Source: an uncultured Candidatus Saccharibacteria bacterium (lineage in GTDB: Bacteria > Patescibacteriota > Minisyncoccia > Phycocordibacterales > UBA918). From it: a stretch of 64,000 bases of DNA. The notes under the pieces are model-generated. The model did not search any database, had not been told where the DNA came from, and saw only the letters and a list, made by a program, of their open reading frames with translations. The position numbers and the translations under genes were made by a program. Positions 1 through 64,000 of this stretch are shown piece after piece; positions within the stretch are counted from its first letter, which is position 1, and each line of letters opens with the position of its first letter. The stretch lies in NCBI GenBank assembly GCA_964402035.1, contig CAYOAM010000002.1, positions 106,111 to 170,110 on the forward strand, read 5' to 3'.

Positions 1-505
1 TGCTCAGATATTCATTATAGCTCGTACGACTCATCAACTTGGAAGTCCGGCTTCCAAGTTGATGTACCCTGTCGTTAAGATTCACATACGCACTGAGATG
101 AAGCAAATAACTGTTTGTGTCGACATGTACTGCTTTGAATTTCCCTTGAAATAGCACGCCTGTCCGTTTATGCCGCTCATTAAAATACTTTGTATACCCC
201 GTACCAAGACGTTGCATAAATTTGGCTATTCCTTTCTCTGATACTTGCCTCAAAATAAAATGGTAGTGGTTTGGATTAATACAATATGCAATAAAATCTA
301 CTAGTTTTTCTTCTTCAGGTTTTAGCGCGCTACTTTTGACGAACGAAAGTTCGTACAAGCTCCCAACAGTGTCTACTCTATTGAATTCGCGCATGCTTTT
401 AAAAAAGCGCTCCCAATCAGAGCGATCTTTCAAGATGTTTCGTTTATCTACTCCTCGGTTGTAGATATGGTAACACTCCCCAACTGAAAAAACGACTTTT
501 CTCAT
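1..505 (-). CDS. IS200/IS605-family Y1 (HUH) transposase, TnpA/RAYT-like. It is partial: the C-terminus runs off the left edge of the window.
   Basis: Reading the minus strand from the ATG at 503-505 gives MRKVVFSVGECYHIYNRGVDKRN... The HUH motif NPNHYHFIL is present, and the C-terminal SAYVNLND matches the conserved Y-I-x-x-N-P region that carries the catalytic tyrosine. This ORF is absent from the supplied track because it is truncated. Confidence 0.6.
   Translation of the reverse strand, partial: MRKVVFSVGECYHIYNRGVDKRNILKDRSDWERFFKSMREFNRVDTVGSLYELSFVKSSALKPEEEKLVDFIAYCINPNHYHFILRQVSEKGIAKFMQRLGTGYTKYFNERHKRTGVLFQGKFKAVHVDTNSYLLHLSAYVNLNDRVHQLGSRTSKLMSRTSYNEYLS
38..58. repeat. Palindromic hairpin, REP-like or IS200 subterminal-like, copy A: cttggaagTCCGGCttccaag.
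   Basis: An 8-bp stem (CTTGGAAG/CTTCCAAG) encloses a 5-6 nt loop. Its exact reverse complement occurs at 560-580. Confidence 0.6.
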
Positions 506-559
506 GCGGAACTTTTTATGTTATGTGTTTTTAGATTCATAACAAAATAGAGTATTTGA

Positions 560-580
560 CTTGGAAGCCGGACTTCCAAG
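560..580. repeat. Palindromic hairpin copy B: cttggaagCCGGACttccaag, the exact reverse complement of copy A.
   Basis: This is a perfect 21-nt inverted copy of 38-58 and lies on the other side of the transposase ORF. It sits 13 nt downstream of the gap stop codon on the minus strand and is followed by a moderately U-rich stretch, so it may also act as the gap terminator. Confidence 0.6.
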
Positions 581-592
581 TCTTCTGTTCGT

Positions 593-1627
593 CTAAGCAG
601 AGGCTTTCGTTCCGGCTTTGACGACGTGCGCTACGAGAGTTGCAGTGTAGCTGGTTTCGTTGTCGTACCAGCCGAGGACTTTGACTAAGGTACCGTCCAC
701 GACACGGGTAAATGCAAGATCTGCAATTGAAGCGTGCGTTGCGCCGATGATATCCGAGGAAACGAGCTGCTCATGCGTAACTGCAAAAAGATTTTTCCAC
801 TGCTCAGACGCTGCCGCTTTTATCATAATCTGATTTATCTCCTCTGTGCTTGTTGGACGAGAAGACACGAAGGTAATATCAACGATAGAGCCAACCGGTA
901 CCGGTACTCGAAGTGCGATGCCGTCGAACTTCCCCTTCAGAGCCGGATACGCTTCTGTCACTGCTATTGCGGCACCCGTTGAGTTTGGCACTATGTTTTG
1001 TGCGGCAGCACGTCCTCGTCGCATGTCCTTCCCACGCGCCGGACCGTCTTGGAGTGATTGTGTGGCAGTATACGCATGCACAGTATTTAAAAGTGCGCGC
1101 TCAATACCAACGCCTTCATGGAGGATTGCAATTAAAGGACTTGCAGCATTGGTGGTGCATGATGCATTGCTACTTATGTCGCAGTTTTTGACATCAGCTT
1201 CATTTACACCCATCAGTACCGTAGCGCCCTTCACACCCGCTGCTACCGGATCGCCAGAAGCTGGGGCCGATATGACGACGTGCTTTGCGCCTGCCGTGAG
1301 GTGCGCTTTTGCTTTTTCGTAGGTCTCAAACACTCCCGTTGATTCAACCACCACATCGATGCCGAGTGCACCCCATGGAAGTTTGGTCGCATCTTTCTCA
1401 CTGATAAATTTGGTTGTCTTTCCATTCACCACTAAAGCACCTTCCTTTACTTCAACAGAAAATGGGCTACGACCATAGGCAGTATCGTACTTCAAAAGAT
1501 ACGCAAGGTTGTTGATGTCCCCCAAGTCGTTTGCAACCACTACCTCGACATCCGAACGTTCTGCGACCATACGAAAAAACGTCCGCCCGATGCGTCCCAA
1601 ACCATTGATTGCAACTTTAATAGCCAT
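593..1627 (-). CDS. gap: Glyceraldehyde-3-phosphate dehydrogenase, type I.
   Basis: The N-terminus MAIKVAINGLGRIGR contains the NAD-binding GxGxxG motif. The catalytic region SNASCTTN is present and overall similarity to GAPDH is high. Confidence 0.92.
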   Translation of the reverse strand: MAIKVAINGLGRIGRTFFRMVAERSDVEVVVANDLGDINNLAYLLKYDTAYGRSPFSVEVKEGALVVNGKTTKFISEKDATKLPWGALGIDVVVESTGVFETYEKAKAHLTAGAKHVVISAPASGDPVAAGVKGATVLMGVNEADVKNCDISSNASCTTNAASPLIAILHEGVGIERALLNTVHAYTATQSLQDGPARGKDMRRGRAAAQNIVPNSTGAAIAVTEAYPALKGKFDGIALRVPVPVGSIVDITFVSSRPTSTEEINQIMIKAAASEQWKNLFAVTHEQLVSSDIIGATHASIADLAFTRVVDGTLVKVLGWYDNETSYTATLVAHVVKAGTKASA

Positions 1628-1684
1628 AGAAAAAGAACATTATAAATAACAAGAGATAATGCCTCTATCGTAGCATGCTTACCC

Positions 1685-1735
1685 CTTCCTCCAAGGACAG
1701 CCCTTGAATAGTCTAAGGACTCTCCTTGGAGGAAG
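1685..1735. repeat. Perfect 13-bp inverted repeat, cttcctccaagga (1685-1697) and tccttggaggaag (1723-1735), forming a stem-loop with a 25-nt loop.
   Basis: I checked the two arms directly as reverse complements. The loop contains a smaller 4-bp inverted repeat (cctt...aagg). The element lies between the LamG gene stop and the gap start, in the gap 5' region on the minus strand. Confidence 0.5.
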
Positions 1736-1751
1736 TTTTGCAATACCTCAC

Positions 1752-4514
1752 CTACCGCCCTATGTCGTAGAGGCGTTTTATTTCGGTTGCAGAAAGTGCA
1801 CGGTTGTAGATCCGTACATCGTCCAAATTACCATTAGTAATGTCGCTGCTTCCCGTGCGACCTCCTATAAAGAGACTCTCGCTTGTAGTTCTGAGGGCTT
1901 CATTTTCTGTGCTATGGAGCGTAAGCGATTGACCATTCCAATATAGTGCACCCGTGCCAGAACTCGATATATATGTCGCACAAAGATGATGCCATGTATT
2001 TAAGGTAAACGGACGAGGATCAGTGTTCTGCTTTACGTCTAAGACAGTATTGGGCGCTACGTAGGTTGCTCCTGTGTTAAAAACTAGAGCTTCATCTACC
2101 CCAATCGTATTAAACTCAAAAACATAATTGCCCGTATTAGCTGTACTTGAACGAGCGATAATATCTTGCCAACCTGCGGTAGCATTATTTCGACTCGTTC
2201 TTCTATATACCCAAGCACAAATAGTGATCTCGCTTGAAGGTGCAATACCCGTACCTGCATTAATATAATCGTCAACGCCATCAAACTGAATCGCTTGCCC
2301 TATTTTCCCCGGCACTGTTGTTGATGCATGATTTCCCCAATCACTGCGTGTCGTACTCTTTTTATTAATAATCTCGCCAGTTGTTGAACTCGTATCCACA
2401 TCTAAGCCATCAAAAGTCGTATAATACATGAGACCAGTTTCTAGAGACGTATTTGCTCCTGCCATGGACGTGTTCACTTTTGCGGTAGCACCGATAGCGT
2501 AGAGGCGATTGACTTCGTCTGAAGAGAGAGCGCGGTTATAAATACGAACATCATCAATATTTGCATTTGAATAATGGACAGGAACATCATTGTATCCGCT
2601 ACCAACCAAATAGGTCCCCGTATTTACACCTGTTGTTATGCTTAGTGTGGATGAAGCTAATACACCATTTCTATAAATCTTCAAATTTGTCAGGTCATGT
2701 ACCACTACAATATGCTGCCACTCATTTACAGCATAAGTTGTGTCAGCAGCCTTCGCAGTGTTATCCCAATTGTAAGCCCAGATACGATTTATAGTACCAT
2801 AATTTGTCGATGTACCAACCATGATGCCAAAATATCCCGCATCATCCATAATTAGCGGACTTAAACTGTATATATTTGATGCGGTCCTTCCATAATCTAA
2901 GGGATATACCCAGATCGCAATCGTTTTCGCTCCGGATCCAAGCTGAGCAATTGTTCTGTTGGTTGAAACATAATCATTTACGCCATCAAACTGGATTCCC
3001 TGTCCTATTTTTCCAGGCACCGTTGTTGTTGCGTGATTGATCCAATCTCCACGAGTGGTACTTTTCTTGTCGATAATTTCACCTGTCGTAGAACTCGTAT
3101 CAACATCAGCTCCATCGAACGTCCAGTGCCCCACGAGTCCATTTTCCAAAGCGGTGTTTGCCCCACTCATAGAAGTATTGATTTTCGAAGTAGCGCCGAC
3201 TTGGTAGAGACGTTTGATTTCGTCAATAGATAGCGCACGAGTATAAATCCTAAAATCGTCTATTGATCCAAGAAAAGAAGTACTCGTATCACTCACGAGA
3301 GAAATGAGCAGCGTACCGCTCCATGTACCAAGGCCAGAGCTTGAGGACCTTTCCACACCATCTACATAGAGTTTGATCGTATCAGCCGTCGTGTCCCACG
3401 TGGCGACGACGTGCGACCATGTACTTGTACCGATAGCGCTCACGGGCGTCGTCGCTTCATCGAGTGTCCCGCCACGTACGTGCACATACGACCACCGATC
3501 ATTGAAATTGTCGTAGTTCAACGATAAATAATTAGATATATCGGTAAATATCGTGAAAACGTTCTTGTCAGTGGTAATGGAGTCTGCAAAATCCCGTTTC
3601 ATCCACAATGCGATGCTACCGGTATTAGTATTTACCGCACTATTCACCGAACTTATGTCAAGACCAGTTTCAGTGCCTTCAAAATACACAGCACTACCAA
3701 TCTTTCCTACAGCATCAATCACCGCATTTTGTGGTATTGCGGTATATCCTTTGCCTGTGTGGTCTTTGTAGCCATCAGAATAGACGATCACGCCAAGCTG
3801 ATTTAGATCAAAGTCTCGGGACGTCGACGAGTCAGCATCTGGCATTATTTTCACCCGGAAATTTGCATTGCTCAGTTCTGACGTCGACCACGTACGTCCC
3901 CATTTGTAGAAACTACTCCCATAGAAATCTACTTGGTCAGTTATTCCAAGATCTGCAGAACTTTCTGCAGCTGTCCAACTCGTACCACCATCCCACGAAA
4001 GAGCAATACAAAACAGATTATTCCCTGTGGCGCTATCCACCTTGCCGACCGTAAACAACTGAATACCTTTAATAGGATCGTTCGATGTTACCGATGACAC
4101 CGATATATTAAAATCTTGAAACACATGTTGATCATCTTCGCTTTGCGGAAAGGTTCCACAACCGTCAACGGAAGTTGCAGAGCCAGAATTGGTATCTCTC
4201 ATATAACCCGTATCAAGGACCGCAGCATCCAACAGCCCTGTACCCGATGTAGTTTCAAACCCATTATTATCACCCGCACCTGAAGATACGGAAGAACTGG
4301 CGGTCGTGACAAGGGTCGCATTGCTCGATGTTGCATGCCCTCCGTCAAATGACCAATACGCAATTAATCCATTTTCGAGATTGGGATTAGAGCGAAGGGA
4401 TTGACTGAAAATAAGTATCGCGCGAGATGCGAGTGGATATGCACCAATGATAACCATGGCGATAACACCGAGGATGACGAGTTTGAGGTGGGTTTTGAGG
4501 AAGGTTTTGAGCAT
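1752..4514 (-). CDS. Secreted or membrane-anchored protein with three LamG / concanavalin-A-like lectin jellyroll domains.
   Basis: The motif DD[VF]RIY[NT]RALS..E[IV][KN]RLY recurs three times, the LamG_3-type signature. The hydrophobic N-terminus (MLKTFLKTHLKLVILGVIAMVIIGA) makes the start at about 4514 more plausible than the track start at 4589. Confidence 0.7.
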   Translation of the reverse strand: MLKTFLKTHLKLVILGVIAMVIIGAYPLASRAILIFSQSLRSNPNLENGLIAYWSFDGGHATSSNATLVTTASSSVSSGAGDNNGFETTSGTGLLDAAVLDTGYMRDTNSGSATSVDGCGTFPQSEDDQHVFQDFNISVSSVTSNDPIKGIQLFTVGKVDSATGNNLFCIALSWDGGTSWTAAESSADLGITDQVDFYGSSFYKWGRTWSTSELSNANFRVKIMPDADSSTSRDFDLNQLGVIVYSDGYKDHTGKGYTAIPQNAVIDAVGKIGSAVYFEGTETGLDISSVNSAVNTNTGSIALWMKRDFADSITTDKNVFTIFTDISNYLSLNYDNFNDRWSYVHVRGGTLDEATTPVSAIGTSTWSHVVATWDTTADTIKLYVDGVERSSSSGLGTWSGTLLISLVSDTSTSFLGSIDDFRIYTRALSIDEIKRLYQVGATSKINTSMSGANTALENGLVGHWTFDGADVDTSSTTGEIIDKKSTTRGDWINHATTTVPGKIGQGIQFDGVNDYVSTNRTIAQLGSGAKTIAIWVYPLDYGRTASNIYSLSPLIMDDAGYFGIMVGTSTNYGTINRIWAYNWDNTAKAADTTYAVNEWQHIVVVHDLTNLKIYRNGVLASSTLSITTGVNTGTYLVGSGYNDVPVHYSNANIDDVRIYNRALSSDEVNRLYAIGATAKVNTSMAGANTSLETGLMYYTTFDGLDVDTSSTTGEIINKKSTTRSDWGNHASTTVPGKIGQAIQFDGVDDYINAGTGIAPSSEITICAWVYRRTSRNNATAGWQDIIARSSTANTGNYVFEFNTIGVDEALVFNTGATYVAPNTVLDVKQNTDPRPFTLNTWHHLCATYISSSGTGALYWNGQSLTLHSTENEALRTTSESLFIGGRTGSSDITNGNLDDVRIYNRALSATEIKRLYDIGR

Positions 4515-4575
4515 ACGTTTTTTAGGATGTGTATCCCAAGGACCGTCCTTGGGATTGCTGCCTGGTCTCAACAAT

Positions 4576-7500
4576 TTATCCTCCATCACCGCTCTCCGGA
4601 GCAGGCTCAGGCGATGGTTCTGGTGATTGTTCAGGAGCTGGCTCAGGGTCCGGTACTGGTTCGATCACCGGATCTCCTCCTTCTGGAGGCACATCTTCCG
4701 CAGGTGGAGGAGGATCAATAGGTGGGTCATTTGGGATCTCTTCTACCACAGGGCGAACGACCACACACTCTCCCGCCACCGTCTTTGTCTCTCCGTTTTC
4801 AATCGAGAGACAATACGGTTCGCCCGTTGCTTCGTCATAGAGCGTAATACCGGTACGCTTCTCACTTGTACCGACCGTGAGTGTGTCGGCAAAGAGGCCT
4901 TTGAAGTATGCAACACCATTTTCTATAGTGATACCAAGATCATGGAGTACACCCAAGACTCCCGAACTGCCCACTGCTGCCCCACCGCCCGCAAGCAGAG
5001 TCTCTAAACTCACGACACGAGTCTCGAGGCTATCGACCTTGAGTGAAAGTGCTTGTGTGGCAGCGATATTGAAAGTAGCCAGTTTGTATATATCGACACC
5101 TTTTCCATCTGCTGAGAGGACGGCCGAAGGTGCTTCCTCCGCAATGAGACCAAGGCGCAACGGCGCACTCTCCTCTTCTGTATTGTATCGATACTGCGCT
5201 ACCTGTATATTTTTTAAGTCTGCAATTATAGCATCAGTGGTTGACGCACTGATATGCGTAATGTCTTTCTTGGCACTCTCGGTTGATACGTTTACAAAAG
5301 ACTGTGCCGCAACATCGCCAACCACCTGCAGTGCATATTGTGGTGATGTGGTGCCGATACCAATGTTTCCTGATACTGGATCAATGTAAAAATCATTGTC
5401 CGCAAAACGATGCGTGTAGTTCAGGAAGACATCAATGGTTGAAGTTGAAGTTGTCGCAAATGTCTCAGCATCAAGTGCAAAACCGATAATCACTCCTGTT
5501 GAAGTTGCACGAGCAGCGTAGCCTGGTTCGCCGCCAACAGAGATCGGATCACCGATAGCAATAACGCCACCCTCGTTGCTTACCCGTACTGGTACGCGTC
5601 CAGCAAGAGCCAATGGGATTTTTGCTTCTGCTGTAACATCATCGGTAAATCCTCCAAGCAGAAGTCCAGGATCCGATGAAACCACGCCCGCAAAACGGGT
5701 ACTTGTGGTACTTGCAACTGCCGTATCAAAACGAGACACGTGTCGAGCATGATCCGGATCAAACATCACAACTTCACCTTTTTGCAGCGTAAGGTCAGTA
5801 CTCAAGTACACTTCAGCCAAATCCAAGCCCGCAAGCGAAGAGCCTTCGGCATAGACAAAACCACGCGTGCGCGCCGACGATGCACAGGTGTTGCCTGCAC
5901 CATTGTCGACACAAAGTGCTCCGTCTGCGATAAGTACCGAGCCGTATGGCACGTTGGTCGAATCAAGTACCGTGTTGGTCGATGTACCAAAAACAGAGCG
6001 AGCTTTCTGGAGCGCACCGGAGCCATTGGATTGTCCATAGATCGTGAAGAGCTGATTGCTATCTATCTGTGCCGAGAATGACTGCACAGCGCCCGATGTT
6101 GATGATGCACTGATCGGCAAATTGATCCAACTGAGTACCCCTGCATCATTTTCAAATTCTATTGGACCCGTGTTCAAACGTTCTATATACGTATTGTTTG
6201 CCACCGGATCATACGTAATTGCCCCACTGTATACATCAAGCCCGGTATTGATCGATGTTGTCGCCATCGAAATACTAAACTTTGTTGATGTCGCAGAATA
6301 ACTATCCGTCGATGTGCCAATTGAGAACACACCACCAAGATTTGAGATGAGCCAGTTTTTCATGTTGGTACCTGCATCAGTGTCGGTGAGTGCGAGGTAT
6401 GGTGTTGAAGAGGCAATATTGAGTGTCCAATTTGGCGACGATGTACCAATACCAACATTGCCACCATTGAGGACAGTCATACGGAGACTTGACCCTGCGT
6501 TTGTATAGAAGTTGATCGCCTCACTTGCTCCCGTACCAGAGGTAAGTGATAAATTATCACTTGCGGTCACACTTAGGTTGGTGAGACCAAAGACTCCACT
6601 CGCATCAAAAGAGCTGTAGTTTGTCCCTCCATCATTCATAACCACAACCAACGGATCCGAGGCACCATTAAATACGGTGAGATCAACGTTGTCTACACTC
6701 GCATCACCCACCACAAAAACCGGTACATTAGTTCCATCATTTTCAGGGAGAATTAAGTTCAATCGATTTGCATCTGCATCCGCCGTCTCCCAGACAAACT
6801 TCGCATCGGCGCTCGTGCCAAGACTACTGTACTGATCGTCGGGTAACTGGAGTCGAGTGGTTGGATTACTCATGCCCAAACCAACATTTCCCTCTTGCGT
6901 AATCGTAAATCGTGATGATGTTGCCGTGAGTGCATCAGATGAGGTACCGATACTGAACACCCCACCAACATTTGAAAGCAACCAGTGTTTTTGATCTGTC
7001 CCCGCATCAGTATCGGTGAGCGCAAAGTAGGCACTTGTTGAAGCAACCTGGAGGGTCCAGTTTGGTGTCGTGGTGCCAATACCAAGACTGCCAGACGAGA
7101 GCGTACCCTGTGTGCCGTTTATATTTGTGCCAAACAATATATTTCCGATATTGAGCGTATTTGTGGCAAGTGCATTTGGTGCATCAATATCATACCCAAG
7201 CACGATATTGTTTGAACCGCTGGTAAGATTGTTGCCAGCGCCATATCCAACGAGCACATTATTATTCCCTGTCGTGTTTCCAGATCCAGCTAAAGTACCA
7301 ATAAATACATTATTCTGCGATGCTGTGACACCAGAAACACCCAGTCCTGCACCATACCCAACAGCGACTGTTGCAGTTGCGGATCTGTTTAAATATAGTG
7401 CTGCTGCACCAATTGCGACAGAATTTGCTCCTGATGTACTTCGTAGCAAAGCATCCCAACCGACTGCAGTATTAAAGGTTCCTGTTGTATTACTGTTCAG

Positions 7501-10500
7501 CGCACCATACCCATTACCAGTATTGTATGTACCAGTTGTGTTACTTGAGAGAACGAAGGCCCCGCTCGCTGTATTATAATTACCGCTTGTATTATTCAAT
7601 AATGCATTAGTACCGACAGCAGTATTATTACTACCCACCGTATTACTAAAAAGTGCATTCGTACCAACAGCAACACTGTAAAAACCAGTTGTATTGAAGG
7701 TTAATGTGTTGTAGCCTACCGCCGTATTTTCAATTCCATTTGTGTTGTTTCGTAGTGCATTGTCGCCAATTGCTACATTCTGAATACTTGAGGTGCTGGT
7801 ATAGAGCGCATTTGATCCAATAGCAATATTGCCGTCTTGTTTTCCACCCAACGTCAGTATTGGTATACCTGAGATATCATTAATCGTAAACGCACGACTT
7901 GTCGTACTAATTTCCTTTATAGAAACAGAATCAAGTGCCCACGCAGATGTATTTGCAACAGTATTCCCGGTAAATGTAATGGTCTCTGTACCCGTTACTC
8001 CTGAATCAAACGTGACGGTTGATGTACCAGCACCAAAGGGTCCCCAATTCTGATATGCATTTACACTTGGTGACAAAAAGTACGTCACTTGCTCACGGGT
8101 GGTTGAAGAAATATTTAAGGTAAGTTGGTAGGTCTTTCCTGCAACAACTGCAAATGTTGTTGAGGCACTCGAACCAGTACATCCGGAGACGTTTGATACG
8201 ATATTGCCCGCACTCCATGCGACACACGCGCCCAGGTTCCAGCTACTTGCGTCCGTATCAAAATTGCCATTCGTGATAAGTTCGCTTCCGTACGTTGGCG
8301 TATCACTATTGATCGACAGTTTTGCAGTTGGTGTTGTGCTACCAATACCTACTCGGCCAGTATTTGTAACCGTAAATAGACTGCCGTCAACATTTGCAAG
8401 GTTGAAGATATCACCCGTTCCCAGCTGTGTTAAGTTTGCCAACGCTACCGACGTTGAGCCAGTCATTGTAAGGAGGCTATACCCAACTTCGCCTGGAGTA
8501 TCGAGTGTGATGCGATTGGTCTCAAGATAGCGAGTGTTGGTACCCCCATCAGAAATGCGCTCGGCTCCTGGGCCAGAGTAGCGATTTCCTGAAAGCGTGT
8601 TGTCGGTACTACCTGCAAGGAATCCTGAAATTTCAATAGCATATCCGGTGCCCTCAAAGTCAGTAATTTGGTTATTACTAATGATATTTTGATCACCCAG
8701 CAAGAAAATGTTGCTATCCGCCGAATTTCCAGCGGCATTATATATGACATTGCCATCAATCACACTATCACTCATACCAAAAGCTGAGATAGCACTCCCT
8801 GTCGTACTACTAATACTATTTCCCCTAATCGTAATTGCTCTAGGTGGTGTAAATGAGTAATCTACAGCAATACCACTACCTGCTATATACGCAAGGATGT
8901 TATCGGTAACCATCACCTCTCTCGAATCTTCACCAATCTTAATGCCGTCAAATGCAACACCTGAAATATTATTGTGGGACACATCGGCACCAATAAGTTG
9001 TGCCGCATCTACACCACGCACACCCGAGCCGCGTATCGTGTTGCCGCGCACCATAAGGCCATAGGTATACTGTCCAACGTTTGCACTGCCAGCATAAATA
9101 GACCGATCCCCTGAGTCTATAATCTGATTGTCGATAATCCGCACATTGTTTGCTTTCACTCGCACTGCGGCGCTATTTGACCCACCAAAATCTTGTACAT
9201 AAAGATTTTCAATGGTCGAACTTGCGGATCCCTCATTAAAATACAGCCCATCCCAGCCTTGAGAGACATGGTGATTGTGTATATTCCCGTCCATGCTGAG
9301 GTTTGAAACTCGCACATATGGAGCGACCGAATAGATCGCATAGTTGTTTACTGAATCAGAGAGTGTTGAAGAAGCTACGACTAACTTTGTGCCATTCCCC
9401 GCTCCGATCATTGTGGTGCCCGTTGCCAAAACGATCGAAGCACTTTCTGAAGTTGAAATTCTCGTTGAAGTTCCAAGATAATAATTTCCCTCAAGAAGGT
9501 AGACAATACCACCATGCGTTGAAGATGCATTTCCCGCTACATACGCAGCATTGATAGCGCGATTAATCTCAACCTCGTCACGAACACCATCTGCTATATA
9601 ATCAGCTTTTTCCTTGTTATTCGAGTCAGACGCAGCAACGATAAAAGTTGCCGTACTCCTGTCTCCCTGCCACGTTCCAGATGCGTACGTGTACATCTGC
9701 CCGCGATCAGTCCTAAAGTACATGGTGCCTTCTAGCGGACTAGTCGGGAAAGAAGTGCCGCCGATGATGCGGATTGTTGAAGACGCCACTAGATAGGTGG
9801 TCGTCGCGTTTTGTGTCACTGTGGATGCAAACGAGACGTTGCCTCCAAAACTTGGATTGGTGTTAAACACAAGTGAACCAGTGCCTGTTTCATCTCCCAA
9901 GATTGAAAGAAGTTCGGCTGATGTATCAATCGAGGTACTTCCAAGCTTGTTGCCAAAGATCGTGAAGTCAGAGGACGTCAAAAGACCAAGTGCATTAATG
10001 CTACTTGCCTGAGGGATATTGAGCGTATGAATGTTACTACCAGATGAAAATCCAAAGCCACCATCACTCGAGGTTGTTGCAAAGATCTGTGTAGCTCCCG
10101 TCTGGCCATTGAGCGACGTGAGCGCTGTTGCAGGAAGACACGTGCCATTCATGGCAAAACAGCCAGTCGCGATATCAATGCCGTTTCGTGCTGTTGTTGA
10201 TCCCGTATTTGAAATACTAAAAAGTGTCGTTGTCGCTGTTGCTGTCGAAGAAGCAAGGGCAAACAGTGTCGTGCTGCCATAACTGGCAGGAGTATGAATG
10301 GCAAAGCGCGCTGACGGAGAGGATGTACCAAAACCAATACTGCCTGATTGACCATTGATCCTAAATTGCTCGGTCACGACTGGTGTGATGTTTGCAACAC
10401 GAACGACAAAATCGGCAGACGTATCCGCAGAACGAATGACAGCGATTTCACCACGTCCTTGGGTAGCGGCTGCCGTCGTACTATTTATGAAACGTAACGT

Positions 10501-13500
10501 GCTTGCGGTACCTGCGGAAGCGCCATTGGAACGTAATGAAAGCAATCCCGTCTCAGTACCAGCAGCACCACCAACAACTTCCATTTTAGTGTTTGCTGCG
10601 GCGGTACCAAAGCCTACAAAACCATTATTGGTTATGCTCAATAATGATGTGGTGGCGGTAAGCGCGTCGCTTGAAGTCCCAATAGAAAAGGTACCGCCAA
10701 GATTTGAGAGTAACCAATGTTTATTGTCGGTACTTGCATCGATGTCTGAGAGCGCAAGATATGGAGTACTTGAGGCTACTTGCAGCGTCCAATTTGGCGT
10801 TGTTGTTCCAAGTCCAAAATTGCCGAGCGATGTAAGTCGCGCCATTTCTACCAAACCTACCGTTGCACTATTTTTTGTTGAAAATGTGAGCGCTGATTGT
10901 GGTGTTGCAATTGCAGTATTGGTAAACACCGCAGCAATGCGTGCAGTCGCCGTTGCATTTAATCCGGCGTCTTGTGTTGAGAATAATAAACCTGTCCCGA
11001 TGCCAGCCGCTGGTGCAGTTCCTGTTGCGCTGTGTGAAATCTGCATCACGTCCGCAATACCATTAAAGGTACTGTCGGTAATATTGGCATTTAACGCATA
11101 GATATTTGCGAGTGATGTTGAGCTTGCTTTGCTAAAACTTCCTTGCCCCGTCACCAACAACCCGCCATCACCAACATTTAAGCCCCCGTTGATGTATGCA
11201 TTGTTATCGACAACAAGGTTTTCGGCAATATTCACCTGATTTGCTGCGAGAGCTCCAATATTTGCTGCAGGCACATCTATTCCACCGATATCAAAAATGC
11301 GTAGTCCAGCACTATCGTCTGCCACATACGCAAATTTTCCAGCTACATAGGTTCCGAGCGCTGAGCCAACAGTGTCATACGTACCAACCTGATATGGTGC
11401 AGTTGCAGATGCGACATTGATAACAGAAATTCCCGATGCGCTATCGGCAATATACGCATATTTTCCCGTTACATAGATACCGTTTGCGGTACCAGCGGTG
11501 TCAAAATTGCCAACAATAGCAGGCTGCGAAGGATCCGCTACATCAATAATCTGAAGACCAGAACCACTATCAGCGATATATACATATTTACCAGCTTGTG
11601 CGACAGCAAGAGAGGAACCTGACGTATTTGTGGTACTTGCAAGCGTCGGCGAAGACGGATTTGAGATATCAATAGTTTGGAGACCTGCGTTTCCATCCGC
11701 AACGTAGGCGTATTTCCCGTTTACCACAACACCATTTGCAATACCAGACGTATTGAATGTGCCTGCGAGACGAGGAATAAATGGATTGCTGATATCGAGT
11801 ATCTGCAGACCGGCAGACCCATCAGCCACATACGCATACTGACCAGAAACATACACGCCGGATGCGAGACCGGGAGTGTTGTATAGGCGTGCCAAGCGTG
11901 GTGCAAAAGGATTACTGATATCAATGATTTGGAGACCAGCAGTATCGTCAGCGACGTACGCATATTTTCCCGCAACATATACGCCATACGAAGTACCTGA
12001 AGTGTCGTACGTACCCAGTAATGTCGGTAGATCGGGATTTGAAATATCAAAAATCTGGAGACCGGATGCGCTATCTGCGACATACGCGTATTTTCCTGAA
12101 ACAAATACCTGTCGTGCAAGTCCCAAAGTGTCATACGTACCCAACGGAATTGGATCACCTTGCGTTTGCACGAGAGTACCAGCATGCACCAAAATTTTTG
12201 TGGATGTCGCCACGTCGGTCGTTGTCGTGCCAATCGTGAGCTTGCCCCCCAGGTACATATTGCCGGTAGTCGTCGCCCCACCATTGATCGTAAGTCCAGT
12301 CTGCTGTGTACCACCACCAATTGTTGAAGACCCGACAGCCAATAGTGACGGCGCACCAAGTACCGTCCCATCAAATGTGAAGCCTGCATTTGATGTGAGC
12401 GTGTCGGTATCGGACCAATACGCGATACGGTTCGTATCACCCGATCCATCAATTGTTGAACCTGCACCAACACAGACATTGTTTACCGCAAAACAACCAG
12501 AAGCAATGTTGATGCCATTTACCGCAGTACTTGTTCCAGTACCCGTGACTGAAAATGAACGCGCAAGAGTTGTGGAGGAATTGGTAATACTAAAGAGTGA
12601 CGAGGTAGTAGTGAGATCATCACTCGAAGTGCCAATCGAGAAAATACCGCTAAGATTTGAAAAGAGCCAGTGTTTTTGATTTGTACCCGCATTGGTGTCG
12701 GTGATTGCAAGGTATGGAGTCGTTGACGCAACTTGCAGTGTCCACTGTGGTGTTGAGGTGCCAATACCGACATTCACAGCGTTACTACCTAACGCACCAA
12801 GTACCAATGCATTACTAATCTCAACAGCCGCATTGGCGCCGATAGCGGTTGCATTGTTGAGACTTGTCGCAATGCTCGATGCATTGGCTCCCAAGAAGGT
12901 GTTGTTGCTCCCCGATGAGAAAGTATTTCCTGCTTGATATCCGACGCCAGTATTGGTATTGCCTGATGAGTTCGAGAGTGCCGAATTACCAATAGCAGTA
13001 TTTTGATCTCCGGTAACATTACTGCCAAGCGCGCTATAGCCAAATGCACTATTTTCTGCACCATCATCATTTGCTCCAAGACTGCTGTTCCCAAATGCAT
13101 TGTTAAAACCACCAGAAACGTTTGCATCAAGTGCAGCACGTCCAAAAGCGCTGTTTGATTCGCCACTTTGGTTTGCATAGAGCGTTCCTTCTCCAAAGGC
13201 GCTATTGCTACCTCCCGCCGAATTGTATGTATACAATGCATTGTGACCAAACGCGGTATTGAATGCTCCCGTGGTATCGGATCTTAATGCGTTGAATCCA
13301 AAACCAGTATTCTGACCATTGGTCGATTTATTAAGTCCCGCACCAAGACCAGCAAACATACTTTCATTTTCAACAATTGAAAATACGGCCGCTTGATTGT
13401 ATGTCAAGATTTCTCCCGAAGAAGCATTGAAGTTTGTCGCGGTCGTAGTACCATTCACTGCGAGTCTGGTGATCGGCGTCGTGGTACCCACCCCCACATT

Positions 13501-14190
13501 TCCTCCATCGAGTACGGTAAACACTTCGGTTGCTCCATCAAAAATATTTAAAATATCTCCAGTACCACTTTGCGTGATCGTAAGTAGTGTCGAAGCAGAT
13601 GTACTTGCAAGTGAAGTCGACGTGTCACTTCGCAAAAATTGTGAAGACGTCAGTCCATCAAGACGATCTGCTTCAAAGGCGGCAGGAACGGTTCCTAAAA
13701 TTTTGCGTGGAGACATTTCCCCATCCCAACTTGGTGAGCCAGCAGAACCACCAACTTCAATACCCAGATACAGCGTTTGATTAAAATCGACTGATGTTAG
13801 CGCAGTACTACTTCCAAGCATCACACTAAAAAGTCCATTCCTAACTGTGATGCGATCTCCAGCCGCTGTACTTCGATCCTCGGTCCATACTGCAGTAGTT
13901 GTCGCGGCAGTCGGAGATGCGAGCAACCAGAATCGCATATGGTATGTTCCATCAGCAACCGTGACACCACCAGCATTCGTTAACTTGCCCTGATAATTTA
14001 TTTGAAAATTAGGCGCAGCTTCTGTTTGAGTAAATCCTACAAACACCATGGCAACAAAAAGACTCACAACACATGCAGTGCTGATTAATTTTCTTGCTAC
14101 CCAAGAACGATTTACTTTGTACATACTTAGCTTTTTCGACTGCTCTAAAAAAAGCGCTGCGTATTGCGCTCTCAATATTGTACCGTTCAA
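4576..14190 (-). CDS. Giant multi-domain surface protein of about 3200 aa with tail-fibre-like repeats, an LVIVD beta-propeller, a parallel beta-helix, a CBM-like domain and a C-terminal peptidase S74 intramolecular-chaperone domain.
   Basis: There is one uninterrupted 9.6-kb ORF. The N-terminal signal or TM segment is KLISTACVVSLFVAMVFVGF. The track start at 14190 is a TTG, and an ATG at 14124 (MYKVNRSW...) is the more likely start. Domain signatures are itemised in the sub-features below. Confidence 0.85.
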   Translation of the reverse strand: MNGTILRAQYAALFLEQSKKLSMYKVNRSWVARKLISTACVVSLFVAMVFVGFTQTEAAPNFQINYQGKLTNAGGVTVADGTYHMRFWLLASPTAATTTAVWTEDRSTAAGDRITVRNGLFSVMLGSSTALTSVDFNQTLYLGIEVGGSAGSPSWDGEMSPRKILGTVPAAFEADRLDGLTSSQFLRSDTSTSLASTSASTLLTITQSGTGDILNIFDGATEVFTVLDGGNVGVGTTTPITRLAVNGTTTATNFNASSGEILTYNQAAVFSIVENESMFAGLGAGLNKSTNGQNTGFGFNALRSDTTGAFNTAFGHNALYTYNSAGGSNSAFGEGTLYANQSGESNSAFGRAALDANVSGGFNNAFGNSSLGANDDGAENSAFGYSALGSNVTGDQNTAIGNSALSNSSGNTNTGVGYQAGNTFSSGSNNTFLGANASSIATSLNNATAIGANAAVEISNALVLGALGSNAVNVGIGTSTPQWTLQVASTTPYLAITDTNAGTNQKHWLFSNLSGIFSIGTSSDDLTTTSSLFSITNSSTTLARSFSVTGTGTSTAVNGINIASGCFAVNNVCVGAGSTIDGSGDTNRIAYWSDTDTLTSNAGFTFDGTVLGAPSLLAVGSSTIGGGTQQTGLTINGGATTTGNMYLGGKLTIGTTTTDVATSTKILVHAGTLVQTQGDPIPLGTYDTLGLARQVFVSGKYAYVADSASGLQIFDISNPDLPTLLGTYDTSGTSYGVYVAGKYAYVADDTAGLQIIDISNPFAPRLARLYNTPGLASGVYVSGQYAYVADGSAGLQILDISNPFIPRLAGTFNTSGIANGVVVNGKYAYVADGNAGLQTIDISNPSSPTLASTTNTSGSSLAVAQAGKYVYIADSGSGLQIIDVADPSQPAIVGNFDTAGTANGIYVTGKYAYIADSASGISVINVASATAPYQVGTYDTVGSALGTYVAGKFAYVADDSAGLRIFDIGGIDVPAANIGALAANQVNIAENLVVDNNAYINGGLNVGDGGLLVTGQGSFSKASSTSLANIYALNANITDSTFNGIADVMQISHSATGTAPAAGIGTGLLFSTQDAGLNATATARIAAVFTNTAIATPQSALTFSTKNSATVGLVEMARLTSLGNFGLGTTTPNWTLQVASSTPYLALSDIDASTDNKHWLLSNLGGTFSIGTSSDALTATTSLLSITNNGFVGFGTAAANTKMEVVGGAAGTETGLLSLRSNGASAGTASTLRFINSTTAAATQGRGEIAVIRSADTSADFVVRVANITPVVTEQFRINGQSGSIGFGTSSPSARFAIHTPASYGSTTLFALASSTATATTTLFSISNTGSTTARNGIDIATGCFAMNGTCLPATALTSLNGQTGATQIFATTSSDGGFGFSSGSNIHTLNIPQASSINALGLLTSSDFTIFGNKLGSTSIDTSAELLSILGDETGTGSLVFNTNPSFGGNVSFASTVTQNATTTYLVASSTIRIIGGTSFPTSPLEGTMYFRTDRGQMYTYASGTWQGDRSTATFIVAASDSNNKEKADYIADGVRDEVEINRAINAAYVAGNASSTHGGIVYLLEGNYYLGTSTRISTSESASIVLATGTTMIGAGNGTKLVVASSTLSDSVNNYAIYSVAPYVRVSNLSMDGNIHNHHVSQGWDGLYFNEGSASSTIENLYVQDFGGSNSAAVRVKANNVRIIDNQIIDSGDRSIYAGSANVGQYTYGLMVRGNTIRGSGVRGVDAAQLIGADVSHNNISGVAFDGIKIGEDSREVMVTDNILAYIAGSGIAVDYSFTPPRAITIRGNSISSTTGSAISAFGMSDSVIDGNVIYNAAGNSADSNIFLLGDQNIISNNQITDFEGTGYAIEISGFLAGSTDNTLSGNRYSGPGAERISDGGTNTRYLETNRITLDTPGEVGYSLLTMTGSTSVALANLTQLGTGDIFNLANVDGSLFTVTNTGRVGIGSTTPTAKLSINSDTPTYGSELITNGNFDTDASSWNLGACVAWSAGNIVSNVSGCTGSSASTTFAVVAGKTYQLTLNISSTTREQVTYFLSPSVNAYQNWGPFGAGTSTVTFDSGVTGTETITFTGNTVANTSAWALDSVSIKEISTTSRAFTINDISGIPILTLGGKQDGNIAIGSNALYTSTSSIQNVAIGDNALRNNTNGIENTAVGYNTLTFNTTGFYSVAVGTNALFSNTVGSNNTAVGTNALLNNTSGNYNTASGAFVLSSNTTGTYNTGNGYGALNSNTTGTFNTAVGWDALLRSTSGANSVAIGAAALYLNRSATATVAVGYGAGLGVSGVTASQNNVFIGTLAGSGNTTGNNNVLVGYGAGNNLTSGSNNIVLGYDIDAPNALATNTLNIGNILFGTNINGTQGTLSSGSLGIGTTTPNWTLQVASTSAYFALTDTDAGTDQKHWLLSNVGGVFSIGTSSDALTATSSRFTITQEGNVGLGMSNPTTRLQLPDDQYSSLGTSADAKFVWETADADANRLNLILPENDGTNVPVFVVGDASVDNVDLTVFNGASDPLVVVMNDGGTNYSSFDASGVFGLTNLSVTASDNLSLTSGTGASEAINFYTNAGSSLRMTVLNGGNVGIGTSSPNWTLNIASSTPYLALTDTDAGTNMKNWLISNLGGVFSIGTSTDSYSATSTKFSISMATTSINTGLDVYSGAITYDPVANNTYIERLNTGPIEFENDAGVLSWINLPISASSTSGAVQSFSAQIDSNQLFTIYGQSNGSGALQKARSVFGTSTNTVLDSTNVPYGSVLIADGALCVDNGAGNTCASSARTRGFVYAEGSSLAGLDLAEVYLSTDLTLQKGEVVMFDPDHARHVSRFDTAVASTTSTRFAGVVSSDPGLLLGGFTDDVTAEAKIPLALAGRVPVRVSNEGGVIAIGDPISVGGEPGYAARATSTGVIIGFALDAETFATTSTSTIDVFLNYTHRFADNDFYIDPVSGNIGIGTTSPQYALQVVGDVAAQSFVNVSTESAKKDITHISASTTDAIIADLKNIQVAQYRYNTEEESAPLRLGLIAEEAPSAVLSADGKGVDIYKLATFNIAATQALSLKVDSLETRVVSLETLLAGGGAAVGSSGVLGVLHDLGITIENGVAYFKGLFADTLTVGTSEKRTGITLYDEATGEPYCLSIENGETKTVAGECVVVRPVVEEIPNDPPIDPPPPAEDVPPEGGDPVIEPVPDPEPAPEQSPEPSPEPAPESGDGG
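4579..4750 (-). other. Pro/Glu-rich low-complexity C-terminal tail of the giant protein (PNDPPIDPPPPAEDVPPEGGDPVIEPVPDPEPAPEQSPEPSPEPAPESGDGG).
   Basis: Direct translation. The tail lies distal to the S74 autoproteolytic domain and would be released if self-cleavage occurs. Confidence 0.6.
5010..5330 (-). other. Peptidase S74 / intramolecular chaperone auto-processing domain (endosialidase and tail-fibre type) inside the giant protein.
   Basis: The segment STESAKKDITHI...LRLGLIAEEAPSAVLSADGKGVDIYKLATFNIAATQALSLKVDSLETRV matches the S74 consensus (SDERLKxNI ... GfIAQEvEEv.PE.V ... dG...v.Y..L.plLieAiKEL). A coiled-coil-like stretch follows. Confidence 0.65.
6301..6456 (-). repeat. Intragenic repeat module, copy 4 (GIGTSSPNWTLNIASSTPYLALTDTDAGTNMKNWLISNLGGVFSIGTSTDS).
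   Basis: It is one of four copies of a 150-nt, 50-aa module of consensus G[IL]GT[ST]TPNWTLQVAS.TPYLA[IL]TDTDAGT[ND]QKHWL[LF]SNLGG.FSIGTSSDALTAT. I verified it by reverse-complement translation. Confidence 0.8.
6935..7086 (-). repeat. Intragenic repeat module, copy 3 (LGIGTTTPNWTLQVASTSAYFALTDTDAGTDQKHWLLSNVGGVFSIGTSSDALTATSS).
   Basis: Same module as copy 4, verified by translation. Confidence 0.8.
7200..7710 (-). repeat. Second block of NT..G..AL-type short repeats (tail-fibre or phage-fibre-like: NTAVGYNTLTFNTTGFYSVAVGTNALFSNTVGSNNTAVGTNALLNNTSGNYNTASG...).
   Basis: Direct translation. The periodicity of about 13-15 aa also shows up in the antisense ORF 7070-7579 of the track. Confidence 0.6.
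8550..9300 (-). other. Right-handed parallel beta-helix (PbH1 / pectate-lyase-like) region of the giant protein.
   Basis: Repeated motifs NNQIIDSGDRSIYAGSAN, GNTIRGSGVRGVDAA, SHNNISGVAFDGIKIG, TDNILAYIAGSGIAVD, IRGNSISSTTGSAISAF and DGNVIYNAAGNSADSNIF have PbH1-type spacing. Confidence 0.6.
10664..10815 (-). repeat. Intragenic repeat module, copy 2 (GLGTTTPNWTLQVASSTPYLALSDIDASTDNKHWLLSNLGGTFSIGTSSDALTATTS).
   Basis: Verified by translation. Confidence 0.8.
11270..12150 (-). other. LVIVD-type repeat (beta-propeller) region, about eight repeats of YAYVAD..(A/S)GLQI(I/F)DISNP..P.
   Basis: Translated repeats such as GKYAYVADSASGLQIFDISNPDLPTLLGTYDTSG, GKYAYVADDTAGLQIIDISNPFAPRLA and GQYAYVADGSAGLQILDISNPFIPRLAG. 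Confidence 0.65.
12622..12775 (-). repeat. Intragenic repeat module, copy 1 (GIGTSTPQWTLQVASTTPYLAITDTNAGTNQKHWLFSNLSGIFSIGTSSDDLTTTS).
   Basis: Verified by translation. Confidence 0.8.
12840..13320 (-). repeat. First block of NT..G..AL-type tail-fibre-like short repeats (NTGFGFNALRSDTTGAFNTAFGHNALYTYNSAGGSNSAFGEGTLYANQSGESNSAFGRAALDAN...).
   Basis: Direct translation. Confidence 0.6.
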
Positions 14191-14261
14191 CCGCTTATTT
14201 TACGGATCAAAATTAGAAAAGTAGTGGATAAATATGTACCAAAATTTCCTCTAAAATTTTT
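14125..14261 (-). promoter_or_regulatory. AT-rich intergenic region upstream of the giant gene. It may carry a weak intrinsic terminator for the upstream Fn3 operon (minus-strand RNA AGCGC-AAUACGCA-GCGCU followed by seven U, at + strand 14147-14170) and a promoter for the giant gene.
   Basis: Seen in the sequence. The 5-bp GC stem plus U-tract is weak, and I recognised no consensus -35/-10 pair. Confidence 0.25.
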
Positions 14262-15833
14262 CTAAATTGTCGCTATTGTTTTCTTTTCTTGTTTACTGAG
14301 CTTTGTGTAGATAAGCAACAACATGAGTAATAGGAAAAAAGCGAACGTCCAGCGGCTAAGTATCGAAAGTATGTAATCGGTAAATGTTGTTTCAGGAACC
14401 GCAGTCATAGGGATCATGTTTAATGACGGAACAACGTGCAAGGTACCCTCCGCTTTTGAAAGACTTCTATTTTTGTAATCCAACACAAATACTGAAATCG
14501 GGTAACTACCGATATCTCGGATGGCCGAGATAAGTCCAGTATAAGCCGTTTTTTGTTTATTTATTCTCAATAAAAATGAAAATTCTTTAGTACTATCAAC
14601 AGAATCGTGCAAAGTAACAATGATAGTTTTTAGATGCTCAGGAAGCTCTTCATACGGTATATTTATTTCAAACGGACTTAAATTATCTATAGCTAGCTCT
14701 TTGCCGATGAATGAAACCTCCTTTCCGTTTTGATAAAAATGTATAGCACTAAATGAAAAAGGTTTATACAGGGGTGCAGTCTCGAATTCTTGTATCGGAG
14801 TGGGACTTTCAGAATTAGGATTCTGACGAGCAACCCGCACAATTGCGCCTGATGAGCTATTGCCGATTTTATCGTACGAGAATAGTGTATAGTAGTGCCG
14901 TTCTGAAGCGCTAAAAGCCCCATTATCACGAAAAGAAGTGTCTAACCCTTCATATATCAATTCACCATCAAATGGGTCTTTGGGATAGCTTATAGAGCTT
15001 CTTATGATGCGTACATGACTAAAGTCTTCACTTAGCGGATTTTTCCACATGAGCACAGCATCATTTCCGTCAGGGGCACCCCGCAAGAGGGAAACGTTTG
15101 GCGGGGCCTCTAGGTCGAGATCGCGATCAGTTACAAAAATATCTTGTCGTAGTACGGTCTCATTGCCTGATCGATCTGTCGCAATAATCCTAAATTCATA
15201 ACGAGTATGTGGCTTCAAATCTACAATGTGTGTGGAGTGTCGTCTTAGTAACGTTCGTTCTACTAAGGCACCCATTTCAAATGATGACGAAATCCCCCAC
15301 GAAACAGTTGCGCGCGTTGGAATTGAAGTCTCCCAGTATAAAGTTGCACTATGTTTATCAACGGTTATGCGAAAATTTGTGATCTGAGGAATGATAGGTA
15401 CTACAGCACCGCCTCCCCCTGCACCAGTTACAGTAGGACTTGAAGTCGCTAGAGCAAACGTTGTATCGGATGTGGTTGCTGAGCGTGCACTGATATTTCC
15501 GACGGCATCAAACGCCGTAATGTTGTAATCGTATGTCGTACTATCAGTAAGTCCGGTATCTGTGTATGCAAGAAGCGCTGTCGTTGCAATCTGGACGTTA
15601 TCACGAAAAATTTGATACCCAGTGACCGCTATATCATCGGTCGATGCATCCCAAGTAATATCAATAGCATCGCTATCCACCGCGGTTGCCAAAACATTCA
15701 GCGGTATAGTAGGAGCTCCCGTATCAGCCGCAACAACACTTTGCGAGATAGTAAATGTATCAGTAACAGCAAACGAGACATTATTACTAACCAGGATTGC
15801 ACATATAGTTATGAATAATAAAACATATTTCAT
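14262..15833 (-). CDS. Fibronectin type III domain membrane protein with an N-terminal signal peptide and a C-terminal TM anchor.
   Basis: The segment DAIDITWDASTDDIAVTGYQIFRDNVQIATT is Fn3-like, and a second Fn3-like segment follows (RITVDKHSATLYWETSIP). The signal peptide is MKYVLLFITICAILVSNNVSFA. The C-terminus has a hydrophobic helix (FAFFLLLMLLLIY) followed by a basic stretch. Confidence 0.7.
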   Translation of the reverse strand: MKYVLLFITICAILVSNNVSFAVTDTFTISQSVVAADTGAPTIPLNVLATAVDSDAIDITWDASTDDIAVTGYQIFRDNVQIATTALLAYTDTGLTDSTTYDYNITAFDAVGNISARSATTSDTTFALATSSPTVTGAGGGGAVVPIIPQITNFRITVDKHSATLYWETSIPTRATVSWGISSSFEMGALVERTLLRRHSTHIVDLKPHTRYEFRIIATDRSGNETVLRQDIFVTDRDLDLEAPPNVSLLRGAPDGNDAVLMWKNPLSEDFSHVRIIRSSISYPKDPFDGELIYEGLDTSFRDNGAFSASERHYYTLFSYDKIGNSSSGAIVRVARQNPNSESPTPIQEFETAPLYKPFSFSAIHFYQNGKEVSFIGKELAIDNLSPFEINIPYEELPEHLKTIIVTLHDSVDSTKEFSFLLRINKQKTAYTGLISAIRDIGSYPISVFVLDYKNRSLSKAEGTLHVVPSLNMIPMTAVPETTFTDYILSILSRWTFAFFLLLMLLLIYTKLSKQEKKTIATI

Positions 15834-16582
15834 AAGGCGAGCGCGGTAATTGTTGTTGTCGCTGTATATGTCCCTGGAGCCTGACTTACAGAACCTCCTA
15901 TGCCGACTCTGAAGCGTATTTGCGTCAAAGTCCCCGTGGGGGTATTCGCTGAAGATCTATACACAATTGTCTGTGCTACTGTCGAAAGTCCATCCCAGCA
16001 TGCAAAATTCGTGTCACCAGAGCCGGTATTGCAGCCTATCCCATCATCTTTGAATCGTGTTGCAATATCGGTACCTTCGGGAGAAAATCCAAGATGTGAT
16101 TCACTTGCCACCGTAGAGAATATGTAGTCGGGATTTGCACCAGCTGGTACATAATCCGCAATCGTATTTGCACCAAATTTCATTGCAGGGCTTGTCGAGG
16201 CAGCAATGGTGAGCTGATATCCACCTGAACTATCAGTAGTCGCAATAACGGTTGTAGATCCGTTACTTTCACCGCCCGTCACCCCACCGAGCGTAGGAGA
16301 CAGCGTAACATTAGTTGCACCAGAAAGTGCTAAATAGGCGGCCTGTAAGGCTTGGTAACCAGCACTCAGATTGTAGGAGGTGCTACTTGAAAAACCAGTT
16401 GCAACTTCCCCTATCGTATCTTCAAGTTTGTACGACGTCGACGAGCTAAATGATCCACCAATATTGATACTGTCGCTCTCGATACGATAACTAGTACTTT
16501 GCATGACTTGTGCCGATGCCGTAGACAGCGAGAGAAGAACAGTGACGACCGCAATACCAATGTGGCGTGGAGATTTACACAT
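15830..16582 (-). CDS. Secreted protein, paralog of 17592-18296. It is a possible WxL-like (degenerate) cell-surface protein.
   Basis: The signal peptide is MCKSPRHIGIAVVTVLLSLSTASAQ. The protein is S/T/G-rich. Shared paralog motifs are GY.[LM]TIAAS..PAM, DD...CNTGS.DT....CW.GLS and the C-terminal .GTYTATTT[IL]TA, which resembles the WxL C-terminal signature (..YT.TL.WTL) but lacks the Trp. Confidence 0.45.
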   Translation of the reverse strand: MCKSPRHIGIAVVTVLLSLSTASAQVMQSTSYRIESDSINIGGSFSSSTSYKLEDTIGEVATGFSSSTSYNLSAGYQALQAAYLALSGATNVTLSPTLGGVTGGESNGSTTVIATTDSSGGYQLTIAASTSPAMKFGANTIADYVPAGANPDYIFSTVASESHLGFSPEGTDIATRFKDDGIGCNTGSGDTNFACWDGLSTVAQTIVYRSSANTPTGTLTQIRFRVGIGGSVSQAPGTYTATTTITALAL

Positions 16583-16594
16583 AGATTTGACGCT

Positions 16595-17584
16595 TTACTT
16601 TCTCTTTATTTCAAATGTCCGTACTATAAAACGTATGCAGAAAAAGACGAGAGCTAGAGCCAGAACAGCGAGAGCTAACAGCTTCCAGGGGACTACGTAG
16701 AACGTGACGCTCTTGGTGTCAATAATATTGTCGTAGCCTCGATTAATTTTTATGTCTGCCGTGTATCGTCCAAAAAGATATGGCCTGTCCCAGCTCAGTT
16801 CACGAAGTCGTACTGATTGTGGCAATGAAAACCATGGGTCAGCGACAACAACGCCAACCTCCTCACCCAGCATATTTTTTATACTTAGAACGCCATAAGG
16901 ATTCAAATGTACCGAACCAGTGTTTTTGTACAGAACTTGAAAATGTATTGGCCCGTTTGCATAAAAAGGTGTATCAGGAATGGTTTTAAAACTCTGCAAC
17001 TCACCACTTTTTTCTATATCTCCGGGCACCGTGACAAAAAACAAAGCCCCGATTCGAGAAATGATAACTGAACCTGATTTTGCCCCACTCTGCACTGGCT
17101 TTTCTCCTGATTCTGGTACCGATGTCGTAGTAACAAGCACACTACCATACAACCCCCCCGGTTGCGCATCGGCAGGTACAGAAATAGTCACTGGTATACG
17201 AGCTCGCTCGCCCTGCCCTAGTTCAAACGTTTTTTCCGGAAACTTAAAGTAATCCTTAAGTGAGTACGGACCTCGATCGTCTCCAAGTAATACTACCGTC
17301 TGATCAGGATCATCAGAACCTTTTGTATCCTCAACCTCGAGTGAAAAAAGGCGTCTATCACCCATTCTATTCGTCACCATAAGCTCGACAACTCGATCCT
17401 TGCCTGCCTCTATTGTGAGATCTACTTTTGTTGGTCCTACAACAAAATCGCCAAAAACCTGATCACCGCCGGGAATCTGTTCAATTGGGTATGCAGCGTC
17501 AGCCAGTGGTATGCATATAAAAAAAGTACCAAAAAGCAGAAATAGAGCGGTGTATGGTACCACGCTACGTATTGTTAGATGCAT
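16595..17584 (-). CDS. Cell-surface protein with an N-terminal signal peptide, an Ig-like beta-rich ectodomain and a C-terminal TM anchor. Its architecture is DUF916/DUF3324-like (CscA-like).
   Basis: The N-terminus is MHLTIRSVVPYTALFLLFGTFFICIPLADA. The C-terminus is WKLLALAVLALALVFFCIRFIVRTFEIKRK. The segment VGPTKVDLTIEAGKDRVVELMVTN fits an Ig-like strand pattern. The gene sits between the two WxL-like paralogs. Confidence 0.4.
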   Translation of the reverse strand: MHLTIRSVVPYTALFLLFGTFFICIPLADAAYPIEQIPGGDQVFGDFVVGPTKVDLTIEAGKDRVVELMVTNRMGDRRLFSLEVEDTKGSDDPDQTVVLLGDDRGPYSLKDYFKFPEKTFELGQGERARIPVTISVPADAQPGGLYGSVLVTTTSVPESGEKPVQSGAKSGSVIISRIGALFFVTVPGDIEKSGELQSFKTIPDTPFYANGPIHFQVLYKNTGSVHLNPYGVLSIKNMLGEEVGVVVADPWFSLPQSVRLRELSWDRPYLFGRYTADIKINRGYDNIIDTKSVTFYVVPWKLLALAVLALALVFFCIRFIVRTFEIKRK

Positions 17585-17591
17585 ACCTGTA

Positions 17592-18296
17592 TTAATTAGC
17601 CGTTGCAGTCAGTGTTGTAGTTGCGGTATAGGTATCTTCAGCGATTGAAGGAGCCGGGTTTGAAGTAATCTGCGTTCTAAAGAAAAAGGTGGTCGTTGCT
17701 CCTGAAGCAGTTGTTGCAGTTGTTCTTAGTATTGTAGATGTTGCAGACGAACTTAAACCATACCAACATGAAGAAGATCCACTGGTATCTGCAGAGCCAG
17801 TATTACATGCTGCCGTATCGTCAAGAAATTTTTGTGCTAGGTCTGAAGTAGTGCTAGCCGAGACAGTATATGCAAACTCACCAGTATTGGCACCGACTGA
17901 ATGTGAAAAGTCAGGTATCCCCGCCGTTGCATTGGTATAATTCGGAATACTACCTCCTTGAGTATTTCCTTGCATTGCAGGAGTACCACTCGCGGCAATC
18001 GTCATCGTGTAGCCGGTGTTGTTGTTGGTGTAAACACGAACTTGCGTTGCCCCGTTCGCAGTACCTCCTGTGAGGCCGGGGATTGCGGTATCCATGGTGA
18101 CATCAGCTCCAGTGCCGACAAAAGAAATTTCAGCAGTCACCGACTGTGAAATCGAAAACTGATCAAAGGCCTGAGAACGAATCACCGTCGGCTCAAGAAA
18201 AACATACATTGCCAAAAAAGCAACAAGTACAAATCCAGCGACAAGTGTCGACCTTCTAAAATCTTCTATCAGACCTGCAATATGTACTCTAGGCAT
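17592..18296 (-). CDS. Secreted or anchored protein, paralog of 15830-16582. It is a possible WxL-like (degenerate) protein.
   Basis: An N-terminal hydrophobic segment (LVAGFVLVAFLAMYVFL) is present. It shares motifs with 15830-16582, including the C-terminal EDTYTATTTLTATAN. Confidence 0.45.
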   Translation of the reverse strand: MPRVHIAGLIEDFRRSTLVAGFVLVAFLAMYVFLEPTVIRSQAFDQFSISQSVTAEISFVGTGADVTMDTAIPGLTGGTANGATQVRVYTNNNTGYTMTIAASGTPAMQGNTQGGSIPNYTNATAGIPDFSHSVGANTGEFAYTVSASTTSDLAQKFLDDTAACNTGSADTSGSSSCWYGLSSSATSTILRTTATTASGATTTFFFRTQITSNPAPSIAEDTYTATTTLTATAN

Positions 18297-18376
18297 ATAG
18301 GATTTTTCTTATTTATAAGATGATATATCTTAAAGTATACAGCACATACGTCGTCCTAACCGTTGACTATCCACAT

Positions 18377-19099
18377 CTACGTTGACGTGCTAACTTCCTC
18401 CTCTATTGGAACCATTAGAAAACGATACTGTGATTCTGATTTATTTTTAAAATGAGGCGTCACAATACCTGATGTACCCTCAGGATCCTTCTGTACGCTC
18501 ACTTCGTCTGAAAATGAATCGGCAATTTCGGTCAGTGAACGAGTGTCACTCGGTGGAACAACCACCATACCACTTTGGTTTTTTTTATCAGTGGCAGATG
18601 CTTCTTGTTGTACTGCAGTGCTTTGTACTGCCGCCGTTTCCGTCCTATCACCCATACTATAGAGCTCAGCAGCAATTGAACGTAAAACCTCTACTACGGT
18701 AGCAGATGACACCTGCGAACTCGGAAATGCTATATTGGCGTAGAAAAAAGCACCTACCACTACACTTGCACATAAAACCAAACCAGCTTTTGCTAACACG
18801 AGAGCTCGTGACTGCGGCACTGGCAATACCTGCATAACAACCTTTCTTGAACCAATTTCGACGCGCTCTCGAAGCCGCTCCTTTCGGACTCGTTCAGCAT
18901 TTTGACGTTTTATTTCTTCAGTATTTTCAACAAAAACAGCAAGGGATTTTGCATCTACAAACCATTGCCTACCAACTCGAGTACCAAGCACTTTCTTTTC
19001 GCGTGCCAATCGAGCAACATAGTCATTGGTATAACCAAATTGGCGTCCCGCTTCCACAGCGGACATCAATCCATCTTCTATATTGGCTGTCTGATCCAT
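18377..19099 (-). CDS. Single-pass membrane protein with an N-terminal excisionase / MerR-type helix-turn-helix.
   Basis: The segment GRQFGYTNDYVARLAREKKVLGTRVGRQWFVDAKSL matches the HTH_17 / excisionase DNA-binding motif (G..Y..rL.r.g...g.r.Gr.W). The TM helix is LVLAKAGLVLCASVVVGAFFYANIAF. The C-terminal part is about 110 aa. Confidence 0.65.
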   Translation of the reverse strand: MDQTANIEDGLMSAVEAGRQFGYTNDYVARLAREKKVLGTRVGRQWFVDAKSLAVFVENTEEIKRQNAERVRKERLRERVEIGSRKVVMQVLPVPQSRALVLAKAGLVLCASVVVGAFFYANIAFPSSQVSSATVVEVLRSIAAELYSMGDRTETAAVQSTAVQQEASATDKKNQSGMVVVPPSDTRSLTEIADSFSDEVSVQKDPEGTSGIVTPHFKNKSESQYRFLMVPIEEEVSTST

Positions 19100-19223
19100 A
19101 TGCGAATATTACCCGAGGCAACTATTTCCTAAGTATATACGTATTTTGAAGCATTGAATCGACTGGTTTCTGAATATGTGGAAATCTTTACTCAAATACC
19201 CGCTATCCACCAAGCACAAAGTA

Positions 19224-20135
19224 CTAGCGTGAGAGTTGCTTCAATACACTCGATACCGCCGCAAGATTATATGAAGCTTTATATACCGGTCCTGTTTTTA
19301 TGCTCTCACCTCTCTCGTACACCAAAACCCTTTGCAAGAAAACACTAGAGAAACTAACGCAGAAAGCCACCATAACGGCCAACGGGACCAGGGCAAATAC
19401 AAATGGTCTAGCCACCGATCTCTCTATAACCGGAATTTTATCGACAGCACTCGTAATACCGACTCTTTCTAACTTTTCGACAAAATTTGGAGGCACTGCC
19501 ACGACATGGTGCGGGTGCGGAATAGTATGCACGTTCTTTTCCTTCTGTTCTTCAATCTCTAAGTCAGTAATACTAAGTTCGCCCTCCATAAGCGGTTCAC
19601 TTTTCTTAAAACTCAAATCTGCATTTTTTTCAATGACATCAACCTCGAGTTTTAACTCCTCGTCATCCCCATCAATATTATCACTACCTTCAACTACAAC
19701 TTCAGTATCATGGTCTAATTCAGCTACAACATCTCCAACTTTATTTAGTCGAATATGGACTGCCTCATCGTCTTCTCGAGAAAACGGAGGATCTAGCGGA
19801 GCATTATCTCGCTCATACGTGATTTTAGTATGCAAAAGACGTTTCCGATATTCGGGCATTAGTGCTGGGTTATACAAAGAATTATGAATCTCGTGCGGTA
19901 GTTCTTTCTTTACGAGTTCAATATGCTCCAATGTTTTCTCCTTGTTTGAACGTCTATTATTTTTTTTGTATGAAAGAACATCTTCTTCACGTACATACCA
20001 AACGCGACCGATGCGCTTTGCTTCAATCTTTCCAGCTCTAGAAAGCTGGCCTATATAGTCAGTTGTATAGCCGGTCTGATCAGCCGCATCTGATGCCTTT
20101 ATAAAACGCACGCCGTCTATATCAATAACATTCAT
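19224..20135 (-). CDS. Single-pass membrane protein with an N-terminal excisionase / MerR-type HTH. It is a paralog of 18377-19099.
   Basis: The segment DQTGYTTDYIGQLSRAGKIEAKRIGRVWYVREEDV is the same HTH family. A long acidic linker (DGDDEELKLEVDVIEKN...) follows. The C-terminal TM is PFVFALVPLAVMVAFCVSFSSVFL. Confidence 0.65.
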   Translation of the reverse strand: MNVIDIDGVRFIKASDAADQTGYTTDYIGQLSRAGKIEAKRIGRVWYVREEDVLSYKKNNRRSNKEKTLEHIELVKKELPHEIHNSLYNPALMPEYRKRLLHTKITYERDNAPLDPPFSREDDEAVHIRLNKVGDVVAELDHDTEVVVEGSDNIDGDDEELKLEVDVIEKNADLSFKKSEPLMEGELSITDLEIEEQKEKNVHTIPHPHHVVAVPPNFVEKLERVGITSAVDKIPVIERSVARPFVFALVPLAVMVAFCVSFSSVFLQRVLVYERGESIKTGPVYKASYNLAAVSSVLKQLSR

Positions 20136-20244
20136 AAATTTTATTATACGCCTACTGAACAGTTTGAAAGTCTAAAACAAGTAATCACTGTGCATAAAGC
20201 AACCTGCATCAAAAAATACAAGTTAACGAAATTTCTTTACAATA

Positions 20245-21660
20245 CTAGCCTATTCGCTCAAGCAGGAAACGTTTCAATTGGTCTGGAGCAGCAGCCCCTT
20301 TAGTTTCTTTCATGCATTGACCCACAAGAAACTGTAACACAGCAACTTTTCCAGCTTTAAATTCCTGTACCACGTCAGGATGCTTTGAAACCACTCTTTC
20401 GACCACTTTCATGATCTCTTCTACAGGCATAGCCCCCAGATTTCTCTCATTCACCAACACAGCAGCATTTTTGCCTTCAAAAACCACCTCCTTCAGCATA
20501 TCCTTTGCTACTCTTGAAGTAATGGAATTGTTGCCTATTAGGGTCATTAAATCTATGAAACTCTCAGATGATGCATGTTCAAGGCTTAAGGTCTTATCAA
20601 GGTCCATATGACTCATCAGATCGGTAGTGATGTAGTTTGCTGTGAGTCGTATAAGCTCAGGGTCAGTTAGATCCCGAGCAGTTTTCTGGAAAAATTTACC
20701 TGCTTCTATGTTTGATACAAGTGTATCTGCAATGTTTTTCGGTAATCCGAGATAATCATATTTTAAGCGCAATTCACTTGGTAATTCTGGCATAATCTCG
20801 GTTAAACGAGATATGCTTATTTCATCTGTAACTGATAGATTAATCTTTGGAATATCTGGATCAGGGAAATATCGATAGTCATGGGAGGACTCTTTTTTTC
20901 GCTGAGAGAAAGTGAGCTGCTTCTGTTCATCCCACCCTCTCGTCTCTTGCGTAACACTTCCTCCTCCATCAAGTAGGGCTATCTGTCTCGATACCTCATA
21001 GGCTATAGCCATTTCAACAGATCTAAATGAGTTCAGATTTTTTACCTCTACCTTGGTACCCAAAACACCTGCTTTGCCTACCGAGATATTCGCCTCGACC
21101 CGCATCTGTCCCTCGTCCATATTGGCATTAGAAACCCCTAGTGTACGGAGCAACAGTTGCAACTCTCTTGCAAAATCTGATGCGGTTTTTGCGTCATGGA
21201 TCACTGGTTCCGTCACAAGCTCCATCAAAGGTACACCAGCTCTATTGTAATCAATAAGACTTCCAGCACCTTGATCATGTAGGGATCGCGCTGTATCTTC
21301 TTCTAAGTGCACGCGGGTAACCGCAATGTCCAATAGCGCTCCACCCCTGACAAGTGGATATGCGTACTGACTGATCTGGTATCCTTTTGGAATATCCGGG
21401 TAGAAATAATTTTTTCTATCAAACTCTGTGTAGGTCGCGATAGTACCTCGTAATGCCAAACCTACCATTACCACCGCCTCTACCGCACGTTTATTCACAG
21501 CAGGTAACGTACCCGGATGCCCCATACAGATAGGACAGACGTGCGTGTTCGGCATAGCACTCATGGGTGCGTTTTGAGATGCACAAAACATCTTCGTCTG
21601 CGTTTTCAGTTCAGCGTGTATTTCGAGTCCTATGGTTGGCAGATAGGTATGTTCGCTCAT
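20245..21660 (-). CDS. gatB: Aspartyl/glutamyl-tRNA(Asn/Gln) amidotransferase subunit B.
   Basis: The N-terminus MSEHTYLPTIGLEIHAELKT is the GatB signature, and the C-terminal YqeY-like tail is present. No gatA or gatC lies adjacent. Confidence 0.9.
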   Translation of the reverse strand: MSEHTYLPTIGLEIHAELKTQTKMFCASQNAPMSAMPNTHVCPICMGHPGTLPAVNKRAVEAVVMVGLALRGTIATYTEFDRKNYFYPDIPKGYQISQYAYPLVRGGALLDIAVTRVHLEEDTARSLHDQGAGSLIDYNRAGVPLMELVTEPVIHDAKTASDFARELQLLLRTLGVSNANMDEGQMRVEANISVGKAGVLGTKVEVKNLNSFRSVEMAIAYEVSRQIALLDGGGSVTQETRGWDEQKQLTFSQRKKESSHDYRYFPDPDIPKINLSVTDEISISRLTEIMPELPSELRLKYDYLGLPKNIADTLVSNIEAGKFFQKTARDLTDPELIRLTANYITTDLMSHMDLDKTLSLEHASSESFIDLMTLIGNNSITSRVAKDMLKEVVFEGKNAAVLVNERNLGAMPVEEIMKVVERVVSKHPDVVQEFKAGKVAVLQFLVGQCMKETKGAAAPDQLKRFLLERIG

Positions 21661-22706
21661 GATCCGCTCATAGTAGCAGAAGAATCGTTCTCTCTCAAAG
21701 CCCTCACCAGTGCATCTTGAAATACCTTGATTGATGCATCATCGAGGGCAGAGACGGCATACACCACATGCCCCGCTCTCTCAAAAAGAGCTTTACGTTC
21801 GGCCACCGCCTCTGGTGTCAGTACGTCAGTTTTAGTAAGCACGACCCACTCGCTCTTTTCAAAAATACTTGCATCATAGAGTCCCAATTCTTTTCGTATA
21901 TTTTGATACGTCTGCATAGGATCTTCCTGCTCACATGAGACACAATGGATGAGCATTTTTGTGCGCTTTACATGCTTCAAAAAAGTGTGACCCAACCCTT
22001 TCCCCGAAGCTGCTCCTTCAATCAATCCCGGAATATCTGCAAGTGTAAAACCAAAAAGGTCACCCAAGTGCGGCTCGAGTGTCGTGAATGGATAGCTCGC
22101 AACCTTTGACTGCGCTCTCGTAATTGTATTCAGTAATGTAGATTTACCAGCATTTGGTTCACCGATAATCCCCACATCAACAACAAGTTCGACTTCAATA
22201 GTAAATGCATCTTCCTCACCGCTTTTCCCGAGCGTGTGCTCTTCAGGACTACGATTGGTGGATGATTTAAAATACTCATTTCCAAGTCCACCATTCCCCC
22301 CTTTTAAAATGCAGACTTCTTCCCCTGCCGTAAACAGCTCAAATTTTCTACCTGAAGAATGGCAGGTGACGACGGATCCAACCGGTACGTCAATGTAGAG
22401 GTCTTCTCCATTTTTTCCAAAACGACTATTATCTTCACCGGCCCCCCCACTCTCTGCAGTGAATATCTTCGAACCGGTATATTTTGCAAGCACATTGTTA
22501 TCCCGTATTGCACGCATAAATACACTACCGCCCTTGCCGCCGTTTCCACCTGCAGGGCCTCCAAGCGGTCTGCTGCGCTCACGAAGCCAGCGCACGACAC
22601 CATTGCCGCCATTCCCCGCTTTTGCTTGGATTGTTATTTCGTCTATAAACATAGAGTTCCCGCTCAATACTACTTGGATCTTCCTTTCTGCCACAGCATA
22701 TACCAA
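21657..22706 (-). CDS. obg: GTPase Obg (ObgE/CgtA).
   Basis: The Gly-rich Obg fold (GGNGGNGVV...GGPAGGNGGKGGSVF) is present, followed by a G domain with GEPNAGKSTLL and DIPGLIEGA. The gene overlaps gatB by 4 nt. Confidence 0.9.
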   Translation of the reverse strand: MVYAVAERKIQVVLSGNSMFIDEITIQAKAGNGGNGVVRWLRERSRPLGGPAGGNGGKGGSVFMRAIRDNNVLAKYTGSKIFTAESGGAGEDNSRFGKNGEDLYIDVPVGSVVTCHSSGRKFELFTAGEEVCILKGGNGGLGNEYFKSSTNRSPEEHTLGKSGEEDAFTIEVELVVDVGIIGEPNAGKSTLLNTITRAQSKVASYPFTTLEPHLGDLFGFTLADIPGLIEGAASGKGLGHTFLKHVKRTKMLIHCVSCEQEDPMQTYQNIRKELGLYDASIFEKSEWVVLTKTDVLTPEAVAERKALFERAGHVVYAVSALDDASIKVFQDALVRALRENDSSATMSGS

Positions 22707-23302
22707 CCTGCACTAAACACCAACATTGACGCCAAACCGACAAAGAAGAGCGTCTGGCTGTTGTGTGCAAGTAATGCATTGCCCATGTATGCAAAAGCAA
22801 ACGAAAACCAGGTGACACCAAGAGCCGTCGCACTTGCAAAAATCCAAAATGGAATACCTTTGACAAAACCTAACGCATAACTGGTGAGATCAACGGGCAT
22901 CGAGAGACGGATAAGTACAATTCCCCAGAACGTTGCATGCGGACCAATTTTTTCAATCATACTATCAAGCCGAGAGAGAGAAATATATCTCCCCACAAAC
23001 GGACGTCCCACCCAGCGCGAAATAAGAAATGCTCCACATCCACCCAGCGTCCAACCAACGATTGACAGCACTCCCGTAGTAAACGGCCCAAATATCATCG
23101 ATAGCATCGGTATCATGGGTAATACCGAGACGGGCATACAAATCGTGGCAAAGACTAGTAGTACAACAAAGAAAAAATAACTCCCTACGGTATGGCCGGT
23201 AACAAACGATTCAAGTGTATCGATTACGGGGGATGCAAAAAATGGGACAATAGAAAGAGCTACTAGCACAATAAAAAAGAGGTACGGTATGTACCGACTC
23301 AT
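22670..23302 (-). CDS. DedA / TVP38 / VTT-domain membrane protein.
   Basis: It is a multi-TM protein carrying the characteristic VTT-domain core (PMIPMLSMIFGPFTTGVLSIVGWTLGGCGAFLISRWVGRPF). Confidence 0.7.
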   Translation of the reverse strand: MSRYIPYLFFIVLVALSIVPFFASPVIDTLESFVTGHTVGSYFFFVVLLVFATICMPVSVLPMIPMLSMIFGPFTTGVLSIVGWTLGGCGAFLISRWVGRPFVGRYISLSRLDSMIEKIGPHATFWGIVLIRLSMPVDLTSYALGFVKGIPFWIFASATALGVTWFSFAFAYMGNALLAHNSQTLFFVGLASMLVFSAGWYMLWQKGRSK

Positions 23303-23634
23303 GTAATAAGTTTATTTCCAATAGTGCTCATGATAGCCACAAGTACCGACCCTACAAGGGCAGGTAGAAAACCTGCGACAGAAAACCCTGGCACAAATGC
23401 GCTCACTCCCCAAAACAATAAACCATTGATCACAAAAATAAAAAGGCCCAGCGTTAGGAAGGTAATCGGTAGCGTGAGCACAATTAGTAGCGGTCGCACC
23501 ACTAGATGGAGTACACCCAAGACCAGTGCTGCGAGTAGGGCTACATATATATTGGCTATCTCTATACCATCCACAATATAGGTCACAGCCATGAGGGCGA
23601 GAGCGGTAACAACAATACGCAAGATTATTTTCAT
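23299..23634 (-). CDS. Small 4-TM membrane protein of the phage-holin-like family (PF04020, Phage_holin_4_2-like).
   Basis: The 111-aa sequence (MKIILRIVVTALALMAVTYIVDGIEI...ALLAALVLGVLHLVVRPLLIVLTLPITFLTLGLFIFVINGLLFW) closely follows the PF04020 consensus. Confidence 0.6.
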   Translation of the reverse strand: MKIILRIVVTALALMAVTYIVDGIEIANIYVALLAALVLGVLHLVVRPLLIVLTLPITFLTLGLFIFVINGLLFWGVSAFVPGFSVAGFLPALVGSVLVAIMSTIGNKLIT

Positions 23635-23665
23635 GCTCTTAGTATAGTAGGTTTTTAAAAAAACA

Positions 23666-26179
23666 CTATGCCACGATACGCCACGCCCCTCCCGCTAGAA
23701 GTTCTTCTGCTTTCTTGTATTTTATTTCCTTGGTCTCGGTACCGTTCGTTATCGTGACTACATCGTTACGATTGTATATTTTTTTTGAAACGGCCTTCGC
23801 AGGCACATTTTCTGTCTCGCTTCCCCCGATAAGTCGAGCATTTTTCTGGACATCTCGTAACTCTTTTTCCTCAGATTGAATGGCAGCTGGAGCAAGGTGC
23901 GGCATCATCTCGGCTATCCGCGCTAGTACCGCCTCCTGCATTTCACCAAATAGTCGAATACCCTCCTTACGATACTCCATCAAAGGATCTCGTTGTCCGT
24001 ATGCACGGAGATTTACGCTTGAACGTGTGTAGTCCATGAGCTCCAAGTGTTCGACCCATAGCATATCGGTAACTTGAAGAATAAGCTTACGCACCAAACC
24101 ATAAAATACTGCATCTCCTAACTCTGATTTCTTTGTAGTCGTAGCACTTTCTAGATCAGGAAACTGTGCTATGACCTGCTGTAGTACCAGTTCTATTTCT
24201 TCATGTGAGCCTTCTAGAATTTTCCTTCGTTGATCATATATAGAGCGACGCTGTCTATTCAAGACATCATCATATGCCAACACGTGTTTACGAGAATCAA
24301 AGTTAAAACCTTCAATTTTCTTTTGCGCAGATTCAAGCGATCGTGTAATGAGTCGATTTTCAATCGGTTGATCTTCCGGTATACCGAGACGACCCATCAT
24401 GCTCTTGACGGTATCAGCAGCAAACACACGCATCAGTGAGTCTTCCATCGATACAAAAAACTGTGTCGTACCAGGATCACCTTGACGACCAGCACGACCG
24501 CGCAACTGGTCATCGATACGTCGCGCCTCATGCCGCTCCGTACCAAGCACAAACAAACCGCCGAGCGCTTTCACCGCATCTTGCTCTTCTTTTGTTGCCA
24601 GGCTTCCACCAAGTTTAATATCGACACCACGACCAGCCATGTTGGTCGCCAAGGTTACATTACCGCGCAATCCTGCCTGCGCGATAATTTCTCCTTCACG
24701 TTCGTGATTTTTTGCGTTGAGAATTTGATGCGGAATTCCAGCCTTAGTAAGCAACTCACCCAACACCTCATTGCGTTCAATAGAAGCTGTACCAATAAGT
24801 ACCGGCTGACCACTTTCATGAAGCTCGCGCACCTTCCGCACAATAGCCTCATGTTTACCATGAGCCGTTTGGAAAATAAGATCATTTCGATCATCACGCA
24901 CAACGGGTCGATGAGGAGGCACCGGTACCACTTCAAGTCCATAGACCGTATAAAATTCTTCGGCTGACGTTAGTGCTGTACCCGTCATACCAGCAAGCTT
25001 TCCATACATGCGGAAATAATTTTGGAACGTGATGGAAGCATAGGTTCTTGATTCTTGCTGTACGCGCACACCTTCCTTTGCTTCTATTGCCTGGTGAAGT
25101 CCATCGGACCATCTGCGTCCCGGCTGCAATCGTCCCGTAAATTCATCAACGATAACCACCGCATCTTCACGCACCACATACTCTTTATCACGCGTATAGA
25201 GCGCTTGTGCTCGAACTGCTGTCTCGAGGTGGTGTACATACTTTATTCCTTTATCGGTATAAATGTTCTCAATACCCAAGAGTGACTGCGCGTGCTCAAT
25301 ACCTGCATCAGTGAGGGCGGCGCTCTTTAACTTTTCATCAACAATATAATGCTCCTCATTTTTGAGTTTTTTTGCAATACCAGCAAACAATGCATAGAGG
25401 TTTTCAGATTGACCTGCAGGAGCAGAAATGATGAGTGGCGTCCTCGCTTCATCAATGAGGATTGAGTCAATCTCGTCAACGAGCGCGAACGCATGCTCAC
25501 GCTGTCGCACGTCACCCATTTCGTACTCAATATTATCTCTAAGATAATCAAAACCGAATTCATTGTTGGTGCCATACGTAATATCGGCAGCATATGCCTC
25601 TCGCCGTGTGCATGGTCTCAAAAACTCATGTATGACCTTATACCCGCCCTCCTCATCACGAACTGTGTCATCATCAACGTGCGTTGGATCATACACATAT
25701 GATGCATCATGATTGATCACGCCTACACTTAGACCAAGAAAGGAATAAATCTGTCCCATCCACGTCGCGTCGCGTCGTGCCAAGTAATCATTCACCGTCA
25801 CAATGTGCACACCGCGTTTCGTGAGCGCATTGAGATACGCGGGGAGTGTACCCACCAACGTCTTTCCTTCTCCTGTTCGCATTTCTGTGATTTTGCCGCT
25901 ATGCAACAAAATACCTCCTACCATCTGCGCATCATAGTGGCGCTGCCCCAATGTCCTACGCGCTACCTCACGCACCACTGCATAGGCTTCGGGAAGCAAT
26001 AGATTGAGATCATTATTCTCCTCGAGACGTTTTAAAAACTCTGGTGTCTTTTGCGCAAGCTCAGCATCACCCAGTTTTTTTAATGTATCCTCAAAACTAT
26101 TAATACGCGGCACGAGCGCTGTCGCTCTGCGCAATTCGTCAGCATATGGCTTCCTAAATAGCTTTTCTAAAAATGACAT
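23666..26179 (-). CDS. secA: Preprotein translocase ATPase SecA.
   Basis: The N-terminus MSFLEKLFRKP... is typical. The DEAD-like motor carries MRTGEGKT, DEIDSILIDEARTPLIIS and TNMAGRGVDIKLGG. It is 837 aa. Confidence 0.95.
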   Translation of the reverse strand: MSFLEKLFRKPYADELRRATALVPRINSFEDTLKKLGDAELAQKTPEFLKRLEENNDLNLLLPEAYAVVREVARRTLGQRHYDAQMVGGILLHSGKITEMRTGEGKTLVGTLPAYLNALTKRGVHIVTVNDYLARRDATWMGQIYSFLGLSVGVINHDASYVYDPTHVDDDTVRDEEGGYKVIHEFLRPCTRREAYAADITYGTNNEFGFDYLRDNIEYEMGDVRQREHAFALVDEIDSILIDEARTPLIISAPAGQSENLYALFAGIAKKLKNEEHYIVDEKLKSAALTDAGIEHAQSLLGIENIYTDKGIKYVHHLETAVRAQALYTRDKEYVVREDAVVIVDEFTGRLQPGRRWSDGLHQAIEAKEGVRVQQESRTYASITFQNYFRMYGKLAGMTGTALTSAEEFYTVYGLEVVPVPPHRPVVRDDRNDLIFQTAHGKHEAIVRKVRELHESGQPVLIGTASIERNEVLGELLTKAGIPHQILNAKNHEREGEIIAQAGLRGNVTLATNMAGRGVDIKLGGSLATKEEQDAVKALGGLFVLGTERHEARRIDDQLRGRAGRQGDPGTTQFFVSMEDSLMRVFAADTVKSMMGRLGIPEDQPIENRLITRSLESAQKKIEGFNFDSRKHVLAYDDVLNRQRRSIYDQRRKILEGSHEEIELVLQQVIAQFPDLESATTTKKSELGDAVFYGLVRKLILQVTDMLWVEHLELMDYTRSSVNLRAYGQRDPLMEYRKEGIRLFGEMQEAVLARIAEMMPHLAPAAIQSEEKELRDVQKNARLIGGSETENVPAKAVSKKIYNRNDVVTITNGTETKEIKYKKAEELLAGGAWRIVA

Positions 26180-26190
26180 CAGGGTAGCAT

Positions 26191-26230
26191 ACCATAAAAA
26201 AGCATAAAGTCCTCCTTGTGGGAGGACTTT
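26191..26230 (-). terminator. Rho-independent terminator on the minus strand: a 10-bp perfect stem (aaagtcctcc / ggaggacttt), a 5-nt loop, then AUGCUUUUUUAU.
   Basis: I verified the stem arms as exact reverse complements, and a U-tract follows immediately downstream on the minus-strand RNA. It lies just downstream of the micro-ORF stop and 12 nt upstream of the secA start. Confidence 0.7.
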
Positions 26231-26263
26231 ATGTGTAGCTTTTCACTCGCAAGTGAACGATAT

Positions 26264-26353
26264 TTACTTGCGGCGTGATGACTTTTTTGCAGTCTTCTTC
26301 TTTGCTGCTTTCTTAGCAGGCTTTCGCTTTGCTGCTTTTTTCTTTGCGGCCAT
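26264..26353 (-). CDS. Candidate 29-aa Lys/Ala-rich basic micro-protein (MAAKKKAAKRKPAKKAAKKKTAKKSSRRK).
   Basis: The minus strand has an ATG at 26351-26353 and a TAA at 26264-26266, and the strong intrinsic terminator follows directly. It is not in the supplied track, which omits ORFs under 60 aa. A low-complexity Lys-rich ORF can arise by chance in AT-rich DNA, but the dedicated terminator argues for expression. Confidence 0.3.
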   Translation of the reverse strand: MAAKKKAAKRKPAKKAAKKKTAKKSSRRK

Positions 26354-26512
26354 ATATATTGTGTGGTGACAATTTTTTTAGCTTGTTGAAATTCGACCGC
26401 ACCATTTTCTTCGTGAGAAGAAAATATTGCTACTCACACAATTATCCGTCACAAAAAGTTTACGCACAATCGAAAATAAATTTTTTATGTGGATAACATT
26501 TCTAAATATTTT

Positions 26513-27535
26513 TTATTGTACGTATGTCACTTCCCATTCAATATTGATATTTGTTTTTTCTTTCACAACATCTGCAATTTTTTTTGCAAACAATATTATT
26601 TCTTTTGCAGTGGCATTTCCATAATTCACAACGACGAGTGCTTGCCTGTCGTAGGTTCCAACAGCACCTTCGCGCACTCCACGCATATGGCATACGTGAT
26701 CGAGGATCCACGCAAGATGCACCTTCACCATCCCACGATCTGTTGTGTGTCCAACTATGTTTGGAAACAGTTCTACCAGAGATGCAAAATGTGCAGCGTC
26801 GATAACAGGATTTTTAAAAAATGATCCCAACGTCCCTACCGTATGCCAGTCAGGAAATTTATTTGATCGTATGGTGATAATACCCGCTCGAACAATACTC
26901 GGAGTCAGGGCCGCACCACCAAGTGATGCAACATATTCTGCAACATCCCGATAGTCGACGCGCGGTTTTCCGGAAGTAGATAAAAAGAAGGATACACTGA
27001 CGATTATCAAATGTTTTCCTTCTACTTCCTTAAAATACGAATGGCGATATGCAAACAAGCATTGTGCTTGTGTGAGTGTTTTGAACGAATTTTGAAGCGG
27101 ATCATATACCAGAACAGTATGCACCACATCTTTCATTTCAACCCCATATGCTCCAACATTTTGTACCGGTGCCGCACCAGCGGTCCCTGGTATTGATGAA
27201 AAATTTTCCATACCCCACACACCACGCTCACATGCATAGGCAACAACATCATCCAATAACTCACCAGCACCAGCCGAAAGGTATGTTCCACCATCACGTG
27301 TCTCTGTAGAAATGCCTTTGATCTCATTTTTGATAATCAGTCCTCGATATCCCTGATCAGAAAATAACATGTTAGAGCCTTCACCAATCACCATGAAGGT
27401 GATCTTTTTTTGTAACGCCCATTGGGTAACCTCCGCTAGTTCATCTCTCGTTTTGACGATACAAAAGAAATCTGCCGTGCCACCAATGTGCAAGGTCGAA
27501 TATTTCTTAAGAGCAACATGTTCCTGTATCAGCAT
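26513..27535 (-). CDS. murB: UDP-N-acetylenolpyruvoylglucosamine reductase.
   Basis: Translation from the internal ATG at 27535 gives MLIQEHVALKKYSTLHIGGTADFF, the canonical MurB N-terminus with its FAD-binding domain. The track start at 27574 would overlap the upstream gene by 34 nt. Confidence 0.88.
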   Translation of the reverse strand: MLIQEHVALKKYSTLHIGGTADFFCIVKTRDELAEVTQWALQKKITFMVIGEGSNMLFSDQGYRGLIIKNEIKGISTETRDGGTYLSAGAGELLDDVVAYACERGVWGMENFSSIPGTAGAAPVQNVGAYGVEMKDVVHTVLVYDPLQNSFKTLTQAQCLFAYRHSYFKEVEGKHLIIVSVSFFLSTSGKPRVDYRDVAEYVASLGGAALTPSIVRAGIITIRSNKFPDWHTVGTLGSFFKNPVIDAAHFASLVELFPNIVGHTTDRGMVKVHLAWILDHVCHMRGVREGAVGTYDRQALVVVNYGNATAKEIILFAKKIADVVKEKTNINIEWEVTYVQ

Positions 27536-27540
27536 ACATG

Positions 27541-28335
27541 TTACATGATATGCCCTCCGCCACCCTTTTGCCACTCTGCACCTCCCAAAAATTGATTGAA
27601 GTAGTCTTTTTCACGAGGAATGGTTAGCTGCAAATTTTCATCTATTGAAATGTTCTCTGAGAATATGACATGGGGTACCTGCGTCATAATAACCCCTGGC
27701 GTACATTCATTGCCCTCCCCCATGGTAAAACTTGCCATAACGGCTAGACTGTCAGCAACATTCATGCGCTCAACTTTTAGCAATCTCCCAAATAGATCGA
27801 GAGTGCCTCGATAATCTTTTACGGGCAAAAACCCAGCAAAACCAATTGCAATCCCAATCGCACCATTGTGAAGCGGTATGCTGTGAGAATCCGTAATAAC
27901 AACGCCAAGGTTAGAAATCTTAAATTTTTCTTGAAGCCTACTTCTAAACAGAGCGGCGGATACCATAGGATCGTGCGGCCACAACACTAGGTGGTTGTGG
28001 CCATTACTTTCATCAATGCCGGCAGAGCCCATAAGCGTGCCATGAATGATCGTGAAGTGGCGATGTTCACCCACATTGCGTTTTATAAAATAGTCAGCCT
28101 CACGTTGTGCCAGTTGTTCTTTTAAAGCGCGCACATCGGTGTCAGGCACAATGGGTACACATCTCCCTTCCCCAATAGCAACAGCTTTTGAACTGAGTGC
28201 CACTACACTATCTTCAGAAAGTGTCTCAATACCAGCACACAGCGCATCAAAAAAATCGTCCTTTGGTGGAAGCAAGGGACGAGTTTTTATTGGGATGATC
28301 TTCATGATGCATGCCTTATGCTCCATTGTTGCCAC
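27541..28335 (-). CDS. Coenzyme F420-0:L-glutamate ligase (CofE)-like family protein.
   Basis: The motifs VVALSSKAVAIGEGR and VVITDSHSIPLHNGAIGIAIGFAG resemble the CofE signatures (..VVSQKIVSKAEGR, ...TDT.GR.WR.G...VAIG). Confidence 0.55.
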   Translation of the reverse strand: MATMEHKACIMKIIPIKTRPLLPPKDDFFDALCAGIETLSEDSVVALSSKAVAIGEGRCVPIVPDTDVRALKEQLAQREADYFIKRNVGEHRHFTIIHGTLMGSAGIDESNGHNHLVLWPHDPMVSAALFRSRLQEKFKISNLGVVITDSHSIPLHNGAIGIAIGFAGFLPVKDYRGTLDLFGRLLKVERMNVADSLAVMASFTMGEGNECTPGVIMTQVPHVIFSENISIDENLQLTIPREKDYFNQFLGGAEWQKGGGGHIM

Positions 28336-28398
28336 ATCTTGGAGTCATGTTACAAACGAGTTCACCGGGTATCATCAGGCAACAACGCCTGCGCACTC

Positions 28399-30597
28399 CT
28401 AATTTGCAGGTTTCTTACCCGATTTAAGCTGCGCAATGTATCCGTCGCCTTGTTCTTTAAAATCAGGGAAATCTTTAGTTGCTTGTTCCAATATCTCGAT
28501 CGCTGTAGCAGTATCTCCACTCTCATTATGTGCAACCGCCAACGATACGCGTGTCTGCAAGTCGTTTGGATTCTTGGTTACACGGACACCCAGAATATCT
28601 TTAATGAGATCAAATCGCTTCGTATCATATGCTGCGCGCAATACAAAGTCGTTTTGATAGTAGGTATCTTTATAATCAGGAATATTGAGCTCGTTAAATA
28701 GAGCGTCATTTTTATCATACAGAGCAGCTGCCATGTAGAACATGCGAGCGTTACTGTAGTTTGGTGCAAGATCGTATGCCTTCTTAAAAGTAGCAACTGC
28801 AGATGGAATGTCATTGAGTTGTAGATGTGCCAAACCCTTCTCAAATAGAATCTGTTGCTTATTTGGAGAAAGAGCGAGCGCAGCATTCAATTCTTCTAAG
28901 GCATGCTTTGGGTCACCGGTCAGACGATAAAATGAACTAATGAACACACGTATACGCGCATCGTCAGGAGTATCAGAAATTTGGTTCACCAATTCTTCTT
29001 CAGTCTTTTTCTTAAACTTTGCCTTGTCAGCATCGGGCAAACCTTGCTGCTGTAGCGCTTCTTGTGTCACCCGTGTCAATTGTTCACGAATTTCTTGATT
29101 ACCGAATGAATTGCGGGACAGTGCGCGATCAAATGCGGCCAAGCGTAAATCAACTGTTTGTTCTTGAAAACCTCCTATAATGTCCGAAGCAGCCAAAAGT
29201 GCAGGCACATTGAGTACGTAGATACCGAACAATAACACCACACCCGCAACCGGCATAAAAATGTTATCAATGACTACCTTAGAGACCGCCGTCTTTTCAA
29301 AAGACGGCATTGCTACGCTCACGCGCGTATGGATGAGTGCGAGAATGGTGCCATAAAAGAGATAGCTGATTATGTTGTCGAATACAAACAAGTTATGGAA
29401 CATATATCCCGCCAAGAGACCAAGGAGTACCCCTTGTTCAGTGACTGAAAATTCACCCACATCAGCAATGCCCTTCCACGAGCGTATGCGTGGTCGAATC
29501 GCAACGTAATAGATCGCTGAAAAATAGATAGCAAAATATGCAACGAAGCCAAGTACCCCTCCTGCGATGAGCCAGTCAAAAAAGATATTATGCACGCGAT
29601 CAAACCACGGCTCTTCACCATGAAGACGAGGATCATAATTTTGATTGAACACATAATTAAAATTCTCTTGACCCCACCCAAGGACTGGGCGTTCCTTCAC
29701 ACCCTCCCAAGCCATATTCCAAATTACCAAACGAGTATCAAGCGAACGAAGAGAGAATGCCGAGGCTATACGCGCAAGTGCTTCATTGTTTTGCACAAAT
29801 GAGCTCGTACGCGCGACATAGAGCGTCCCCACAAGGACGACGACTAGCAGCAACAATCCGGCGGCATAATTTCGTATGCGGACAGCCCCTGCTGAAAAAA
29901 GCGCTATGTAGGACGCAGCGACACCTAACCCCACCACAAGACCTCCAAACGTACCACGAGTAGCTGTCTGATAGAGCAAGTATGCAAAAATCAGAGCAAA
30001 TCCTATGTACAGGCGTTGCATATTTTTTGAGGTCGCACGTACGGAGAGATATCCTGCAATAAAGACATGAAAGAGCATGTAGATGGCGAAATATGCAGCG
30101 TTGCCAAGCGTTGCATCGACACGCACCCCTCCCTGATTAATTTGAATTGCCCCGCCCAACTGTGCAAATGCATAAATGGATACCAGTGAAGCCGCTGCTA
30201 TAGTCGTGTTGAGGAAATAATTCCACAATTTCTGCGTATTCAAGATATGTGCCGCAGCGAGTACATAGAGTCCAACATGAAAAATAGCAACAAAGCCTTC
30301 CATGCGCTCGAAGTTGCTCCAGAGACTTTTTTGCGTATTAATACCCGAGAGATCAGCAGCGAGAATAATACCCAACCATGACAGTACCGCAACTAGAATA
30401 TACGAAAAACGCGGTCGGTATTTTGGCTCATACAGAGCAAGCATTGCCCACGCAACAAAGACAACCTCTACAACTACTCGGAAAATAAAATTCTTTCCGG
30501 TGATGAATGGAAAGAATAAAGAGTTAGTAACAACCAATGGTAAAAATGGGAGAACAAAAATACCTGCAAGGGCAACCGATCGTAGTAAATCTTTCAT
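28399..30597 (-). CDS. O-antigen ligase / Wzy-like polytopic membrane domain fused to C-terminal tetratricopeptide repeats.
   Basis: The N-terminal roughly 450 aa has at least 10 TM helices in a Wzy_C-like arrangement. The C-terminal roughly 250 aa has TPR-like repeats (ALALSPNKQQILFEKGLAHLQLNDIPSAVATFKKAYDLAPNYSNARMFYMAAALY). Confidence 0.7.
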   Translation of the reverse strand: MKDLLRSVALAGIFVLPFLPLVVTNSLFFPFITGKNFIFRVVVEVVFVAWAMLALYEPKYRPRFSYILVAVLSWLGIILAADLSGINTQKSLWSNFERMEGFVAIFHVGLYVLAAAHILNTQKLWNYFLNTTIAAASLVSIYAFAQLGGAIQINQGGVRVDATLGNAAYFAIYMLFHVFIAGYLSVRATSKNMQRLYIGFALIFAYLLYQTATRGTFGGLVVGLGVAASYIALFSAGAVRIRNYAAGLLLLVVVLVGTLYVARTSSFVQNNEALARIASAFSLRSLDTRLVIWNMAWEGVKERPVLGWGQENFNYVFNQNYDPRLHGEEPWFDRVHNIFFDWLIAGGVLGFVAYFAIYFSAIYYVAIRPRIRSWKGIADVGEFSVTEQGVLLGLLAGYMFHNLFVFDNIISYLFYGTILALIHTRVSVAMPSFEKTAVSKVVIDNIFMPVAGVVLLFGIYVLNVPALLAASDIIGGFQEQTVDLRLAAFDRALSRNSFGNQEIREQLTRVTQEALQQQGLPDADKAKFKKKTEEELVNQISDTPDDARIRVFISSFYRLTGDPKHALEELNAALALSPNKQQILFEKGLAHLQLNDIPSAVATFKKAYDLAPNYSNARMFYMAAALYDKNDALFNELNIPDYKDTYYQNDFVLRAAYDTKRFDLIKDILGVRVTKNPNDLQTRVSLAVAHNESGDTATAIEILEQATKDFPDFKEQGDGYIAQLKSGKKPAN

Positions 30598-30680
30598 ACG
30601 GGTGAAACTATACCATTCTGGATTTCTAAAGACCAGCGCAGTTAGAATACATCAAGTTAGAGCACGTTTTATGACACTCA

Positions 30681-31142
30681 TCAAGATGTAAATCGCTTTA
30701 AAAGTTCTGAACTCGATTGCACCTTCCCACCACGGCCGACATTAAATACCATTTCTATACCATGTGCACGACACACATCGGTTTCGGGAATATCTTTTTC
30801 ACTTTTGCGATCGCCACCATTTGCAAAAATAGCAGGCTGTATGACTTCAAGTGCTTCGGATACATCACTACGCTCTGATTCCAAAATGTATGTCTCATCA
30901 ACACATGAAAACCCTTCAATAATTTCCGCTCGTTCATCCTGCGGCATAAAAGCTTTTCCCTTTTTCCGAACCAACCAAGAATCACCGTTGAGTATGACAA
31001 CAAGCTTTCCTTCAACACCCACGAGCGCTTTGGCCTCTTCGAACATCCGCAGATGTCCGACATGTACTGGATCAAAACCTCCACTCACAGCAACGGTCTT
31101 ACCAGAATGTTCTTTCGTGGATCGTTTATGGTAATAGCTCAT
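30681..31142 (-). CDS. Cytidylyl/adenylyltransferase-like protein, RfaE-domain-II-like (D-beta-D-heptose-1-phosphate adenylyltransferase-type fold).
   Basis: The nucleotidyltransferase motif GGFDPVHVGHLRMFEEAKALG (HxGH) is present. FANGGD and ...HGIEMVF align with the RfaE-II LVKGGDY and ANGGEV regions. Confidence 0.65.
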   Translation of the reverse strand: MSYYHKRSTKEHSGKTVAVSGGFDPVHVGHLRMFEEAKALVGVEGKLVVILNGDSWLVRKKGKAFMPQDERAEIIEGFSCVDETYILESERSDVSEALEVIQPAIFANGGDRKSEKDIPETDVCRAHGIEMVFNVGRGGKVQSSSELLKRFTS

Positions 31143-31211
31143 ATAGAGTATCGTACCAGTTTAAAACTACTCCAGAAAATCAAAGGTTCCAAGTTTAGTT
31201 AAAAATTAAAC

Positions 31212-31976
31212 TCACAGACCTTCGTTCCCTCCTTTCTCCTTTTTCCAGAACTCAATCAGCGCTTCTGCAAGATAGAAGTCGAGCATAGTATTGATATCAA
31301 CTGACCGCTCACCGGGTACGACATACGGACGTGTCACGATATCATCGGCACCATAGAGTTTTTTGTGCACCATCACAATATCGCGTTTTGATGCATACAC
31401 TGCCCCATTGCGCTTATAGACCGGCATAAGTTTTTGTCGTGTATTTTCTGTCTCATGATAATTTTCGACATACTGCATGAGGCGATCATCTTCGGTAATT
31501 CGCTTTGCTTTTGCGGGATGATGTTCATTGACTTCATAGACACTCATCACTGAATCAGCACCTGTTTCCACGAGCTTTTGCAGTGCACCATCAATATCTT
31601 CGGTTGTCGTAAATGGTGTCGTTGGTTGGAGCATGACCACATGATCAAAGCGAATGCCTTCGAGCGCCTCCAGGGTCTCGACCGCATGCTCGATAACAGG
31701 AAGTGACGGACTTTTGTCTTGCGCCAATTCAGGTGGGCGTTTCAAAGCATGTACTCGATCACCGCCAAGCTGGCGTGACACTTCCAAAATCTCATCATCA
31801 TCTGAAGATACAACTAATTTTGTAATCCACGCACTCTGCGACGCAGCCTCAATCATGTAGCCAATGAGTGGCTTGCCACCCAATGGTCTAATATTTTTTC
31901 TTGGTACACCTTTTGAACCACCTCGAGCGGTGATGATCGCAATAATAGCGGGGCGCTTATTATATTCTTTATCCAT
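31212..31976 (-). CDS. Acylneuraminate cytidylyltransferase family enzyme (CMP-nonulosonic acid synthetase, NeuA/PseF/LegF-like).
   Basis: IAIITARGGSKGVPRKNIRPLGGKPLIGYMIEAA is the CMP-NeuAc synthetase N-terminal signature. Confidence 0.8.
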   Translation of the reverse strand: MDKEYNKRPAIIAIITARGGSKGVPRKNIRPLGGKPLIGYMIEAASQSAWITKLVVSSDDDEILEVSRQLGGDRVHALKRPPELAQDKSPSLPVIEHAVETLEALEGIRFDHVVMLQPTTPFTTTEDIDGALQKLVETGADSVMSVYEVNEHHPAKAKRITEDDRLMQYVENYHETENTRQKLMPVYKRNGAVYASKRDIVMVHKKLYGADDIVTRPYVVPGERSVDINTMLDFYLAEALIEFWKKEKGGNEGL

Positions 31977-31979
31977 AGA

Positions 31980-32927
31980 TTAATGAGTAGCGAGATACGC
32001 TGATAATTTTTTTGCCATAAAAACGTCAGTGCCAATGCGTGAATCATGTGTCAAGCCGCCGGTATGTGGAACGATAATACAATTCTGATGTACTTTAGCG
32101 TATTCAACAAGTGGGTGATTTTTAAACTCTTTCAATAGATCGAGTTCGTGAGCCAATACATCAGTGGCGTAGCCACCAAGCGTTCCCGCTTCTAGCGCAC
32201 GCAACACTGCCGCTTCATCTACAATTTCACCACGTGACGTATTGATAAGTACGGCTGATGGCTTCATCTTTTGTAAGACCTCCTTTGTAAAAAGTCCTTG
32301 CGTATCATCCTTAAGATGCACATGGATTGAAATCGCATCACTTTCCTTGAGCAGTGTCTCAAAATCTACTTTAGTATATTGTGGAAACTCTTCGGGAGAT
32401 ACGTTAGGGTCGCAGAATATAATACGCATACCCCAGCCTGCCGCACCACGTGCAACAATTCTTCCTAAACGTCCCATTCCCAAAATACCAAGTGTCTTGC
32501 CCGACAGGCTTCTGCCACGAAATTCCTCGAGATGCAGTTCATGCCGCTGTATCGAAGCAAATGCCCATGGGTTGTATCGATAGAGATCTATCAGTAAACC
32601 AAATGCGAGCTCCGCTGTACTCGTGATGGTGTTTAAAAATTCATTTTCGCCACGAAGTGATAACACTTCGATACCTCGATCTTTTGCTGATATAAGATCG
32701 AGGTGATTGAGACCCGTGGTAGCCGTTGCGACAGCTCGCAAATTCGCTCCGTTTTTAAGCACCGTATCGTTTACCGAAAGTCCGATACGCACAAAGAGCG
32801 CGTCATACTCAGAAATCCGCGCCTCGAGTTCTTCTTGGGTAAGTTGTACATAATCAACTTCGCCTAGTGCATCAAGCACTGGTCGAGCTTCCGGCGAGAA
32901 ATCAGCAACAGCACAGAGAATCTTCAT
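31980..32927 (-). CDS. D-isomer-specific 2-hydroxyacid dehydrogenase family oxidoreductase.
   Basis: The NAD-binding motif GILGMGRLGRIVA is present, and the conserved catalytic-domain layout matches PGDH / GlyR-like proteins. Confidence 0.75.
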   Translation of the reverse strand: MKILCAVADFSPEARPVLDALGEVDYVQLTQEELEARISEYDALFVRIGLSVNDTVLKNGANLRAVATATTGLNHLDLISAKDRGIEVLSLRGENEFLNTITSTAELAFGLLIDLYRYNPWAFASIQRHELHLEEFRGRSLSGKTLGILGMGRLGRIVARGAAGWGMRIIFCDPNVSPEEFPQYTKVDFETLLKESDAISIHVHLKDDTQGLFTKEVLQKMKPSAVLINTSRGEIVDEAAVLRALEAGTLGGYATDVLAHELDLLKEFKNHPLVEYAKVHQNCIIVPHTGGLTHDSRIGTDVFMAKKLSAYLATH

Positions 32928-33052
32928 ACCTAGAACATGTTTAAAAACCCATCTACTTCGTTGTCTGCGTCGCTCAAACCACTCATCGTATATCGAATAC
33001 TCGTCGGGTTCTCGCTTCTTGACGCCTCGTATCTGTAGTTTTTATCCATGTT

Positions 33053-34042
33053 CTATAAAGCTGACACTTCTTCCCAGTTGTAGATCCACTGATCTTCTGC
33101 GGGGCTCGTCTGATCTTTCTTAGGACTTGCAAATCGGCCGCGGTAATAGTCACGATTTAGTAATTCGACATCGGTCATTGCGCGAGTCTCAGTCCCAATC
33201 ATGACTTCCCAATCTGGACGCTTGGCTAGAATCTGTGCTTTTTGTTCATCCTTCGAGAGTTTGCGAAAATCAGAAAGTTCTTTTAGGAGCATTGGCGTCA
33301 TCGACACCGGACCATCTTTTGTCTCACTAGGAGCAAGTACCGTGTAGTGTCGTTCAACATAATCAGCACCAAGCATGATCGCGGTCTTAGCGGCGATGAT
33401 GTCATTGTCTTCAATCTTGGTGTGATCCGACCATCCAACTTCGGGAGTGTACTGCCGCAGCCACTCCATGCGTGCAAGATTGCACATGGGAAGTGTATTT
33501 GGGTAACTCGTCACACAGTGAAGAAACACAAAACGCTTGCCGAGCTCTTTCATGAGCGCAGCGGTTTTTTCTATCTCTTCATCAAACGTTGCGCCGGTTG
33601 AAATAATAAAATTATCAAAGTGTTCAGCGAGTTCACGCAGCAGTGGGTAGGATGCACAGTCATAGCTAGGCACCTTGATCCAACTTCCCTTCCAGGAAAG
33701 TTTTGCGACATCCTTGATTCTGTGACGCGCAAAAATAGCGGTAAGCGGGATAACATTATTCGCAACACAGGTATCAATAAAAAACTGGTGATCGTCAATG
33801 GAGAGATCGAGCTTTGAAAGACGGTCGACTTCGGCTTGATATGGTCGTTTGATCGCGGTCTGCTTCCCTGTGGAGTCCACCGTCCCTTCCTCAAAACGCT
33901 CACGCTTGGTGACATCCGCTGACCATATCGACTGCATCTTGACCATGTCTGCACCATTCTCTGCTGCGGACTTTATCATCGCTGCCAATGTCTCACGAGA
34001 TCCATTATGGTTTTGGCACACCTCGGCAATTATTTTTGTCAT
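33053..34042 (-). CDS. NeuB-family (N-acetylneuraminate/pseudaminate/legionaminate synthase-like) TIM-barrel aldolase.
   Basis: IIAEVCQNHNGSRETLAAMIKSAAENGADMVKMQ matches the NeuB signature (IAEIG.NHNG....A..LI..A...GAD.VKFQ). I take the start at MTKIIAEV (34042). The C-terminal region does not look like a canonical SAF domain. Confidence 0.7.
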   Translation of the reverse strand: MTKIIAEVCQNHNGSRETLAAMIKSAAENGADMVKMQSIWSADVTKRERFEEGTVDSTGKQTAIKRPYQAEVDRLSKLDLSIDDHQFFIDTCVANNVIPLTAIFARHRIKDVAKLSWKGSWIKVPSYDCASYPLLRELAEHFDNFIISTGATFDEEIEKTAALMKELGKRFVFLHCVTSYPNTLPMCNLARMEWLRQYTPEVGWSDHTKIEDNDIIAAKTAIMLGADYVERHYTVLAPSETKDGPVSMTPMLLKELSDFRKLSKDEQKAQILAKRPDWEVMIGTETRAMTDVELLNRDYYRGRFASPKKDQTSPAEDQWIYNWEEVSAL

Positions 34043-34115
34043 ATTACTTCTAACCATTATGTGACGATAAACGTTGCTTAACGGTACCAAAAAACAAGCC
34101 TTAAAACAACCGCCA

Positions 34116-35285
34116 CTATTTTGCCAGAAATCGATCGGCCATAAGTTGTGCCGACACAGTATTTCCGTTCATAGTACCCCAACGAGACGCGATTTCATCG
34201 CACACTTTTGTACTCTGCTCACGCAACGCGCCCCCCTCCTTGAGAATATCTGCAAGTGGCTGTCCCTCATATACTAGACCAATACCCAGACCAGCCACGG
34301 CGCGATTATTAAAATAGATTTCGGGATCATCTGTTGGATCAAATTTTGGTACTACAAGTGGTGTACCACAAAACATTGAGAGCCAAATAGAGCCCCATCC
34401 TGCACGCGCAAATTGAAACTGTATAGCCGGATTTGGAATGATATGCGGCAATGCTTTTGTCGCACCCTCTACAGCCGTAGTGTCATTTGAATACAAACGC
34501 AAACCTAGCTCTCGTGCTTCTTTATATAGCCGTTCAAGTCCCTCAATGCCGGTAATTGTCACGAAAATACCATCCTCCATTTTTTCAGTACTCGCTTTTG
34601 GAAGGTCGGTAATTGGTGGGACTAAAACCTCACCTGCATAACGCGGAGCATAGGCCTGTTGATCCCACGAAAATGTTGCAGGATACGCCATGAGGTTCAT
34701 ATTTTGCTTGCCTTCGATACTATCGGCCAAAGCGACACCTTGCTTGAGTAGTGCTGGATCAACATCAATAGCATCTCGACCGACCACGAGCGATTGTTCT
34801 AATATTTCTGCAATGTAACCAAAGGTTGTTGAATACGACGGAGCGATATCATAGCGAATACGCGGACTACGATTGATTTCAAGTACGATATTATTCCCAT
34901 CAACGATATGCTTTTCTCCGCCAAAGGTTTCGACCTCAAATGAGTTTTGTAAATGTGTATGTGCTTCATTGCCCACACGATCAGCGTTCTCTATCCAAAA
35001 CTGTAATGTCTCTTCGTACTTTGCTTTTCCGGTATAAAAGATTGACTTCAAGAGAGCTCCCAAAACAGGGACAAGCAAGATTTCTAGAGGATAAGTTGCA
35101 ATATGCGCCCCAAACTCTTCGAGCATGATTGCTTTCTGCTTCTCTCCATACACCCATGGAACGATAACCGGCATCCGCTGTTGCCCACGCTTTTCTAGTT
35201 CGTCGTTAAATGCAATAGCTAACTCGGTGGTGCGCAGGTATGGTCCCGTACCGTAGGCGAAGTTGGTGACAATATAACGAGACAT
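34116..35285 (-). CDS. Hypothetical protein of 389 aa embedded in the nonulosonic-acid-like cluster.
   Basis: I recognised no confident family. There is weak resemblance to GT-B / epimerase-like folds (a Gly-rich stretch AGLGIGLVYEG near the C-terminus). The function is unassigned. Confidence 0.4.
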   Translation of the reverse strand: MSRYIVTNFAYGTGPYLRTTELAIAFNDELEKRGQQRMPVIVPWVYGEKQKAIMLEEFGAHIATYPLEILLVPVLGALLKSIFYTGKAKYEETLQFWIENADRVGNEAHTHLQNSFEVETFGGEKHIVDGNNIVLEINRSPRIRYDIAPSYSTTFGYIAEILEQSLVVGRDAIDVDPALLKQGVALADSIEGKQNMNLMAYPATFSWDQQAYAPRYAGEVLVPPITDLPKASTEKMEDGIFVTITGIEGLERLYKEARELGLRLYSNDTTAVEGATKALPHIIPNPAIQFQFARAGWGSIWLSMFCGTPLVVPKFDPTDDPEIYFNNRAVAGLGIGLVYEGQPLADILKEGGALREQSTKVCDEIASRWGTMNGNTVSAQLMADRFLAK

Positions 35286-35289
35286 ACGA

Positions 35290-37026
35290 CTATAATCGAC
35301 GATAGGTTACGTTCGGAACATGTGCCAACGCATCCTTTTCAAAAAGTGCCCATGTATCGATAAAGAGCACTGATCGTGTGCCTTTTTTCAAAAGTGTACG
35401 GAGATCGAAACGCTCAAAATCTTCATGATTATTCATCACCAAGACGACTGCTGCATCTTTGAATCCGTGCGCTGGAGATTTTACGTGTTTCACCCCGAGG
35501 GCCTCAATCTGCTCGGCAGCAACAACCGGATCAAAACCATGGATGTTGGTGTACCCCATATCGGTCAGCTTTCGAACCAATGCGACGGTCGTTGACCCGC
35601 GCATGTCAGATGTTGCTGGTCGTCCCTTAAATGCAAATCCGAGTACAAAAATCTTTGTTTGTTTTTTTCGTGCATACTCTTCGCCAAGAAATTCAAGGAC
35701 GTCGTCCCCAAGCTGCGTCAGTATGTCTTCGTTAGCCTGACGTGCCGAGCGTGCGATGTTTGGAATATATCCTTTTTCACGTGCACCATGCATCAAGATG
35801 TACGGGTCTTTCTCGAGACAATACCCCCCAACACCCGGTGACGGTTTTGGCACATTACTGCGCGGATAGCCCATATTTGCCGCACGAATTACTTCGTTGG
35901 TATCAATACCCCATTTCTGACAAATCAGCGAAACTTCATTCGCAAAACCAAACATCACATCGCGATACGTATTGTTGATGAGCTTTACCATTTCAGCTTC
36001 TTCAAGTGTATCGACTATGAGTGTCGAATTTGTCATCCGCCCAAAAAGCGCAGCAGCCGCAGTTGCACTCGCACGATTGATGCCACCAATGACTTGTGGA
36101 AGTGTACGGAGTTCTTGAAGCGCCTTCCCTTCTATCGTGCGCTCCGGAGCAAACGCAACAAAAAAATCTTCCCCCGCGACAAGTCCTGATTTCTTTTCCA
36201 AAAGCGGGATGACGACTGAACGAGTAGTACCCAATGGTACGGTGGAGCGGAGCACGACAAGATCACCCCGCTTCAACGCACCACCAATCGTATTCGTAGC
36301 AGCCTTAAGATGATCCAATTGCGGACGTTTCTTCGCATCAAGCGGGGTCCCCACTGCGATAAAATACACTTCACATTTATTTTTTTCATCAAAATTATCG
36401 ACCATCTTAAAGCGATTGCCGCCATATTGGCGCAAGAGTGGTGGCAGACCATCTTCAAAAAATGGCGCCTGCTTTGCTTTGATTTTTTTCTTCACCTCAG
36501 GATTGGTATCAAATGCATGTACGTCAAATCCCAAATCGGCAAATGTAAGGCCGAGTGTAAGCCCTACATACCCAAGTCCCAAAACACCGATGCGCTTGTA
36601 AGAAACATCACTACCATGCCACACATCAAAAAACGAAAGTACATTGAGCACTCGCTTTTTTGCATCAACAATTATTATTTTTTCAAGTCGTGTCTTATGC
36701 AATTGTTCATCACGAACCTTACTTGTGACCAAAGCAATGATTTCAGTATTTGAAAGTGGTCCCTCGATAACAAACGGCTTTGCATTCATAATCTCAGTAA
36801 CTGGCGCATCAAATGAAATCGAATCGGCTAAGGCACGATTGAGGTCACCATGAGTGATAATACCCAAAAGGACATTATCCTTCCCAACGACAAGAGCGAT
36901 GCCAGCAGGAAATCCTGTTTTTGCTGGTTTATGCGTGGCAAAAAGTCGAACCACGTCTTGTACGGTCGATTTCGGCGAAAGGCTGATGGCGGCCAAATCC
37001 TCTGCTGTTTTGATATCTGGTTTCAT
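35290..37026 (-). CDS. CBS-pair domain fused to a UDP-glucose/GDP-mannose dehydrogenase-family nucleotide-sugar dehydrogenase.
   Basis: The N-terminal roughly 145 aa has two CBS-like modules (GIALVVGKDNVLLGIITHGDL, KIIIVDAKKRVLNVLSFFD). The Rossmann fold GVLGLGYVGLTLGLTFADLG follows, then the dehydrogenase core including the catalytic-Cys region GGYCLEKDPY. Confidence 0.8.
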   Translation of the reverse strand: MKPDIKTAEDLAAISLSPKSTVQDVVRLFATHKPAKTGFPAGIALVVGKDNVLLGIITHGDLNRALADSISFDAPVTEIMNAKPFVIEGPLSNTEIIALVTSKVRDEQLHKTRLEKIIIVDAKKRVLNVLSFFDVWHGSDVSYKRIGVLGLGYVGLTLGLTFADLGFDVHAFDTNPEVKKKIKAKQAPFFEDGLPPLLRQYGGNRFKMVDNFDEKNKCEVYFIAVGTPLDAKKRPQLDHLKAATNTIGGALKRGDLVVLRSTVPLGTTRSVVIPLLEKKSGLVAGEDFFVAFAPERTIEGKALQELRTLPQVIGGINRASATAAAALFGRMTNSTLIVDTLEEAEMVKLINNTYRDVMFGFANEVSLICQKWGIDTNEVIRAANMGYPRSNVPKPSPGVGGYCLEKDPYILMHGAREKGYIPNIARSARQANEDILTQLGDDVLEFLGEEYARKKQTKIFVLGFAFKGRPATSDMRGSTTVALVRKLTDMGYTNIHGFDPVVAAEQIEALGVKHVKSPAHGFKDAAVVLVMNNHEDFERFDLRTLLKKGTRSVLFIDTWALFEKDALAHVPNVTYRRL

Positions 37027-37116
37027 AAGAATGGTGTATACAGCCTATAACCTATAGAGATATGGATCTGTTACAGGGGAAAACCGATTAAAACATAGGG
37101 GGGCCGAAACGACAAC

Positions 37117-37944
37117 TTATTTGGTTCCAACCAAAAAATGAGACTGTGCAAACAGGGCATTGGTTTTGTACGGATATTTTTGGAATATACGTCTTAAACG
37201 GACAATGAACAAGAAGAACTTGGTGAGTGCGCGATCAGTAGTCATGCGTATCGGAATAAAAAATGGGAATGGAAATGTGCGCATCGTATACACGTCTTTG
37301 AATCCTGCACCCTTTGCCAGTACCTCATAGTTTTTTGGTGTAAGACTATTTCTAAAATAGTCCTTCCGAACGTCACCATGGTAGGTACCCAATAACTTTT
37401 TCACCGTACGCATGACAATATTAAGGTATTGTATTGAAAATTTCTTCGGTATATTGAGCGACACCATAACACCGTTGGGGCGCAAGATGCGGTATTGCTC
37501 TTTAAGTAACGCTTCGATCTCATGCCCTTCAAAATGTTCAGCAAGTCCAATCGATACTACCGCATCAAAACTATTGTCAGGGAAATGGGTCTTGAGTACG
37601 TCCTCGACAAAAAACTCAGCGTCAAGGTTATGCTGTTTAAATTCAGCTTTCGCGAGCACGATAGCACTTTCGACATTATCAAGCAGTGATACTTTGAGAC
37701 CCATATGCTTGCGCATATAGAGACCAATCGTGCCGCGACCACAACCGATCTCAAGAACATCGTGTGCCTTGTGTGCAAGAAGCTCGTGCTTGATCCACTC
37801 AAAGTAATGAAAGAGATTGAACTGCCGTTGTGTCTGCGGCATATTGCCAACATCAACAAAAATAGATTTTTCTTCGGTATTGTCTCTACCCTTGTCTTCT
37901 TCATTGATAGAAGACCACTTCGCGTCAAATGCAGGCTCACTCAT
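37117..37944 (-). CDS. Class I SAM-dependent methyltransferase.
   Basis: Motif I VLEIGCGRGTIGLYM is present, with a post-I acidic residue (LLDNVE). Confidence 0.75.
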   Translation of the reverse strand: MSEPAFDAKWSSINEEDKGRDNTEEKSIFVDVGNMPQTQRQFNLFHYFEWIKHELLAHKAHDVLEIGCGRGTIGLYMRKHMGLKVSLLDNVESAIVLAKAEFKQHNLDAEFFVEDVLKTHFPDNSFDAVVSIGLAEHFEGHEIEALLKEQYRILRPNGVMVSLNIPKKFSIQYLNIVMRTVKKLLGTYHGDVRKDYFRNSLTPKNYEVLAKGAGFKDVYTMRTFPFPFFIPIRMTTDRALTKFFLFIVRLRRIFQKYPYKTNALFAQSHFLVGTK

Positions 37945-37960
37945 AGATCACTATACTACC

Positions 37961-39316
37961 TTATAATTTTCCTAAAACGAACGACGCGATGGTGGTTGCG
38001 GAGCAACCAACGTGGTCGTTTCCATAGAGATCGCGCACACGTTGCCGCTCCTGCCCATGGATCGAAGAATCTTTGAGATATTGATCAATAGCGGCACGCA
38101 CCTCCGCATCGGTTCCAGCAAGAGTGATGCCACCGAGTTTCAACAAATCACGATAGAAAATATGTTTATACAGGTTTATCGTCGAATCTTTACCGCTACG
38201 TTCAATATACGCTCGAGCCGTAAGATTGATAACTGGCTTATCACACGATATTGCATCGAGCGATAATGTTGAACGCACGGAGATCAACACATCGAGCGCA
38301 TGCATAACACTCACAAAATAATCCATCTCTTCCCCATTGGAATACCACAGATCAGGAAACCCTTCGACGGTTCGCATGTCATCAAAGACAAACACATTCG
38401 GTATACCCTTAAAGGCGTTGAAGTGATGGTTGGCAATATTCCCAATATGCGGACGCACAATCAGCGAACATGGTTCGGAAAAGGTGTCTTTCTCTATCCA
38501 TGAAATGAGCTTTGCTACAATCTCATCATCATTTGAAGACCACACACCCTCTGATCCAAAAAAAAGTATTTTGCGCGATGGGTCGAGTCCCATCTGCGCA
38601 CATATTTCCTCACGAGAATATTTTGGTTTCTTGTGGTAAAAATCAAACGCTGGAAAGCCACTCACGAGAATATTTTCTGCTTTGTATCCTTGATACTTTT
38701 TTGCATAACCAACCATCGGCTCAATTTGCGTGATCAAATAATCTGCCTTGACCTGCAAATAATACTTATCAAGATTATCCCAACCCTTGGTCATCGCGAT
38801 CGATATCGCAGCATGTCGTCGGGCAGCTTTCACGAATGCCACGTCAATTTTGGCCAAAATATTGGACGCCAAGACTACATCAGGCTTGTACGTTTCAAAA
38901 TAATGATCAAAGGTAGTATCAGGAAAAAAGCGCACATTTATAAACTGAATGATCTCGCGAATATACGGCACACAATCCAATAAAAATAGTAACGGGAATA
39001 GTGCAGCATAGAGCCACCCGAATTGGCGTGCTTTTCCGGATCCGTAGTAGGCAAGATTGATGCTGGTCGCATTGATGAGCACGTACCGAGAGAAAAAGAC
39101 AAATGCTTTCCTAAGTCGAGTGTACGCGACATCGCGACAGCTCTCAAATATAAGTCGCTCGTGTACATGCTCGCGTACCATAAAATCTTTTGCTCCGTGC
39201 GGCACAAATGCAACTACACGGACATGGGGATCTTTGAGTAATTCAGCCACGATACCTGTAGTAAACAGCGTACGCGCCAAGTACCCCTGCGACACCGTAA
39301 CAAAGATTGTTTTCAT
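37961..39316 (-). CDS. GT-B-like glycosyl / glycerophosphotransferase-family protein (TagF/KpsS-like), paralog A.
   Basis: It is 451 aa with N-terminus MKTIFVTVSQGYLARTLF. It is clearly paralogous to 40021-41403 (MKTVVLTISRGSIARNIL), with shared blocks along the whole length. The family assignment is tentative. Confidence 0.45.
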   Translation of the reverse strand: MKTIFVTVSQGYLARTLFTTGIVAELLKDPHVRVVAFVPHGAKDFMVREHVHERLIFESCRDVAYTRLRKAFVFFSRYVLINATSINLAYYGSGKARQFGWLYAALFPLLFLLDCVPYIREIIQFINVRFFPDTTFDHYFETYKPDVVLASNILAKIDVAFVKAARRHAAISIAMTKGWDNLDKYYLQVKADYLITQIEPMVGYAKKYQGYKAENILVSGFPAFDFYHKKPKYSREEICAQMGLDPSRKILFFGSEGVWSSNDDEIVAKLISWIEKDTFSEPCSLIVRPHIGNIANHHFNAFKGIPNVFVFDDMRTVEGFPDLWYSNGEEMDYFVSVMHALDVLISVRSTLSLDAISCDKPVINLTARAYIERSGKDSTINLYKHIFYRDLLKLGGITLAGTDAEVRAAIDQYLKDSSIHGQERQRVRDLYGNDHVGCSATTIASFVLGKL

Positions 39317-39324
39317 GAAGCGGT

Positions 39325-40014
39325 CTACGTTGCCTTTCGTTTGAGAATAAAGAGTACTTTGTTACCAAAGAGCGACGGCGGTAGAAATCGAATTTTAAAT
39401 GGAAGCAATGGGAGTTTCAAAAATGAATTTCCTGGAATTTCCTTTACCAATTCAAACTGTCTATAAAAGCATTTTCCGAATACTTCTTTTGGCAACACCA
39501 TAATATGATCGTTGTGCGCGGTGTACCCATCAAGATTTCCACCAAACAAAAAATTGAACTTAGATTTCATGTTGTAGATATATGGCAGCGTCACCAAGAG
39601 ATACCCTCCTGGTTTTAAAACGCGCGCGCACTCCCGGGCAAAATGAAACGCATTTTCGACATGCTCCAAAAACGCCAGCCCAGTAACTACATCCATCGAT
39701 CCGTCTGCAAACGATAGTTTTTCACTATTGATATTTGTTTGTGAAAAACCGCCGAGATCTGCAAGCTTGATATCAGAAAGATAATTCTGCAAATCTGCCC
39801 CATGTAGGTGTTTATACCCTTCCTTTTTTAGATCCGCAAGAAATGCACCACCACCTGCCCCGATATCAAGGATGCGTGCATCTTTAGATACTATGCGCGC
39901 AAGTTCACCGACAGCAACGCCTTCGCGGGATGCCCAACTCACTTTGTCGGCATAGTATGCCTTGTAATCGCTATTTTTCTCCGAAATATTTTCCGGCGTA
40001 CGGTATACGGGCAT
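39325..40014 (-). CDS. Class I SAM-dependent methyltransferase.
   Basis: Motif I ILDIGAGGGAFLADL is present. It is 229 aa. Confidence 0.75.
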   Translation of the reverse strand: MPVYRTPENISEKNSDYKAYYADKVSWASREGVAVGELARIVSKDARILDIGAGGGAFLADLKKEGYKHLHGADLQNYLSDIKLADLGGFSQTNINSEKLSFADGSMDVVTGLAFLEHVENAFHFARECARVLKPGGYLLVTLPYIYNMKSKFNFLFGGNLDGYTAHNDHIMVLPKEVFGKCFYRQFELVKEIPGNSFLKLPLLPFKIRFLPPSLFGNKVLFILKRKAT

Positions 40015-40020
40015 AGGTAA

Positions 40021-41403
40021 TTAATTATTTAATATCTTTTCTACAACACTGAAAAAACGTTCTCCTGATCGTCCATCGTACTTGTAACAAAAGGTTTCAA
40101 GCAGATGTTTCCGTTCAGTGCTCTTATAGGTCGCGTCGGTCAAATACTGATTGATGGCATTGTACAACATTTCCTTGTTTTGAACCTCAGTGGTTGCTTT
40201 AAAGGAGAGTATCTTGCTGTAGTAATACGTCTCATACCACCTTCTGATAGAGCTCCGATACGGCTTTTGAATATAGCCGTCAAACATAATGCTGATGACA
40301 GGAGTATCAAACGGCAACACATCAAGCGTAAGAGACGAGTGTACGTTGATATCGATATCTGTGTGATAAATGGTATTAAGAAACCTATCCATTGATGCAG
40401 TAGAATAATCCCACTCATCGCGAAAAGCGCGCGACGGTTCATTCTGCAGATCAACAACAACGTCAGGTTTTCCAAACAAATGCTTAAATTTCTGTTCGTC
40501 CTGTTTAAATCCATAGTGCGGTCGAATCAAGAGCTGGCACGGCTGCTCTAAGAGCCCCTTCTCAATTGCAGTATATATAACCGACGAAAGCTCACTATCC
40601 TCTTTAAATAATTTTCCCTCTGACGTAAACAGCAAGATTTTTTTCTTTGGATCTAAACCGTACGCAGCACAAAAGGCTTCACGTGTCTGTAACCGTGTGC
40701 TGTCTATATAATAATCAAACTGCGGTACCCCAATGATGCTGATCTGTGCATCCGAATAATTTTGAAATTTCTTCATCTCTTCGGCCATAAGGGTATTCCA
40801 TACGATGACCATGTCCGCCTTCGCACGAAACCCATTTTTATTTGGATTATCCCAACTTTTTGGCATAGCGAGAGAATACACGCGCTCCCGCCTAGCAGCT
40901 TTGAGGAGCGCAGCCTCAGCGTCATCTCCCATATTGGTCACAATAACCATATCGGCTTTTTGCTCACGCAAAAAATGCTGCCAGTGACTGACAGCAGGCC
41001 GCTGCGCAAAGTAAAAATCAAGCACTCGGACAAAATCTCGCAGTATGGTGACGCGCGAGAGAACAGAAAATATAACTTTCTTTATGAAATAAATGGGATA
41101 GAAAACTCGCATGGATTTTGGATCTCCAATAATTCCCCATCGGGCTTTTTGATTGACCGTCGAATTGTAGATCAAGTATTTATGGAAAAAGAAAAGAATT
41201 AAATCAAGTGGCCCTCGATCGAGCACCTCCTGATCAAACATCTCCACGTTCGCATGTGCGAATTCCTTCAGAAAACGTGGATCCTCAAACGCTGGTGTCA
41301 CCAACAAAACACGATACTTCTCGCGAAGTAATCGATAGAAATCATTCTGCAAAATATTACGTGCTATAGATCCACGCGAAATTGTTAGCACGACCGTTTT
41401 CAT
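40021..41403 (-). CDS. GT-B-like glycosyl / glycerophosphotransferase-family protein (TagF/KpsS-like), paralog B.
   Basis: See 37961-39316. Confidence 0.45.
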   Translation of the reverse strand: MKTVVLTISRGSIARNILQNDFYRLLREKYRVLLVTPAFEDPRFLKEFAHANVEMFDQEVLDRGPLDLILFFFHKYLIYNSTVNQKARWGIIGDPKSMRVFYPIYFIKKVIFSVLSRVTILRDFVRVLDFYFAQRPAVSHWQHFLREQKADMVIVTNMGDDAEAALLKAARRERVYSLAMPKSWDNPNKNGFRAKADMVIVWNTLMAEEMKKFQNYSDAQISIIGVPQFDYYIDSTRLQTREAFCAAYGLDPKKKILLFTSEGKLFKEDSELSSVIYTAIEKGLLEQPCQLLIRPHYGFKQDEQKFKHLFGKPDVVVDLQNEPSRAFRDEWDYSTASMDRFLNTIYHTDIDINVHSSLTLDVLPFDTPVISIMFDGYIQKPYRSSIRRWYETYYYSKILSFKATTEVQNKEMLYNAINQYLTDATYKSTERKHLLETFCYKYDGRSGERFFSVVEKILNN

Positions 41404-42299
41404 ACAGTTGTGCTGTTTTGCTTGCCATATGCCTGCCCTGGCGGTAGTTGTTGCGGAGAAAGTGAGGCGTCGAGCATGAGCGTCAACGTATCTCGGTACC
41501 CTCTTTTGGCATAATTTCCTTTGTGAATTACCTTGTCACTAAAAATAAGGAGTGTACCTGCAGCTCCGGTCACCTTATACGTTTCATATCCGTTTCGTAG
41601 ATACTCTTCAATCACTTCTTTTGGAACTCTTCCATTTGGGTATCGCGGTGGATATGTCGACGGTACATAGACAGGCTCCTTCGTTTCTTTGTGACGGAGG
41701 TACTCAAACGGTGCATTCTCTTCGGTAACATCATTGAGATAAAGCATCACCTTCATCTCACTATCAAAGTGGTGATCGGTATGCCACAACGTTGAGGATT
41801 TTTCCTCAAGAGTACATGCCAGAACGCGTGCAATATCGGACAGCACGATCTGGGCATGAGAGCCATACACACGCTCCTCAATTTGAGGAAATAAAAATGA
41901 CACATATTCTTTTAAGTACGGTAGATCAAATGCACTGCGAACCTTTACGTTGCGAACAGTACCACGCTGTATCTCAGCCTGCAGTTTCTTTTCATCAAAT
42001 TGCAATAGATTATTGAGGACACCATCCCCTGTCTCAACGAGACGGCACTCAGGTATCGTAAGTCGTTGCCGTATCTCAGCATACATACCCTCTACGATAT
42101 GCGAGTAGTTCTCCGGAAATCTAATCAGCGATCCTCCAAGTGAAGGGTGAGCCACCTGTACACCAAGAGTCATAGGTCCCCTATAGAGAGGTGCTTCTTT
42201 TCGGTGTCTGATGCGATACCAAAAACGAGCGAGTACATAGCGCACTCCACTATGCCATTTTCGAATATTGAGAATTATGTTTTTGCGACTCACCTGCAT
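41400..42299 (-). CDS. Fe(II)/2-oxoglutarate-dependent dioxygenase, phytanoyl-CoA dioxygenase (PhyH)-like.
   Basis: WHTDHHFD supplies the HxD facial-triad part, and a distal His lies in KVIHKGNYAKRG. Size and layout fit the PhyH-like family. Confidence 0.5.
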   Translation of the reverse strand: MQVSRKNIILNIRKWHSGVRYVLARFWYRIRHRKEAPLYRGPMTLGVQVAHPSLGGSLIRFPENYSHIVEGMYAEIRQRLTIPECRLVETGDGVLNNLLQFDEKKLQAEIQRGTVRNVKVRSAFDLPYLKEYVSFLFPQIEERVYGSHAQIVLSDIARVLACTLEEKSSTLWHTDHHFDSEMKVMLYLNDVTEENAPFEYLRHKETKEPVYVPSTYPPRYPNGRVPKEVIEEYLRNGYETYKVTGAAGTLLIFSDKVIHKGNYAKRGYRDTLTLMLDASLSPQQLPPGQAYGKQNSTTV

Positions 42300-42300
42300 A

Positions 42301-42978
42301 TTATTCTTTTATAATGTAATACTTTCCCGTGCTTACATCTCGCTTTATATTCTTTATACGATCGCCAAAAAATTCATCAATTGCTTTCTGTGCGCCGGGA
42401 TACTTCGTATGCTCAGTTGTATTCAGATACTCATCAAACAAGATAATTCCTCCCGGGGCTACTTTTGGATACAACATACGCAACGGATCTTTGTATGATT
42501 CGTAGAGATCTCCATCAAGATGCAAAAGTGCAATCCCCTCTCCGCGATACTTTGAAAGGCTTTCATTAAAAAAACCTTTAATGAGGGTGATTTGAGATCG
42601 GACGAATTCTACAGGCAGTCCCGCAGAAACAAAAAAAGCGGTCACCGATTCAATACTGTGCAAATCTTTATCACCTTTCTTTACATTTCTAATGCTCTGA
42701 TCTTCCTTAACAGGCTCAGGAAATCCGGCAAATGAATCAAAGCCCCAGATTTTTCTTCGACTGCCTTCGTCATGAGTCAAAAATGCAAGCATGAGTACGC
42801 TTCGTCCACGACCAACACCACACTCGACAATATCACCCTTGATATTGTGTACGATATCAAGCATGCGCTTCAAATAGAGAAATTTTGCTGCATTTGTGAG
42901 ATTGAAGGGATGGACATAACTTGACGGTGCATGATCTGCATTTCTGATACGTCGTATGATTGCATGTATATAATTCAT
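42301..42978 (-). CDS. TylF/MycF-family (macrocin O-methyltransferase-like) SAM-dependent methyltransferase.
   Basis: GDIVECGVGRGRSVLMLA, FDSFAGFPEP and LLHLDGDLYESYKDPL follow the PF05711 sequence pattern. Confidence 0.7.
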   Translation of the reverse strand: MNYIHAIIRRIRNADHAPSSYVHPFNLTNAAKFLYLKRMLDIVHNIKGDIVECGVGRGRSVLMLAFLTHDEGSRRKIWGFDSFAGFPEPVKEDQSIRNVKKGDKDLHSIESVTAFFVSAGLPVEFVRSQITLIKGFFNESLSKYRGEGIALLHLDGDLYESYKDPLRMLYPKVAPGGIILFDEYLNTTEHTKYPGAQKAIDEFFGDRIKNIKRDVSTGKYYIIKE

Positions 42979-43016
42979 ATGGGGGTATTATCGTATAACA
43001 GCGGCCGTGGGGCAAC

Positions 43017-44372
43017 TTATAACCATCCAAACAACCGCGTACGTAGTTGTGCAAGTAGCACTCTATCGTGCTCGTCAAAGCGAACCAATGCCTTCCAATC
43101 GAGTAGCGAAAAATGTAGACGAGTAATGAGGACATACTCCCTAAATGCTCCATTGAGGAAACTCACGAGCAAGGAGGAGAGTATCACTCCACGGGCACCA
43201 AATAGCAGGATACATACGAGCTGAGAGACCGCAGACATCACCGATGAGGCAAGACTAAGAGCAAAATTCAATTTTTGTTTCTTGAGGCTATAGAGCACAG
43301 CCGACTGACCGAGCGTTAAGACGTCTATAAATATGCGCAGCATAGCAAGGTCAATCAACATAACCGCAGCACCATATTGTGGGGAAAAAATATCTATGAC
43401 TGGCCTGATAAAAAGGACGACTCCAAAATAGAACACAATTGCAATCATCATGCTGTATTTTTTTACCTTCGTTGCGATGACAATCGCCAACTCCTTACTC
43501 GTCGCTATACTATGCGACAAGATGGGAAAGAGTGTCCCTCGAACCGGAAAGAGCGCACCAAAGATACTGCTCACCTTTTGTGCAAACGCTACAATCGCAA
43601 CACTCTCTGTCGATACCAAAAAATTGACGAGCCAAGGACCAATGTTGTCGGTGATAGTAAGCGACAAACTCGAAAACATTTCCCATTTCCCATGCTTGCG
43701 TACGATATTCATTAAAATACCTCGGTACTCGCGAATGACTTCAGCTTCATGAGGAAACAGATGCGCCACCCCAAATATGCTCACAGACGCGGTAACACAT
43801 TTTGCGATGACATATGCCCAGAGTACCGAATGCAAAGAAAAACCAATCCATAGATACAAACTGCACACCGCAATCGTACGAATCAATGCCTCTCCAGTCT
43901 TTTGTGCCAATGAAAAATCAAAACGCTCATAGGCTTCAAACACCACCGATGTCAGATTGAGAACCACCTGCCCAATAATAAGAAACACCAGCGCCCAATA
44001 GAATGGGGTCAAGTTTGCATCATAGTAGTGCGATATCCCCTCTTTAAAGAGCCACGAAACAGCGAAGAGAAGCACAAGTACTACCGCAACAGCAACACTG
44101 TACTCACGAACCAGTTCTTTGATACGACCAAACTCTTTTTGTGCTCGATACACGGCGATATCCGCAACCATCAGTCGATCCATACCCATAAGCGCAATCA
44201 CGGTGCCGGGTGATATAACCGTAAAAAGCAAGTGCAGCAGCCCAAAGTCCTTTAGAGATAATTCGTTGACGATGACAAAAAAAGACACCAGCGAAAAGAG
44301 ATGCGTACTCACCTGCTCAAGTGCATTGAGCGCCACGCCGCCTAAAATTCGCCGTTTTAATGTAGCAACCAT
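43017..44372 (-). CDS. Wzx-like polysaccharide / oligosaccharide flippase (MOP superfamily).
   Basis: The 451-aa protein has about 12 predicted TM helices and a Wzx-type organisation. Confidence 0.7.
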   Translation of the reverse strand: MVATLKRRILGGVALNALEQVSTHLFSLVSFFVIVNELSLKDFGLLHLLFTVISPGTVIALMGMDRLMVADIAVYRAQKEFGRIKELVREYSVAVAVVLVLLFAVSWLFKEGISHYYDANLTPFYWALVFLIIGQVVLNLTSVVFEAYERFDFSLAQKTGEALIRTIAVCSLYLWIGFSLHSVLWAYVIAKCVTASVSIFGVAHLFPHEAEVIREYRGILMNIVRKHGKWEMFSSLSLTITDNIGPWLVNFLVSTESVAIVAFAQKVSSIFGALFPVRGTLFPILSHSIATSKELAIVIATKVKKYSMMIAIVFYFGVVLFIRPVIDIFSPQYGAAVMLIDLAMLRIFIDVLTLGQSAVLYSLKKQKLNFALSLASSVMSAVSQLVCILLFGARGVILSSLLVSFLNGAFREYVLITRLHFSLLDWKALVRFDEHDRVLLAQLRTRLFGWL

Positions 44373-44377
44373 GTTCG

Positions 44378-45259
44378 TTAATCGTTGCGGGGCGCACCCG
44401 ATGATTTTTGTCCGCGCATATGTCGATAGAGCTGTATGAAGCGGTAATATCCAATATAGGCACTATATCGCGCATTACGAGCCACCTGGCTTATCGGCAT
44501 AGATCTCTGATAACCATGCCGCATATAGAGCCATAAAGAATAGAGGATAATATAGATCGCGCGCGCAAAATTTTCGCCTATGCTCGAGAGTAGATTCCAT
44601 GGACGTGGTTTCTTGTATAACTCATCCGAAAACATGCGCGTACGTACAATATCAAGATACCGATTATCTTTTGCAATCGACGCTTGGTAGGTACCGGGTG
44701 CGTAACTCCAGATCGGATGTGTTAGCGTTTCTATCGTGACATGATCAGGAGCAACAACACTCTCGTGAATTGTTTTCCCCGGGATCAAGGCAACGCCACT
44801 TTTCGGTGCATACAAGCGTATTAAGTATGAGGGATACGAATAGGCATACTCTGCTTTATGAGTTCCGAATATAACTTTATTCTGTATTTGATACGCGGTA
44901 TTCATGCTAGGTTTTTTTGAAAAAATAGCTCGAATCTCATCGGTCAATGCAGGCGAAAGATACTCGTCTGAGTCAAAATCGAGTAGCCATTCAGTCTTGA
45001 TCATGCTGTACGCGCGATTGCGAACCGCGGTAAAATCCTTGATGCGCACATTTGGCTCATCACTATCTACCTGTTTATAAATAGGGCGTCCGTATTTCTT
45101 CGCAATCTCATGTGTTCGATCCGTGCTGTTGCCATCAACAATAAATACATCTTCAAAGTCGACAAGACTCGCAAGGCACTGATCGAGATTCTTTTCCGCA
45201 TTAAGCGTCAATATAGGAACAGAGCAAGGGATTTTCTGCATATTATTTTTTGACCGCAC
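44378..45259 (-). CDS. Family 2 glycosyltransferase.
   Basis: The N-terminal region VPILTLNAEKNLDQCLASLVDFEDVFIVDGNSTDRT is a GT-A fold with the DxD-region characteristic of GT2. Confidence 0.8.
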   Translation of the reverse strand: MRSKNNMQKIPCSVPILTLNAEKNLDQCLASLVDFEDVFIVDGNSTDRTHEIAKKYGRPIYKQVDSDEPNVRIKDFTAVRNRAYSMIKTEWLLDFDSDEYLSPALTDEIRAIFSKKPSMNTAYQIQNKVIFGTHKAEYAYSYPSYLIRLYAPKSGVALIPGKTIHESVVAPDHVTIETLTHPIWSYAPGTYQASIAKDNRYLDIVRTRMFSDELYKKPRPWNLLSSIGENFARAIYIILYSLWLYMRHGYQRSMPISQVARNARYSAYIGYYRFIQLYRHMRGQKSSGAPRND

Positions 45260-45974
45260 AAATCACCGTTTCCGCACAGAGACGTGGATCTACCTCAAAG
45301 CCAACTTTATAAAATCCTTCAATCATATCTTCCGATAACTCCAACATCTTTGCATTTGGAAAGGGCTTCAAAAACACTCCCGCATGATGTGCGACCTCTA
45401 AACCGGACGCCTCAACATCGGCACGCAACGTGTCAAAAGTATACACCAGTTGATGATTAAACATTTCGCGATCACGCGCAGACAGTTCAGTAGCGTCTTT
45501 CACAATCTCCATAGCTTTCCCTACGCGTCGATGGAGTGAAAGTCCATTGTGCGATGTAATAAAGATAAAACCACCGGGCGTTAGCCACGATGAGATCGTC
45601 TTGAGAAACGCTATCGGATCTTTGAGTGCTGGCAGAACACCCGCAAGCAAAATAGTGTCGTATTTTTTTGATGGCTTAAAATTCTCAAAAAAAGAGTGGT
45701 GGAACGATGCCCGAGTATATTCCTCTGGAAATGCACGCCTGATCCGCTCAGCGGTAAAAAGCACTTGCTCCTCTGAGGCGTCCACAACATCAAGAGACGC
45801 CGTGTTTGGAAACACCCACTCCGTCATGAGTCCTGTCGCACACCCTAACTCGAGAGTGTCACCGAGATTCTCACGGTATTTCCACAGTTCGTTGCACTTA
45901 TATTTCAAAAGGTACCGATCAAAATCTTTCTCGTTGTCGTACCGCGCAGCGTATGACTCATAATCGAAGGTCAT
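45243..45974 (-). CDS. Class I SAM-dependent methyltransferase.
   Basis: Motif I TLELGCATGLMTEW is present. It overlaps the GT2 gene by 17 nt. Confidence 0.7.
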   Translation of the reverse strand: MTFDYESYAARYDNEKDFDRYLLKYKCNELWKYRENLGDTLELGCATGLMTEWVFPNTASLDVVDASEEQVLFTAERIRRAFPEEYTRASFHHSFFENFKPSKKYDTILLAGVLPALKDPIAFLKTISSWLTPGGFIFITSHNGLSLHRRVGKAMEIVKDATELSARDREMFNHQLVYTFDTLRADVEASGLEVAHHAGVFLKPFPNAKMLELSEDMIEGFYKVGFEVDPRLCAETVICAVKK

Positions 45975-47083
45975 GCCGTTTCCTTAAAAAACTCCTTGAT
46001 CGTATCGGTGACAAAGAGTACCTGCGCGTACGTAAGCTCCGCATACATTGGGAGCGACAGAATTCTTCGCGCAAGCGTTTCAGTGTGTGGAAACGCCCCT
46101 TCAGCATACCCCAGATGGCGGTACGGTTGTGCAAGATGAATCGGGTTTGGATAATGAATACCTGTATGGATATCATGCTCCTTCAGGTACGCCTGCAGTT
46201 GGTCGCGTCTCCCGGTTTGTATGACAAAAAGATGGTAATTCCCCTTTGAATAAGAAGGCTCAATCGGCAACGCCACATCACCGACACCCATAAGGAGACG
46301 CGCGTAGGTTCTCGCGTGCGTACGACGCATTTCATTCCACGCATCAAGATGCGGAAGTTTGACCCCAAGAACTGCTCCTTCGATTCCGCTCATACGAAAA
46401 TTCCCACCAAGCACCTCGTGCGTGTACTTCACCCTACTTCCATGATCTCGCATGAGACGCACGCGATCTGCGAGAGCAGCATCGTCGGTTGCGATAGCAC
46501 CACCTTCTCCGTATGTTCCCAAATTTTTCCCTGCATAAAAACTAAAAGTACTTGCAGTACTCCCACCACCGATCTTTGTCCCTTTGTATAGTGTACCGTG
46601 AGCCTGCGCTGCATCTTCGAGGAGAAAAATATTCTTTTCTGCTGCGAGCGCCCGGAGCGGGTCAAGGTCAACGGACTGCCCGTAGAGATGCACAGGCATG
46701 ATCGCTTTTGTGCGCGCAGTGATCTTCTCGCGAACTCGCAATGCATCTATATGGTAGGTAACCGGATCCACATCCACAAAGACCGGTGTAGCTCCAACGA
46801 ATGAGATTGCGGCTGCGGTCGCAATAAACGTGTGTGCTGGAATAATTACTTCGTCACGCGGACCAATATCGAGCGCGCGCAAGACAAGCTGAATCGCATT
46901 TGTGCCGTCAGAGACAGCAACCACATGTCCAACTCCCAAGTACTCCTGAAACGCTTTCTCGAAGGCGGCAACGGCTGGCCCCGACGCATACGCCGAAGTA
47001 TCGAGGATGTGATGAATTGCTTCATCAATATCCTTTTTTATAGATTGATATTGGGCTTGTAAATCAAGAAATGGTACGTGCAT
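45971..47083 (-). CDS. DegT/DnrJ/EryC1/StrS-family PLP-dependent sugar aminotransferase.
   Basis: The protein covers the whole family fold. The PLP-lysine region FSFYAGKNLGTYGEGGA matches the DegT pattern SF..(T/G)K.....(E/D)GG. Confidence 0.85.
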   Translation of the reverse strand: MHVPFLDLQAQYQSIKKDIDEAIHHILDTSAYASGPAVAAFEKAFQEYLGVGHVVAVSDGTNAIQLVLRALDIGPRDEVIIPAHTFIATAAAISFVGATPVFVDVDPVTYHIDALRVREKITARTKAIMPVHLYGQSVDLDPLRALAAEKNIFLLEDAAQAHGTLYKGTKIGGGSTASTFSFYAGKNLGTYGEGGAIATDDAALADRVRLMRDHGSRVKYTHEVLGGNFRMSGIEGAVLGVKLPHLDAWNEMRRTHARTYARLLMGVGDVALPIEPSYSKGNYHLFVIQTGRRDQLQAYLKEHDIHTGIHYPNPIHLAQPYRHLGYAEGAFPHTETLARRILSLPMYAELTYAQVLFVTDTIKEFFKETA

Positions 47084-47119
47084 ATATCCCTATAACTACA
47101 AAATAGCAGTATATAGTAT

Positions 47120-47164
47120 CAACCTTTAAAAAAGAAAACCCCCGCAGCGCGTAGTGGCTGCGGG
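47120..47164 (-). terminator. Rho-independent terminator on the minus strand: stem ccccgcagc/gctgcgggg with an 8-nt loop, then UUUUCUUUUUUAAAGG.
   Basis: Stem complementarity and a U-tract seen on the minus-strand RNA. It is a near-identical copy of the element at 48016-48067. Confidence 0.7.
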
Positions 47165-47172
47165 GAGTGTTA

Positions 47173-47970
47173 TCACGCGAAGATTTCTTCAAGAGACGGT
47201 GCGGAGAATTTCCCCCTCTCATCTCCTGGATTCCGCCCAGGGAGCGCCAATGTCCATTGGCGTGTATCTTCGTCAAAACTGCAGACGACAAGATGACCAT
47301 TGGGTATGGTTCGCTGCGTGTTAAAACGACGGCGCAAAAGAAGATTGACCGTGTCTTCGTGTGCAGTCACTATGACCACATCCGTTCCAGAGAGTCCGCG
47401 TGCCAACTCCATCAAAGTAGCACATGCTCGGCGGTCAACCTCCCCGTAGTCTTCTTCAAAGACCGCCCGCATGCCGCCCTCAAGATGAAGAATCTCCTTG
47501 ATAACCATTGGATGAACGACGGTGTTATGGGGTGGATTTTTCCCAGGGTTCTCTTTATTCCACTTTTTATGCCACGCGTCATCTGCTTCAATCCATAGAC
47601 GAGAATCGAAGCCTGAATTCATCGTGATATTGCGTACACCGAGTGCAAATGGAATGTCCCCTCGGTTGTTGCTCACCACATATCCTTTTTGTCGTAACGA
47701 ATCCTCAATCACGAGTGCGGTGCTATGTGCACGCCACTGCGGACTGGTGACCAGTCTGACCGATTGTGTGGGTGCTACAATCGTTGCAATTTGGTCCGCC
47801 CCCTCTCTGCATTCAATGATGCCTGGACCAGTGAGATCCAAAAATTCCGGTGTAAGATGAAGGTTCTTCCGATATGGCATAAATTGCCACCCGGGTGTGC
47901 GATGCAGCTCGTCGTATCGACTTGCTCCATGCCGCACGAAAATCGCCGCACGTTTCCTGGATCTGGACAT
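47173..47970 (-). CDS. Histidine phosphatase (phosphoglycerate-mutase-like) family protein.
   Basis: IFVRHGAS carries the RHG catalytic motif. It is 265 aa. By eye the gene is GC-richer than its surroundings. Confidence 0.65.
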   Translation of the reverse strand: MSRSRKRAAIFVRHGASRYDELHRTPGWQFMPYRKNLHLTPEFLDLTGPGIIECREGADQIATIVAPTQSVRLVTSPQWRAHSTALVIEDSLRQKGYVVSNNRGDIPFALGVRNITMNSGFDSRLWIEADDAWHKKWNKENPGKNPPHNTVVHPMVIKEILHLEGGMRAVFEEDYGEVDRRACATLMELARGLSGTDVVIVTAHEDTVNLLLRRRFNTQRTIPNGHLVVCSFDEDTRQWTLALPGRNPGDERGKFSAPSLEEIFA

Positions 47971-48015
47971 AGAACAACCTTTTTGTTGTAAGGATTATGC
48001 TGTTTGGATTATAAC

Positions 48016-48067
48016 ACAGAATTTTAAAAAATAAAACCCCCGCAGCGCGTAATGGCTGCAGGGGGTT
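48016..48067 (-). terminator. Rho-independent terminator on the minus strand: aaccccc-gcagc-gcgtaatg-gctgc(a)ggggg-tt with a one-base bulge, then UUUAUUUUUUAAAAUU.
   Basis: About 30 nt are shared nearly identically with the 47120-47164 element. Confidence 0.7.
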
Positions 48068-48093
48068 GAAGGGTTGGAGACGGTTGCGTAATA

Positions 48094-49497
48094 CTACCCA
48101 ACCCAAATCCAGAAGAGTCGCTTGATGTACTCCGCGACCCAGTTGACGATCGGGTTCATGTTGACCTTCGCCGGAGCATCGATCTCGTGACCCGGATCAG
48201 GGCAGACGTAGACGAACAGACCCTTACTTCCGAAGATTTTTTCATAGTTCGCATACACCCGTGCAGAATGACGGCTAGTGGTCACCTGCACAAGTGTGAC
48301 ATCCTCACCAGTCGCCGCCTTCAGTGCGTCAACATACTTCTTTGCTTCCTCTGCATTTCCCGGCGTGTCAATTGACTTCGACTCGGCCGCGAGAATCTGT
48401 TCGAGCGGCACCACAGGCGCAGCGTCGAGAGGTTGCATGTCTTGGAGAAGCGCAAACAAGTCAGGATGCTCCGTCACAACCCAACATGCCATCGCTTCAT
48501 CTGACTCGGTGTATGTTCCTGCATGCGTACCAGCCACCTTTTGTTGGTGCGGCGGATGGTAGCCTGACGGCAGATAGAAGACGTGGAGTCCTCCATGTGT
48601 GAGAGCAGTACCGCCCAACAGCCGCGCATAGTGCGCCTCTCGGCCGAGACCTGTGCCAAAGTTCGCCGTAAGCAGAACGATCCCGCGAAGCGACGAGAGA
48701 TCAGTGATCCGCGCCGGATGCGTAATCGGAAGCACGAGTGCAGCAGCCATCCGATCCAACATAGCGACAATTGGACCACTTCCAGCCCTATGACGGGCAA
48801 GCTCTTGATAAGCTGCGATCCGCTCAGTATTGCCCTTCTTCATATCGAGCGCAACAGCTGCGAGTTTTGCGATACTTCGCCACGTATTCCTTGGGAGATC
48901 ATTCACGAGATGTGAGAAGATTTTTGCACTGATGACGTGCATCATTGAGAGACGTGACGGCTTTTGCGCGACACCGATACACACTTCGTGGTTGTGCCGA
49001 CGGTAGTCTTTCTTGATGAGATCAAAGAAATATCGTGCCCGCTGGTCCTTGTAGATAAAGTGCTCCCAGTCGATGCGTGCATCGTTACCATTGAGCACAT
49101 TGACGAGCATTGGCGTTCCATACGCGGAGTCTTCCAAAGTCACGCCAAGCGACTGTTCGATGAAGTCGAAAATGCCAACTTCGCGCAAAACAGCAAAGAA
49201 CCACTTAAAGTCAAAGCCGTACTTGTGTGCACGCTGCTTGACTTCATCCGCAGTAAAGCTCGGGCTAATCGTCGGACGAGCGTTCTGCTTCTCGAGTGTC
49301 GGGGAGCTGGGCATGCAGAGGCACCGACGGTCATGGAAGCGACTTTTGATGATCTTCTGTGCACGTCTCTCGGGGTGTCGCCCCATCTTCCGCTCAACTT
49401 CGAGCTTCCTCTTCTTTCTATTTCCAGAGATAGTTGCAGAAACCTCGAGATTGATCCGGCGTGCCCACTCCAAACTTCCAACAACCAAGTCCGACAT
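48094..49497 (-). CDS. Hypothetical protein of 467 aa.
   Basis: It is a long ORF with coding-like composition and its own flanking terminators. I recognised no family. By eye it is GC-rich, roughly in the mid-50s percent. Confidence 0.55.
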   Translation of the reverse strand: MSDLVVGSLEWARRINLEVSATISGNRKKRKLEVERKMGRHPERRAQKIIKSRFHDRRCLCMPSSPTLEKQNARPTISPSFTADEVKQRAHKYGFDFKWFFAVLREVGIFDFIEQSLGVTLEDSAYGTPMLVNVLNGNDARIDWEHFIYKDQRARYFFDLIKKDYRRHNHEVCIGVAQKPSRLSMMHVISAKIFSHLVNDLPRNTWRSIAKLAAVALDMKKGNTERIAAYQELARHRAGSGPIVAMLDRMAAALVLPITHPARITDLSSLRGIVLLTANFGTGLGREAHYARLLGGTALTHGGLHVFYLPSGYHPPHQQKVAGTHAGTYTESDEAMACWVVTEHPDLFALLQDMQPLDAAPVVPLEQILAAESKSIDTPGNAEEAKKYVDALKAATGEDVTLVQVTTSRHSARVYANYEKIFGSKGLFVYVCPDPGHEIDAPAKVNMNPIVNWVAEYIKRLFWIWVG

Positions 49498-49579
49498 TTT
49501 GTCCTCCGTGACAAATGTGAATGTGACAAAAAAACAAAGAGCCGAAAGGCTCTCTAACCGGGCGGCATTATGCCATATG

Positions 49580-49624
49580 TTTTAGAAAAAAACAATAAGA
49601 AAAAGGGCCTACACGGTAGACCCT
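49580..49624 (-). terminator. Rho-independent terminator on the minus strand: stem AGGGUCUAC/GUAGGCCCU including one G-U pair, a 3-nt loop, then UUUUUCUUAUUGUUUUUUUC.
   Basis: Stem-loop and U-tract seen 30 nt downstream of the stop of 49654-50799. Confidence 0.65.
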
Positions 49625-49653
49625 TTACTGAATGAATTTAGGCCAGTTCGTTC

Positions 49654-50757
49654 TCAAAGCCGAGGAGAACTGTTCCTAGCGTCTTCAGCAATGCGAATAG
49701 CGCAACTTGCCGCTTGGAGGTGTCCATCAAAATTTGGAAGTTCCTTGTTGAAGAAAAAGTAGATCTCCTGTGCAGCAAAGCGCATTGGATCTACGATTGG
49801 TGTGAGGTCTATCTCTCCGCCGGAATGTGGCAGGAGCGTGACCTTTACACGACCATCTTGGAGATTGCCGATGATATTGCCGTTCTGGCCCATGACCAAA
49901 AGCGACCACTCGGACTTCTCGCCTTCGGGCACCACACCGCACCTCACCTTGATCGCATTGGTGAGATGATGAGGTGTATAGCCTTGAAGGCGCATGTCAA
50001 TGAGTAGATCGACCTGACCTACTGACGAACGTGGCATGAGACCCTTGCCAGTCTCGTCCAATGTGTGCACGTGCACAGCGGCTAGACTTGCACCCTTACG
50101 CTCTACCATGAGCCCGCACGCCACAAGAGGCGCAACAACGTGTGGAAGGAGATCATTCGAGACACCGCCTCTTGGCACCTCCGCTTTCTCTTGATTTAAG
50201 AACCATGGCGGTTCCATTTCAAGAGGAACAGCTTCGACACCAGTGACTGAGATATCGGAAACCGTGCCGAGATACGCGTCCCCCATACCACAGATTGATC
50301 CGGGGCTTGCAAGGTATACCAGCCGTGGATCAGTACTGTCTACAAGACCAAGCAATGCTCGGATACCGAAAAGCTTCAGGATGTAATGATCGTGGGCGTG
50401 GAGCCTGAGCCCCTTTTCCCTGATCAAAGCCATGAGTATCTCAAGCTCTAGACGCGAATGCACAAGCGGCTTTTCGACGACGAAGTTTTTGAAGCCTTGT
50501 TCAGAGAGAGCGCGGACAATCTCCAGATGCTCTATCGTGAGCACAAAGATGATCGCGTCACGTGGAGCATTTTTCGGTATATGGTCGACAGATGACACCG
50601 TCCACACACCACGTCTCCCTGCAATAGCACGCTCCGCACGTGCATTGTCTCGCTCTACAAAGCCGATAATCTTGAAACCAACTGCTTCTTTCAGTGCGCG
50701 CTTCCAGTAGCCGCTCCAAACGTCACCGGCGCCGAAAACAATGATGTTCTTGACCAT
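49654..50757 (-). CDS. NAD(P)-binding oxidoreductase, Gfo/Idh/MocA-like.
   Basis: The Rossmann-fold N-terminus MVKNIIVFGAGDVWSGYW is present, and the motif EKPL is typical of Gfo/Idh/MocA dehydrogenases. I chose the ATG at 50757 over the track start at 50799. Confidence 0.55.
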   Translation of the reverse strand: MVKNIIVFGAGDVWSGYWKRALKEAVGFKIIGFVERDNARAERAIAGRRGVWTVSSVDHIPKNAPRDAIIFVLTIEHLEIVRALSEQGFKNFVVEKPLVHSRLELEILMALIREKGLRLHAHDHYILKLFGIRALLGLVDSTDPRLVYLASPGSICGMGDAYLGTVSDISVTGVEAVPLEMEPPWFLNQEKAEVPRGGVSNDLLPHVVAPLVACGLMVERKGASLAAVHVHTLDETGKGLMPRSSVGQVDLLIDMRLQGYTPHHLTNAIKVRCGVVPEGEKSEWSLLVMGQNGNIIGNLQDGRVKVTLLPHSGGEIDLTPIVDPMRFAAQEIYFFFNKELPNFDGHLQAASCAIRIAEDARNSSPRL

Positions 50758-50877
50758 GTGAACTCCTATAAAAGATTCAGACCGGTGGCAGAATGCCACA
50801 TTTTTGAAATATAATCAAGGTCTTTTCACGTAACATCCCGCGCATACACCACGTCGATCAGAGGTGTATACACTTAT

Positions 50878-52314
50878 TTATTGTGTATGTTTTAGGTACT
50901 CGAGACCCGAGCCTTCACGATACATCGCGCGAACTGACCCCAATATGTAATCAAAATGTCCTTCAGAAAGATTTTGGTGAATCGGGAAAAAGATAGCGCT
51001 GTTGTGGTAAAAGTTTCCGCACTCAACACCAAACGATCTCACGAACGCACTGATTTCTCGCATCCGTTTCTCATTTTCTATCTTGAGAATAAATGCACCA
51101 GGCACTTCTGTCTGTTTAAGCGGAAAAAACGTTTTGTCGGTGCCAACGCATTTTTGCACGTACTCATAGTTGCTACGACGCTTGCTGTTAATACTCTCCT
51201 CATCCTTCATGTAGTGAGAAAGTTGCTGCATGACCACATCTTCTTTGCCAGTATCAACGCATGCAAAGGTATCCCAGATATACTGATATTCAAATTTCTT
51301 GCCCACCAGAAAACCTCCAAACTGTGTTGGAAAGTTTTTTGTCACCGAATAAATAACATAATCACCAAAAGTTCCTGCTTCCCCACTTTGCCATGCGTAT
51401 GCACAGTCTTCGACCAAGATAATGTTGTGCTTCGTCGCATAGTCTCGCAACGCACGGACTTCTTCATTAAAAAAGCCAAACTCGTGTATGACAAAAATTG
51501 CCTTGGTCTGCGGTGTTATCTCTCGATTCCAGCCACAGCTCTGTTCAATAGCGCTCGTAACACAACTACTGATATAGAGAGAGTTGGTTGTTGTTTTTAT
51601 ACATACTTCATCTGTTGCGCAAAGTACGCCCTCAAGTGTGAGCCATCGAAAGAGTGAATAAATGGCGTACGTTGCTCGCGGGAAAAAAGTGTATTCTCGA
51701 CCGCCAAATTTTTTAGCAAGCGCAGCGGAAACATCAAACGTCGGGTCTGGTCGCACCGCCAGTGTCTCATTGTCGAACGGATTGATGAGAATCTGCGGCT
51801 TGTATTCCGGTGGACGCATAATGACCGAATAATCATCGTTTTGCCACCCTGAAAAAAATTTCTGCAATTTCGGTTTATACGAAGCACCCACATCAAAAGA
51901 CGTGTACTCGCTTCCCGAAAAGGTCTCCACGATATGCCAAACGAGTAGCGGCGAAATCTGTTTTTCTCTCCCCTCTTCATTGACGGCATTAAAATGCAAA
52001 AAAAGCTGCCCTCCTGTTTCCACGATGATAGTACCTCCCACTAGACGATCATCGATGTATGCGAAATACATTTTCTGTCGTGCAGGATCAATAGCCTCTG
52101 GAAGATCCTCACGATTCGGACAAAAAGGATAGAACAACGCTACGTCTTCCTTGCTCCCAGCGACCTCTCTGATGGTTGGATTATACGATTGTGCCTTGCG
52201 GATAGCAGTTCGCATACGCTTGTCGATATTCTTCCACGCATGCTCACGCTCAAGACGCAACACACTACCTTTTATAAGGTAGTCTTTAGAAACATATTTT
52301 TTGTATGCGGTCAT
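50878..52314 (-). CDS. Two-domain protein: an N-terminal FemAB-like / GNAT-fold acyltransferase-like domain fused to a C-terminal DegT-family aminotransferase-like domain.
   Basis: The C-terminal half carries the PLP-Lys-like region DYVIYSVTKNFPTQFGGFLVG and DegT-like blocks (IILVEDCAYAWQS). The N-terminal roughly 200 aa (WKNIDKRMRTAIRKAQ...YFAYIDDRLVGGTIIVETGGQLFLHFNAV) resembles FemAB-type acyltransferase folds. The domain assignment is tentative. Confidence 0.5.
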   Translation of the reverse strand: MTAYKKYVSKDYLIKGSVLRLEREHAWKNIDKRMRTAIRKAQSYNPTIREVAGSKEDVALFYPFCPNREDLPEAIDPARQKMYFAYIDDRLVGGTIIVETGGQLFLHFNAVNEEGREKQISPLLVWHIVETFSGSEYTSFDVGASYKPKLQKFFSGWQNDDYSVIMRPPEYKPQILINPFDNETLAVRPDPTFDVSAALAKKFGGREYTFFPRATYAIYSLFRWLTLEGVLCATDEVCIKTTTNSLYISSCVTSAIEQSCGWNREITPQTKAIFVIHEFGFFNEEVRALRDYATKHNIILVEDCAYAWQSGEAGTFGDYVIYSVTKNFPTQFGGFLVGKKFEYQYIWDTFACVDTGKEDVVMQQLSHYMKDEESINSKRRSNYEYVQKCVGTDKTFFPLKQTEVPGAFILKIENEKRMREISAFVRSFGVECGNFYHNSAIFFPIHQNLSEGHFDYILGSVRAMYREGSGLEYLKHTQ

Positions 52315-52330
52315 ACTCTAGTGAAGACTG

Positions 52331-53344
52331 TCACTCTAATATAATCTGTACACCGCCTGAAGCAAGCGATAGATCGGCAGCCTCCAAAATACGCACGACC
52401 GCAAGACCAGCTTCTCCATTGGTGAGTGTTGCTTCACCCGTCTTCAGAGCAGCGAGAAAATGCAAACACTCACGCTGTAGCGCTTCCTGGCCATCATACA
52501 TGGGAATATGCACGTCGCCACTGCGATATACCGGCTCAAAGGTATTGAGATCCATTTCATCAAGGTCGATACCTTTGTTGTACACTTTTATTTTTTCAAA
52601 TGGATGTATGTCATCAAAGTAGATCATCTTTTTGTGACCACCAATAGTCATCTGCCGTAATTTTACCGGCGAAAGCCAACTCACATGAATGTGCGCCACA
52701 AACCCTGACTCATACTGTATTGACACATGCGCCAGTTCGGCACCTTTCCGCACCACATGTCCGGTCCCCACTGCCGAAACGCTCTTTGGGGTACCACCAT
52801 AAATATAGTTGAGTATGGCAATGTCATGTGGCGCAAGGTCCCAAAACACATTTACATCGGGCTGAATAAGACCGAGATTGATGCGCGACGAATCAAAGTA
52901 GAAGAGATCTCCAAGCTCGCCTGAATCAACAATTTCTTTTATTTTTCGCACCGGACCATAATAAATAAACGTGTGATCAACATGCAAAATAAGGTTATTC
53001 TTTTTTGCGATAGCGATAAGTTCACGCGCCTGCGCTGACGTCTCGGTCATCGGCTTTTCCACGAATACATGTTTGCCACTTTCGAGCGCTCGCTTGGCAA
53101 GCGCAAAGTGCGTACGTACAGGAGTCGCTATCACCACCACATCAAGATTCGGGTCATTAAAAAGTATGTCGGCATCAGTCACCAACGTTGTGTGCTTATA
53201 CGCTTCACGATACCGCTCTAGTCGTTCAGGTTTTGCATCGCATATATAGGATAGTGTGCACTCACGCAACGAATCAAAGTTGCGGATGAGATTACCCCCC
53301 CAATATCCAGCACCAATAATACCAACAGTTACTCTAGGTTCCAT
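52331..53344 (-). CDS. Gfo/Idh/MocA-family oxidoreductase (WbpB / UDP-GlcNAcA 3-dehydrogenase-like or inositol-dehydrogenase-like).
   Basis: The N-terminus VGIIGAGYWGGNLIRNF, the EKPMT motif and the C-terminal alpha/beta domain are classical Gfo/Idh/MocA features. Confidence 0.8.
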   Translation of the reverse strand: MEPRVTVGIIGAGYWGGNLIRNFDSLRECTLSYICDAKPERLERYREAYKHTTLVTDADILFNDPNLDVVVIATPVRTHFALAKRALESGKHVFVEKPMTETSAQARELIAIAKKNNLILHVDHTFIYYGPVRKIKEIVDSGELGDLFYFDSSRINLGLIQPDVNVFWDLAPHDIAILNYIYGGTPKSVSAVGTGHVVRKGAELAHVSIQYESGFVAHIHVSWLSPVKLRQMTIGGHKKMIYFDDIHPFEKIKVYNKGIDLDEMDLNTFEPVYRSGDVHIPMYDGQEALQRECLHFLAALKTGEATLTNGEAGLAVVRILEAADLSLASGGVQIILE

Positions 53345-53481
53345 ATACAGTGGCTCGATACATTATAATACTCCGCAAATGCCTGTTTAGTAACAACAAA
53401 TGACCAATACGGCAACAAAGTACAGGAGTTGGACATGTATGTGATTTGTACCAGACCCCACAAACAACAAGCACCTCTATA

Positions 53482-54201
53482 TTAGAATTCCCCCGCTTCA
53501 GCTACGGCCAATTCCTCGGGAGTATCTATTTCAAACCAATCACATACCCCAACATCTTGCGCGGTGATGATCCGTCCTTGTGCAATTTCTTCTCGAAAGA
53601 TATGCTCCACAGTTGTCGTCACGGGATCCAATTCTTTTTTCAATTTTTCTACGACCCTGCGCATCGCCGGCATGCGCTCCGCAGACACAAACCAGAATCC
53701 CGTATAGATCGCGTCAAAGTCCGTGAGCGTTTTTGACATCGCAAGCACACGGTTCCCCTCCGCCACTTTTATTGTCATCACATCATCAGCGTTACCCCTA
53801 AGATCAAAACTACCGTACACCGAAAAATCATGGAGCTGTGTTTTCATGGCTGCGAGCGTGTGTGGTCGCATCACGTAGTCTACATTGATAACAAATATGG
53901 ACTCATCGTCATGGACGAGTGGCAATGCAGCATCAAGACTTAGGAGATTTTGCATGGTGTACTGCGTGTTTTCGACGACCTCAATTGATGGATCTATGGC
54001 ATGTACCGTACGTGCTAGATCTTCAAAATAAAACCCGCCAACAACAATAATTCGAGAAAGCCCCAGTGCCCGCGCATGGTCAATAGCATACTGGACGAGT
54101 GGTTTGCCATGCACTTCGACAAGCGCTTTCGGCTTAGTTGTTGTGAGCTCACGCATCCGCTTCCCCATCCCAGCAGCCAAAATTATTCCAACAGTGTTCA
54201 T
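53482..54201 (-). CDS. Sugar-phosphate / phospho-alcohol nucleotidyltransferase (NTP_transferase, LicC/MurU-like).
   Basis: The N-terminus GIILAAGMGKRMRELTTTKPKALVEV is the nucleotidyltransferase signature motif. It is 239 aa. Confidence 0.75.
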   Translation of the reverse strand: MNTVGIILAAGMGKRMRELTTTKPKALVEVHGKPLVQYAIDHARALGLSRIIVVGGFYFEDLARTVHAIDPSIEVVENTQYTMQNLLSLDAALPLVHDDESIFVINVDYVMRPHTLAAMKTQLHDFSVYGSFDLRGNADDVMTIKVAEGNRVLAMSKTLTDFDAIYTGFWFVSAERMPAMRRVVEKLKKELDPVTTTVEHIFREEIAQGRIITAQDVGVCDWFEIDTPEELAVAEAGEF

Positions 54202-54213
54202 ATGATATGCGTG

Positions 54214-55158
54214 TTACTCAATACTCTTCAATAATACACGCTCATCCTCATTCGTAAAATCTATAAAGCGCTCCATACATTGGAGCGAAGCAGCTACAGC
54301 ATGTTCCTTGTCTCGCACCGCAGCAAAAGGACCAATAAACACTTCTCGCACCAATCGATATTTAAATGCAGCTACTAAGGAATCTCGCTCAACCAGAGTC
54401 AGCTTCCGTACCGATTGATATCCACTCATGAATGCGTAGCAGCGGTCAAATGACAATCGTGATCCATCATACCCCTCCCACAGCAATGTCGTCATCATAT
54501 CGTGGAGAAATGTTCCATAGTACGCATTATCAAAATCAATAATACCGGTCACGGTACCGCCCCGCAAAATGATATTCTCCTTCTTTGTATCTTGGTGCGT
54601 TATGCCGGTCGGTAACGTGGGAGGAAATACAAATGACGCATGGTGTGTTTCAAAAAAATCAACAACGACATCAAAACCTGGTATCTCTGAATCAAGAAAT
54701 AATTCCCGATGTTTAACAAATAGCATCGAAAGACTTTCTCCTTCCCAAACTGTTTTCTTGGCACACGACACGGTAGCAGCCGGTATCGTATGCATCCGCG
54801 CAAGTAGCAGTCCCACCACCCTGAGCTGATCCGTATTAAGTGAACCCGCGACATCACCTGGAATAAAGGTCGCGAGAATAGATGGTTTGTTTTCAAAATC
54901 TGTGGCGAGCGCACCGCTACGTGTCGGTACGAGAACGGGAGAAGGAAAACCAACAGTACGCAACGCTTCTAGGATGGAGAGCTCACAGAGAATTTCTTCT
55001 GCTGTTTTCTCTTCATAGATTCGGAGCACAAATGCACCATGGTCGGTTTCAATTTTAAAACTTGAATTCACCTTTCCTCCTCGAAATGTTTCGGTACCAC
55101 GTACCACGTACCCATAATGCTCTCGCACATGCGCTTCAATCTGAGGTGCGGTATACAT
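54214..55158 (-). CDS. APH / choline-kinase-like phosphotransferase family kinase.
   Basis: The Brenner motif HQDTKKENIIL and IDFDNAYYG (the DFD/DxD metal site) are present. It is 314 aa. Confidence 0.7.
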   Translation of the reverse strand: MYTAPQIEAHVREHYGYVVRGTETFRGGKVNSSFKIETDHGAFVLRIYEEKTAEEILCELSILEALRTVGFPSPVLVPTRSGALATDFENKPSILATFIPGDVAGSLNTDQLRVVGLLLARMHTIPAATVSCAKKTVWEGESLSMLFVKHRELFLDSEIPGFDVVVDFFETHHASFVFPPTLPTGITHQDTKKENIILRGGTVTGIIDFDNAYYGTFLHDMMTTLLWEGYDGSRLSFDRCYAFMSGYQSVRKLTLVERDSLVAAFKYRLVREVFIGPFAAVRDKEHAVAASLQCMERFIDFTNEDERVLLKSIE

Positions 55159-55161
55159 ACG

Positions 55162-57036
55162 CTAAGCCTTTGACTTGTTGATATCGACAGCGCGGCGCAA
55201 TACCTCAAAATCTACCGGCACGCTATATACTCCGCGATCGTGCCAAATCGTGCCCACTGATTGTGGCAACGCCATATGTGGCAGCCCTTTGACATAGTGT
55301 TTGTCATAATGGAGCGCATTCAAAATATCATCAGCAGTGATGAGTGCTGGCACGGTTGTCGGTAGTTTGTATCGTTCCAAGAGATCATAGTGCATGCGTA
55401 CCGTTTCCTTGTCAGCGATCCCCAAAAGCCGCGCCACCTCCGCAGACACAGCCATCCCAATAGCCACCGCCTCCCCATGCAACAGTTCATATGACGAGAG
55501 GTGTTCAAGCGCATGACCAACGCTGTGTCCATACTGCGGCAACATTTCATTGCGATCGTTATAGACATCACCATTGAGCAGTGGGACCTTAAGGGCAATC
55601 GTCGTTTTAATAATATCTTCAAGCACATCAACATCCCCGAGGCGATCAGCATACCCGAGCAGAGTTTCTACGAATGCTGGATCTTGGGTCAAGGCATGCT
55701 TGAGCGATTCAGCGATTCCATTGCGTAAATGTCGTGGATCGAGCGTGAGGAGAACTTCAGGATCAATGAGGATTTTAGTTGCTGGATAATAGCTACCGAT
55801 AAGATTTTTTCCTGATCGCGAATTGATAGCCTGCTTAAAATCAAGAGCGGCATCCACCTGCGACATCGACGATGTTGAAATATGCATGAGCTCAATACCG
55901 CGGTACAACGTTGACGCAAGCACACCCGCAAGGTTATTAACGACACCTCCTCCCAGCGAAAAGATAATGGAATTTTTATCCATACCGTATGAAAAAACTC
56001 CGTCAGCAATATGTGAATATTCATCAATATTTTTTGACTGCTCCCCTTCTGGTACGACGAATTTTTTGACGTTATACCCGCATTCAAGAAAACTATTGAG
56101 TACCGCGTCGCCGTAGAGTGCATCAACACGATCGTCGGTCACGATAAAGTGCGCTGAATCTGCTTTCTTCTCTGGAATAAGACGAATCGCTCCAAGATTT
56201 TTTATCAGTCCTCGTTCAACCACGATATCGCTCTCCATATGTTTATCGCGCGTGAAAAAAGAAAAACGAGTGGTATCACGCATTGCGCTACGTGAAGCAT
56301 GTTTCTCTCGCGGCTGCTCCATATTGCGTACGAGCATGTTGGCACGCACATGGATTGCTGGAGTATTCACGTCGTACCAATCATCGTACGGCCATGGTAT
56401 AAGTCCCAATGATTTTTCTTCCGAAAGTGCTCGCAATAATTCTTCAAAACGATTGATACTTTTTGCAGCAATAAGATTTCCCATTTCAATGTGCCGTCCA
56501 AATGGTACGACATACACCCCGGCTTCAACCGCATTATGATCCTCTATGTCAGTACCGATATGTGTTGCTGAGCCGTCGACAATACGAACGCGCGATTGTG
56601 CACCCGAACGAGCAAGGTGTTCAAGGTCAGTTCCAACCAGTGTATAGAGAGCGTGCGATCCATCGCGCGCTATATCCATAAGACTTACAAATGGATTTTG
56701 CGCAAAAACCAAATCGGCCATCGTCACAATCGTGGGAGCATTGCAGGTCGTGCATCCCACCAAAAATGATGAGAGCAGTCCCTGTACTCCTGCATCCTGT
56801 TGATCGGCAAAAGAAATGCGTGCGGTAATATCATGATGTCCGGTAAGCTCGCGGCGTATTTCATCGCCGCGGTATCCGACCACAATTAAAATATCTTCAA
56901 TGCCTGCTTCTTCAAGCTGGTGCACGAGACGAACAATCATCGGCTCGTGACCAATGCGTACGAGTGGTTTCGGGTTATCGTGCCGATCAAGTCGTGCTCC
57001 CTTTCCCGCTGCAAGAATAACTGCCTTTGGTTTCAT
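55162..57036 (-). CDS. Fusion protein: an N-terminal nucleotidyltransferase (MobA/IspD/IPCT-like) joined to a C-terminal 3-dehydroquinate-synthase (AroB)-family sugar-phosphate cyclase domain.
   Basis: The N-terminus KAVILAAGKGARL is the NTP-transferase motif. The C-terminal roughly 330 aa align closely with AroB across these blocks: FVVPEGEQSKNI (compare VVLPDGEQYKSL), LGGGVVNNLAGVLASTLYRGIELMHISTSSMSQVDAAL..K (compare [41 protein letters not shown]), GKNLIGSYYPA (compare GKNMIGAFYQP), and YGHSVGHALE...LLHGEAVAIGM (compare LGHTFGHAIE...WLHGEAVAAGM). Confidence 0.75.
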   Translation of the reverse strand: MKPKAVILAAGKGARLDRHDNPKPLVRIGHEPMIVRLVHQLEEAGIEDILIVVGYRGDEIRRELTGHHDITARISFADQQDAGVQGLLSSFLVGCTTCNAPTIVTMADLVFAQNPFVSLMDIARDGSHALYTLVGTDLEHLARSGAQSRVRIVDGSATHIGTDIEDHNAVEAGVYVVPFGRHIEMGNLIAAKSINRFEELLRALSEEKSLGLIPWPYDDWYDVNTPAIHVRANMLVRNMEQPREKHASRSAMRDTTRFSFFTRDKHMESDIVVERGLIKNLGAIRLIPEKKADSAHFIVTDDRVDALYGDAVLNSFLECGYNVKKFVVPEGEQSKNIDEYSHIADGVFSYGMDKNSIIFSLGGGVVNNLAGVLASTLYRGIELMHISTSSMSQVDAALDFKQAINSRSGKNLIGSYYPATKILIDPEVLLTLDPRHLRNGIAESLKHALTQDPAFVETLLGYADRLGDVDVLEDIIKTTIALKVPLLNGDVYNDRNEMLPQYGHSVGHALEHLSSYELLHGEAVAIGMAVSAEVARLLGIADKETVRMHYDLLERYKLPTTVPALITADDILNALHYDKHYVKGLPHMALPQSVGTIWHDRGVYSVPVDFEVLRRAVDINKSKA

Positions 57037-57099
57037 TACGCGGATTATAACAGAGTGTACTGACTTTTAGTGGCAATATTTTTATCACTGAGGTGCTAA

Positions 57100-57128
57100 T
57101 TGATTTAAAGTTAAAATCGTTGTATAAT
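57100..57128 (+). promoter_or_regulatory. Sigma-70-type promoter: TTGATT (-35) at 57100-57105, a 17-nt spacer, and TATAAT (-10) at 57123-57128.
   Basis: This is a consensus-quality -35/-10 pair with optimal spacing, about 58 nt upstream of the IMPase-family ATG at 57186. A GGAG ribosome-binding site sits 6 nt before that ATG. Confidence 0.6.
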
Positions 57129-57185
57129 CGCATCACGTTGTTCTTACGTTCTTCATATCTTGCCCTTGAACCCCTGGAGAGAAAA

Positions 57186-58031
57186 ATGCTGTTTCCATCT
57201 CGTTTTGGTGTAGCAATGAACGCTGTCACCGAGGGTGCCAAGATTGTGCGACAACTCGCCGACACTCATCTTCAGTCAGCGAGCAAAGGGGGTAACTTCC
57301 GTGATCTGAAAACCGCGGCTGATGATGCTTCTGAATCCGCGATCACCAAACTTATCGGTCAGTATTTCCCCCAAGATGCAATCTATGCAGAAGAGAGCTG
57401 GAAGGCCGGCGATCGCATCGACCCAGAGAAAATGACATGGGTCATTGATCCGGTGGATGGCACCACTAACCTGGCTGCTGGCATATCTTTGGTGGCAGTC
57501 GGTCTTGGACTCATGCAAGTTGGTGTTGTTCGATTCGGAGTCATCAAAGACATCTTCAAACAAGAAACCTATTGCTCCGAGGAAAGTGGCGAAGCGTACT
57601 TCCTGTCAGACGGAGCACGTATCGCGATCAAGGTCTGTGTGAACACTGACCTTCAAGCAGGCTTGATCGTCTACGACATGCCCGGTGCAAGTAACCGAAT
57701 TCCGCTCGTCGAAGCCTTCATGCAAAAAGCAAATAGGCGTGCGCAAGCAGCACGGATCTTCGGCTGCGCACATCTTTCCCTCTGCTATCTGGCGAGAGGA
57801 CTGGTCGGAGGATACGTGAATGCCGACCTTCACGACTGGGACGTTGCACCAGGGCTTGCGCTAGTCGAACGTGCTGGTGGCATCATCACCGACTGGAAAG
57901 GAAACCTATGGGAGCCTCATGGCCGCAAGCATGGCATTATTGCGGCAGCGACCCCAGAGATCCACACGACTCTGTTGGGCTATGCCCGCGAGGTCATGGC
58001 GAAAACGGGTATTGATCCAGCGACGATCTGA
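57186..58031 (+). CDS. Inositol monophosphatase / FIG-family phosphatase (SuhB/CysQ-like).
   Basis: WVIDPVDGTTNLAAG is the IMPase motif (DP[IL]DGT). I set the start at the ATG at 57186 (MLFPSRFG) because the track start at 57093 lies upstream of the promoter. Confidence 0.75.
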   Translation: MLFPSRFGVAMNAVTEGAKIVRQLADTHLQSASKGGNFRDLKTAADDASESAITKLIGQYFPQDAIYAEESWKAGDRIDPEKMTWVIDPVDGTTNLAAGISLVAVGLGLMQVGVVRFGVIKDIFKQETYCSEESGEAYFLSDGARIAIKVCVNTDLQAGLIVYDMPGASNRIPLVEAFMQKANRRAQAARIFGCAHLSLCYLARGLVGGYVNADLHDWDVAPGLALVERAGGIITDWKGNLWEPHGRKHGIIAAATPEIHTTLLGYAREVMAKTGIDPATI

Positions 58032-58053
58032 TCAACTCTGGACCTCTACTCAA

Positions 58054-58100
58054 CCGAGCACTTCTTTTTTTGTTTGAAAAAGAAGTGCTCGGTATTTTTA
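58054..58100 (+). terminator. Rho-independent terminator: a perfect 16-bp stem (ccgagcacttcttttt / aaaaagaagtgctcgg), a 7-nt loop, then UAUUUUUA.
   Basis: Verified as an exact inverted repeat. It lies 23 nt after the IMPase stop. Confidence 0.75.
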
Positions 58101-58213
58101 TCTCAATCGACCACGCCACCACGCACCATTGACATAAGTCAATACTCATGCTACTTTGCCGGAGGTTCTGTGAGGGATAGTCTCTCGCAGGGTTCTACAC
58201 ATGGAGTTCAGAC

Positions 58214-59011
58214 ATGCTCGTCAATGTGCCACTTCCCACTCGATTTGATCCGGAATGTCTCCGCGCCTTCGAATGGAGCGAGGGACGACGCCATATCGTC
58301 GCTCTCGGCCCCTATGGCCGCCACGGCAATGTGATCCTCTGCACCCAGTTTGGGTCACAGAAGGCAATCTTCGCCGACGGCAAGGAACACCCGTATACGG
58401 CAGTTCTTGGTCTCGTCGCCAAGGATGGTGGACTCAACACCTACGGCGGACACGTGATCCCGATCCTGCCCAACGGCAACGTGCTCATGGTTCATGTGCC
58501 CCGACCGGCACTCCTCGCGATCCCACGGAGACGCCGTACGAATATCATCGAGTTCCTCGACGGCAGAGAATCCTACGATCTTGGCCCCATCGGCGAAGCG
58601 GAAATCCCGGGGGGCACAGTGGAACTCGGCGTGACAGTTAAGGTCGGTGCATTGCTTGAGTTGCTCCAAGAACTCGGCCTCAAGGTGATCGAAAATTGCG
58701 AGTTCATCACTCGCAACGACCTGGTCGGATCACTCATCTCCGAGTTCGCCATTCAGATCGGCATCCATGCAATCAAGCTGCCAGCGAATATCGGCGCAGA
58801 ACACCTCAAGTATGTCAGGGATGACGGCGGACTCTATGTACTCAGCCTTTCGCAGGCGGAGATCAAGCACAACAAACGACGCGGTGTCTTTGGTACTGGC
58901 TCAACGCATGCATGTCTCCGTTTCCTTGCGGATCTCAACGACCCCGCGGAATACGAAGCTATGCTCGCAAAGGGCGAGATCACGGTGACCAGAGAGACCC
59001 TGCGCCTCTGA
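58214..59011 (+). CDS. Hypothetical protein of 265 aa, possibly a Nudix-fold-like protein with a non-canonical Nudix box.
   Basis: It is a strongly GC-rich ORF, by eye near 60% against about 45% in flanking DNA. GGHVIPILPNGNVLMVHVPRP ... GGTVELGVTVKVGALLELLQELGL loosely resembles a Nudix beta-grasp and box, but the E and R residues are not canonical. A GGAG ribosome-binding site sits 7 nt before the ATG. Confidence 0.5.
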   Translation: MLVNVPLPTRFDPECLRAFEWSEGRRHIVALGPYGRHGNVILCTQFGSQKAIFADGKEHPYTAVLGLVAKDGGLNTYGGHVIPILPNGNVLMVHVPRPALLAIPRRRRTNIIEFLDGRESYDLGPIGEAEIPGGTVELGVTVKVGALLELLQELGLKVIENCEFITRNDLVGSLISEFAIQIGIHAIKLPANIGAEHLKYVRDDGGLYVLSLSQAEIKHNKRRGVFGTGSTHACLRFLADLNDPAEYEAMLAKGEITVTRETLRL

Positions 59012-59029
59012 TCACAACTGCCACCACTC

Positions 59030-59072
59030 GAGCCCTGCACACACTGTGCAGGGCTCTTTTTCTTTATTTTTT
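59030..59072 (+). terminator. Rho-independent terminator: a 12-bp stem (gagccctgcaca / tgtgcagggctc), a 3-nt loop, then UUUUUCUUUAUUUUUU.
   Basis: Verified inverted repeat. The hairpin core is identical to the copy at 59567-59602. Confidence 0.8.
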
Positions 59073-59106
59073 AGAAAACACTATCTATTGCTAAAGTACA
59101 AAATAC

Positions 59107-59556
59107 ATGGTATATTTTTGCATAGGTTCAACCCTCAAGGAGGCTCACATACAAGATGAATTGAAGGCAACAAAGGTCGGCTCTCTTCAAATCACCGCGG
59201 TCGGTGTCCCGACCGCAGAGACTTCAGAAGGTTTTCTTGTGGTCCCCGTACAGCTGGAGAACGGCTCCTTTAGGCTTATGGCGAGAAGGAGTCCTACACT
59301 GCCGTTTTTCCCGCTTAAGATCGATCTCACTTCAGAAAAGACGCATTCAGCGGATGAAATTTTCGAGAACGCTTCGTGTATGCCCCAAGTCACGATGATC
59401 TCGAGACATTTCGAGACCGACCTCGAAATACAAGTCTGGAATACCGAACAGACAGGGTTCTTGATCATCAAGACAATCGAGATCTCGGAGAATCAATTCC
59501 AAAAGACCGACATCTACGAGATCAAGCCGGTTCGATACAGAAGACAGTCTTCTTGA
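59107..59556 (+). CDS. Hypothetical protein of 149 aa.
   Basis: It is an ORF between two identical terminators with an AAGGAGG sequence just inside its 5' end. The true start may be an internal TTG or ATG after that ribosome-binding site. Confidence 0.45.
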   Translation: MVYFCIGSTLKEAHIQDELKATKVGSLQITAVGVPTAETSEGFLVVPVQLENGSFRLMARRSPTLPFFPLKIDLTSEKTHSADEIFENASCMPQVTMISRHFETDLEIQVWNTEQTGFLIIKTIEISENQFQKTDIYEIKPVRYRRQSS

Positions 59557-59566
59557 TCTCTCTCGT

Positions 59567-59602
59567 GCCCTGCACACACTGTGCAGGGCTCTTTTTCTTT
59601 AT
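59567..59602 (+). terminator. Rho-independent terminator, a second copy of the gccctgcacaCACtgtgcagggc hairpin, followed by UCUUUUUCUUUAU.
   Basis: The hairpin core is identical to the one at 59030-59056. Confidence 0.75.
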
Positions 59603-59622
59603 GTACAGCGTACAATGTTCCT

Positions 59623-60321
59623 ATGAAGGCGGCAGATAATCATCACATTGGGCGTGAAAAGATGTTGACTGGTGATGTGCACGTATTCCCCACACGAGAC
59701 AGCTGGCCAAAAACGTGGGCATCGGATGCACATCTTGCTGGTCTCTGCTCCAATATGTCTGAGCAGATGGTATACGAAAAAGTAATAACCCCTCTCGTCG
59801 ACCTCGGAAAGTCTACATATATTCAAGGGTGGTTTGCACATATCGACTCACCACTTCATGCAACCATTCTCTCAGGGGACACTAGTACAGAAAAAGCACT
59901 TCCCCCACAAACGAAAAACATATACGACCTTATAGCAAAAGACCCTGAGGTTATTTTTATTCGTACCCTCCTACAAAATCTCACTGCCACATTCGATTTT
60001 GTGTGCAATAACGGGGACAACATCACGCTCAATTGTACGCATATCCCAAGCGAGATTCTGATCGCTCGTACTCGCATGGCAAGTGTGTATCGACGCTTTG
60101 GGCTTCGTGTACATACGATAGAGGATTTTTTCCATATGACCGTGATGCGTATACGTACGCTACCTGAAGTAAATACACATGCAAGCCTTACTACATTTGT
60201 TGAAAGAGTTGATGCACTCCATGAAAAAATACTGCAGGATCCAATCGTTGTGACCTTTGATACCATCTGGTTTGGCTATGATATGCAACGCAAGACACGC
60301 ACGGAGCTGCTCTCTCAATAA
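59623..60321 (+). CDS. Hypothetical protein of about 232 aa.
   Basis: The track ORF begins at a GTG at 59581 inside the terminator hairpin. The first ATG after the terminator, at 59623 (MKAADNHHIG...), is the more plausible start. I recognised no family. Confidence 0.45.
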   Translation: MKAADNHHIGREKMLTGDVHVFPTRDSWPKTWASDAHLAGLCSNMSEQMVYEKVITPLVDLGKSTYIQGWFAHIDSPLHATILSGDTSTEKALPPQTKNIYDLIAKDPEVIFIRTLLQNLTATFDFVCNNGDNITLNCTHIPSEILIARTRMASVYRRFGLRVHTIEDFFHMTVMRIRTLPEVNTHASLTTFVERVDALHEKILQDPIVVTFDTIWFGYDMQRKTRTELLSQ

Positions 60322-60356
60322 AACTTCCTCTCTATTTCATTTGTTATACTTGTCGC

Positions 60357-61100
60357 ATGAAAACCATAATCGTCACCGGCGCAAGCCAAGGGATCGGAAA
60401 GGCTATTGCAGCACGCCTTTTGCGTGATGGGTATGGTGTTATTGGCATAGCACGAGACCCACAAAAACTCGCAGTGGTAGCCGAAGAATTTAATACCGCC
60501 AATTTTACACATCACTCTTTTGATATTGCCGACCAAAAAGCAATAGCGGATTTTGCTCTTAGACTACACGGTCAAGAAATTTTTGCTGTGGTAAATAATG
60601 CTGGTATCTGCAAAACTGCACGCATCGATGAAGTGGAAGAAACGGATCCGTGGGATGAAGTCTTGGCAACCAACCTCACAGGTGTCAAAAACCTCACGCA
60701 AGCACTCATCCCACTATTGCATAATAGTGGTCGCATTATAAATATTTCTTCACAACTTGGAAAAGAAGGTCGTGCAGGATACAGCGCCTATTGCGCATCA
60801 AAATTTGGTCTCATTGGTCTTACCAAAGTATGGGCAAAAGAACTCGGTGCTCGCAACATCACGGTCAATGCCATCTGCCCTGGTTGGGTAGAGACTGACA
60901 TGACCGATACTGATCTTGGTCGTCTTGCTGAAGAAGCAGGAACGACGCTCCCACTGTTACGCAAGAGCATTACGGACCAACTCGAAATGGGAACTATGAA
61001 TAAGCCAGAAGATATAGCGGGCATGGTTGCATACCTACTTTCACCGGATGCTGATCGAATTTCTGGTCGCGACTTTCTTCTTCAACAAGTGACAAATTAA
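60357..61100 (+). CDS. Short-chain dehydrogenase/reductase (SDR), FabG-like.
   Basis: The cofactor motif TGASQGIGKAIA (TGxxxGIG) and the catalytic motifs NNAG and YxxxK (YSAYCASK) are present. Confidence 0.85.
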   Translation: MKTIIVTGASQGIGKAIAARLLRDGYGVIGIARDPQKLAVVAEEFNTANFTHHSFDIADQKAIADFALRLHGQEIFAVVNNAGICKTARIDEVEETDPWDEVLATNLTGVKNLTQALIPLLHNSGRIINISSQLGKEGRAGYSAYCASKFGLIGLTKVWAKELGARNITVNAICPGWVETDMTDTDLGRLAEEAGTTLPLLRKSITDQLEMGTMNKPEDIAGMVAYLLSPDADRISGRDFLLQQVTN

Positions 61101-61144
61101 AAAAAACCGCGCAAGGCCATATGGTCTTGCGCGGTTTTTTTTAT
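61099..61144. terminator. Bidirectional intrinsic terminator: an A-tract, the hairpin ccgcgcaaggcc-atat-ggtcttgcgcgg, then a T-tract.
   Basis: A 12-bp stem (with one G-U pair in the plus-sense RNA) is flanked by A8 and T10. It lies between the converging SDR gene (+) and the CDP-alcohol phosphatidyltransferase gene (-). Confidence 0.75.
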
Positions 61145-61153
61145 TGTCTAGAC

Positions 61154-61924
61154 CTATTTCTTTGCCACCACCGTGTTTGTCATAAAGAATCGTACCTGCT
61201 TTGCAAAAAGAAGTACGTACAATCCTACGAAACTGACCGCGTAGAAATAAAGGAAGTAATCCATATGCATGAACCACGTGGCGATCAAAAGTGGCCCCAC
61301 TATAGCCGGATAGCTGTAGATATTCTTGTTCCAAAAATCAAATGACCGCACGTACCATGGTCGCGCATCGAGTGCTGCATTTTGTACATCTTTGTTTTCG
61401 CGCTCAGTGCCCAGATACACAATCATCCAAAAACGAAGTTCCAGTGCCCGGAACATAAGTTTTGCAAGTGATGCTGCGGCTCCCGCATAGAGTACCCAAA
61501 CCTCTCCAGTCTGCTCAAAAATCGCAACGCCCAAAAGCATAAAGAAAAGGCTGTACATAATATCGTGACTCACTGGCTCCACGTACTGCCCACCCACAAC
61601 ACTCTGCGCGTAGCGGAAGCGTGCCACTTCCCCATCAACACCATCAAGAATGATCGAGAGAAAATAAAATACTGGTCCCCAGAGCTGCACCGAGAGATCA
61701 GACGAGAAGTAGCATGCAACTCCCATAAAGAAGACAATCACTCCAATCACTGAAATTTGATTTGGTGTAAACGGTAGTCGCAGAAAAACGTACGTGAGAT
61801 AAATGGAGAAAATTCGAGTGAAGCGACCAAGCTTACTTTCTTTTGCTGGATTTGGTGCAGTCGCCTGACACACTGCGCGAAGCTCTTTGATACCAAATGC
61901 CTTAAGGTCTCGTGGTTCGTTCAT
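61154..61924 (-). CDS. CDP-alcohol phosphatidyltransferase family protein.
   Basis: DGVDGEVARFRYAQSVVGGQYVEPVSHD matches D-G-x2-A-R-x8-G-x3-D-x3-D. It is a multi-TM protein. Confidence 0.8.
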   Translation of the reverse strand: MNEPRDLKAFGIKELRAVCQATAPNPAKESKLGRFTRIFSIYLTYVFLRLPFTPNQISVIGVIVFFMGVACYFSSDLSVQLWGPVFYFLSIILDGVDGEVARFRYAQSVVGGQYVEPVSHDIMYSLFFMLLGVAIFEQTGEVWVLYAGAAASLAKLMFRALELRFWMIVYLGTERENKDVQNAALDARPWYVRSFDFWNKNIYSYPAIVGPLLIATWFMHMDYFLYFYAVSFVGLYVLLFAKQVRFFMTNTVVAKK

Positions 61925-61966
61925 ACGTAATTTATAGTTATAACGTTTGTTAGTATACCAAATCCC

Positions 61967-63088
61967 TTACCTTTTTTCTCTGGCTACTTTTTCAAGTATT
62001 CGCCGCCCTCTGACTATCCACGTATACTCATGGACGTGGTTAAAGGCATAGGCTGCACGCACTGCAGCCTCAGTCACATCTTCAAGTACGGTACTAATAA
62101 CAGAGCTTAGAGACTGAACGTTGCCAGCCTCAAAGAAAAAAACGTCCTTATCGCTCACGATGGCTCGCAAGCTTGGAATATCAGAAACGATAGTTGGCTT
62201 TCGCGATGCCATATGTGCAAACAGCTTTATCGGTGATGTGTACACGGTCGATTCCGCATTTGATGGAATATTTGGAACGACGAGCGCATCAGCCGCTTGC
62301 TGATTTTTGGCGAGTTCTCGATACGGTCTTGTACCAAGGAATCGTACGGTTGGATATTTTTTTTGTAGCACTGCGACCTGCTCTACGTTTCCACCAATGA
62401 TCACGACGCAAACATCGTGTGCTAACAGTGGAGCAGCTGCGCATAACGTGTCGACCCCCTTCCAGTACTCAAGAGCACCAACATACATCACGATGCGTGC
62501 ATTGAGTGGCAGACCGAGTTCGCTCCGCACATTACGCGCATCGTATTCTTTTTCAAATTCAGAAAGAGCAATACCATTGTGAGAGACCATCGTCTGCATG
62601 AGACCGTGCGCATGACACGCTCGCTCGGTCCCTTCTGAATTACATGGGATACAATCTACACGTCTTAAAAAATACGCAAAGAGTGAACCAAATGACTCAG
62701 GCCAATCGTGCACCTCGCAGACCACCGTATATCCACGCATCTTGTATAGCCAAGCTATTTCAGCACTACGTGTAAAGATAAGTGCAGCATGCGGGGGTGT
62801 ATGAAATAACAGTCGCACTAAAAATAATGCTGAATGAACGTACTGTACTATGCGACCAAAACGTCCAAAATGGGAGACGAGATCTGGTGACCATAGATAT
62901 CGAACATTAAAGCACGTACGTAAACCGTAGTAGGAAAAAATATCTTCTGAAATCGGATTTTGTCGCCTTGGAATCGTCAGTATTACCGTATGACCCAATT
63001 CCGCAAACGCTTCACACATGTGAGCAATCTGAAGACCATGCGCTTTCTCGGTCGGCATGCGAGCCTGCACAATATATTCAATCTGCAT
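61967..63088 (-). CDS. Family 4 (GT-B) glycosyltransferase.
   Basis: The N-terminal Glyco_transf_4-like region (PTEKAHGLQIAHMCEAFAELGH) and the C-terminal GT1/GT4 EX7E-region are present. Confidence 0.75.
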   Translation of the reverse strand: MQIEYIVQARMPTEKAHGLQIAHMCEAFAELGHTVILTIPRRQNPISEDIFSYYGLRTCFNVRYLWSPDLVSHFGRFGRIVQYVHSALFLVRLLFHTPPHAALIFTRSAEIAWLYKMRGYTVVCEVHDWPESFGSLFAYFLRRVDCIPCNSEGTERACHAHGLMQTMVSHNGIALSEFEKEYDARNVRSELGLPLNARIVMYVGALEYWKGVDTLCAAAPLLAHDVCVVIIGGNVEQVAVLQKKYPTVRFLGTRPYRELAKNQQAADALVVPNIPSNAESTVYTSPIKLFAHMASRKPTIVSDIPSLRAIVSDKDVFFFEAGNVQSLSSVISTVLEDVTEAAVRAAYAFNHVHEYTWIVRGRRILEKVAREKR

Positions 63089-63094
63089 AGGTAT

Positions 63095-63709
63095 TCATTT
63101 TTGCGCGTAAATATAATACCCGCTCACTTGCTTACTCTTTTCTTTTCCCGTGAGTCGATCCAAGAATCGTGCCCCGTATTTCATGAGTGCAATACGACCC
63201 AACGGACTAAGGTGCACCCACGTTTCAAAAGCGCCACGTACTTTTGCTATTTCTACGTGTACAAAATCCTTAAACAAAAGATCGAGAGCATCATGCGTAA
63301 AGCGCCAATAGTCTTTGTAGTACCCGGTTTCAGCGTGGTAGTAAAAAAGAAACGGCACATAGAATAGAGTAGATCCACCTTTCCTTAATACACGATAGAC
63401 CTCTCCCACTGCTTGTATAGGGTTTTCAACATGCTCCAAAACAGCAAGACACATAATAGCTTCCTCACTCTGATCAGCAAATGGTAAGTGATGGATGTCA
63501 CCCACAATATCGGGATGAAAATCAGGTACCGGATCGACGATAAGATATTGATGTTTCGTTATAAGCGGCAGAATCCATGCACGCCGTGGATCAAAGCGGT
63601 TACTCTTTTCTTTTGAAATCCGAAGCCCGCCACCAATATCAACTATGCGCACATGACAAGAAAGCATCAAAGAAACCTTCTCTCTAAAAAACGAATCCCA
63701 CGTAGTCAT
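63095..63709 (-). CDS. Class I SAM-dependent methyltransferase.
   Basis: Motif I VRIVDIGGG and the Methyltransf_11-like post-II region are present. Confidence 0.65.
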   Translation of the reverse strand: MTTWDSFFREKVSLMLSCHVRIVDIGGGLRISKEKSNRFDPRRAWILPLITKHQYLIVDPVPDFHPDIVGDIHHLPFADQSEEAIMCLAVLEHVENPIQAVGEVYRVLRKGGSTLFYVPFLFYYHAETGYYKDYWRFTHDALDLLFKDFVHVEIAKVRGAFETWVHLSPLGRIALMKYGARFLDRLTGKEKSKQVSGYYIYAQK

Positions 63710-63727
63710 ATGCAGTAGCCTACCATA

Positions 63728-64000
63728 TTAGAAAATAATATTATTCTTCTTTGCCCAAACCTGAAACATCATGAGTCCCCACAGCGTCTTGCTGTGGTAC
63801 CCACCACGATTCAGGTGTCCTGCGATCAACTCGTTTGAAACATACTCCCAATTGAACACCCGCTCGGTACGCGGATTATATTCCTTACTCAAGATCTCAC
63901 GCATTTTTTTAATAATACGCTCTTCTCGCAACCACTTTGCTCCCGGTGTAAACCAACCACGTTTTGGTTGGTTGAAAAGGTGACGCGGCAATATTTCTTT
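63728..64000 (-). CDS. Asparagine synthase (glutamine-hydrolysing)-family protein. Only the C-terminal fragment is in the window; the N-terminus lies beyond the right edge.
   Basis: The C-terminal region ...LFNQPKRGWFTPGAKWLRE... matches the AsnB C-terminal pattern (KMGF..P...WLR). Confidence 0.5.
   Translation of the reverse strand, partial: KEILPRHLFNQPKRGWFTPGAKWLREERIIKKMREILSKEYNPRTERVFNWEYVSNELIAGHLNRGGYHSKTLWGLMMFQVWAKKNNIIF

What the first reader, a model, noticed from the sequence alone, without database searches (positions are those of the whole stretch)
4576..14190. 3204-aa giant surface protein built like a phage tail fibre / tailspike, with a C-terminal S74 autoproteolytic chaperone
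A single 9.6-kb ORF combines these parts:
- a signal or TM N-terminus;
- two blocks of NT..G..AL short repeats typical of phage fibre stalks;
- about eight LVIVD beta-propeller repeats;
- a parallel beta-helix, as in polysaccharide lyases and depolymerases;
- a CBM-like segment (ELITNGNFDTDASSWNLG);
- a peptidase-S74 intramolecular-chaperone domain (STESAKKDI...GLIAEEAPSAVL...DGKGVDIYKLATFNIAATQALSLKV);
- a coiled-coil and a Pro/Glu-rich tail.

S74 domains normally drive trimerisation and self-cleavage of phage endosialidase and tail-fibre proteins. A chromosomal, non-prophage giant protein with this architecture suggests a trimeric, self-processing, glycan-degrading or glycan-binding surface fibre. 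In a small-genome episymbiont-like organism it could act in host attachment or predation. No phage structural genes lie nearby.
Basis: partly seen in the sequence, partly recalled or inferred. Interest (0 to 1): 0.8.

Follow-up and report, generated by a model that had tools for sequence, protein, structure and literature searches.

The report
Giant self-cleaving phage-like surface fibre
A 3,182-residue secreted protein of an ultra-small (Patescibacteria-type) bacterium is built like a phage tail fibre, carries two different self-cleaving folding modules in a row, sits in a conserved chromosomal locus next to pilus-like genes, and is a strong candidate for the fibre these bacteria use to grip their hosts.

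Summary
There is one intact minus-strand ORF (4576-14190; likely start ATG at 14124, 3,182 aa). It has a signal peptide, two blocks of 17-residue phage-type repeats, seven LVIVD repeats, an AlgE/NosD-type beta-helix, and a Peptidase_S74 domain with its Ser2947/Lys2952 dyad. A Pro/Glu-rich tail closes the protein. The "CBM" segment has no profile support. The AlgE catalytic motif is absent from the beta-helix.

- A beta-tulip domain homologous to the phi29 gp12 Peptidase_G2 auto-chaperone lies just before S74 and keeps that family's D-x-A-E motif. Two different self-cleaving chaperones therefore sit in tandem.
- An unnamed two-Cys module follows S74.
- The gene lies in a locus syntenic across Patescibacteria, after a distant Pam-pilus-like cassette. 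Two of those neighbours occur fused to the N-terminus of homologous giants elsewhere.

The closest solved relatives by sequence are the Bdellovibrio MAT fibres and MYRF ICA. There is no prophage context, and the N-terminal domain is absent from viral contigs.

Best reading: a trimeric, self-processing host-adhesion fibre. It is a new variant of a known kind. Trimerisation, cleavage and adhesion are inferred, not shown.

The parts
4576..14124 (-). Giant fibre gene, 3182 aa plus stop. The longest ORF extends to a TTG at 14190.
   Evidence: (P0001 identical)
14014..14124 (-). Signal peptide or signal anchor, residues 1-37 (MYKVNRSWVARK + 19 hydrophobic residues + TQTEA|A)
   Evidence: The only KD>1.6 segment in the protein. 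Sequence.
13600..14013 (-). Conserved N-terminal beta-sandwich domain (about residues 38-175; INYQGKL...NGLFSVMLG...DGEMSPRK)
   Evidence: Present in 57 of 120 homologues. AF2 pLDDT >90. No PDB fold match, no phage match and none in viral contigs. 427 loci among GTDB species genomes; the best 80 are almost all Patescibacteria.
12805..13335 (-). 17-residue repeat block 1 (residues 264-440, 9 copies)
11266..12153 (-). Seven LVIVD repeats (residues 658-953), a predicted 7-bladed beta-propeller
   Evidence: Pfam PF08309 E 1e-71, 7 stretches. 42-aa self-similarity.
8425..9657 (-). Right-handed parallel beta-helix (residues about 1490-1900), AlgE A-module/NosD type
   Evidence: Pfam Beta_helix and NosD. 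Profile against PDB: AlgE6 and AlgE4 at E 1e-18 and 4e-17, plus NosD. AlgE catalytic motif not conserved.
7870..8277 (-).
   Evidence: No Pfam hit at E 10. No local homologues.
7189..7830 (-). 17-residue repeat block 2 (residues 2099-2312)
   Evidence: PHROG 6002 and 4636..
12565..12783 (-). Repeated ~70-aa module M, copy 1, containing a capping-loop motif. Copies 2-4 lie at 10627-10839, 6892-7098 and 6250-6483.
   Evidence: 63-76% pairwise identity among the copies. Nine [VILF]G[VIL]G[TS]xxPxxxLx[VIL] motifs. These motifs align to the Bd3182 and Bd2133 capping loops.
5410..5823 (-). Beta-tulip domain homologous to the Peptidase_G2 auto-chaperone (residues 2768-2905). D2768-L-A-E2771 lies at the position of phi29 gp12 D692-F-A-E695. 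Putative cleavage is L2767|D2768.
5287..5409 (-). Last capping-loop segment (residues 2906-2946; GNIGIGTTSPQYALQVVGD)
   Evidence: Aligns to 8ojn, 8ond and 7dc3.
4990..5286 (-). Peptidase_S74 intramolecular chaperone (residues 2947-3045). Ser2947 (codon 5284-5286) and Lys2952 (5269-5271). Ends in a long helix.
4750..4947 (-). Unnamed conserved two-Cys module after S74 (residues about 3060-3125; GITLYDxxTGEPYC...G.C)
   Evidence: 2348 cluster representatives at E<=1e-3, placed near the C-terminus in nearly all of the 150 listed. It follows S74 in 101 of 101 proteins that have both.
4579..4749 (-). Pro/Glu/Asp-rich low-complexity tail (residues 3126-3182)
1752..4586 (-). Downstream gene overlapping the giant's stop: a 944-aa membrane-anchored protein with three LamG (Laminin_G_3) domains
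   Evidence: A LamG gene also follows the giant in L086.
14262..15833 (-). Upstream gene: a 523-aa protein with signal peptide, FN3 domains and a C-terminal TM helix (PamR-like architecture)
   Evidence: Orthologues are syntenic. Residues 2-475 occur fused to the N-terminus of giants P0262, P0011, P0002, P0013 and P0064.
15830..18296 (-). Pam-pilus-like cassette: a 250-aa PamT-like protein (15830-16582), a 329-aa secreted protein with a C-terminal TM helix (16595-17584), and a 234-aa paralogue of the 250-aa protein (17592-18296)
   Evidence: NCBIfam CPR_pilus_PamT at E 5e-9 (ours) and 2e-13 (L086 orthologue), both far below the curated cutoff. Synteny and 40-47% identity to L086 and L087.

Best explanation
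The gene encodes a Sec-exported surface fibre of a Patescibacteria (probably Paceibacteria-type) bacterium. It is built on the same plan as phage tail fibres and the Bdellovibrio 'mosaic adhesive trimeric' (MAT) fibres.

Proposed mechanism; every step is inferred from homology unless marked as shown:
1. Three chains are registered from the C-terminus by two intramolecular chaperone modules in tandem. The first is a phi29-gp12/Peptidase_G2-like beta-tulip (residues 2768-2905). The second is a Peptidase_S74 domain (2947-3045). Both modules, their motifs and their fixed order are shown.
2. The triple-stranded shaft then zips up towards the N-terminus. The shaft consists of the 17-residue repeats and nine capping-loop modules.
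3. The chaperones remove themselves by autoproteolysis, at Ser2947 (Ser-Lys dyad) and possibly at L2767|D2768 (the D-x-A-E motif). This releases a C-terminal piece of 236 aa, or 415 aa if both sites cut. That piece carries a conserved two-Cys module and an acidic Pro-rich tail.
4. The mature fibre would be about 278-296 kDa per chain. It would display three copies each of a 7-bladed LVIVD propeller, an AlgE/NosD-type beta-helix and an unassigned beta-rich segment as lateral ligand-binding lobes, most likely for cell-surface glycans of a host.
5. The N-terminal beta-sandwich domain holds the fibre at the cell surface through the products of the neighbouring genes. These are an FN3 protein with a membrane anchor and a Pam-pilus-like cassette. 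The synteny and the gene fusions that link them to the fibre are shown.

The giant gene is the fast-evolving, module-shuffled member of an otherwise conserved locus, as expected for a host-recognition determinant.
For: Architecture and families.

S74:
- Passes the Pfam gathering score on the C-terminal fragment.
- S-x4-K aligns with the MYRF ICA cleavage motif.
- The motif is conserved as ST[RE]xxKKDI in the closest subfamily.
- Fold matches to the MYRF, T5 and endoNF chaperones.

G2-like domain:
- HMM-to-gp12 score of 27.7 bits against at most 7.3 in 2000 shuffles, with D-x-A-E aligned to gp12 D692/E695.
- Fixed order tulip, about 41 aa, S74, two-Cys module in 31 of 33 and 101 of 101 relatives.

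MAT relationship:
- The profile of the C-terminal region hits Bd2133, Bd3182 and three more Bdellovibrio 'cell wall surface anchor' chains as the top PDB sequences.
- MAT features are taken from PMC10769870.

Extracellular location: signal peptide, five closely spaced Cys pairs and no other TM segment.

Not a prophage:
- Housekeeping and polysaccharide-synthesis neighbours.
- The same locus (Obg-GatB-...-giant-LamG-GAPDH-RpiB-Rpe-Tkt) in other Patescibacteria.
- N-domain absent from 2.9 million viral contigs and from phage genomes.

Coupling to neighbours:
- Synteny and Rosetta-stone fusions.
- PamT-like hits.
- A 2026 preprint notes a 'tail fibre-like protein' co-localising with the pam operon across CPR.
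Against: - No experiment or multimer model shows trimerisation or cleavage.
- The S74 hit is marginal for this protein (23.9 bits) and absent from the whole-protein scan. The motif is S-T-x-x-x-K rather than the usual S-D-x-x-x-K.
- Pfam Peptidase_G2 does not hit this protein at all. The residue before D2768 is Leu, not Ser as in gp12.
- S74 is not at the very C-terminus as it is in phage fibres and Bd3182, so the released piece may do something other than chaperoning.
- Homology of the N-terminal domain to the MAT N-domain could not be tested.
- The Pam assignment of the neighbours rests on sub-threshold hits and on architecture.
- No ligand, host or organism identity is known.
- How three propellers and three monomer-type beta-helices pack around a trimer axis is unknown.
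Confidence: 0.6

Rival explanations
1. Pilus-tip or pilus-borne adhesin. The fibre is not anchored directly on the cell. Instead it is incorporated into, or caps, a Pam-like donor-strand-exchange pilus made by the neighbouring genes.
For: The giant directly follows a cassette with a PamT-like protein, a TM-anchored chaperone-like protein and an FN3-TM protein. In P0003 and P0082 a PamT-like N-terminal segment plus an FN3-like region are fused in front of the fibre N-domain. The preprint reports a tail-fibre-like gene central to pam neighbourhoods.
Against: The Pam hits are far below the curated cutoffs (36 and 50 bits against 240). No Pam pilin model hits the giant. The profile of the small proteins finds nothing in the PDB. 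A 278-kDa-per-chain trimer on a donor-strand pilus has no precedent. The preprint places Pam pilins mainly in Saccharimonadia and Microgenomatia.
Confidence: 0.2
2. Enzyme-bearing fibre. The beta-helix is an active polysaccharide-modifying enzyme (lyase, epimerase or hydrolase) that degrades host capsule or wall, as in phage depolymerase tailspikes.
For: The beta-helix profile matches AlgE6 and AlgE4 A-modules at E 1e-18 and 4e-17, and also NosD. It shares the N-terminal cap motif DG..D...I..AI.....GG.V.L..G.Y. Phage tailspikes with S74 or G2 chaperones are often depolymerases (PMC4690869).
Against: The region aligned to the AlgE catalytic YG(F/I)DPH motif reads DFGGSNSAAVRV in this protein. 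No lyase or hydrolase family hit at any threshold. Only two database relatives, both named NosD-domain proteins.
Confidence: 0.12
3. Structural envelope component (S-layer-like coat or matrix scaffold) with no role in host recognition.
For: Very high Thr/Gly/Ser/Ala/Asn content. It lies next to a large surface-polysaccharide gene cluster. CPR genomes carry many giant surface proteins of unknown role (PMC8080830).
Against: At the syntenic locus the giant differs almost completely between genomes. The best local alignments cover 25% of the query or less (loci). That fits a specificity determinant better than a scaffold. Its closest characterised relatives are adhesins and receptor-binding fibres.
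Confidence: 0.1
4. Prophage or tailocin remnant, or an assembly artefact.
For: Several modules are of phage origin (S74, G2 beta-tulip, PHROG repeats). An IS200-type transposase gene lies about 4 kb downstream.
Against: No capsid, portal, terminase, tail-tube or baseplate genes in about 70 kb. Conserved chromosomal synteny. GC content resembles the surroundings. The identical ORF is on record on three contigs. Internal repeats are only 40-76% identical, so they are not collapsed or duplicated reads.
Confidence: 0.03

Closest known systems
Bdellovibrio bacteriovorus MAT (mosaic adhesive trimeric) fibres, S74 subgroup, e.g. Bd3182 (Caulton et al. 2024, PMC10769870)
   Same: Chromosomal and non-phage. 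A signal peptide is followed directly by a beta-rich N-terminal domain. A long fibre is punctuated by VG.G..P...L capping loops that align directly. The design is mosaic and module-swapped. It ends in an S74 chaperone with an S-x4-K motif. The proposed role is in grasping another bacterium.
   Different: Three times larger (3182 aa against about 1000; the published non-Bdellovibrio examples are 417-1915 aa, none from CPR). It contains a globular LVIVD propeller and an AlgE/NosD beta-helix. It has an extra G2-type chaperone domain before S74 and a two-Cys module plus acidic tail after it. The motif is S-T rather than S-D. It is a monoderm-type CPR protein encoded beside pilus-like genes. N-domain homology is untested.
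Phage tail fibres and tailspikes with a C-terminal S74 intramolecular chaperone (K1F endosialidase, T5 pb1, GA-1 gp12)
   Same: S74 domain sequence (Bacillus phage tail fibres at E 8e-12) and fold. A triple-beta-helix-type segment lies before the cleavage serine. PHROG-type stalk repeats are present.
   Different: Not in a virus. The N-terminal domain is cellular only. S74 is followed by a further 137 aa.
phi29 gp12 pre-neck appendage, C-terminal auto-chaperone (Peptidase_G2, PF11962; PDB 3GQH/3SUC)
   Different: No Pfam hit for this protein. Residue -1 is Leu, not Ser. The domain is internal and is followed by S74. Cleavage is unknown, as is the ATP dependence I recall for gp12 (not checked here).
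MYRF intramolecular chaperone auto-processing (ICA) domain (PDB 7DC3)
   Different: MYRF is a eukaryotic membrane-bound transcription factor. Here no TM segment follows the domain.
'Tail fibre-like protein' of pam (CPR pilus) gene neighbourhoods (Troman et al., bioRxiv 2026, 10.64898/2026.03.03.709456)
   Same: A CPR gene of this description is reported to co-localise with the pam operon. Here the giant follows a PamT-like, chaperone-like and FN3-TM cassette.
   Different: The preprint only names the node and gives no analysis. Its pilins are mainly from Saccharimonadia and Microgenomatia. The cassette here is a distant relative, and its closest relatives are Paceibacteria-type genomes.
AlgE-type mannuronan C5-epimerase A-modules and NosD (CASH beta-helices)
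   Same: Sequence-level homology of the beta-helix and its N-terminal cap (Pfam).
   Different: The AlgE catalytic motif is not conserved. The domain is embedded in a fibre.

Membership tests
MAT fibres (Caulton 2024) | N-terminal signal peptide | tested here: met
   Basic n-region plus a 19-residue hydrophobic stretch plus TEA|A. It is the only hydrophobic segment.
MAT fibres (Caulton 2024) | Conserved beta-rich domain of about 130 aa right after the signal peptide, homologous among MATs | tested here: inconclusive
   A beta-sandwich of about 110-140 aa is present and conserved in 57 of 120 relatives. Like the MAT N-domain, it has no PDB homologue (PMC10769870). No Bdellovibrio N-domain sequence or model was available, because afdb50 was not available on the search machine.
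MAT fibres (Caulton 2024) | Capping-loop motif (V-G-G/N-pi-x-x-P-x-x-x-L) along a beta-helical fibre | tested here: met
   Nine motifs. They align to both Bd3182 loops and to three Bd2133 loops.
MAT fibres (Caulton 2024) | Homotrimeric along its length | not testable with these tools
   Only monomer prediction was available.
Peptidase_S74 / ICA domain | Profile match above the curated threshold | tested here: met
   PF13884 at 23.9 bits against a gathering score of 22 on the C-terminal 400 aa. Not listed for the whole protein. 10 of 16 relatives hit, best E 8e-11.
Peptidase_S74 / ICA domain | Catalytic Ser and Lys five residues apart (S-D-x-x-x-K) | tested here: met
   S2947-T-E-S-A-K2952, aligned to the MYRF (S->A)DLRAK motif. 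Asp at +1 is replaced by Thr throughout the subfamily.
Peptidase_S74 / ICA domain | ICA fold | tested here: met
Peptidase_S74 / ICA domain | Autoproteolysis after trimer folding | not testable with these tools
   Needs expression with and without S2947A, or proteomics.
Peptidase_G2 (phi29 gp12 IMC) | Profile match to PF11962 | tested here: not met
   No hit at E 10 for residues 2636-2946. 2 of 16 relatives hit weakly (E 0.014). The positive control, the gp12 C-terminus, scores E 9e-89.
Peptidase_G2 (phi29 gp12 IMC) | Beta-tulip fold of the gp12 C-terminal fragment | tested here: met
Peptidase_G2 (phi29 gp12 IMC) | Asp and Glu (D692, E695) at the start of the cleaved domain | tested here: met
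   D2768-L-A-E2771 aligns with D692-F-A-E695. D-x-A-E is kept in the first-ranked motifs of 94 family domains, 27 of them with Ser at -1. That these two residues are catalytic is recalled from MEROPS G2 and Xiang et al. 2009, not checked here.
LVIVD beta-propeller | Tandem 42-aa LVIVD repeats | tested here: met
   PF08309 at E 1e-71, 7 stretches.
Polysaccharide lyase / depolymerase beta-helix | Family-specific profile hit or catalytic residues | tested here: not met
   Only the generic Beta_helix and NosD families hit. The nearest solved relatives are AlgE epimerases, whose YG(F/I)DPH motif is absent here.
Carbohydrate-binding module | Any CBM profile hit on residues 1930-2100 | tested here: not met
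   Zero Pfam families at E 10.
Pam pilus locus (Troman 2026) | Operon with pilins, a PamT tip pilin, TM-anchored chaperones and a PamR FnIII-TM protein | tested here: inconclusive
   PamT model at E 5e-9 and 2e-13 but 36 and 50 bits against a cutoff of 240. Pam_pilin_C at E 0.7 for one orthologue. The 329-aa SP+TM and 523-aa FN3+TM proteins match by architecture only.
Prophage / phage tail module | Neighbouring phage structural or integration genes | tested here: not met
   None in the window or its flanks. The locus is syntenic in other genomes.

The most novel reading that the evidence does not exclude
Paceibacteria-type CPR bacteria carry a conserved surface apparatus made of a Pam-like cassette, a LamG protein and a hypervariable giant fibre. 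The fibre is matured by two mechanistically different autoproteolytic chaperones acting in series, a G2-type followed by an S74-type. I could find no description of this arrangement in phage or bacterial fibres. The released C-terminal fragment carries the widespread unnamed two-Cys module and has a function of its own, for example envelope docking or signalling. The fibre would be the main determinant of host specificity in this large uncultured clade.
Probability: 0.25. Interest if true: 0.8.

Novelty: new variant of a known kind. Interest (0 to 1): 0.6.

Why it matters
How Patescibacteria recognise and hold on to their hosts is largely unknown outside a few cultured Saccharibacteria, and almost nothing is known for Paceibacteria. 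This locus offers a concrete candidate.

- **A conserved apparatus.** The locus is syntenic and chromosomal. The pattern scan found the N-domain at 427 loci among GTDB species genomes.
- **A likely specificity determinant.** Its central gene is a module-shuffled, phage-derived fibre.
- **Testable sites.** The predicted processing sites Ser2947/Lys2952 and Asp2768/Glu2771 can be tested in E. coli without culturing the organism.
- **Wider implications.** The finding extends the MAT-fibre idea from predatory proteobacteria to CPR. It suggests a role for the 'tail fibre-like' gene noted beside the new Pam pilus. It also shows the G2 and S74 self-cleaving chaperones combined in a fixed-order C-terminal cassette together with a new conserved module (2348 cluster representatives).

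Tried and rejected
- **Whole-protein scans.** Pfam missed S74, and NCBIfam found nothing on the giant. Only fragment scans recovered S74.
- **Whole-protein phmmer against PDB.** No hits.
- **RNA genes.** No tRNA or Rfam families in the window, so no RNA marker for taxonomy. Exact-sequence look-ups gave no organism names.
- **afdb50 fold search of the N-domain.** This was meant to test identity with the MAT N-domain, but the library was unavailable. Foldseek against PDB gave only weak Ig-like noise.
- **Beta-helix single-sequence PDB search.** Only His-tag artefacts. A database search with the beta-helix plus 'CBM' region returned just two proteins.
- **CBM hypothesis.** Rejected for lack of any profile hit.
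- **Promoter and terminator scan of 1.5-20.5 kb.** Counts at or below chance, uninformative.
- **Profile of the small cassette proteins against PDB.** Nothing.
- **Viral-contig scan with the two-Cys module.** Not possible, because the alignment had no stretch conserved enough to search with.
- **Literature.** No paper in the held library links Patescibacteria with Peptidase_S74. None mentions Peptidase_G2 and Peptidase_S74 together.
- **DGR target.** Considered but not pursued. No reverse-transcriptase family appears among the Pfam annotations of the window's genes.
- **Trimeric autotransporter adhesin.** Not adopted. No Hep_Hag or YadA family hit on the repeat block at E 10, and no C-terminal TM segment.
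Full report
**1. The observation**

The window has one uninterrupted ORF at 4576-14190 on the minus strand (3204 codons from a TTG). The public gene call starts at the ATG at 14124 and gives 3182 aa (MYKVNRSW...). This is P0001, 100% identical, held by the NCBI, ENA and Logan sources and on record on three contigs. Residue numbers below use the 3182-aa protein. GC content matches the surroundings. Internal repeats are only 40-76% identical, so the ORF does not look like a repeat-collapse artefact.

**2. Domain map**

- **Signal peptide.** Residues 1-37 are a basic n-region, a 19-residue hydrophobic core and TEA|A. This is the only hydrophobic segment in the protein.
- **N-terminal domain.** Residues 38-175 form a conserved beta-sandwich. 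It is present in 57 of 120 homologues and has an AF2 pLDDT above 90.
- **Stalk repeats.** Two blocks of 17-residue N-[TS]-A-[VI]-G..AL..N repeats lie at 264-440 and 2099-2312. They hit PHROG 'virion structural protein' and 'tail spike' families at E 4e-45 and 1e-29.
- **Module M.** A ~70-aa module occurs four times.
- **Capping loops.** Nine [VILF]G[VIL]G[TS]xxPxxxL motifs are spread along the chain.
- **LVIVD propeller.** Seven LVIVD repeats lie at 658-953 (E 1e-71).
- **Beta-helix.** A right-handed beta-helix lies at about 1490-1900 (Beta_helix E 4e-14, NosD E 4e-8).
- **Disulfides.** Five closely spaced Cys pairs fit an extracellular protein.
- **'CBM-like' stretch.** The segment at about 1950-2085 has no Pfam hit even at E 10, so that call is not confirmed.
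- **Unannotated fraction.** By my estimate from the coordinates above, roughly 70% of the protein has no Pfam coverage.

**3. The C-terminal cassette**

*S74.* Pfam Peptidase_S74 is found only when the last 400 aa are scanned alone (23.9 bits against a gathering score of 22). A profile of 16 relatives (A2) searched against PDB sequences returns MYRF ICA 7DC3 at E 1.2e-6 over 126 positions. In that alignment S2947-TESA-K2952 sits on the MYRF cleavage motif. The closest relatives conserve ST[RE]xxKKDI. tblastn against phages hits Bacillus phage tail fibres at E 8e-12, in the S74 part only.

The gp12 fragment is Pfam Peptidase_G2, 'IMC autoproteolytic cleavage domain' (E 9e-89). An HMM built from 43 family barrels scores 27.7 bits on gp12 671-854, against at most 7.3 in 2000 shuffles. 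It aligns the family motif sD-L-A-E-x-Y with gp12 S691|D692-F-A-E695-Y-F. Here the motif reads L2767|D2768-L-A-E2771-V-Y. [quoted passage not shown] Pfam G2 itself does not hit this protein. Relatives hit Phage_cement_2, XM1_gp53 and Peptidase_G2 weakly. The domain is therefore a divergent homologue and I do not file it as a member of the family.

*A new module after S74.* After S74 come a conserved two-Cys module (GITLYDxxTGEPYC...G.C) and a Pro/Glu tail. A profile of that module finds 2348 cluster representatives at E<=1e-3 among 1.84 billion. In nearly all of the 150 listed it lies 100-250 aa from the C-terminus, in proteins of 100-6629 aa.

*Fixed order.* Among the 264 proteins in hand, the order tulip, about 41 aa, S74 holds in 31 of 33. 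The order S74 then two-Cys holds in 101 of 101. Four relatives have two S74 domains in tandem.

**4. Relatives and taxonomy**

The whole-protein search found 760 proteins at E<=1e-10, of which the best 120 are listed. These are mosaic giants of 1784-5449 aa. The names that sources give them are Lloyd-, Wolfe- and Adlerbacteria, Minisyncoccia and 'Patescibacteria group', plus Limnobacter. None aligns over more than 25% of the query in one piece.

A pattern scan for the N-domain over GTDB species genomes gave 427 confirmed loci. The best 80 are almost all Patescibacteria, with names such as Paceibacteria, Kaiser-, Nomura-, Yonath-, Zambryskii- and Campbellbacteria. The N-domain has no match in phage genomes or in IMG/VR viral contigs. 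It also has no PDB fold match.

**5. Context**

The contig is 461.7 kb. Genes around the giant, all on the same strand, run in this order:

SecA, a small membrane protein, VTT, Obg, GatB, two HTH_17-like+TM proteins, a 234-aa secreted protein, a 329-aa secreted protein with a C-terminal TM helix, a 250-aa secreted protein, a 523-aa FN3 protein with a C-terminal TM helix, the GIANT, a 944-aa LamG x3 protein whose start overlaps the giant's stop, GAPDH, an IS200-type transposase, RpiB, Rpe and transketolase.

The rest of the window is a surface-polysaccharide synthesis cluster. There are no phage structural genes.

The same arrangement recurs around giant homologues in other genomes:
- L086: Obg-GatB-155-227-330-251-421-GIANT-165-LamG-GAPDH-RpiB-Rpe-Tkt.
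- L087: 227-331-254-460-HTH17-GIANT.
- L085: SecA-...-Obg-GatB-302-244-PemK-GIANT-NYN-second giant.

The small proteins are 29-47% identical between loci. The giant is therefore the variable member of a conserved chromosomal locus.

**6. Functional coupling to neighbours**

Residues 2-475 of the FN3 protein are homologous (E 1e-39 to 1e-68) to the N-terminal ~500 aa of giants P0262, P0011, P0002, P0013 and P0064. In four of these (P0011, P0002, P0013, P0064) the fibre N-domain was located just downstream, at about 560-590. The first ~60 aa of the 250-aa protein head P0082 and P0003. The HTH_17-like N-terminal domain heads P0005, P0062, P0065 and others.

NCBIfam's 'CPR-type pilus protein PamT' model hits the 250-aa protein (E 5e-9) and its L086 orthologue (E 2e-13). 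Both score far below the curated cutoff.

The Pam pilus preprint (10.64898/2026.03.03.709456) describes:
- secreted pilins;
- a PamT tip pilin;
- PapD-like chaperones with a C-terminal TM helix;
- PamR, an FnIII protein with a C-terminal TM helix that anchors the pilus.

It also notes that 'a tail fibre-like protein' co-localises with the pam operon across CPR, without analysing it. The cassette here matches that description by architecture and by one sub-threshold family hit. I treat it as Pam-like, not as Pam.

**7. Closest known family**

The top PDB sequence hits of the C-terminal profile are five Bdellovibrio chains, alongside MYRF: 8OND (Bd2133), 8OJN, 8OL4, 8OML and 8ON4. Caulton et al. 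(PMC10769870) define MAT fibres by four features:
- a signal peptide;
- an invariant beta-rich N-domain of about 130 aa with no PDB homologue;
- meandering trimeric beta-helical fibres with capping loops;
- swappable tips, or an S74 with SDxxxK that self-cleaves (Bd3182 S782).

Their list of MATs from other organisms spans 417-1915 aa and contains no CPR member. This protein meets the features I could test: signal peptide, capping loops and the S74 dyad. Trimerisation and N-domain homology could not be tested.

**8. The beta-helix**

A six-sequence profile matches AlgE6 and AlgE4 A-modules (E 1e-18 and 4e-17), other mannuronan epimerases and NosD. The stretch aligned to the AlgE YG(F/I)DPH motif reads DFGGSNSAAVRV here. 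No lyase or hydrolase family is hit. I therefore favour a binding role over a catalytic one, at low confidence.

**9. Interpretation**

- **Shown:** the ORF, its modules, the motifs, the fixed C-terminal order, the synteny, the fusions, and the absence from phage and viral data.
- **Inferred from homology:** trimerisation from the C-terminus, autoproteolysis at Ser2947 and possibly before Asp2768, and release of a 24-kDa fragment (or fragments of 24 and 18.5 kDa).
- **Inferred from the fusions:** anchoring through the N-domain and the FN3/Pam-like partners.
- **Inferred from the MAT analogy, the hypervariability and the CPR lifestyle:** a host-adhesion role (PMC8080830; PMC11665869).

**10. 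Novelty**

S74-terminated chromosomal fibres are known from Bdellovibrio MATs, and a 2026 preprint mentions a 'tail fibre-like' gene beside CPR pili. I found no description in the held literature of the following:
- the giant CPR architecture;
- the tandem G2-like plus S74 chaperones;
- the two-Cys terminal module;
- the conserved Obg/GatB...GAPDH locus with Rosetta-stone fusions.

I rate this a new variant of a known kind, with interest 0.6.

Noticed in passing
window 14262-18296 (minus strand): A four-gene cassette lies upstream of the giant: a 234-aa and a 250-aa secreted paralogue ending ...YTATTT(L/I)TA, a 329-aa secreted protein with a C-terminal TM helix (weak WxLIP_PGBD hit), and a 523-aa FN3 protein with a C-terminal TM helix. 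It resembles the newly described CPR Pam pilus operon (PamT hit E 5e-9, sub-threshold). It is syntenic in L086 and L087.
   Followed up: partly
window 18377-19099 and 19224-20135 (minus strand): Two proteins carry an N-terminal excisionase/HTH_17-like motif (GYT.DY...L.R.GK....GR.W(F/Y)V) followed by a TM helix. The same N-terminal module heads several giant homologues (P0005, P0062, P0065, P0164, P0228...). This suggests a cytoplasmic HTH-like domain used as a membrane-anchor head in CPR surface proteins.
   Followed up: partly
window 1752-4586 (minus strand): A 944-aa membrane-anchored protein with three LamG/Laminin_G_3 domains starts 11 nt before the giant's stop, so the two are probably co-translated. 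It gives a weak NCBIfam 'TafC family fimbrial protein' hit (E 3e-18, sub-threshold). A LamG gene also follows the giant in L086.
   Followed up: partly
window ~26000-64000: A large cell-surface polysaccharide biosynthesis cluster. It includes Wzy_C, NeuB, CTP-transferases, Glyphos_transf, a Polysacc_synt flippase, and many methyltransferases, glycosyltransferases and aminotransferases.
   Followed up: no
window ~1-505 (minus strand), continuing beyond the window start: An IS200-type Y1 transposase gene lies just beyond GAPDH (locus L002 23620-24294).
   Followed up: no
P0023, P0034, P0054, P0110 (homologues); P0032, P0009, P0076, P0187: Some relatives carry two S74 domains in tandem, about 130 aa apart. 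Others carry two G2-like beta-tulip domains in tandem. Multiple internal self-cleavage sites in one fibre would be unusual.
   Followed up: partly
giant residues 3060-3125 (window 4750-4947); alignment A3: An unnamed two-Cys module (GITLYDxxTGEPYC..I.NG.....G.C) forms a large family: 2348 cluster representatives at E<=1e-3. It lies near the C-terminus in nearly all of the 150 listed and is often followed by Thr/Pro/Ser/Glu-rich tails or Bact_surface_Ig-like domains. It has no Pfam family.
   Followed up: partly
P0014, P0035, P0090, P0097 and about 25 more hits: Limnobacter (Betaproteobacteria) encodes proteins of about 2200-4300 aa, source-named 'tail fiber domain-containing' or 'trimeric autotransporter adhesin'. 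They share the repeats and have an S74 with a canonical SSDRRLK motif plus a constant extension of about 244-245 aa after it. They have a different N-terminus.
   Followed up: no
L081 (JBLHQB010000027.1, 'Patiriisocius sp.' MAG, 10.3-kb contig): A contig binned as a flavobacterium encodes the CPR-type N-domain at 60% identity. This could be mis-binning or horizontal transfer. Caulton et al. list a Patiriisocius protein among the MATs.
   Followed up: no
L085 18851-25831: In the genome carrying P0018, a second giant gene (more than 2859 aa) follows the first after a NYN-domain gene. So some genomes have tandem giants at this locus.
   Followed up: no

Follow-up and report, generated by a model that had tools for sequence, protein, structure and literature searches.

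Background

The closest described counterparts of the protein analysed here are the mosaic adhesive trimeric (MAT) fibres of Bdellovibrio bacteriovorus, which are built from intertwined trimeric beta-helices and for which structures are available of Bd2133 (PDB 8OND), with two beta-helix regions, and of Bd3182 (8OJN, 8ONB and 8ONC; Caulton et al. 2024, PMC10769870). Members of this family begin with a signal peptide followed by a conserved, beta-rich N-terminal domain of ~130 aa, S74 termini with an SDxxxK motif are present in 13 of the 21 Bdellovibrio MATs, and the edges of the beta-helices carry a capping loop with the consensus V-G-G/N-pi-x-x-P-x-x-x-L (PMC10769870). A second point of reference is provided by the S74-type tail fibres and tailspikes of phages, such as the K1F endosialidase (3GW6), the T5 L-shaped fibre (4UW8) and, as predicted structures, the fibres of the Synechococcus phages S-B28 and S-CBP3. 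To our knowledge, host recognition and attachment by ultrasmall episymbiotic Patescibacteria are largely unknown beyond type IV pili, and we found no paper linking MAT or S74 fibres to Patescibacteria in the literature searched.

A giant gene in a cellular setting

The window (a 64,000-nt stretch of contig CAYOAM010000002.1, from an uncultured Candidatus Saccharibacteria bacterium) contains a giant open reading frame predicted to encode a secreted, fibre-like surface protein (Table 1). The ATG at 14124 is the probable true start, giving a protein of 3,182 aa; from MYKVNRSW onward the window protein is identical to the database entry P0003, and the three contigs carrying P0003 represent identical places. 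A search with the N-terminal region (aa 58-246) retrieved 194 proteins at E<=1e-3, with identities of up to 68%, and those with names are Patescibacteria fragments only (Pacebacteria, Kaiserbacteria, Parcubacteria and others). Neighbouring genes encode LamG and FN3 surface proteins, GAPDH, GatB and SecA. No phage genes were identified among the neighbours scanned, and this cellular context argues against a prophage tail-fibre gene. Searches of the whole protein against NCBIfam 20 and, by phmmer, against the PDB returned no match.

When the C-terminal segment was scanned alone, it matched Peptidase_S74 (24.4 bits, cutoff 22; E 3.5e-5) and, weakly, MYRF_ICA, whereas the S74 match did not appear in the scan of the whole protein; PHROG tail-protein matches were also obtained at aa 2955-3062. 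The predicted Ser-Lys dyad comprises Ser2969 (codon 5284-5286) and Lys2974 within STESAK, which has the S-x4-K spacing but T in place of the D of SDxxxK as its second residue. Elsewhere in the protein, the LVIVD repeats probably form a beta-propeller, and in nine segments lacking annotation Pfam found nothing beyond Beta_helix and NosD.

Table 1 Features of the giant gene, from its 5' to its 3' end (positions in the window; aa, residues of the encoded protein)
Feature	Position	Strand	Remarks
Giant ORF, 3,204 codons	4576..14190	(-)	Predicted fibre-like surface protein, secreted and ending in S74
Signal peptide or membrane anchor, N-terminal (MYKVNRSWVARKLISTACVVSLFVAMVFVGFTQTEAAP)	14014..14124	(-)	Read by eye from the sequence
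Conserved N-terminal domain, aa 58-200	13591..14019	(-)	After the signal peptide; homologue search
Capping-loop motif, aa 232	13462..13497	(-)	Without full module
NxAxG block 1, aa 286-470	12781..13335	(-)	Ends at module copy 1; homologous to aa 2113-2350
Module copy 1, aa 473-538	12577..12774	(-)	Capping loop and short beta unit
LVIVD repeat region	11266..12153	(-)	Seven repeats of 42 aa / 126 nt
Module copy 2, aa 1124-1189	10624..10821	(-)	Capping loop at aa 1192 directly after
Capping-loop motif, aa 1192	10582..10617	(-)	Closes copy 2
Capping-loop motif, aa 1285	10303..10338	(-)	Starts a degenerate module, then Cys-loop motif
Right-handed beta-helix region	8572..8988	(-)	Pectate-lyase-like
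Capping-loop motif, aa 1947	8317..8352	(-)
NxAxG block 2, aa 2113-2350	7141..7854	(-)	Runs up to module copy 3; matches PHROG tail spike / virion structural protein
Module copy 3, aa 2368-2433	6892..7089	(-)	Capping loop at aa 2436 directly after
Capping-loop motif, aa 2436	6850..6885	(-)	Closes copy 3, opens a longer 143-aa unit
Module copy 4, aa 2578-2643	6262..6459	(-)	Most diverged; KNW in place of KHW
Last capping-loop motif, aa 2943	5329..5364	(-)	Predicted S74 cleavage serine lies 26 aa downstream
S74 intramolecular chaperone / autoprocessing domain (predicted)	5005..5328	(-)	PF13884

A widespread module of 65-67 residues

An earlier note on this DNA had described four dispersed copies of a 50-aa module within the giant gene, with protein identities of 75-85%. 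All four copies are present, within a few bases of the intervals given there, with their GIGT/GLGT starts at ORF residues 475, 1126, 2370 and 2580 (positions 12768, 10815, 7083 and 6453 of the minus strand). Pairwise BLASTP comparisons yield E-values of 1e-23 to 1e-28, and similarity is indeed high, although identity is slightly lower than had been judged (69-79% over a 52-aa core, 56-69% over 75 aa). Homology continues for ~12-15 aa further towards the C-terminus, through TSSLFSIT, such that the conserved unit measures ~65-67 aa rather than 50.

An exhaustive search of 1.84 billion sequences with a profile of the four copies recovered 19,458 cluster representatives at E<=1e-3, of which 3,485 reach E<=1e-10 and 144 reach E<=1e-30; together with the pairwise E-values, these relatives argue against chance or low-complexity similarity. 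Among the top 150 relatives, 86 proteins contain 273 full modules (up to 24 per protein), and in 142 of the 273 the next capping loop follows directly. Across 60 diverse copies the K-H-W, D and T/S residues are at least 90% conserved, with K-H-W and D nearly invariant. All relatives with a name or genome placement belong to Patescibacteria, as do eight of eight genome loci with the module, yet the search patterns were very strict and the apparent restriction is biased accordingly. Pfam-A 2025 gave no credible match to the module within aa 2364-2648 at a threshold as lax as E<=10 (a DNApolII_N match at E 0.12 and 12.6 bits is due to chance), and in PHROGs v4 no match covers any module. Queried with a single 80-aa copy, a word-index search of proteins found nothing, and with a 60-sequence profile it found just seven "hypothetical" or unnamed proteins of 113-128 aa; its matches were confined to lengths close to that of the query, so that the giant carriers were missed. 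The module is a widespread domain that is absent from Pfam, NCBIfam and PHROGs.

Fold and capping loops

The AlphaFold2 model of the module, computed from a 60-sequence alignment, is all-beta with six strands and a pLDDT of 89.2. Its best fold match in the PDB is the Bd2133 fibre 8OND (Foldseek E 2e-4, probability 1.0, 30% identity; TMq 0.66 and rmsd 6.2 A for the fit to the chain), all remaining PDB matches having E>1. The sequence profile of the module also finds 8OND (E 9.3e-7, profile positions 2-70), and its capping-loop part matches the further Bdellovibrio fibres 8OML, 8OJN and 8OL4. Among viruses, the closest folds belong to fibre proteins with an S74 domain, led by that of Synechococcus phage S-B28 (TMq 0.89, rmsd 1.4 A). 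By sequence and by fold, the module is homologous to the S74 fibres of phages and to the crystallised segment of Bd2133. A longer model, running from module 3 through the 143-aa unit to module 4 (aa 2355-2660), has a pLDDT of 61.7, falling below 50 in the middle unit, and is too weak to speak to the stacking of units; 8OND is again its first PDB match, with a TM of only 0.17.

Judged by its sequence, the start of the module (GxGIGTxxPxxxL) is the published capping loop of trimeric beta-helices. This N-terminal motif of ~12 aa occurs 10 times in the giant protein, including all four module starts, compared with a mean of 0.43 in 500 composition-preserving shuffles. Successive loops are 67 aa apart at copies 2 and 3, compared with ~72 aa in Bd2133, and the last loop aligns with the capping loop of Bd3182 (8OJN).

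Interpretation of the repeats

In our reading, to which we assign a probability of roughly 0.68, each repeat is a unit of stalk and trimer registration in a giant surface fibre that processes itself, rather than a flexible hinge. Each copy is an instance of the ~65-67-aa domain, in which a capping loop (GxVGIGTxxPxxxL) leads into five short beta strands. A trimeric fibre is probably formed by three chains lying alongside one another, and three copies of one module would then build a short, intertwined triple beta-helix segment bounded by capping loops. We infer that each such segment is a rigid node of the stalk that restores register, returning the chains to a common axis after the NxAxG, LVIVD and right-handed beta-helix blocks and after smaller units. 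The S74 domain at the C-terminus would first assist trimerisation as a chaperone and afterwards release itself by cleavage at Ser2969. On this reading the protein as a whole is a giant, secreted, phage-tail-fibre-like Patescibacteria surface fibre, plausibly binding a host cell or a surface glycan.

The earlier note had proposed instead that the module is a linker or hinge, and that its copies form long intragenic DNA repeats through which the domains between them could be deleted or shuffled. A compact and confidently predicted six-strand beta unit, homologous to a beta-helix segment of Bd2133, is not a disordered linker. At the DNA level, moreover, the copies are far more diverged than that note had judged: ungapped identity is 59-67% (71-76% over 131-185 nt in local BLASTN alignments), third codon positions are near saturation at 32-51% identity, and dS is 1.0-1.7 or saturated (dN 0.20-0.31), so high a dS speaking against recent duplication or gene conversion. 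RecA-type recombination requires roughly 20-30 identical bases; the longest exact run common to module copies is 8-14 nt, and the only repeated exact 16-mer in the whole gene is located in the LVIVD repeats, outside the modules. Concerted evolution is not apparent either, because each copy is no closer to its own paralogues than to copies in the proteins of other organisms. No population or length variants were recovered among the sequences searched: P0003 is a singleton in 90%-identity clustering, and its closest JGI metagenome relative is 51% identical. The copies are ancient, kept by purifying selection, and not substrates for recombination, and this part of the proposal is essentially refuted. 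What does agree with it is that full-length Bd2133 fibres appear conformationally flexible in electron micrographs (PMC10769870), that the copies stand between different domain blocks, and that relatives carry the module in varied contexts and numbers (1-24 copies). As a conserved structural element that is reused in this way, the module fits a modular, mosaic architecture. Recombination between these copies is not supported, and it is no fairer to say that each copy precedes a distinct block than that it follows one, given that copies 1 and 3 close NxAxG blocks and copy 2 comes after the LVIVD propeller region. Taken together, a flexible, recombining module is very improbable. In practical terms, these repeats within the gene are domain copies of great age and not a hotspot of instability.

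Two other explanations accept a folded domain. The module may primarily be a glycan- or metal-binding site, repeated for multivalent adhesion and not a passive stalk, as the strong conservation of its polar residues might suggest, and as might the Bd3182 beta-helix cleft between two capping loops, a proposed O-antigen site resembling that of the P22 tailspike (PMC10769870). Yet Bd2133, the nearest solved relative, lacks such a cleft (PMC10769870) and has QNW at the position equivalent to KHW, copy 4 carries KNW, and conserved polar residues are as much expected at a three-fold interface; we regard this explanation as unlikely. Alternatively, the module could be an independently folding, Ig-like-style beta spacer of a single-chain giant adhesin, its likeness to trimeric fibres reflecting shared ancestry. 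Indeed, the model of one chain on its own is already highly confident, and LVIVD propellers and right-handed beta-helices, both found in this protein, are usually single-chain domains, which counts against a three-chain fibre. Against such a spacer stand the C-terminal S74 domain, with its known role in quality control of trimer formation, and the capping-loop motif, which has been described on trimeric beta-helices only (PMC10769870); the top structural relatives are, moreover, all trimeric fibres. We consider a monomeric spacer improbable, and favour the stalk and registration unit.

More broadly, we suggest tentatively, at somewhat less than even odds, that Patescibacteria (CPR) make giant trimeric fibres (3,000 to over 7,000 aa) that process themselves, share a lineage with the prey-recognition fibres of Bdellovibrio and the tail fibres of phages, and would serve as organelles of host recognition. 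The KHW module would then be an uncatalogued domain family expanded in CPR and serving as a repeating stalk node, in which the conserved histidine might bind metal on the three-fold axis. A giant "hypothetical" surface protein of Patescibacteria, along with thousands of relatives, can now be placed in the characterised S74/MAT fibre lineage, and the capping loop plus 65-aa KHW unit offers a sequence marker with which to parse giant fibres.

Comparison with known systems

A related protein, P0021, is named by JGI as a trimeric autotransporter adhesin (YadA-like). The giant protein shares with such adhesins the character of a long, repetitive and probably trimeric surface fibre, and its NxAxG-type repeats recall the YadA-head repeats. 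However, Pfam scans found neither an autotransporter membrane anchor nor YadA domains in it, and its trimerisation is expected from the S74 chaperone instead. Patescibacteria are not known to possess the outer membrane that autotransporters require.

With S74-type phage fibres the likeness is closer: the module superposes on predicted fibre segments (TMq 0.87-0.89, rmsd 1.4-1.6 A, 28-29% identity), an intramolecular chaperone domain is predicted at the C-terminus, and PHROG tail-protein families match both the repeats and the C-terminus of the giant protein. Unlike phage fibre genes, however, the giant gene lies among cellular housekeeping genes with no adjacent phage genes, and its product has an apparent N-terminal secretion signal and is far larger than typical phage fibres.

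The closest system remains the MAT fibres, with which the protein shares a long beta-rich fibre and a mosaic architecture. By eye its N-terminus is signal-like, and an N-terminal domain, with homologues among Patescibacteria fragments only, precedes the fibre. The capping-loop motif (V-G-x-G/N-small-x-x-P-x-x-x-L) is also common to both, as is a short loop-to-loop beta-helix unit of ~67-72 aa, which aligns to the module at ~30% identity, and a C-terminal S74 domain with S-x4-K spacing and a capping loop ahead of it, the chaperone and protease functions being predicted here. In contrast to those of a Gram-negative predator, the fibre described here would belong to a Patescibacteria cell, and it has about three times the length (3,182 aa versus about 1,000), contains LVIVD, right-handed beta-helix and NxAxG blocks within the protein, and bears the module signature PNWTLQ[VI]AS...KHW...IGTSSD four times, and up to 24 times in its relatives.

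Extent and divergence of the copies

The window contains a single very long minus-strand ORF (4576-14190; 3,204 codons from a TTG), and the corresponding public protein, P0003 (3,182 aa), is identical to the window protein from the ATG at 14124. The TTG of the mechanical ORF lies 22 codons upstream of this ATG (window 14125-14190, minus strand), and the ATG is more likely to be the correct start because it gives a typical signal peptide. A motif scan of the ORF finds G[IL]GT at residues 475, 1126, 2370 and 2580, and agrees to within a few bases with the four module intervals of an earlier note. The 50-aa length proposed there is too short, however: similarity runs on through '...TSSLFSIT', and the unit is therefore about 65-67 aa. 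Protein identity between copies is 69-79% over a 52-aa core and 56-69% over 75 aa, with 29 of 71 columns invariant in the four-copy alignment and E-values of 1e-23 to 1e-28 in BLASTP comparisons of copy against copy.

At the DNA level, ungapped identity between copies is 59-67%, third-codon identity is only 32-51%, and BLASTN reports local identities of 71-76% across 131-185 nt. Nei-Gojobori estimates give dN of 0.20-0.31, with dS at 1.0-1.7 or saturated and not computable. Moreover, the nearest neighbours of each copy include copies from P0018 and P0021, module-bearing proteins of other organisms, at identities equal to or higher than those to its own paralogues. The copies are therefore ancient, their protein is under purifying selection, and they have not been homogenised by gene conversion.

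A module family in Patescibacteria

The module has no match in the curated libraries Pfam, NCBIfam and PHROGs. Its structural kind is known, and as a sequence family it is new and uncatalogued. An exhaustive HMMER search of 1.84 billion cluster representatives with a four-copy profile recovers 19,458 representatives at an E-value of 1e-3, 3,485 at 1e-10 and 144 at 1e-30, many of which are giant and match the profile in dozens of places. Among the best 150 of the 19,458, 86 proteins carry 273 near-full-length modules (up to 24 in one protein of 7,634 aa), and the match in the remainder is limited to the first 20-35 module residues. Within this set, module-to-module spacing is mostly 100-300 aa, a GxVGIGTxxP motif immediately follows 142 of the 273 modules, and a GCF...C cysteine loop follows 36. 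The consensus of 60 diverse copies is GNVGIGTTTPxWxLQxASTxPxLALTDTxAGxNxKHWxxSSxGGxFxIGTSSDALTxT...LTI..G, with conservation of 90% or more at G, G, T, P, A, K, H, W, G, T and D.

All eight genome loci recovered with strict patterns belong to Patescibacteria (Saccharibacteria, Kaiserbacteria, Nomurabacteria, Paceibacterota, Parcubacteria), and a named relative comes from Candidatus Wolfebacteria; the apparent restriction to Patescibacteria comes from these strict patterns and from a small number of named proteins. The module is also encoded, with an identity of about 52%, on two IMG/VR contigs classed as viral (L012 and L013, sample 3300025635). On L013 it sits in a protein of 1,103 aa that has a signal-like N-terminus of its own and a match to PHROG tail fibres; this protein could be the fibre of a Patescibacteria phage, or the contig could be cellular and misclassified.

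Architecture of the giant protein

Coordinates of features in and beside the giant fibre gene (window positions)
Feature	Window	Strand	Remarks
G[IL]GT starts of copies 1-4	12768, 10815, 7083, 6453	-	motif scan
N-terminal domain	13591-14019	-	follows putative signal peptide; homologues in 194 protein fragments
NxAxG blocks (two)	12781-13335; 7141-7854	-	aa 286-470 and 2113-2350; mutually homologous
Cys-loop motif NGI.IA.GCFA.N..C	~12463-12555; ~10129-10221	-	aa 546-576 and 1324-1354; two cysteines
LVIVD repeats	11306-12103	-	aa ~680-975; seven in tandem, 126 nt / 42 aa
Peptidase_S74 chaperone domain	5005-5364	-	C-terminal; putative cleavage serine aa 2969
LamG-type protein	1752-4589	-	945 aa; three LamG-type domains; probable surface protein
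FN3 protein	14262-15833	-	523 aa; probable surface protein

Read from its sequence, the giant protein begins with a signal-peptide-like stretch; the domain that follows is among its most conserved parts (identity up to 68% across the fragments), all named fragments carrying it are from Patescibacteria, and it may serve as a cell-proximal anchor. Both NxAxG blocks terminate in a module (copies 1 and 3 respectively), which suggests duplication of an older and larger unit composed of block plus module. The second block also matches PHROG 'tail spike' and 'virion structural protein' families. Copy 2 comes after the LVIVD region, which probably forms a beta-propeller, copies 3 and 4 flank a longer capped unit of 143 aa, and the protein also contains a right-handed beta-helix block. 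The Cys-loop motif occurs after copy 1 and after a degenerate module at aa 1285, and it is the same cysteine loop as the one behind 36 of the 273 modules of relatives.

Ten capping-loop motifs, of the kind with which the module starts, are present in the protein versus 0.43 expected in shuffles. The last (aa 2943) lies 26 aa ahead of 'STESAK', where the S-x4-K spacing is present. Peptidase_S74 was missed in the whole-protein scan and seen only with the isolated C-terminal segment (24.4 bits against a Pfam threshold of 22, E 3.5e-5); PHROG tail-protein families match the same place, and a weak MYRF_ICA match follows. Beyond this domain are a heptad-like stretch and a proline-rich acidic tail.

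The fibre gene lies between the LamG and FN3 surface-protein genes in a cellular neighbourhood (GAPDH, GatB, SecA), and the listed LamG ORF overlaps its end by 14 nt. For four ORFs upstream (15830-19099), no Pfam family scores above the cut-off.

Fold and proposed role of the module

AlphaFold2, run on a single chain with a 60-sequence alignment, confidently predicts an all-beta module of six strands (mean pLDDT 89.2). In a PDB fold search only 8OND matches significantly, with both its chains (E 2e-4, probability 1.0, TMq 0.66, 30% identity); this entry covers the C-terminal domains of the Bd2133 fibre of Bdellovibrio bacteriovorus. Independently of fold, a sequence profile matches 8OND at E 9.3e-7 (profile positions 2-70 to chain residues 134-207), and its motif portion also matches the Bdellovibrio fibres 8OML, 8OJN and 8OL4. 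A 306-residue model is weak (pLDDT 61.7), its best PDB match again being 8OND. Among predicted viral structures, the best matches are S74-domain fibre proteins, including those of Synechococcus phages S-B28 (TMq 0.89, rmsd 1.4 A) and S-CBP3 (TMq 0.87).

We favour, with a probability of roughly 0.68, the reading in which every copy forms one short stalk unit of a surface fibre that is trimeric and processed by S74; trimerisation, self-cleavage and adhesive function of the giant protein are here inferred from homology. Three chains would each contribute one module to a capped triple beta-helix segment, and such segments would restore a common axis between functional blocks. Scaled up from the ~550 A model of Bd3182, the fibre would measure on the order of 100-200 nm. 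That the module instead binds a ligand is unlikely, and that it acts as a monomeric spacer somewhat more so.

The least compatible with the data, and quite improbable, is the view that the module is a flexible hinge and its DNA a recombination substrate, which builds on the linker-or-hinge suggestion of the earlier note. Homologous recombination requires about 20-30 identical bases. The longest exact run common to any pair of copies is 8-14 nt, and the one repeated exact 16-mer in the entire fibre gene is located in the LVIVD repeats; together with the low DNA identity and high or saturated dS, these short runs speak against that proposal, and the copies would be poor substrates for homologous recombination. 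The collections searched hold no close relatives of the protein (it is alone in its 90% cluster, and no JGI metagenome match exceeds 51%). Rather than a hinge, we retain the stalk unit as the preferred reading.

Comparison with Bdellovibrio fibres

Among the papers searched, none joins MAT or S74 fibres to Patescibacteria; this family-level link may merit recording, whereas the repeats themselves are a case of ordinary domain repetition. 'Mosaic adhesive trimeric' (MAT) fibres, defined in the paper describing 8OND, are intertwined trimeric beta-helices whose edges bear 'capping loops' of consensus V-G-G/N-pi-x-x-P-x-x-x-L (PMC10769870). According to that paper, there are two beta-helix regions in Bd2133, the signal peptide is followed by a conserved N-terminal domain in every MAT member, and 13 of 21 members have a terminal S74 chaperone/protease bearing an SDxxxK motif. 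The module start (VGIGTTTPNWTL) is a MAT capping loop, and the remainder of the module aligns with a short beta-helix unit that two loops of Bd2133 enclose; from loop to loop, this unit spans about 72 aa in Bd2133 compared with 67 aa at copies 2 and 3. The giant protein as a whole fits this family as well, and the capping loop of Bd3182 aligns with its last capping loop.

Follow-up and report, generated by a model that had tools for sequence, protein, structure and literature searches.

In the window, the whole stretch of 64,000 nucleotides that was analysed, four adjoining genes, P1 to P4, were found to form a gene cassette that is conserved among ultra-small Patescibacteria (CPR bacteria). 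Together with the neighbouring P5 they probably encode a surface fibre that is assembled by donor-strand complementation with the assistance of a chaperone and without an usher, as a compact variant of the Pam pilus in a single-membrane CPR bacterium.

Results

Layout and conservation of the cassette

The five genes lie head to tail on the minus strand and code for P1 (234 aa, positions 17592..18296), P2 (329 aa, 16595..17584), P3 (250 aa, 15830..16582), P4 (523 aa, 14262..15833) and the giant secreted protein P5 (3204 aa, 4576..14190, or 3182 aa from the start chosen by the gene caller). The open reading frames on which an earlier, sequence-only reading of this DNA was built were all verified on this strand. 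P1 and P2 are separated by 7 bp and P2 and P3 by 12 bp, P3 and P4 overlap by 4 bp, and the gap between P4 and P5 is 71 bp, or 137 bp if the later P5 start of the gene caller holds. Of 80 related genome loci, 70 have the order P1-P2-P3-P4, and among the 59 whose flanking sequence is long enough it is found in 57; P4 adjoins P3 in 70/80 loci, and P1 was found in 73 related loci. The labels of the related loci are mostly Paceibacteria-type (Kaiser-, Zambryskii- and Nomurabacteria). This co-occurrence in related genomes supports the earlier proposal that the genes form a single surface-display operon. Neither an usher nor another envelope-spanning machine is encoded in the cassette, and no sortase gene was found within it (H2 to P6).

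P2 belongs to the WxLIP/DUF916 family

P2 is a homolog of the WxLIP/DUF916 proteins, and the link is clear at the family level. The P2 of the window alone scored 19.6 bits against PF06030, under the Pfam threshold of 27.3, and 44 of 45 P2 relatives matched this model. With the P2 family profile, WxLIP1 of E. faecium (PDB 9i25_C and 9i1y_A) was found at 2.8e-7, and the hhalign comparison of the P2 family to plasmid WxLIPs gave 95.8%. In the AlphaFold2 model of P2 (pLDDT 91), a hydrophobic helix at the N-terminus is followed by two beta-sandwich domains and by a hydrophobic C-terminal helix at residues 300-323 (WKLLALAVLALALVFFCIRFIV; 16616..16687, minus strand), which is predicted to span the membrane. 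When the model was compared by Foldseek, the WxLIP came out best (about 4e-12), RbmA next (about 1e-10) and then the chaperones of chaperone-usher systems (CfaA, CsuC, DraB, Caf1M and CupB2, 6e-9 to 1e-6). The sequence-only reading had described the middle protein as DUF916-like, with a signal peptide, Ig-like strands and a C-terminal anchor, and it was borne out in both respects. Its DUF3324 part was not, as the second domain of P2 showed no detectable sequence signal of this family. P2 is a candidate membrane-anchored chaperone and counterpart of PamC/PamD.

A low-confidence loop and, after it, the conserved strand SVIISRIGALFFV (together residues 156-186; 17027..17119, minus strand) lie between the two domains of P2. 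In the model, residues 156-176 are without secondary structure (pLDDT 56-78) and the strand extends from 177 to 186; R177, G179, L181 and F183 are invariant in the 45 relatives. The segment aligns with the stretch after the DUF916 core of EfmWxLIP1. It is a candidate complementing (G1-like) strand and would be equivalent to the WxLIP hairpin of PMC10599100.

P1 and P3 are paralogous, but show no WxL signal

Judged by their sequences, P1 and P3 are true paralogs with a similarity far beyond chance. They are 38% identical over about 146 residues (BLASTP E = 1e-23), and their family profiles were aligned by hhalign with a probability of 100% (E = 4e-47). Both contain 28% serine plus threonine and have in common a C-terminal domain with a conserved cysteine pair. 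The two-cysteine block is CNTGSADTSGSSSCWYGLS in P1 and CNTGSGDTNFACWDGLS in P3, where the Cys-Cys spacing differs by two residues, and the C-terminal ends, DTYTATTTLTATAN and GTYTATTTITALAL, follow the common pattern TYTATTT.TA. The two S/T-rich paralogs seen in the sequence-only reading were confirmed by these alignments together with the shared cysteine block and C-terminus, but its claim that they are divergent WxL proteins was not supported. At E <= 1 the WxL model of Pfam matched none of the 41 P3 relatives, and no Pfam family was found in the window P1 and P3. In three profile-profile comparisons with hhalign, the probability of a relation to 12 WxL sequences was 0.3-0.5%, whereas the positive control from the same plasmid loci, P2 against WxLIP, reached the 95.8% given above. 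Only the last beta-strand was aligned to WxL, with Y.ATTTLTA over Y.TTLTW.L, and P1 and P3 are without both W-x-L motifs. Among the 50 best structural matches to the P3 model, the solved WxL chain 9i25_A was absent. No WxL domain is detectable in P1 and P3.

P1 consists of an N-terminal hydrophobic segment, a conserved strand and a pilin-like beta domain, about 175 aa long, in which the pair Cys164/Cys177 is conserved. The hydrophobic segment closes with a Glu-Pro that is invariant in 25 orthologs, and the strand (residues 45-59, DQFSISQSVTAEISF; 18120..18164, minus strand) lies at the predicted mature N-terminus. Its consensus over 73 orthologs, D.F.[IV].Q.[IV]T.E[IT]SF, has alternating hydrophobic residues. 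P1 matched neither a Pfam nor an NCBIfam model. It is a candidate major fibre subunit, and residues 45-59 are a candidate donor strand.

P3 is related to the Pam tip protein

In P3, a signal peptide is followed by about 55 conserved residues with three motifs and then by a pilin-like beta domain with the Cys184/Cys195 pair. The window P3 matched the NCBIfam model NF058579 (PamT, CPR-type pilus) at E = 4.8e-9, in its N-terminal half only and with 36 bits against a model cut-off of 240 bits. All 41 P3 relatives matched PamT as well (best 4.5e-14), each under the 240-bit cut-off. The match falls on residues 24-80 (16343..16513, minus strand), where three S-x-(S/N)-Y-x-(I/L) strand repeats make up the best-conserved part of P3; of its 57 residues, 12 are invariant and another 15 nearly so. 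Residues 24-73 are disordered in the monomer model (pLDDT <50), and the counterpart of the region in the large relatives P0346, P0242, P0304 and P0314 is the linker between the cargo domains and the C-domain. At locus L092, the position of the P3 gene is occupied by a 2187-aa protein that ends in a P3 module. Since the P3 module is found at the C-terminus of giant adhesins in other genomes, P3 is marked as a probable cargo-carrying subunit and is a candidate tip or adaptor.

The C-domain of P3 was modelled with a pLDDT >90. Its Foldseek matches were weak and not significant (best E = 7.7e-3, TM-scores 0.2-0.5) and went mostly to donor-strand subunits, namely TasA, PapE, FimA, CfaB, CsuA/B and the cannulae.

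P4 carries a P1-like strand

P4 begins with a signal peptide and a short strand, which are followed by two Fn3 domains (two stretches matched by Pfam fn3, 4.6e-12), more beta domains and a C-terminal hydrophobic segment that is predicted as a membrane helix. The strand (residues 23-36, VTDTFTISQSVVAA; 15726..15767, minus strand) resembles that of P1 and is found at the predicted mature N-terminus; in P4 orthologs, the pattern D.F.[IV]...[IV]G.D stands directly ahead of the first Fn3 domain. The best ungapped BLOSUM62 score between the P1 and P4 strands was 14.16 for strands from one genome, 12.16 for strands from different genomes and 7.09 when shuffled. The observed value was not reached in any of 10000 permutations, where related genomes are not independent, and the within-genome excess is modest (14.2 vs 12.2) and driven by part of the tree. 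By analogy of its architecture to PamR, P4 is a candidate fibre terminator and membrane anchor.

Neighbouring genes

P5 contains LVIVD beta-propeller repeats (Pfam 1.3e-71) and a right-handed beta-helix (Beta_helix, 8e-10), and its mature N-terminus, FN.(Q/E)INYQGKLT, is conserved. A P1/P3-type domain is absent from P5. In 30/80 loci a P5-like giant is encoded next to the cassette, either immediately downstream of P4 or on the upstream side of P1, and P5 is a candidate adhesin associated with the cassette. P6 (945 aa, 1752..4589, minus strand), which overlaps the end of P5 by 14 bp, has three Laminin_G_3 (ConA-like lectin) domains (Pfam 2.5e-66) and is probably an additional surface-binding protein encoded in the same transcription unit. 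Directly upstream of the cassette are the paralogs H1 (18377-19099) and H2 (19224-20135; together 18377..20135, minus strand), with an excisionase/HTH_17-like N-terminal domain (HTH_17 7e-5 and TIGR01764, below threshold) and a central hydrophobic segment. Relatives of H1 or H2 were found upstream of P1 in 34/80 loci; H1 and H2 are possibly membrane-bound regulators.

Discussion

The Pam pilus was described in Ca. Mycosynbacter amalyticus, a CPR bacterium, where PamC and PamD each combine a pair of beta-sandwich domains with a membrane helix at the C-terminus, and PamR has an extra N-terminal strand besides its Fn3 domains and membrane helix (Troman et al., bioRxiv 10.64898/2026.03.03.709456). 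According to this preprint, Pam pilins occur mainly in Saccharimonadia and Microgenomatia and not in the lineage studied here; DUF916 and WxL go unmentioned in it. The cassette has in common with Pam the host superphylum, the sequence relation of P3 to PamT, an adjoining giant fibre-like protein, paired cysteines in the subunits (the Pam pilins there, P1 and P3 here) and a gene set without an usher or envelope-spanning machine. P2 shows the PamC/PamD architecture with a chaperone-like fold, and P4 that of PamR. The linker of PamA/PamB is the donated strand, and the conserved region of P3 is a linker in its large relatives. Against a Pam variant stands that the two-domain pilin of the PamA/PamB/PamE type is absent from the window, both subunits having a single domain and a length of about 240 aa. 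One chaperone is present instead of two, the PamT score of P3 is far under the family cut-off, and the labels of the related loci are mostly of the Paceibacteria type rather than those of the Pam pilins. P1, P2 and P4 matched no Pam model, although NCBIfam may lack models of Pam proteins other than PamT.

The second relation is to the WxL/WxLIP (Csc) clusters of Lactobacillales and Listeria, where the WxLIP is predicted to complete the beta-sandwich of its WxL partner by strand insertion (Siezen 2006, PMC1534035; Hassan et al. 2023, PMC10599100; PDB 9i1y, 9i25). The sequence-only reading had proposed such a static complex, in which P2 would be a permanent dock holding P1 and P3 1:1 by strand complementation without polymerisation, and P4 and P5 would be separate surface proteins. 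It was right about the layout: two small secreted paralogs beside a WxLIP relative, with an anchored protein and a giant adhesin, mirror the Lactobacillales clusters, where the order is small WxL, WxLIP, big adhesin and small anchored protein. An HTH protein is nearby in both. P2 is homologous to the WxLIP in sequence and fold, with the DUF916 domain, a second Ig-like domain and the membrane helix, and the last strand of the small proteins resembles that of WxL. We nevertheless consider this explanation as a whole rather unlikely. P1 and P3 failed every WxL sequence test, whereas the P2/WxLIP control from the same loci passed, 9i25_A was not among the 50 best fold matches, and the co-varying strand of P1 and P4 and the relation of P3 to PamT are left unexplained. 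The anchor here is a membrane-helix Fn3 protein and not an LPXTG protein, the host is a CPR bacterium, and WxL proteins are described as docked to peptidoglycan, not as fibres.

Self-assembly of P1 and P3 outside the cell, as a chaperone-independent matrix fibre with P2 as an unrelated Ig-like surface protein, is suggested by the best fold matches of P3, the TasA fibre (8aur) and TLP-1b (9ikk), and by the cannulae (9h8b) listed with them. These monoderm or archaeal extracellular fibres are likewise made by donor-strand complementation, but they need no two-domain chaperone of their own for assembly, a relation by sequence was not detected and the fold similarity is weak (E about 8e-3). In 70/80 loci the P2 gene lies between those of P1 and P3, a few bases from each, and P2 has a homolog whose structure was determined together with a bound WxL protein (9i25). 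This explanation is very improbable. Alternatively, there may be no fibre, and the proteins would be S/T-rich envelope, S-layer-associated or substrate-binding proteins with nothing but beta-sandwich folds in common. In favour of this, beta-sandwich folds are common and P1 and P3 had no significant fold match. Against it, the sequence links to both WxLIP and PamT are specific, the synteny of the four genes is strict, the unstructured linker is conserved, and the P3 module is fused to cargo of the adhesin type; we regard it as highly unlikely.

The chaperone-assisted fibre also resembles the chaperone-usher pili (Pap, Fim, CFA/I, Csu and Caf1), whose chaperones are matched by the P2 model and whose subunits are weakly matched by the C-domain of P3. 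In these pili PapD and FimC complete the open beta-sandwich of newly exported pilins, and PapH, with a strand and no acceptor domain, plays the terminator role in P pili. P1 and P4 have N-terminal strands with alternating hydrophobic residues, and P4 would be a similar terminator with a strand but without an acceptor domain. In contrast to these systems, both the usher and the outer membrane are absent, the chaperone is anchored in the membrane and the likeness is at the fold level only, with no match to the Pfam PapD or fimbrial families.

Because no filament has been seen for this family, we infer every step of the assembly. The signal-peptide-like N-termini suggest that all proteins would be exported by Sec, with P2 remaining in the membrane by its C-terminal helix. 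By homology and fold, the P2 strand after the DUF916-like domain would complete the open beta-sandwich of a new P1 or P3. The PamT-like P3, given its fusions, may initiate the fibre or serve as an adaptor, and each P1 would donate its N-terminal strand to the preceding subunit. P4, with its P1-like strand and its analogy to PamR, may cap the fibre and tether it to the cell, and from synteny P5 and perhaps P6 could provide the binding surface for a host cell or a substrate. With P2 related to WxLIP and P3 to the Pam tip protein, the cassette joins two systems that were so far described apart, the WxLIP proteins and the Pam pilus of CPR bacteria.

Organisation and conservation of the gene cassette

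The genes from H2 to P6 all lie on the minus strand and are arranged head-to-tail, with the housekeeping genes gatB, obg, secA and murB upstream of the run. The cassette comprises the genes of the two small secreted paralogs P1 (17592-18296, 234 aa) and P3 (15830-16582, 250 aa), of the P2 protein between them (16595-17584, 329 aa) and of the Fn3 anchor protein P4 (14262-15833, 523 aa). It is followed by the giant protein P5 (4576-14190, 3204 aa) and the Laminin_G_3 protein P6 (1752-4589, 945 aa). The spacings along the run from P1 to P5 are 7 bp, 12 bp, a 4-bp overlap (P3/P4) and 71 bp (P4-P5). A scan for promoters and terminators gave no signal exceeding the shuffled expectation. Identical proteins were found on a 461.7-kb metagenome contig (ENA ERZ3430527). 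The reading frame of P5 starts with a TTG at 14190, and gene calling on the source contig places the start at an ATG 22 codons later (window 14124-14190), which gives a protein of 3182 aa with a normal signal peptide and then APNFQINYQGKLT.

On the other side of the cassette, H1 (18377-19099, 240 aa) and H2 (19224-20135, 303 aa) form a pair of paralogs (18377-20135, minus strand); each has an N-terminal domain of the excisionase/HTH_17-like type and a hydrophobic segment in its centre. An HTH protein is likewise present in the Lactobacillales WxL clusters examined. Further upstream, a glycan-synthesis block at 28399-37026 (minus strand) encodes a Wzy_C (O-antigen-ligase-like) protein with TPR repeats, a cytidylyltransferase, a NeuB-type nonulosonic-acid synthase and a UDP-glucose/GDP-mannose dehydrogenase. 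P1 and P3, which are rich in Ser and Thr, might be O-glycosylated by this block; a modified serine has been described for PamA (preprint 10.64898/2026.03.03.709456).

The co-occurrence of the genes was followed in related genomes, as the sequence-only reading had proposed. A scan with one genome per species found P2 relatives at 167 places, mostly with Paceibacteria-type labels as deposited (Kaiser-, Zambryskii-, Nomurabacteria and others), and the best 80 of the 167 were fetched. The order P1-P2-P3-P4 on one strand was kept at 70 of the 80 loci and at 57 of the 59 with enough flank, the median gaps being 16 bp (P1-P2), 3 bp (P2-P3) and 2.5 bp (P3-P4). H1 or H2 relatives were located upstream of P1 at 34/80 loci, and a P5-like giant directly after P4 or before P1 at 30/80. 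The nearest relatives are MAGs deposited as Patescibacteria, Paceibacteria, Kaiserbacteria, Zambryskiibacteria, Nomurabacteria and, in many cases, 'uncultured Candidatus Saccharibacteria'. One MAG, binchicken_co346_105, carries two copies of the cassette on two contigs (L011, L013).

P2 is a homolog of WxLIP

P2 had been read from its sequence as a protein with a signal peptide, Ig-like strands and a C-terminal transmembrane anchor, and the AlphaFold2 model (mean pLDDT 91) bears this out. In the model, a hydrophobic helix at the N-terminus is followed by two beta-sandwich domains (residues 34-155 and 177-297), connected by a low-confidence loop (156-176), and by a C-terminal helix (300-323). 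The P2 of the window scored 19.6 bits (E 9.5e-4) against PF06030 (WxLIP_PGBD, formerly DUF916) and so remained below the threshold of 27.3 bits. The doubt raised by this score is removed because the P2 family matches PF06030: 44 of the 45 P2 relatives did so at E <= 0.01, the best at 1.6e-8, and one relative is named 'DUF916 domain-containing protein' by NCBI. The family profile also recovered WxLIP1 of E. faecium (PDB 9i25_C, 9i1y_A) at 2.8e-7, and hhalign against 7 WxLIPs from Lactobacillales plasmids gave 95.8% (E 7.6e-9).

When the P2 model was searched with Foldseek, WxLIP ranked first (about 4e-12), RbmA second (about 1e-10), followed by CfaA, CsuC, DraB, Caf1M and CupB2 (6e-9 to 1e-6). 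The alignment to WxLIP extended over 275-285 columns and hence covered both domains. The highest target-normalised TM-scores (about 0.5) were obtained with the chaperone-usher chaperones CfaA, CsuC, DraB, Caf1M and CupB2. This likeness is at the fold level only, as neither P2 nor its 45 relatives matched the PapD-family Pfam entries (PapD_N/PapD_C). The second domain did not match DUF3324 (WxLIP_HBD) in Pfam for any of the 45 relatives, and hhalign of P2 domain 2 with WxLIP gave 0.3%. The proposed DUF916/DUF3324 partner was recovered for its DUF916 part and not, by sequence, for its DUF3324 part. Taken together, these results identify P2 as a membrane-anchored homolog of WxLIP whose two-domain fold is chaperone-like.

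P1 and P3 are paralogs outside the WxL family

P1 and P3 share 38% identity (BLASTP E = 1e-23), and their family profiles align over 163 columns with 100% probability (E = 4e-47). Both have a Ser+Thr content of 28%, the common block C-N-T-G-S-x-D-T-x(2-4)-C-W-x-G-L-S and the C-terminal end TYTATTT[IL]TA, and the two cysteines of the block are invariant in both families. The paralogy, the block and the terminal motif are as first described, and the observation of the cluster is confirmed.

The further claim that the paralogs are divergent WxL proteins was not supported. A WxL cluster would carry the Pfam WxL domain (PF13731), with its two Trp-x-Leu motifs, in two or more proteins next to the WxLIP. 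P1 and P3 matched no Pfam entry, and none of 41 P3 relatives matched the WxL model at E <= 1. For profile comparison, 12 WxL sequences were taken from annotated clusters on plasmids of Enterococcus, Lactococcus and Vagococcus and aligned, and this alignment recovered the solved WxL chain 9i25_A as a positive control. Against it, hhalign gave 0.5% for the P3 family, 0.4% for 297 diverse C-domains and 0.3% for the P1 family, while on those same loci the comparison of P2 with WxLIP passed (95.8%). The only part aligned was the last strand or strands, with Y.ATTTLTA placed over Y.TTLTW.L, and at the WxL motif positions P1 and P3 have GY.L and TA.L or TAT instead of W.L. A replacement of the second WxL tryptophan, as had been suggested, is compatible with this alignment and is without statistical support. 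Among the 50 best Foldseek matches of the P3 model, 9i25_A was absent. With Pfam and three hhalign runs negative while the P2/WxLIP control passed, a similar last strand is all that remains of a WxL membership. By its defining WxL domain, the cassette is not part of the WxL family.

In the AlphaFold2 model of P3, the C-domain (80-250) has a pLDDT above 90 and residues 24-73 are disordered. The most conserved part of P3 is this disordered three-motif region, with 27 invariant or nearly invariant positions out of 57, versus 53 out of 170 in the C-domain. In the Pam pilins, it is the donated linker and its binding site that are reported as most conserved (10.64898/2026.03.03.709456). A Foldseek search with the C-domain model gave no match below E = 1e-3; the weak matches were mainly subunits of donor-strand fibres (TasA, TLP-1b, CS20, FimA, PapE, cannulae, CfaB and CsuA/B). 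PDB profile searches with the P1 and P3 families yielded no match.

Two other pilus types were considered and rejected. A type IV pilin is not in line with P1, where the likely cleavage site is after and not before the hydrophobic segment. A sortase pilus is not in line with the cassette, since no sortase gene is present from H2 to P6 and the C-termini of P1 and P3 are without LPXTG. The N-terminal hydrophobic segment of P1 ends in a Glu-Pro (residues 35-36, window 18188-18193) that is invariant in 25/25 orthologs and located a few residues ahead of the likely signal-peptidase site; it could mark a dedicated processing step.

P3 is related to the pilus protein PamT

The P3 of the window matched the NCBIfam model NF058579 ('CPR-type pilus protein PamT') with 36 bits (E 4.8e-9), the match being confined to residues 10-131. 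All 41 P3 relatives matched as well (best 4.5e-14), all of them far below the equivalog cut-off of 240 bits and in the N-terminal half only. Judged by these sequence matches, P3 is related to PamT, yet it is no member by the curated cut-off. The P1 family did not match the PamT model, and none of the NCBIfam Pam models was matched by the P1, P2 or P4 families.

For the Pam pilus of Ca. Mycosynbacter amalyticus, the structures of two pilins are reported from cryo-EM (10.64898/2026.03.03.709456). Its operon encodes the single-domain tip subunit PamT, the FimC/PapD-like chaperones PamC and PamD, which bear a C-terminal membrane helix, and PamR, an RbmA-like protein that combines an extra N-terminal strand with two FnIII domains and a membrane helix and is proposed as pilus terminator and anchor; a tail-fibre-like protein is co-located (10.64898/2026.03.03.709456). 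At the level of architecture and modelled fold, P2 resembles PamC and PamD as a chaperone-like protein with a C-terminal membrane helix. P4, with two Fn3 stretches, a C-terminal hydrophobic helix and a conserved N-terminal strand, resembles PamR at the level of architecture. The Pam scheme fits the anatomy of the cassette point by point, save for the missing two-domain pilin: in the 64-kb window, a pilin-like domain was found in P1 and P3 alone, both single-domain, and no two-domain pilin of the PamA/PamB type, in which a linker donor strand connects an N-terminal beta-sandwich to a C-terminal truncated Ig domain. This difference, together with one chaperone instead of two and a different lineage, sets the cassette apart from the described Pam operon, of which it is no equivalog.

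A P3 profile search in 1.8 billion representative proteins gave 1746 related clusters at E <= 1e-3. Some of these proteins are large and carry the whole P3 module at their C-terminal end, with the three-motif region as an internal linker, so that N-terminal cargo, linker and C-domain follow each other in one protein of other genomes. Examples are P0346 (1205 aa, with Laminin_G_3 and Fn3 domains), P0242, P0304 and P0314. At the locus L092 (3033-11750), P1 and P2 are followed at the P3 position by P0314 (2187 aa), whose last 226 or so residues are a complete P3 module. These fusions to cargo argue that the P3 module joins cargo to the system. The same logic is found in the two-domain tip adhesins of chaperone-usher pili and in the 'large WxL' proteins. 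P5 was considered as such a 'large WxL-like' fusion in the window and rejected, as no pilin-type domain was found in P5 or P6.

A variant cassette at L093 (4520-16664) encodes a P1-like protein, P2, a 380-aa protein, a P3 with an extra N-terminal domain and P4, directly followed by a diversity-generating retroelement with bAvd, a reverse transcriptase, a target protein of the FGE-sulfatase/C-type-lectin fold and 23S_rRNA_IVP genes. P0243 (577 aa), found in one metagenomic cluster, has P2 and P3 in a single open reading frame; this could reflect a genuine fusion, or else an artefact of read-through or assembly.

P1 and P4 share an N-terminal strand

After the signal-peptide-like segment, the P1 orthologs have the motif D.F.[IV].Q.[IV]T.E[IT]SF, and right ahead of the first Fn3 domain, the P4 orthologs have D.F.[IV]...[IV]G.D. 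In the window, the strands are DQFSISQSVTAEI in P1 and DTFTISQSVVAAD in P4. When the P1 strand and the P4 N-terminus were aligned without gaps in 64 genomes, the best score was 14.16 within one genome, 12.16 across different genomes and 7.09 with shuffled sequences. In a permutation test, the observed value was reached in 0 of 10000 cases, which is not to be read as a probability because the related genomes are not independent. The higher similarity within a genome suggests that both strands fit one co-evolving partner. A P1-like strand in P4 agrees with the role proposed for the N-terminal strand of PamR.

Proposed assembly and alternatives

We consider it probable that the cassette encodes an usher-less, chaperone-assisted donor-strand fibre, a compact variant of the Pam pilus. 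The proteins would be exported by Sec. P2 would act as a membrane-anchored chaperone and the strand after its first domain would complete the open fold of P1 and P3, as is predicted for WxLIP and the WxL fold (PMC10599100). P1 would be the repeating subunit, P3 the tip or an adaptor, P4 the terminator and membrane anchor, and P5 and P6 the adhesive cargo. P5 itself has no domain of the P1/P3 type. The usher family of the chaperone-usher pili was matched by none of the scanned cassette proteins.

A static dock of the WxL type, with P2 holding its partners, agrees with the homology of P2 and the gene layout, and it is at odds with the strand shared by P1 and P4 and with the link to PamT; we regard it as unlikely. 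As P2 is so strictly placed between P1 and P3, a chaperone-free fibre like that of TasA is less likely, and so is a role in the envelope other than a fibre. The evidence on the pilin side is weak at the fold level, and the whole picture, including the likeness in working to the Pam pilus and the WxL complex, is known here from computation alone.

Relation of WxL clusters and Pam pili

With a DUF916/WxLIP chaperone-like protein next to a PamT-related subunit, the cassette bridges two literatures by sequence and suggests a common ancestry and mechanism for WxL clusters and Pam pili. Within the literature searched, no mutual citation of the two fields was found, and among the matches listed DUF916 was nowhere combined with CPR terms. 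The preprint on the Pam pilus does not mention WxL or DUF916 (10.64898/2026.03.03.709456).

As a tentative extension, which we hold to be possible rather than probable, the WxL/WxLIP clusters known from Firmicutes and the Pam pili known from CPR bacteria may be two branches of one old family. This family would be an usher-less donor-strand system of single-membrane bacteria that centres on a two-domain chaperone anchored in the membrane, and the four-gene cassette of at least about 160 species-level genomes would be its minimal form. If so, the WxL proteins, now described as peptidoglycan-docked monomers, would also exchange strands and may form short fibres. Small WxL proteins on Enterococcus plasmids (L084:3519-5795, L088:3498-5795) have, between the signal peptide and the WxL domain, a short strand (NG.I.F) and a linker rich in proline; this part resembles an N-terminal extension, from which the idea of strand exchange comes.

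A life attached to other cells is assumed for CPR bacteria, and little is known of how they make contact. The cassette would be a simpler relative of the Pam system. Its four-gene order is kept at 70/80 loci, and the 167 places with P2 relatives mostly have Paceibacteria-type labels, which makes the cassette a good candidate for an attachment organelle at the core of that lineage. The Pam pilus was described in 2026 from one cultured species and mainly in two classes (10.64898/2026.03.03.709456). If the bridge is true, the WxL loci of the culturable Enterococcus, Listeria and Lactiplantibacillus could model pilus assembly in the mostly uncultured CPR bacteria, and the work on the Pam pilus would point to a new mechanism for the WxL virulence loci.
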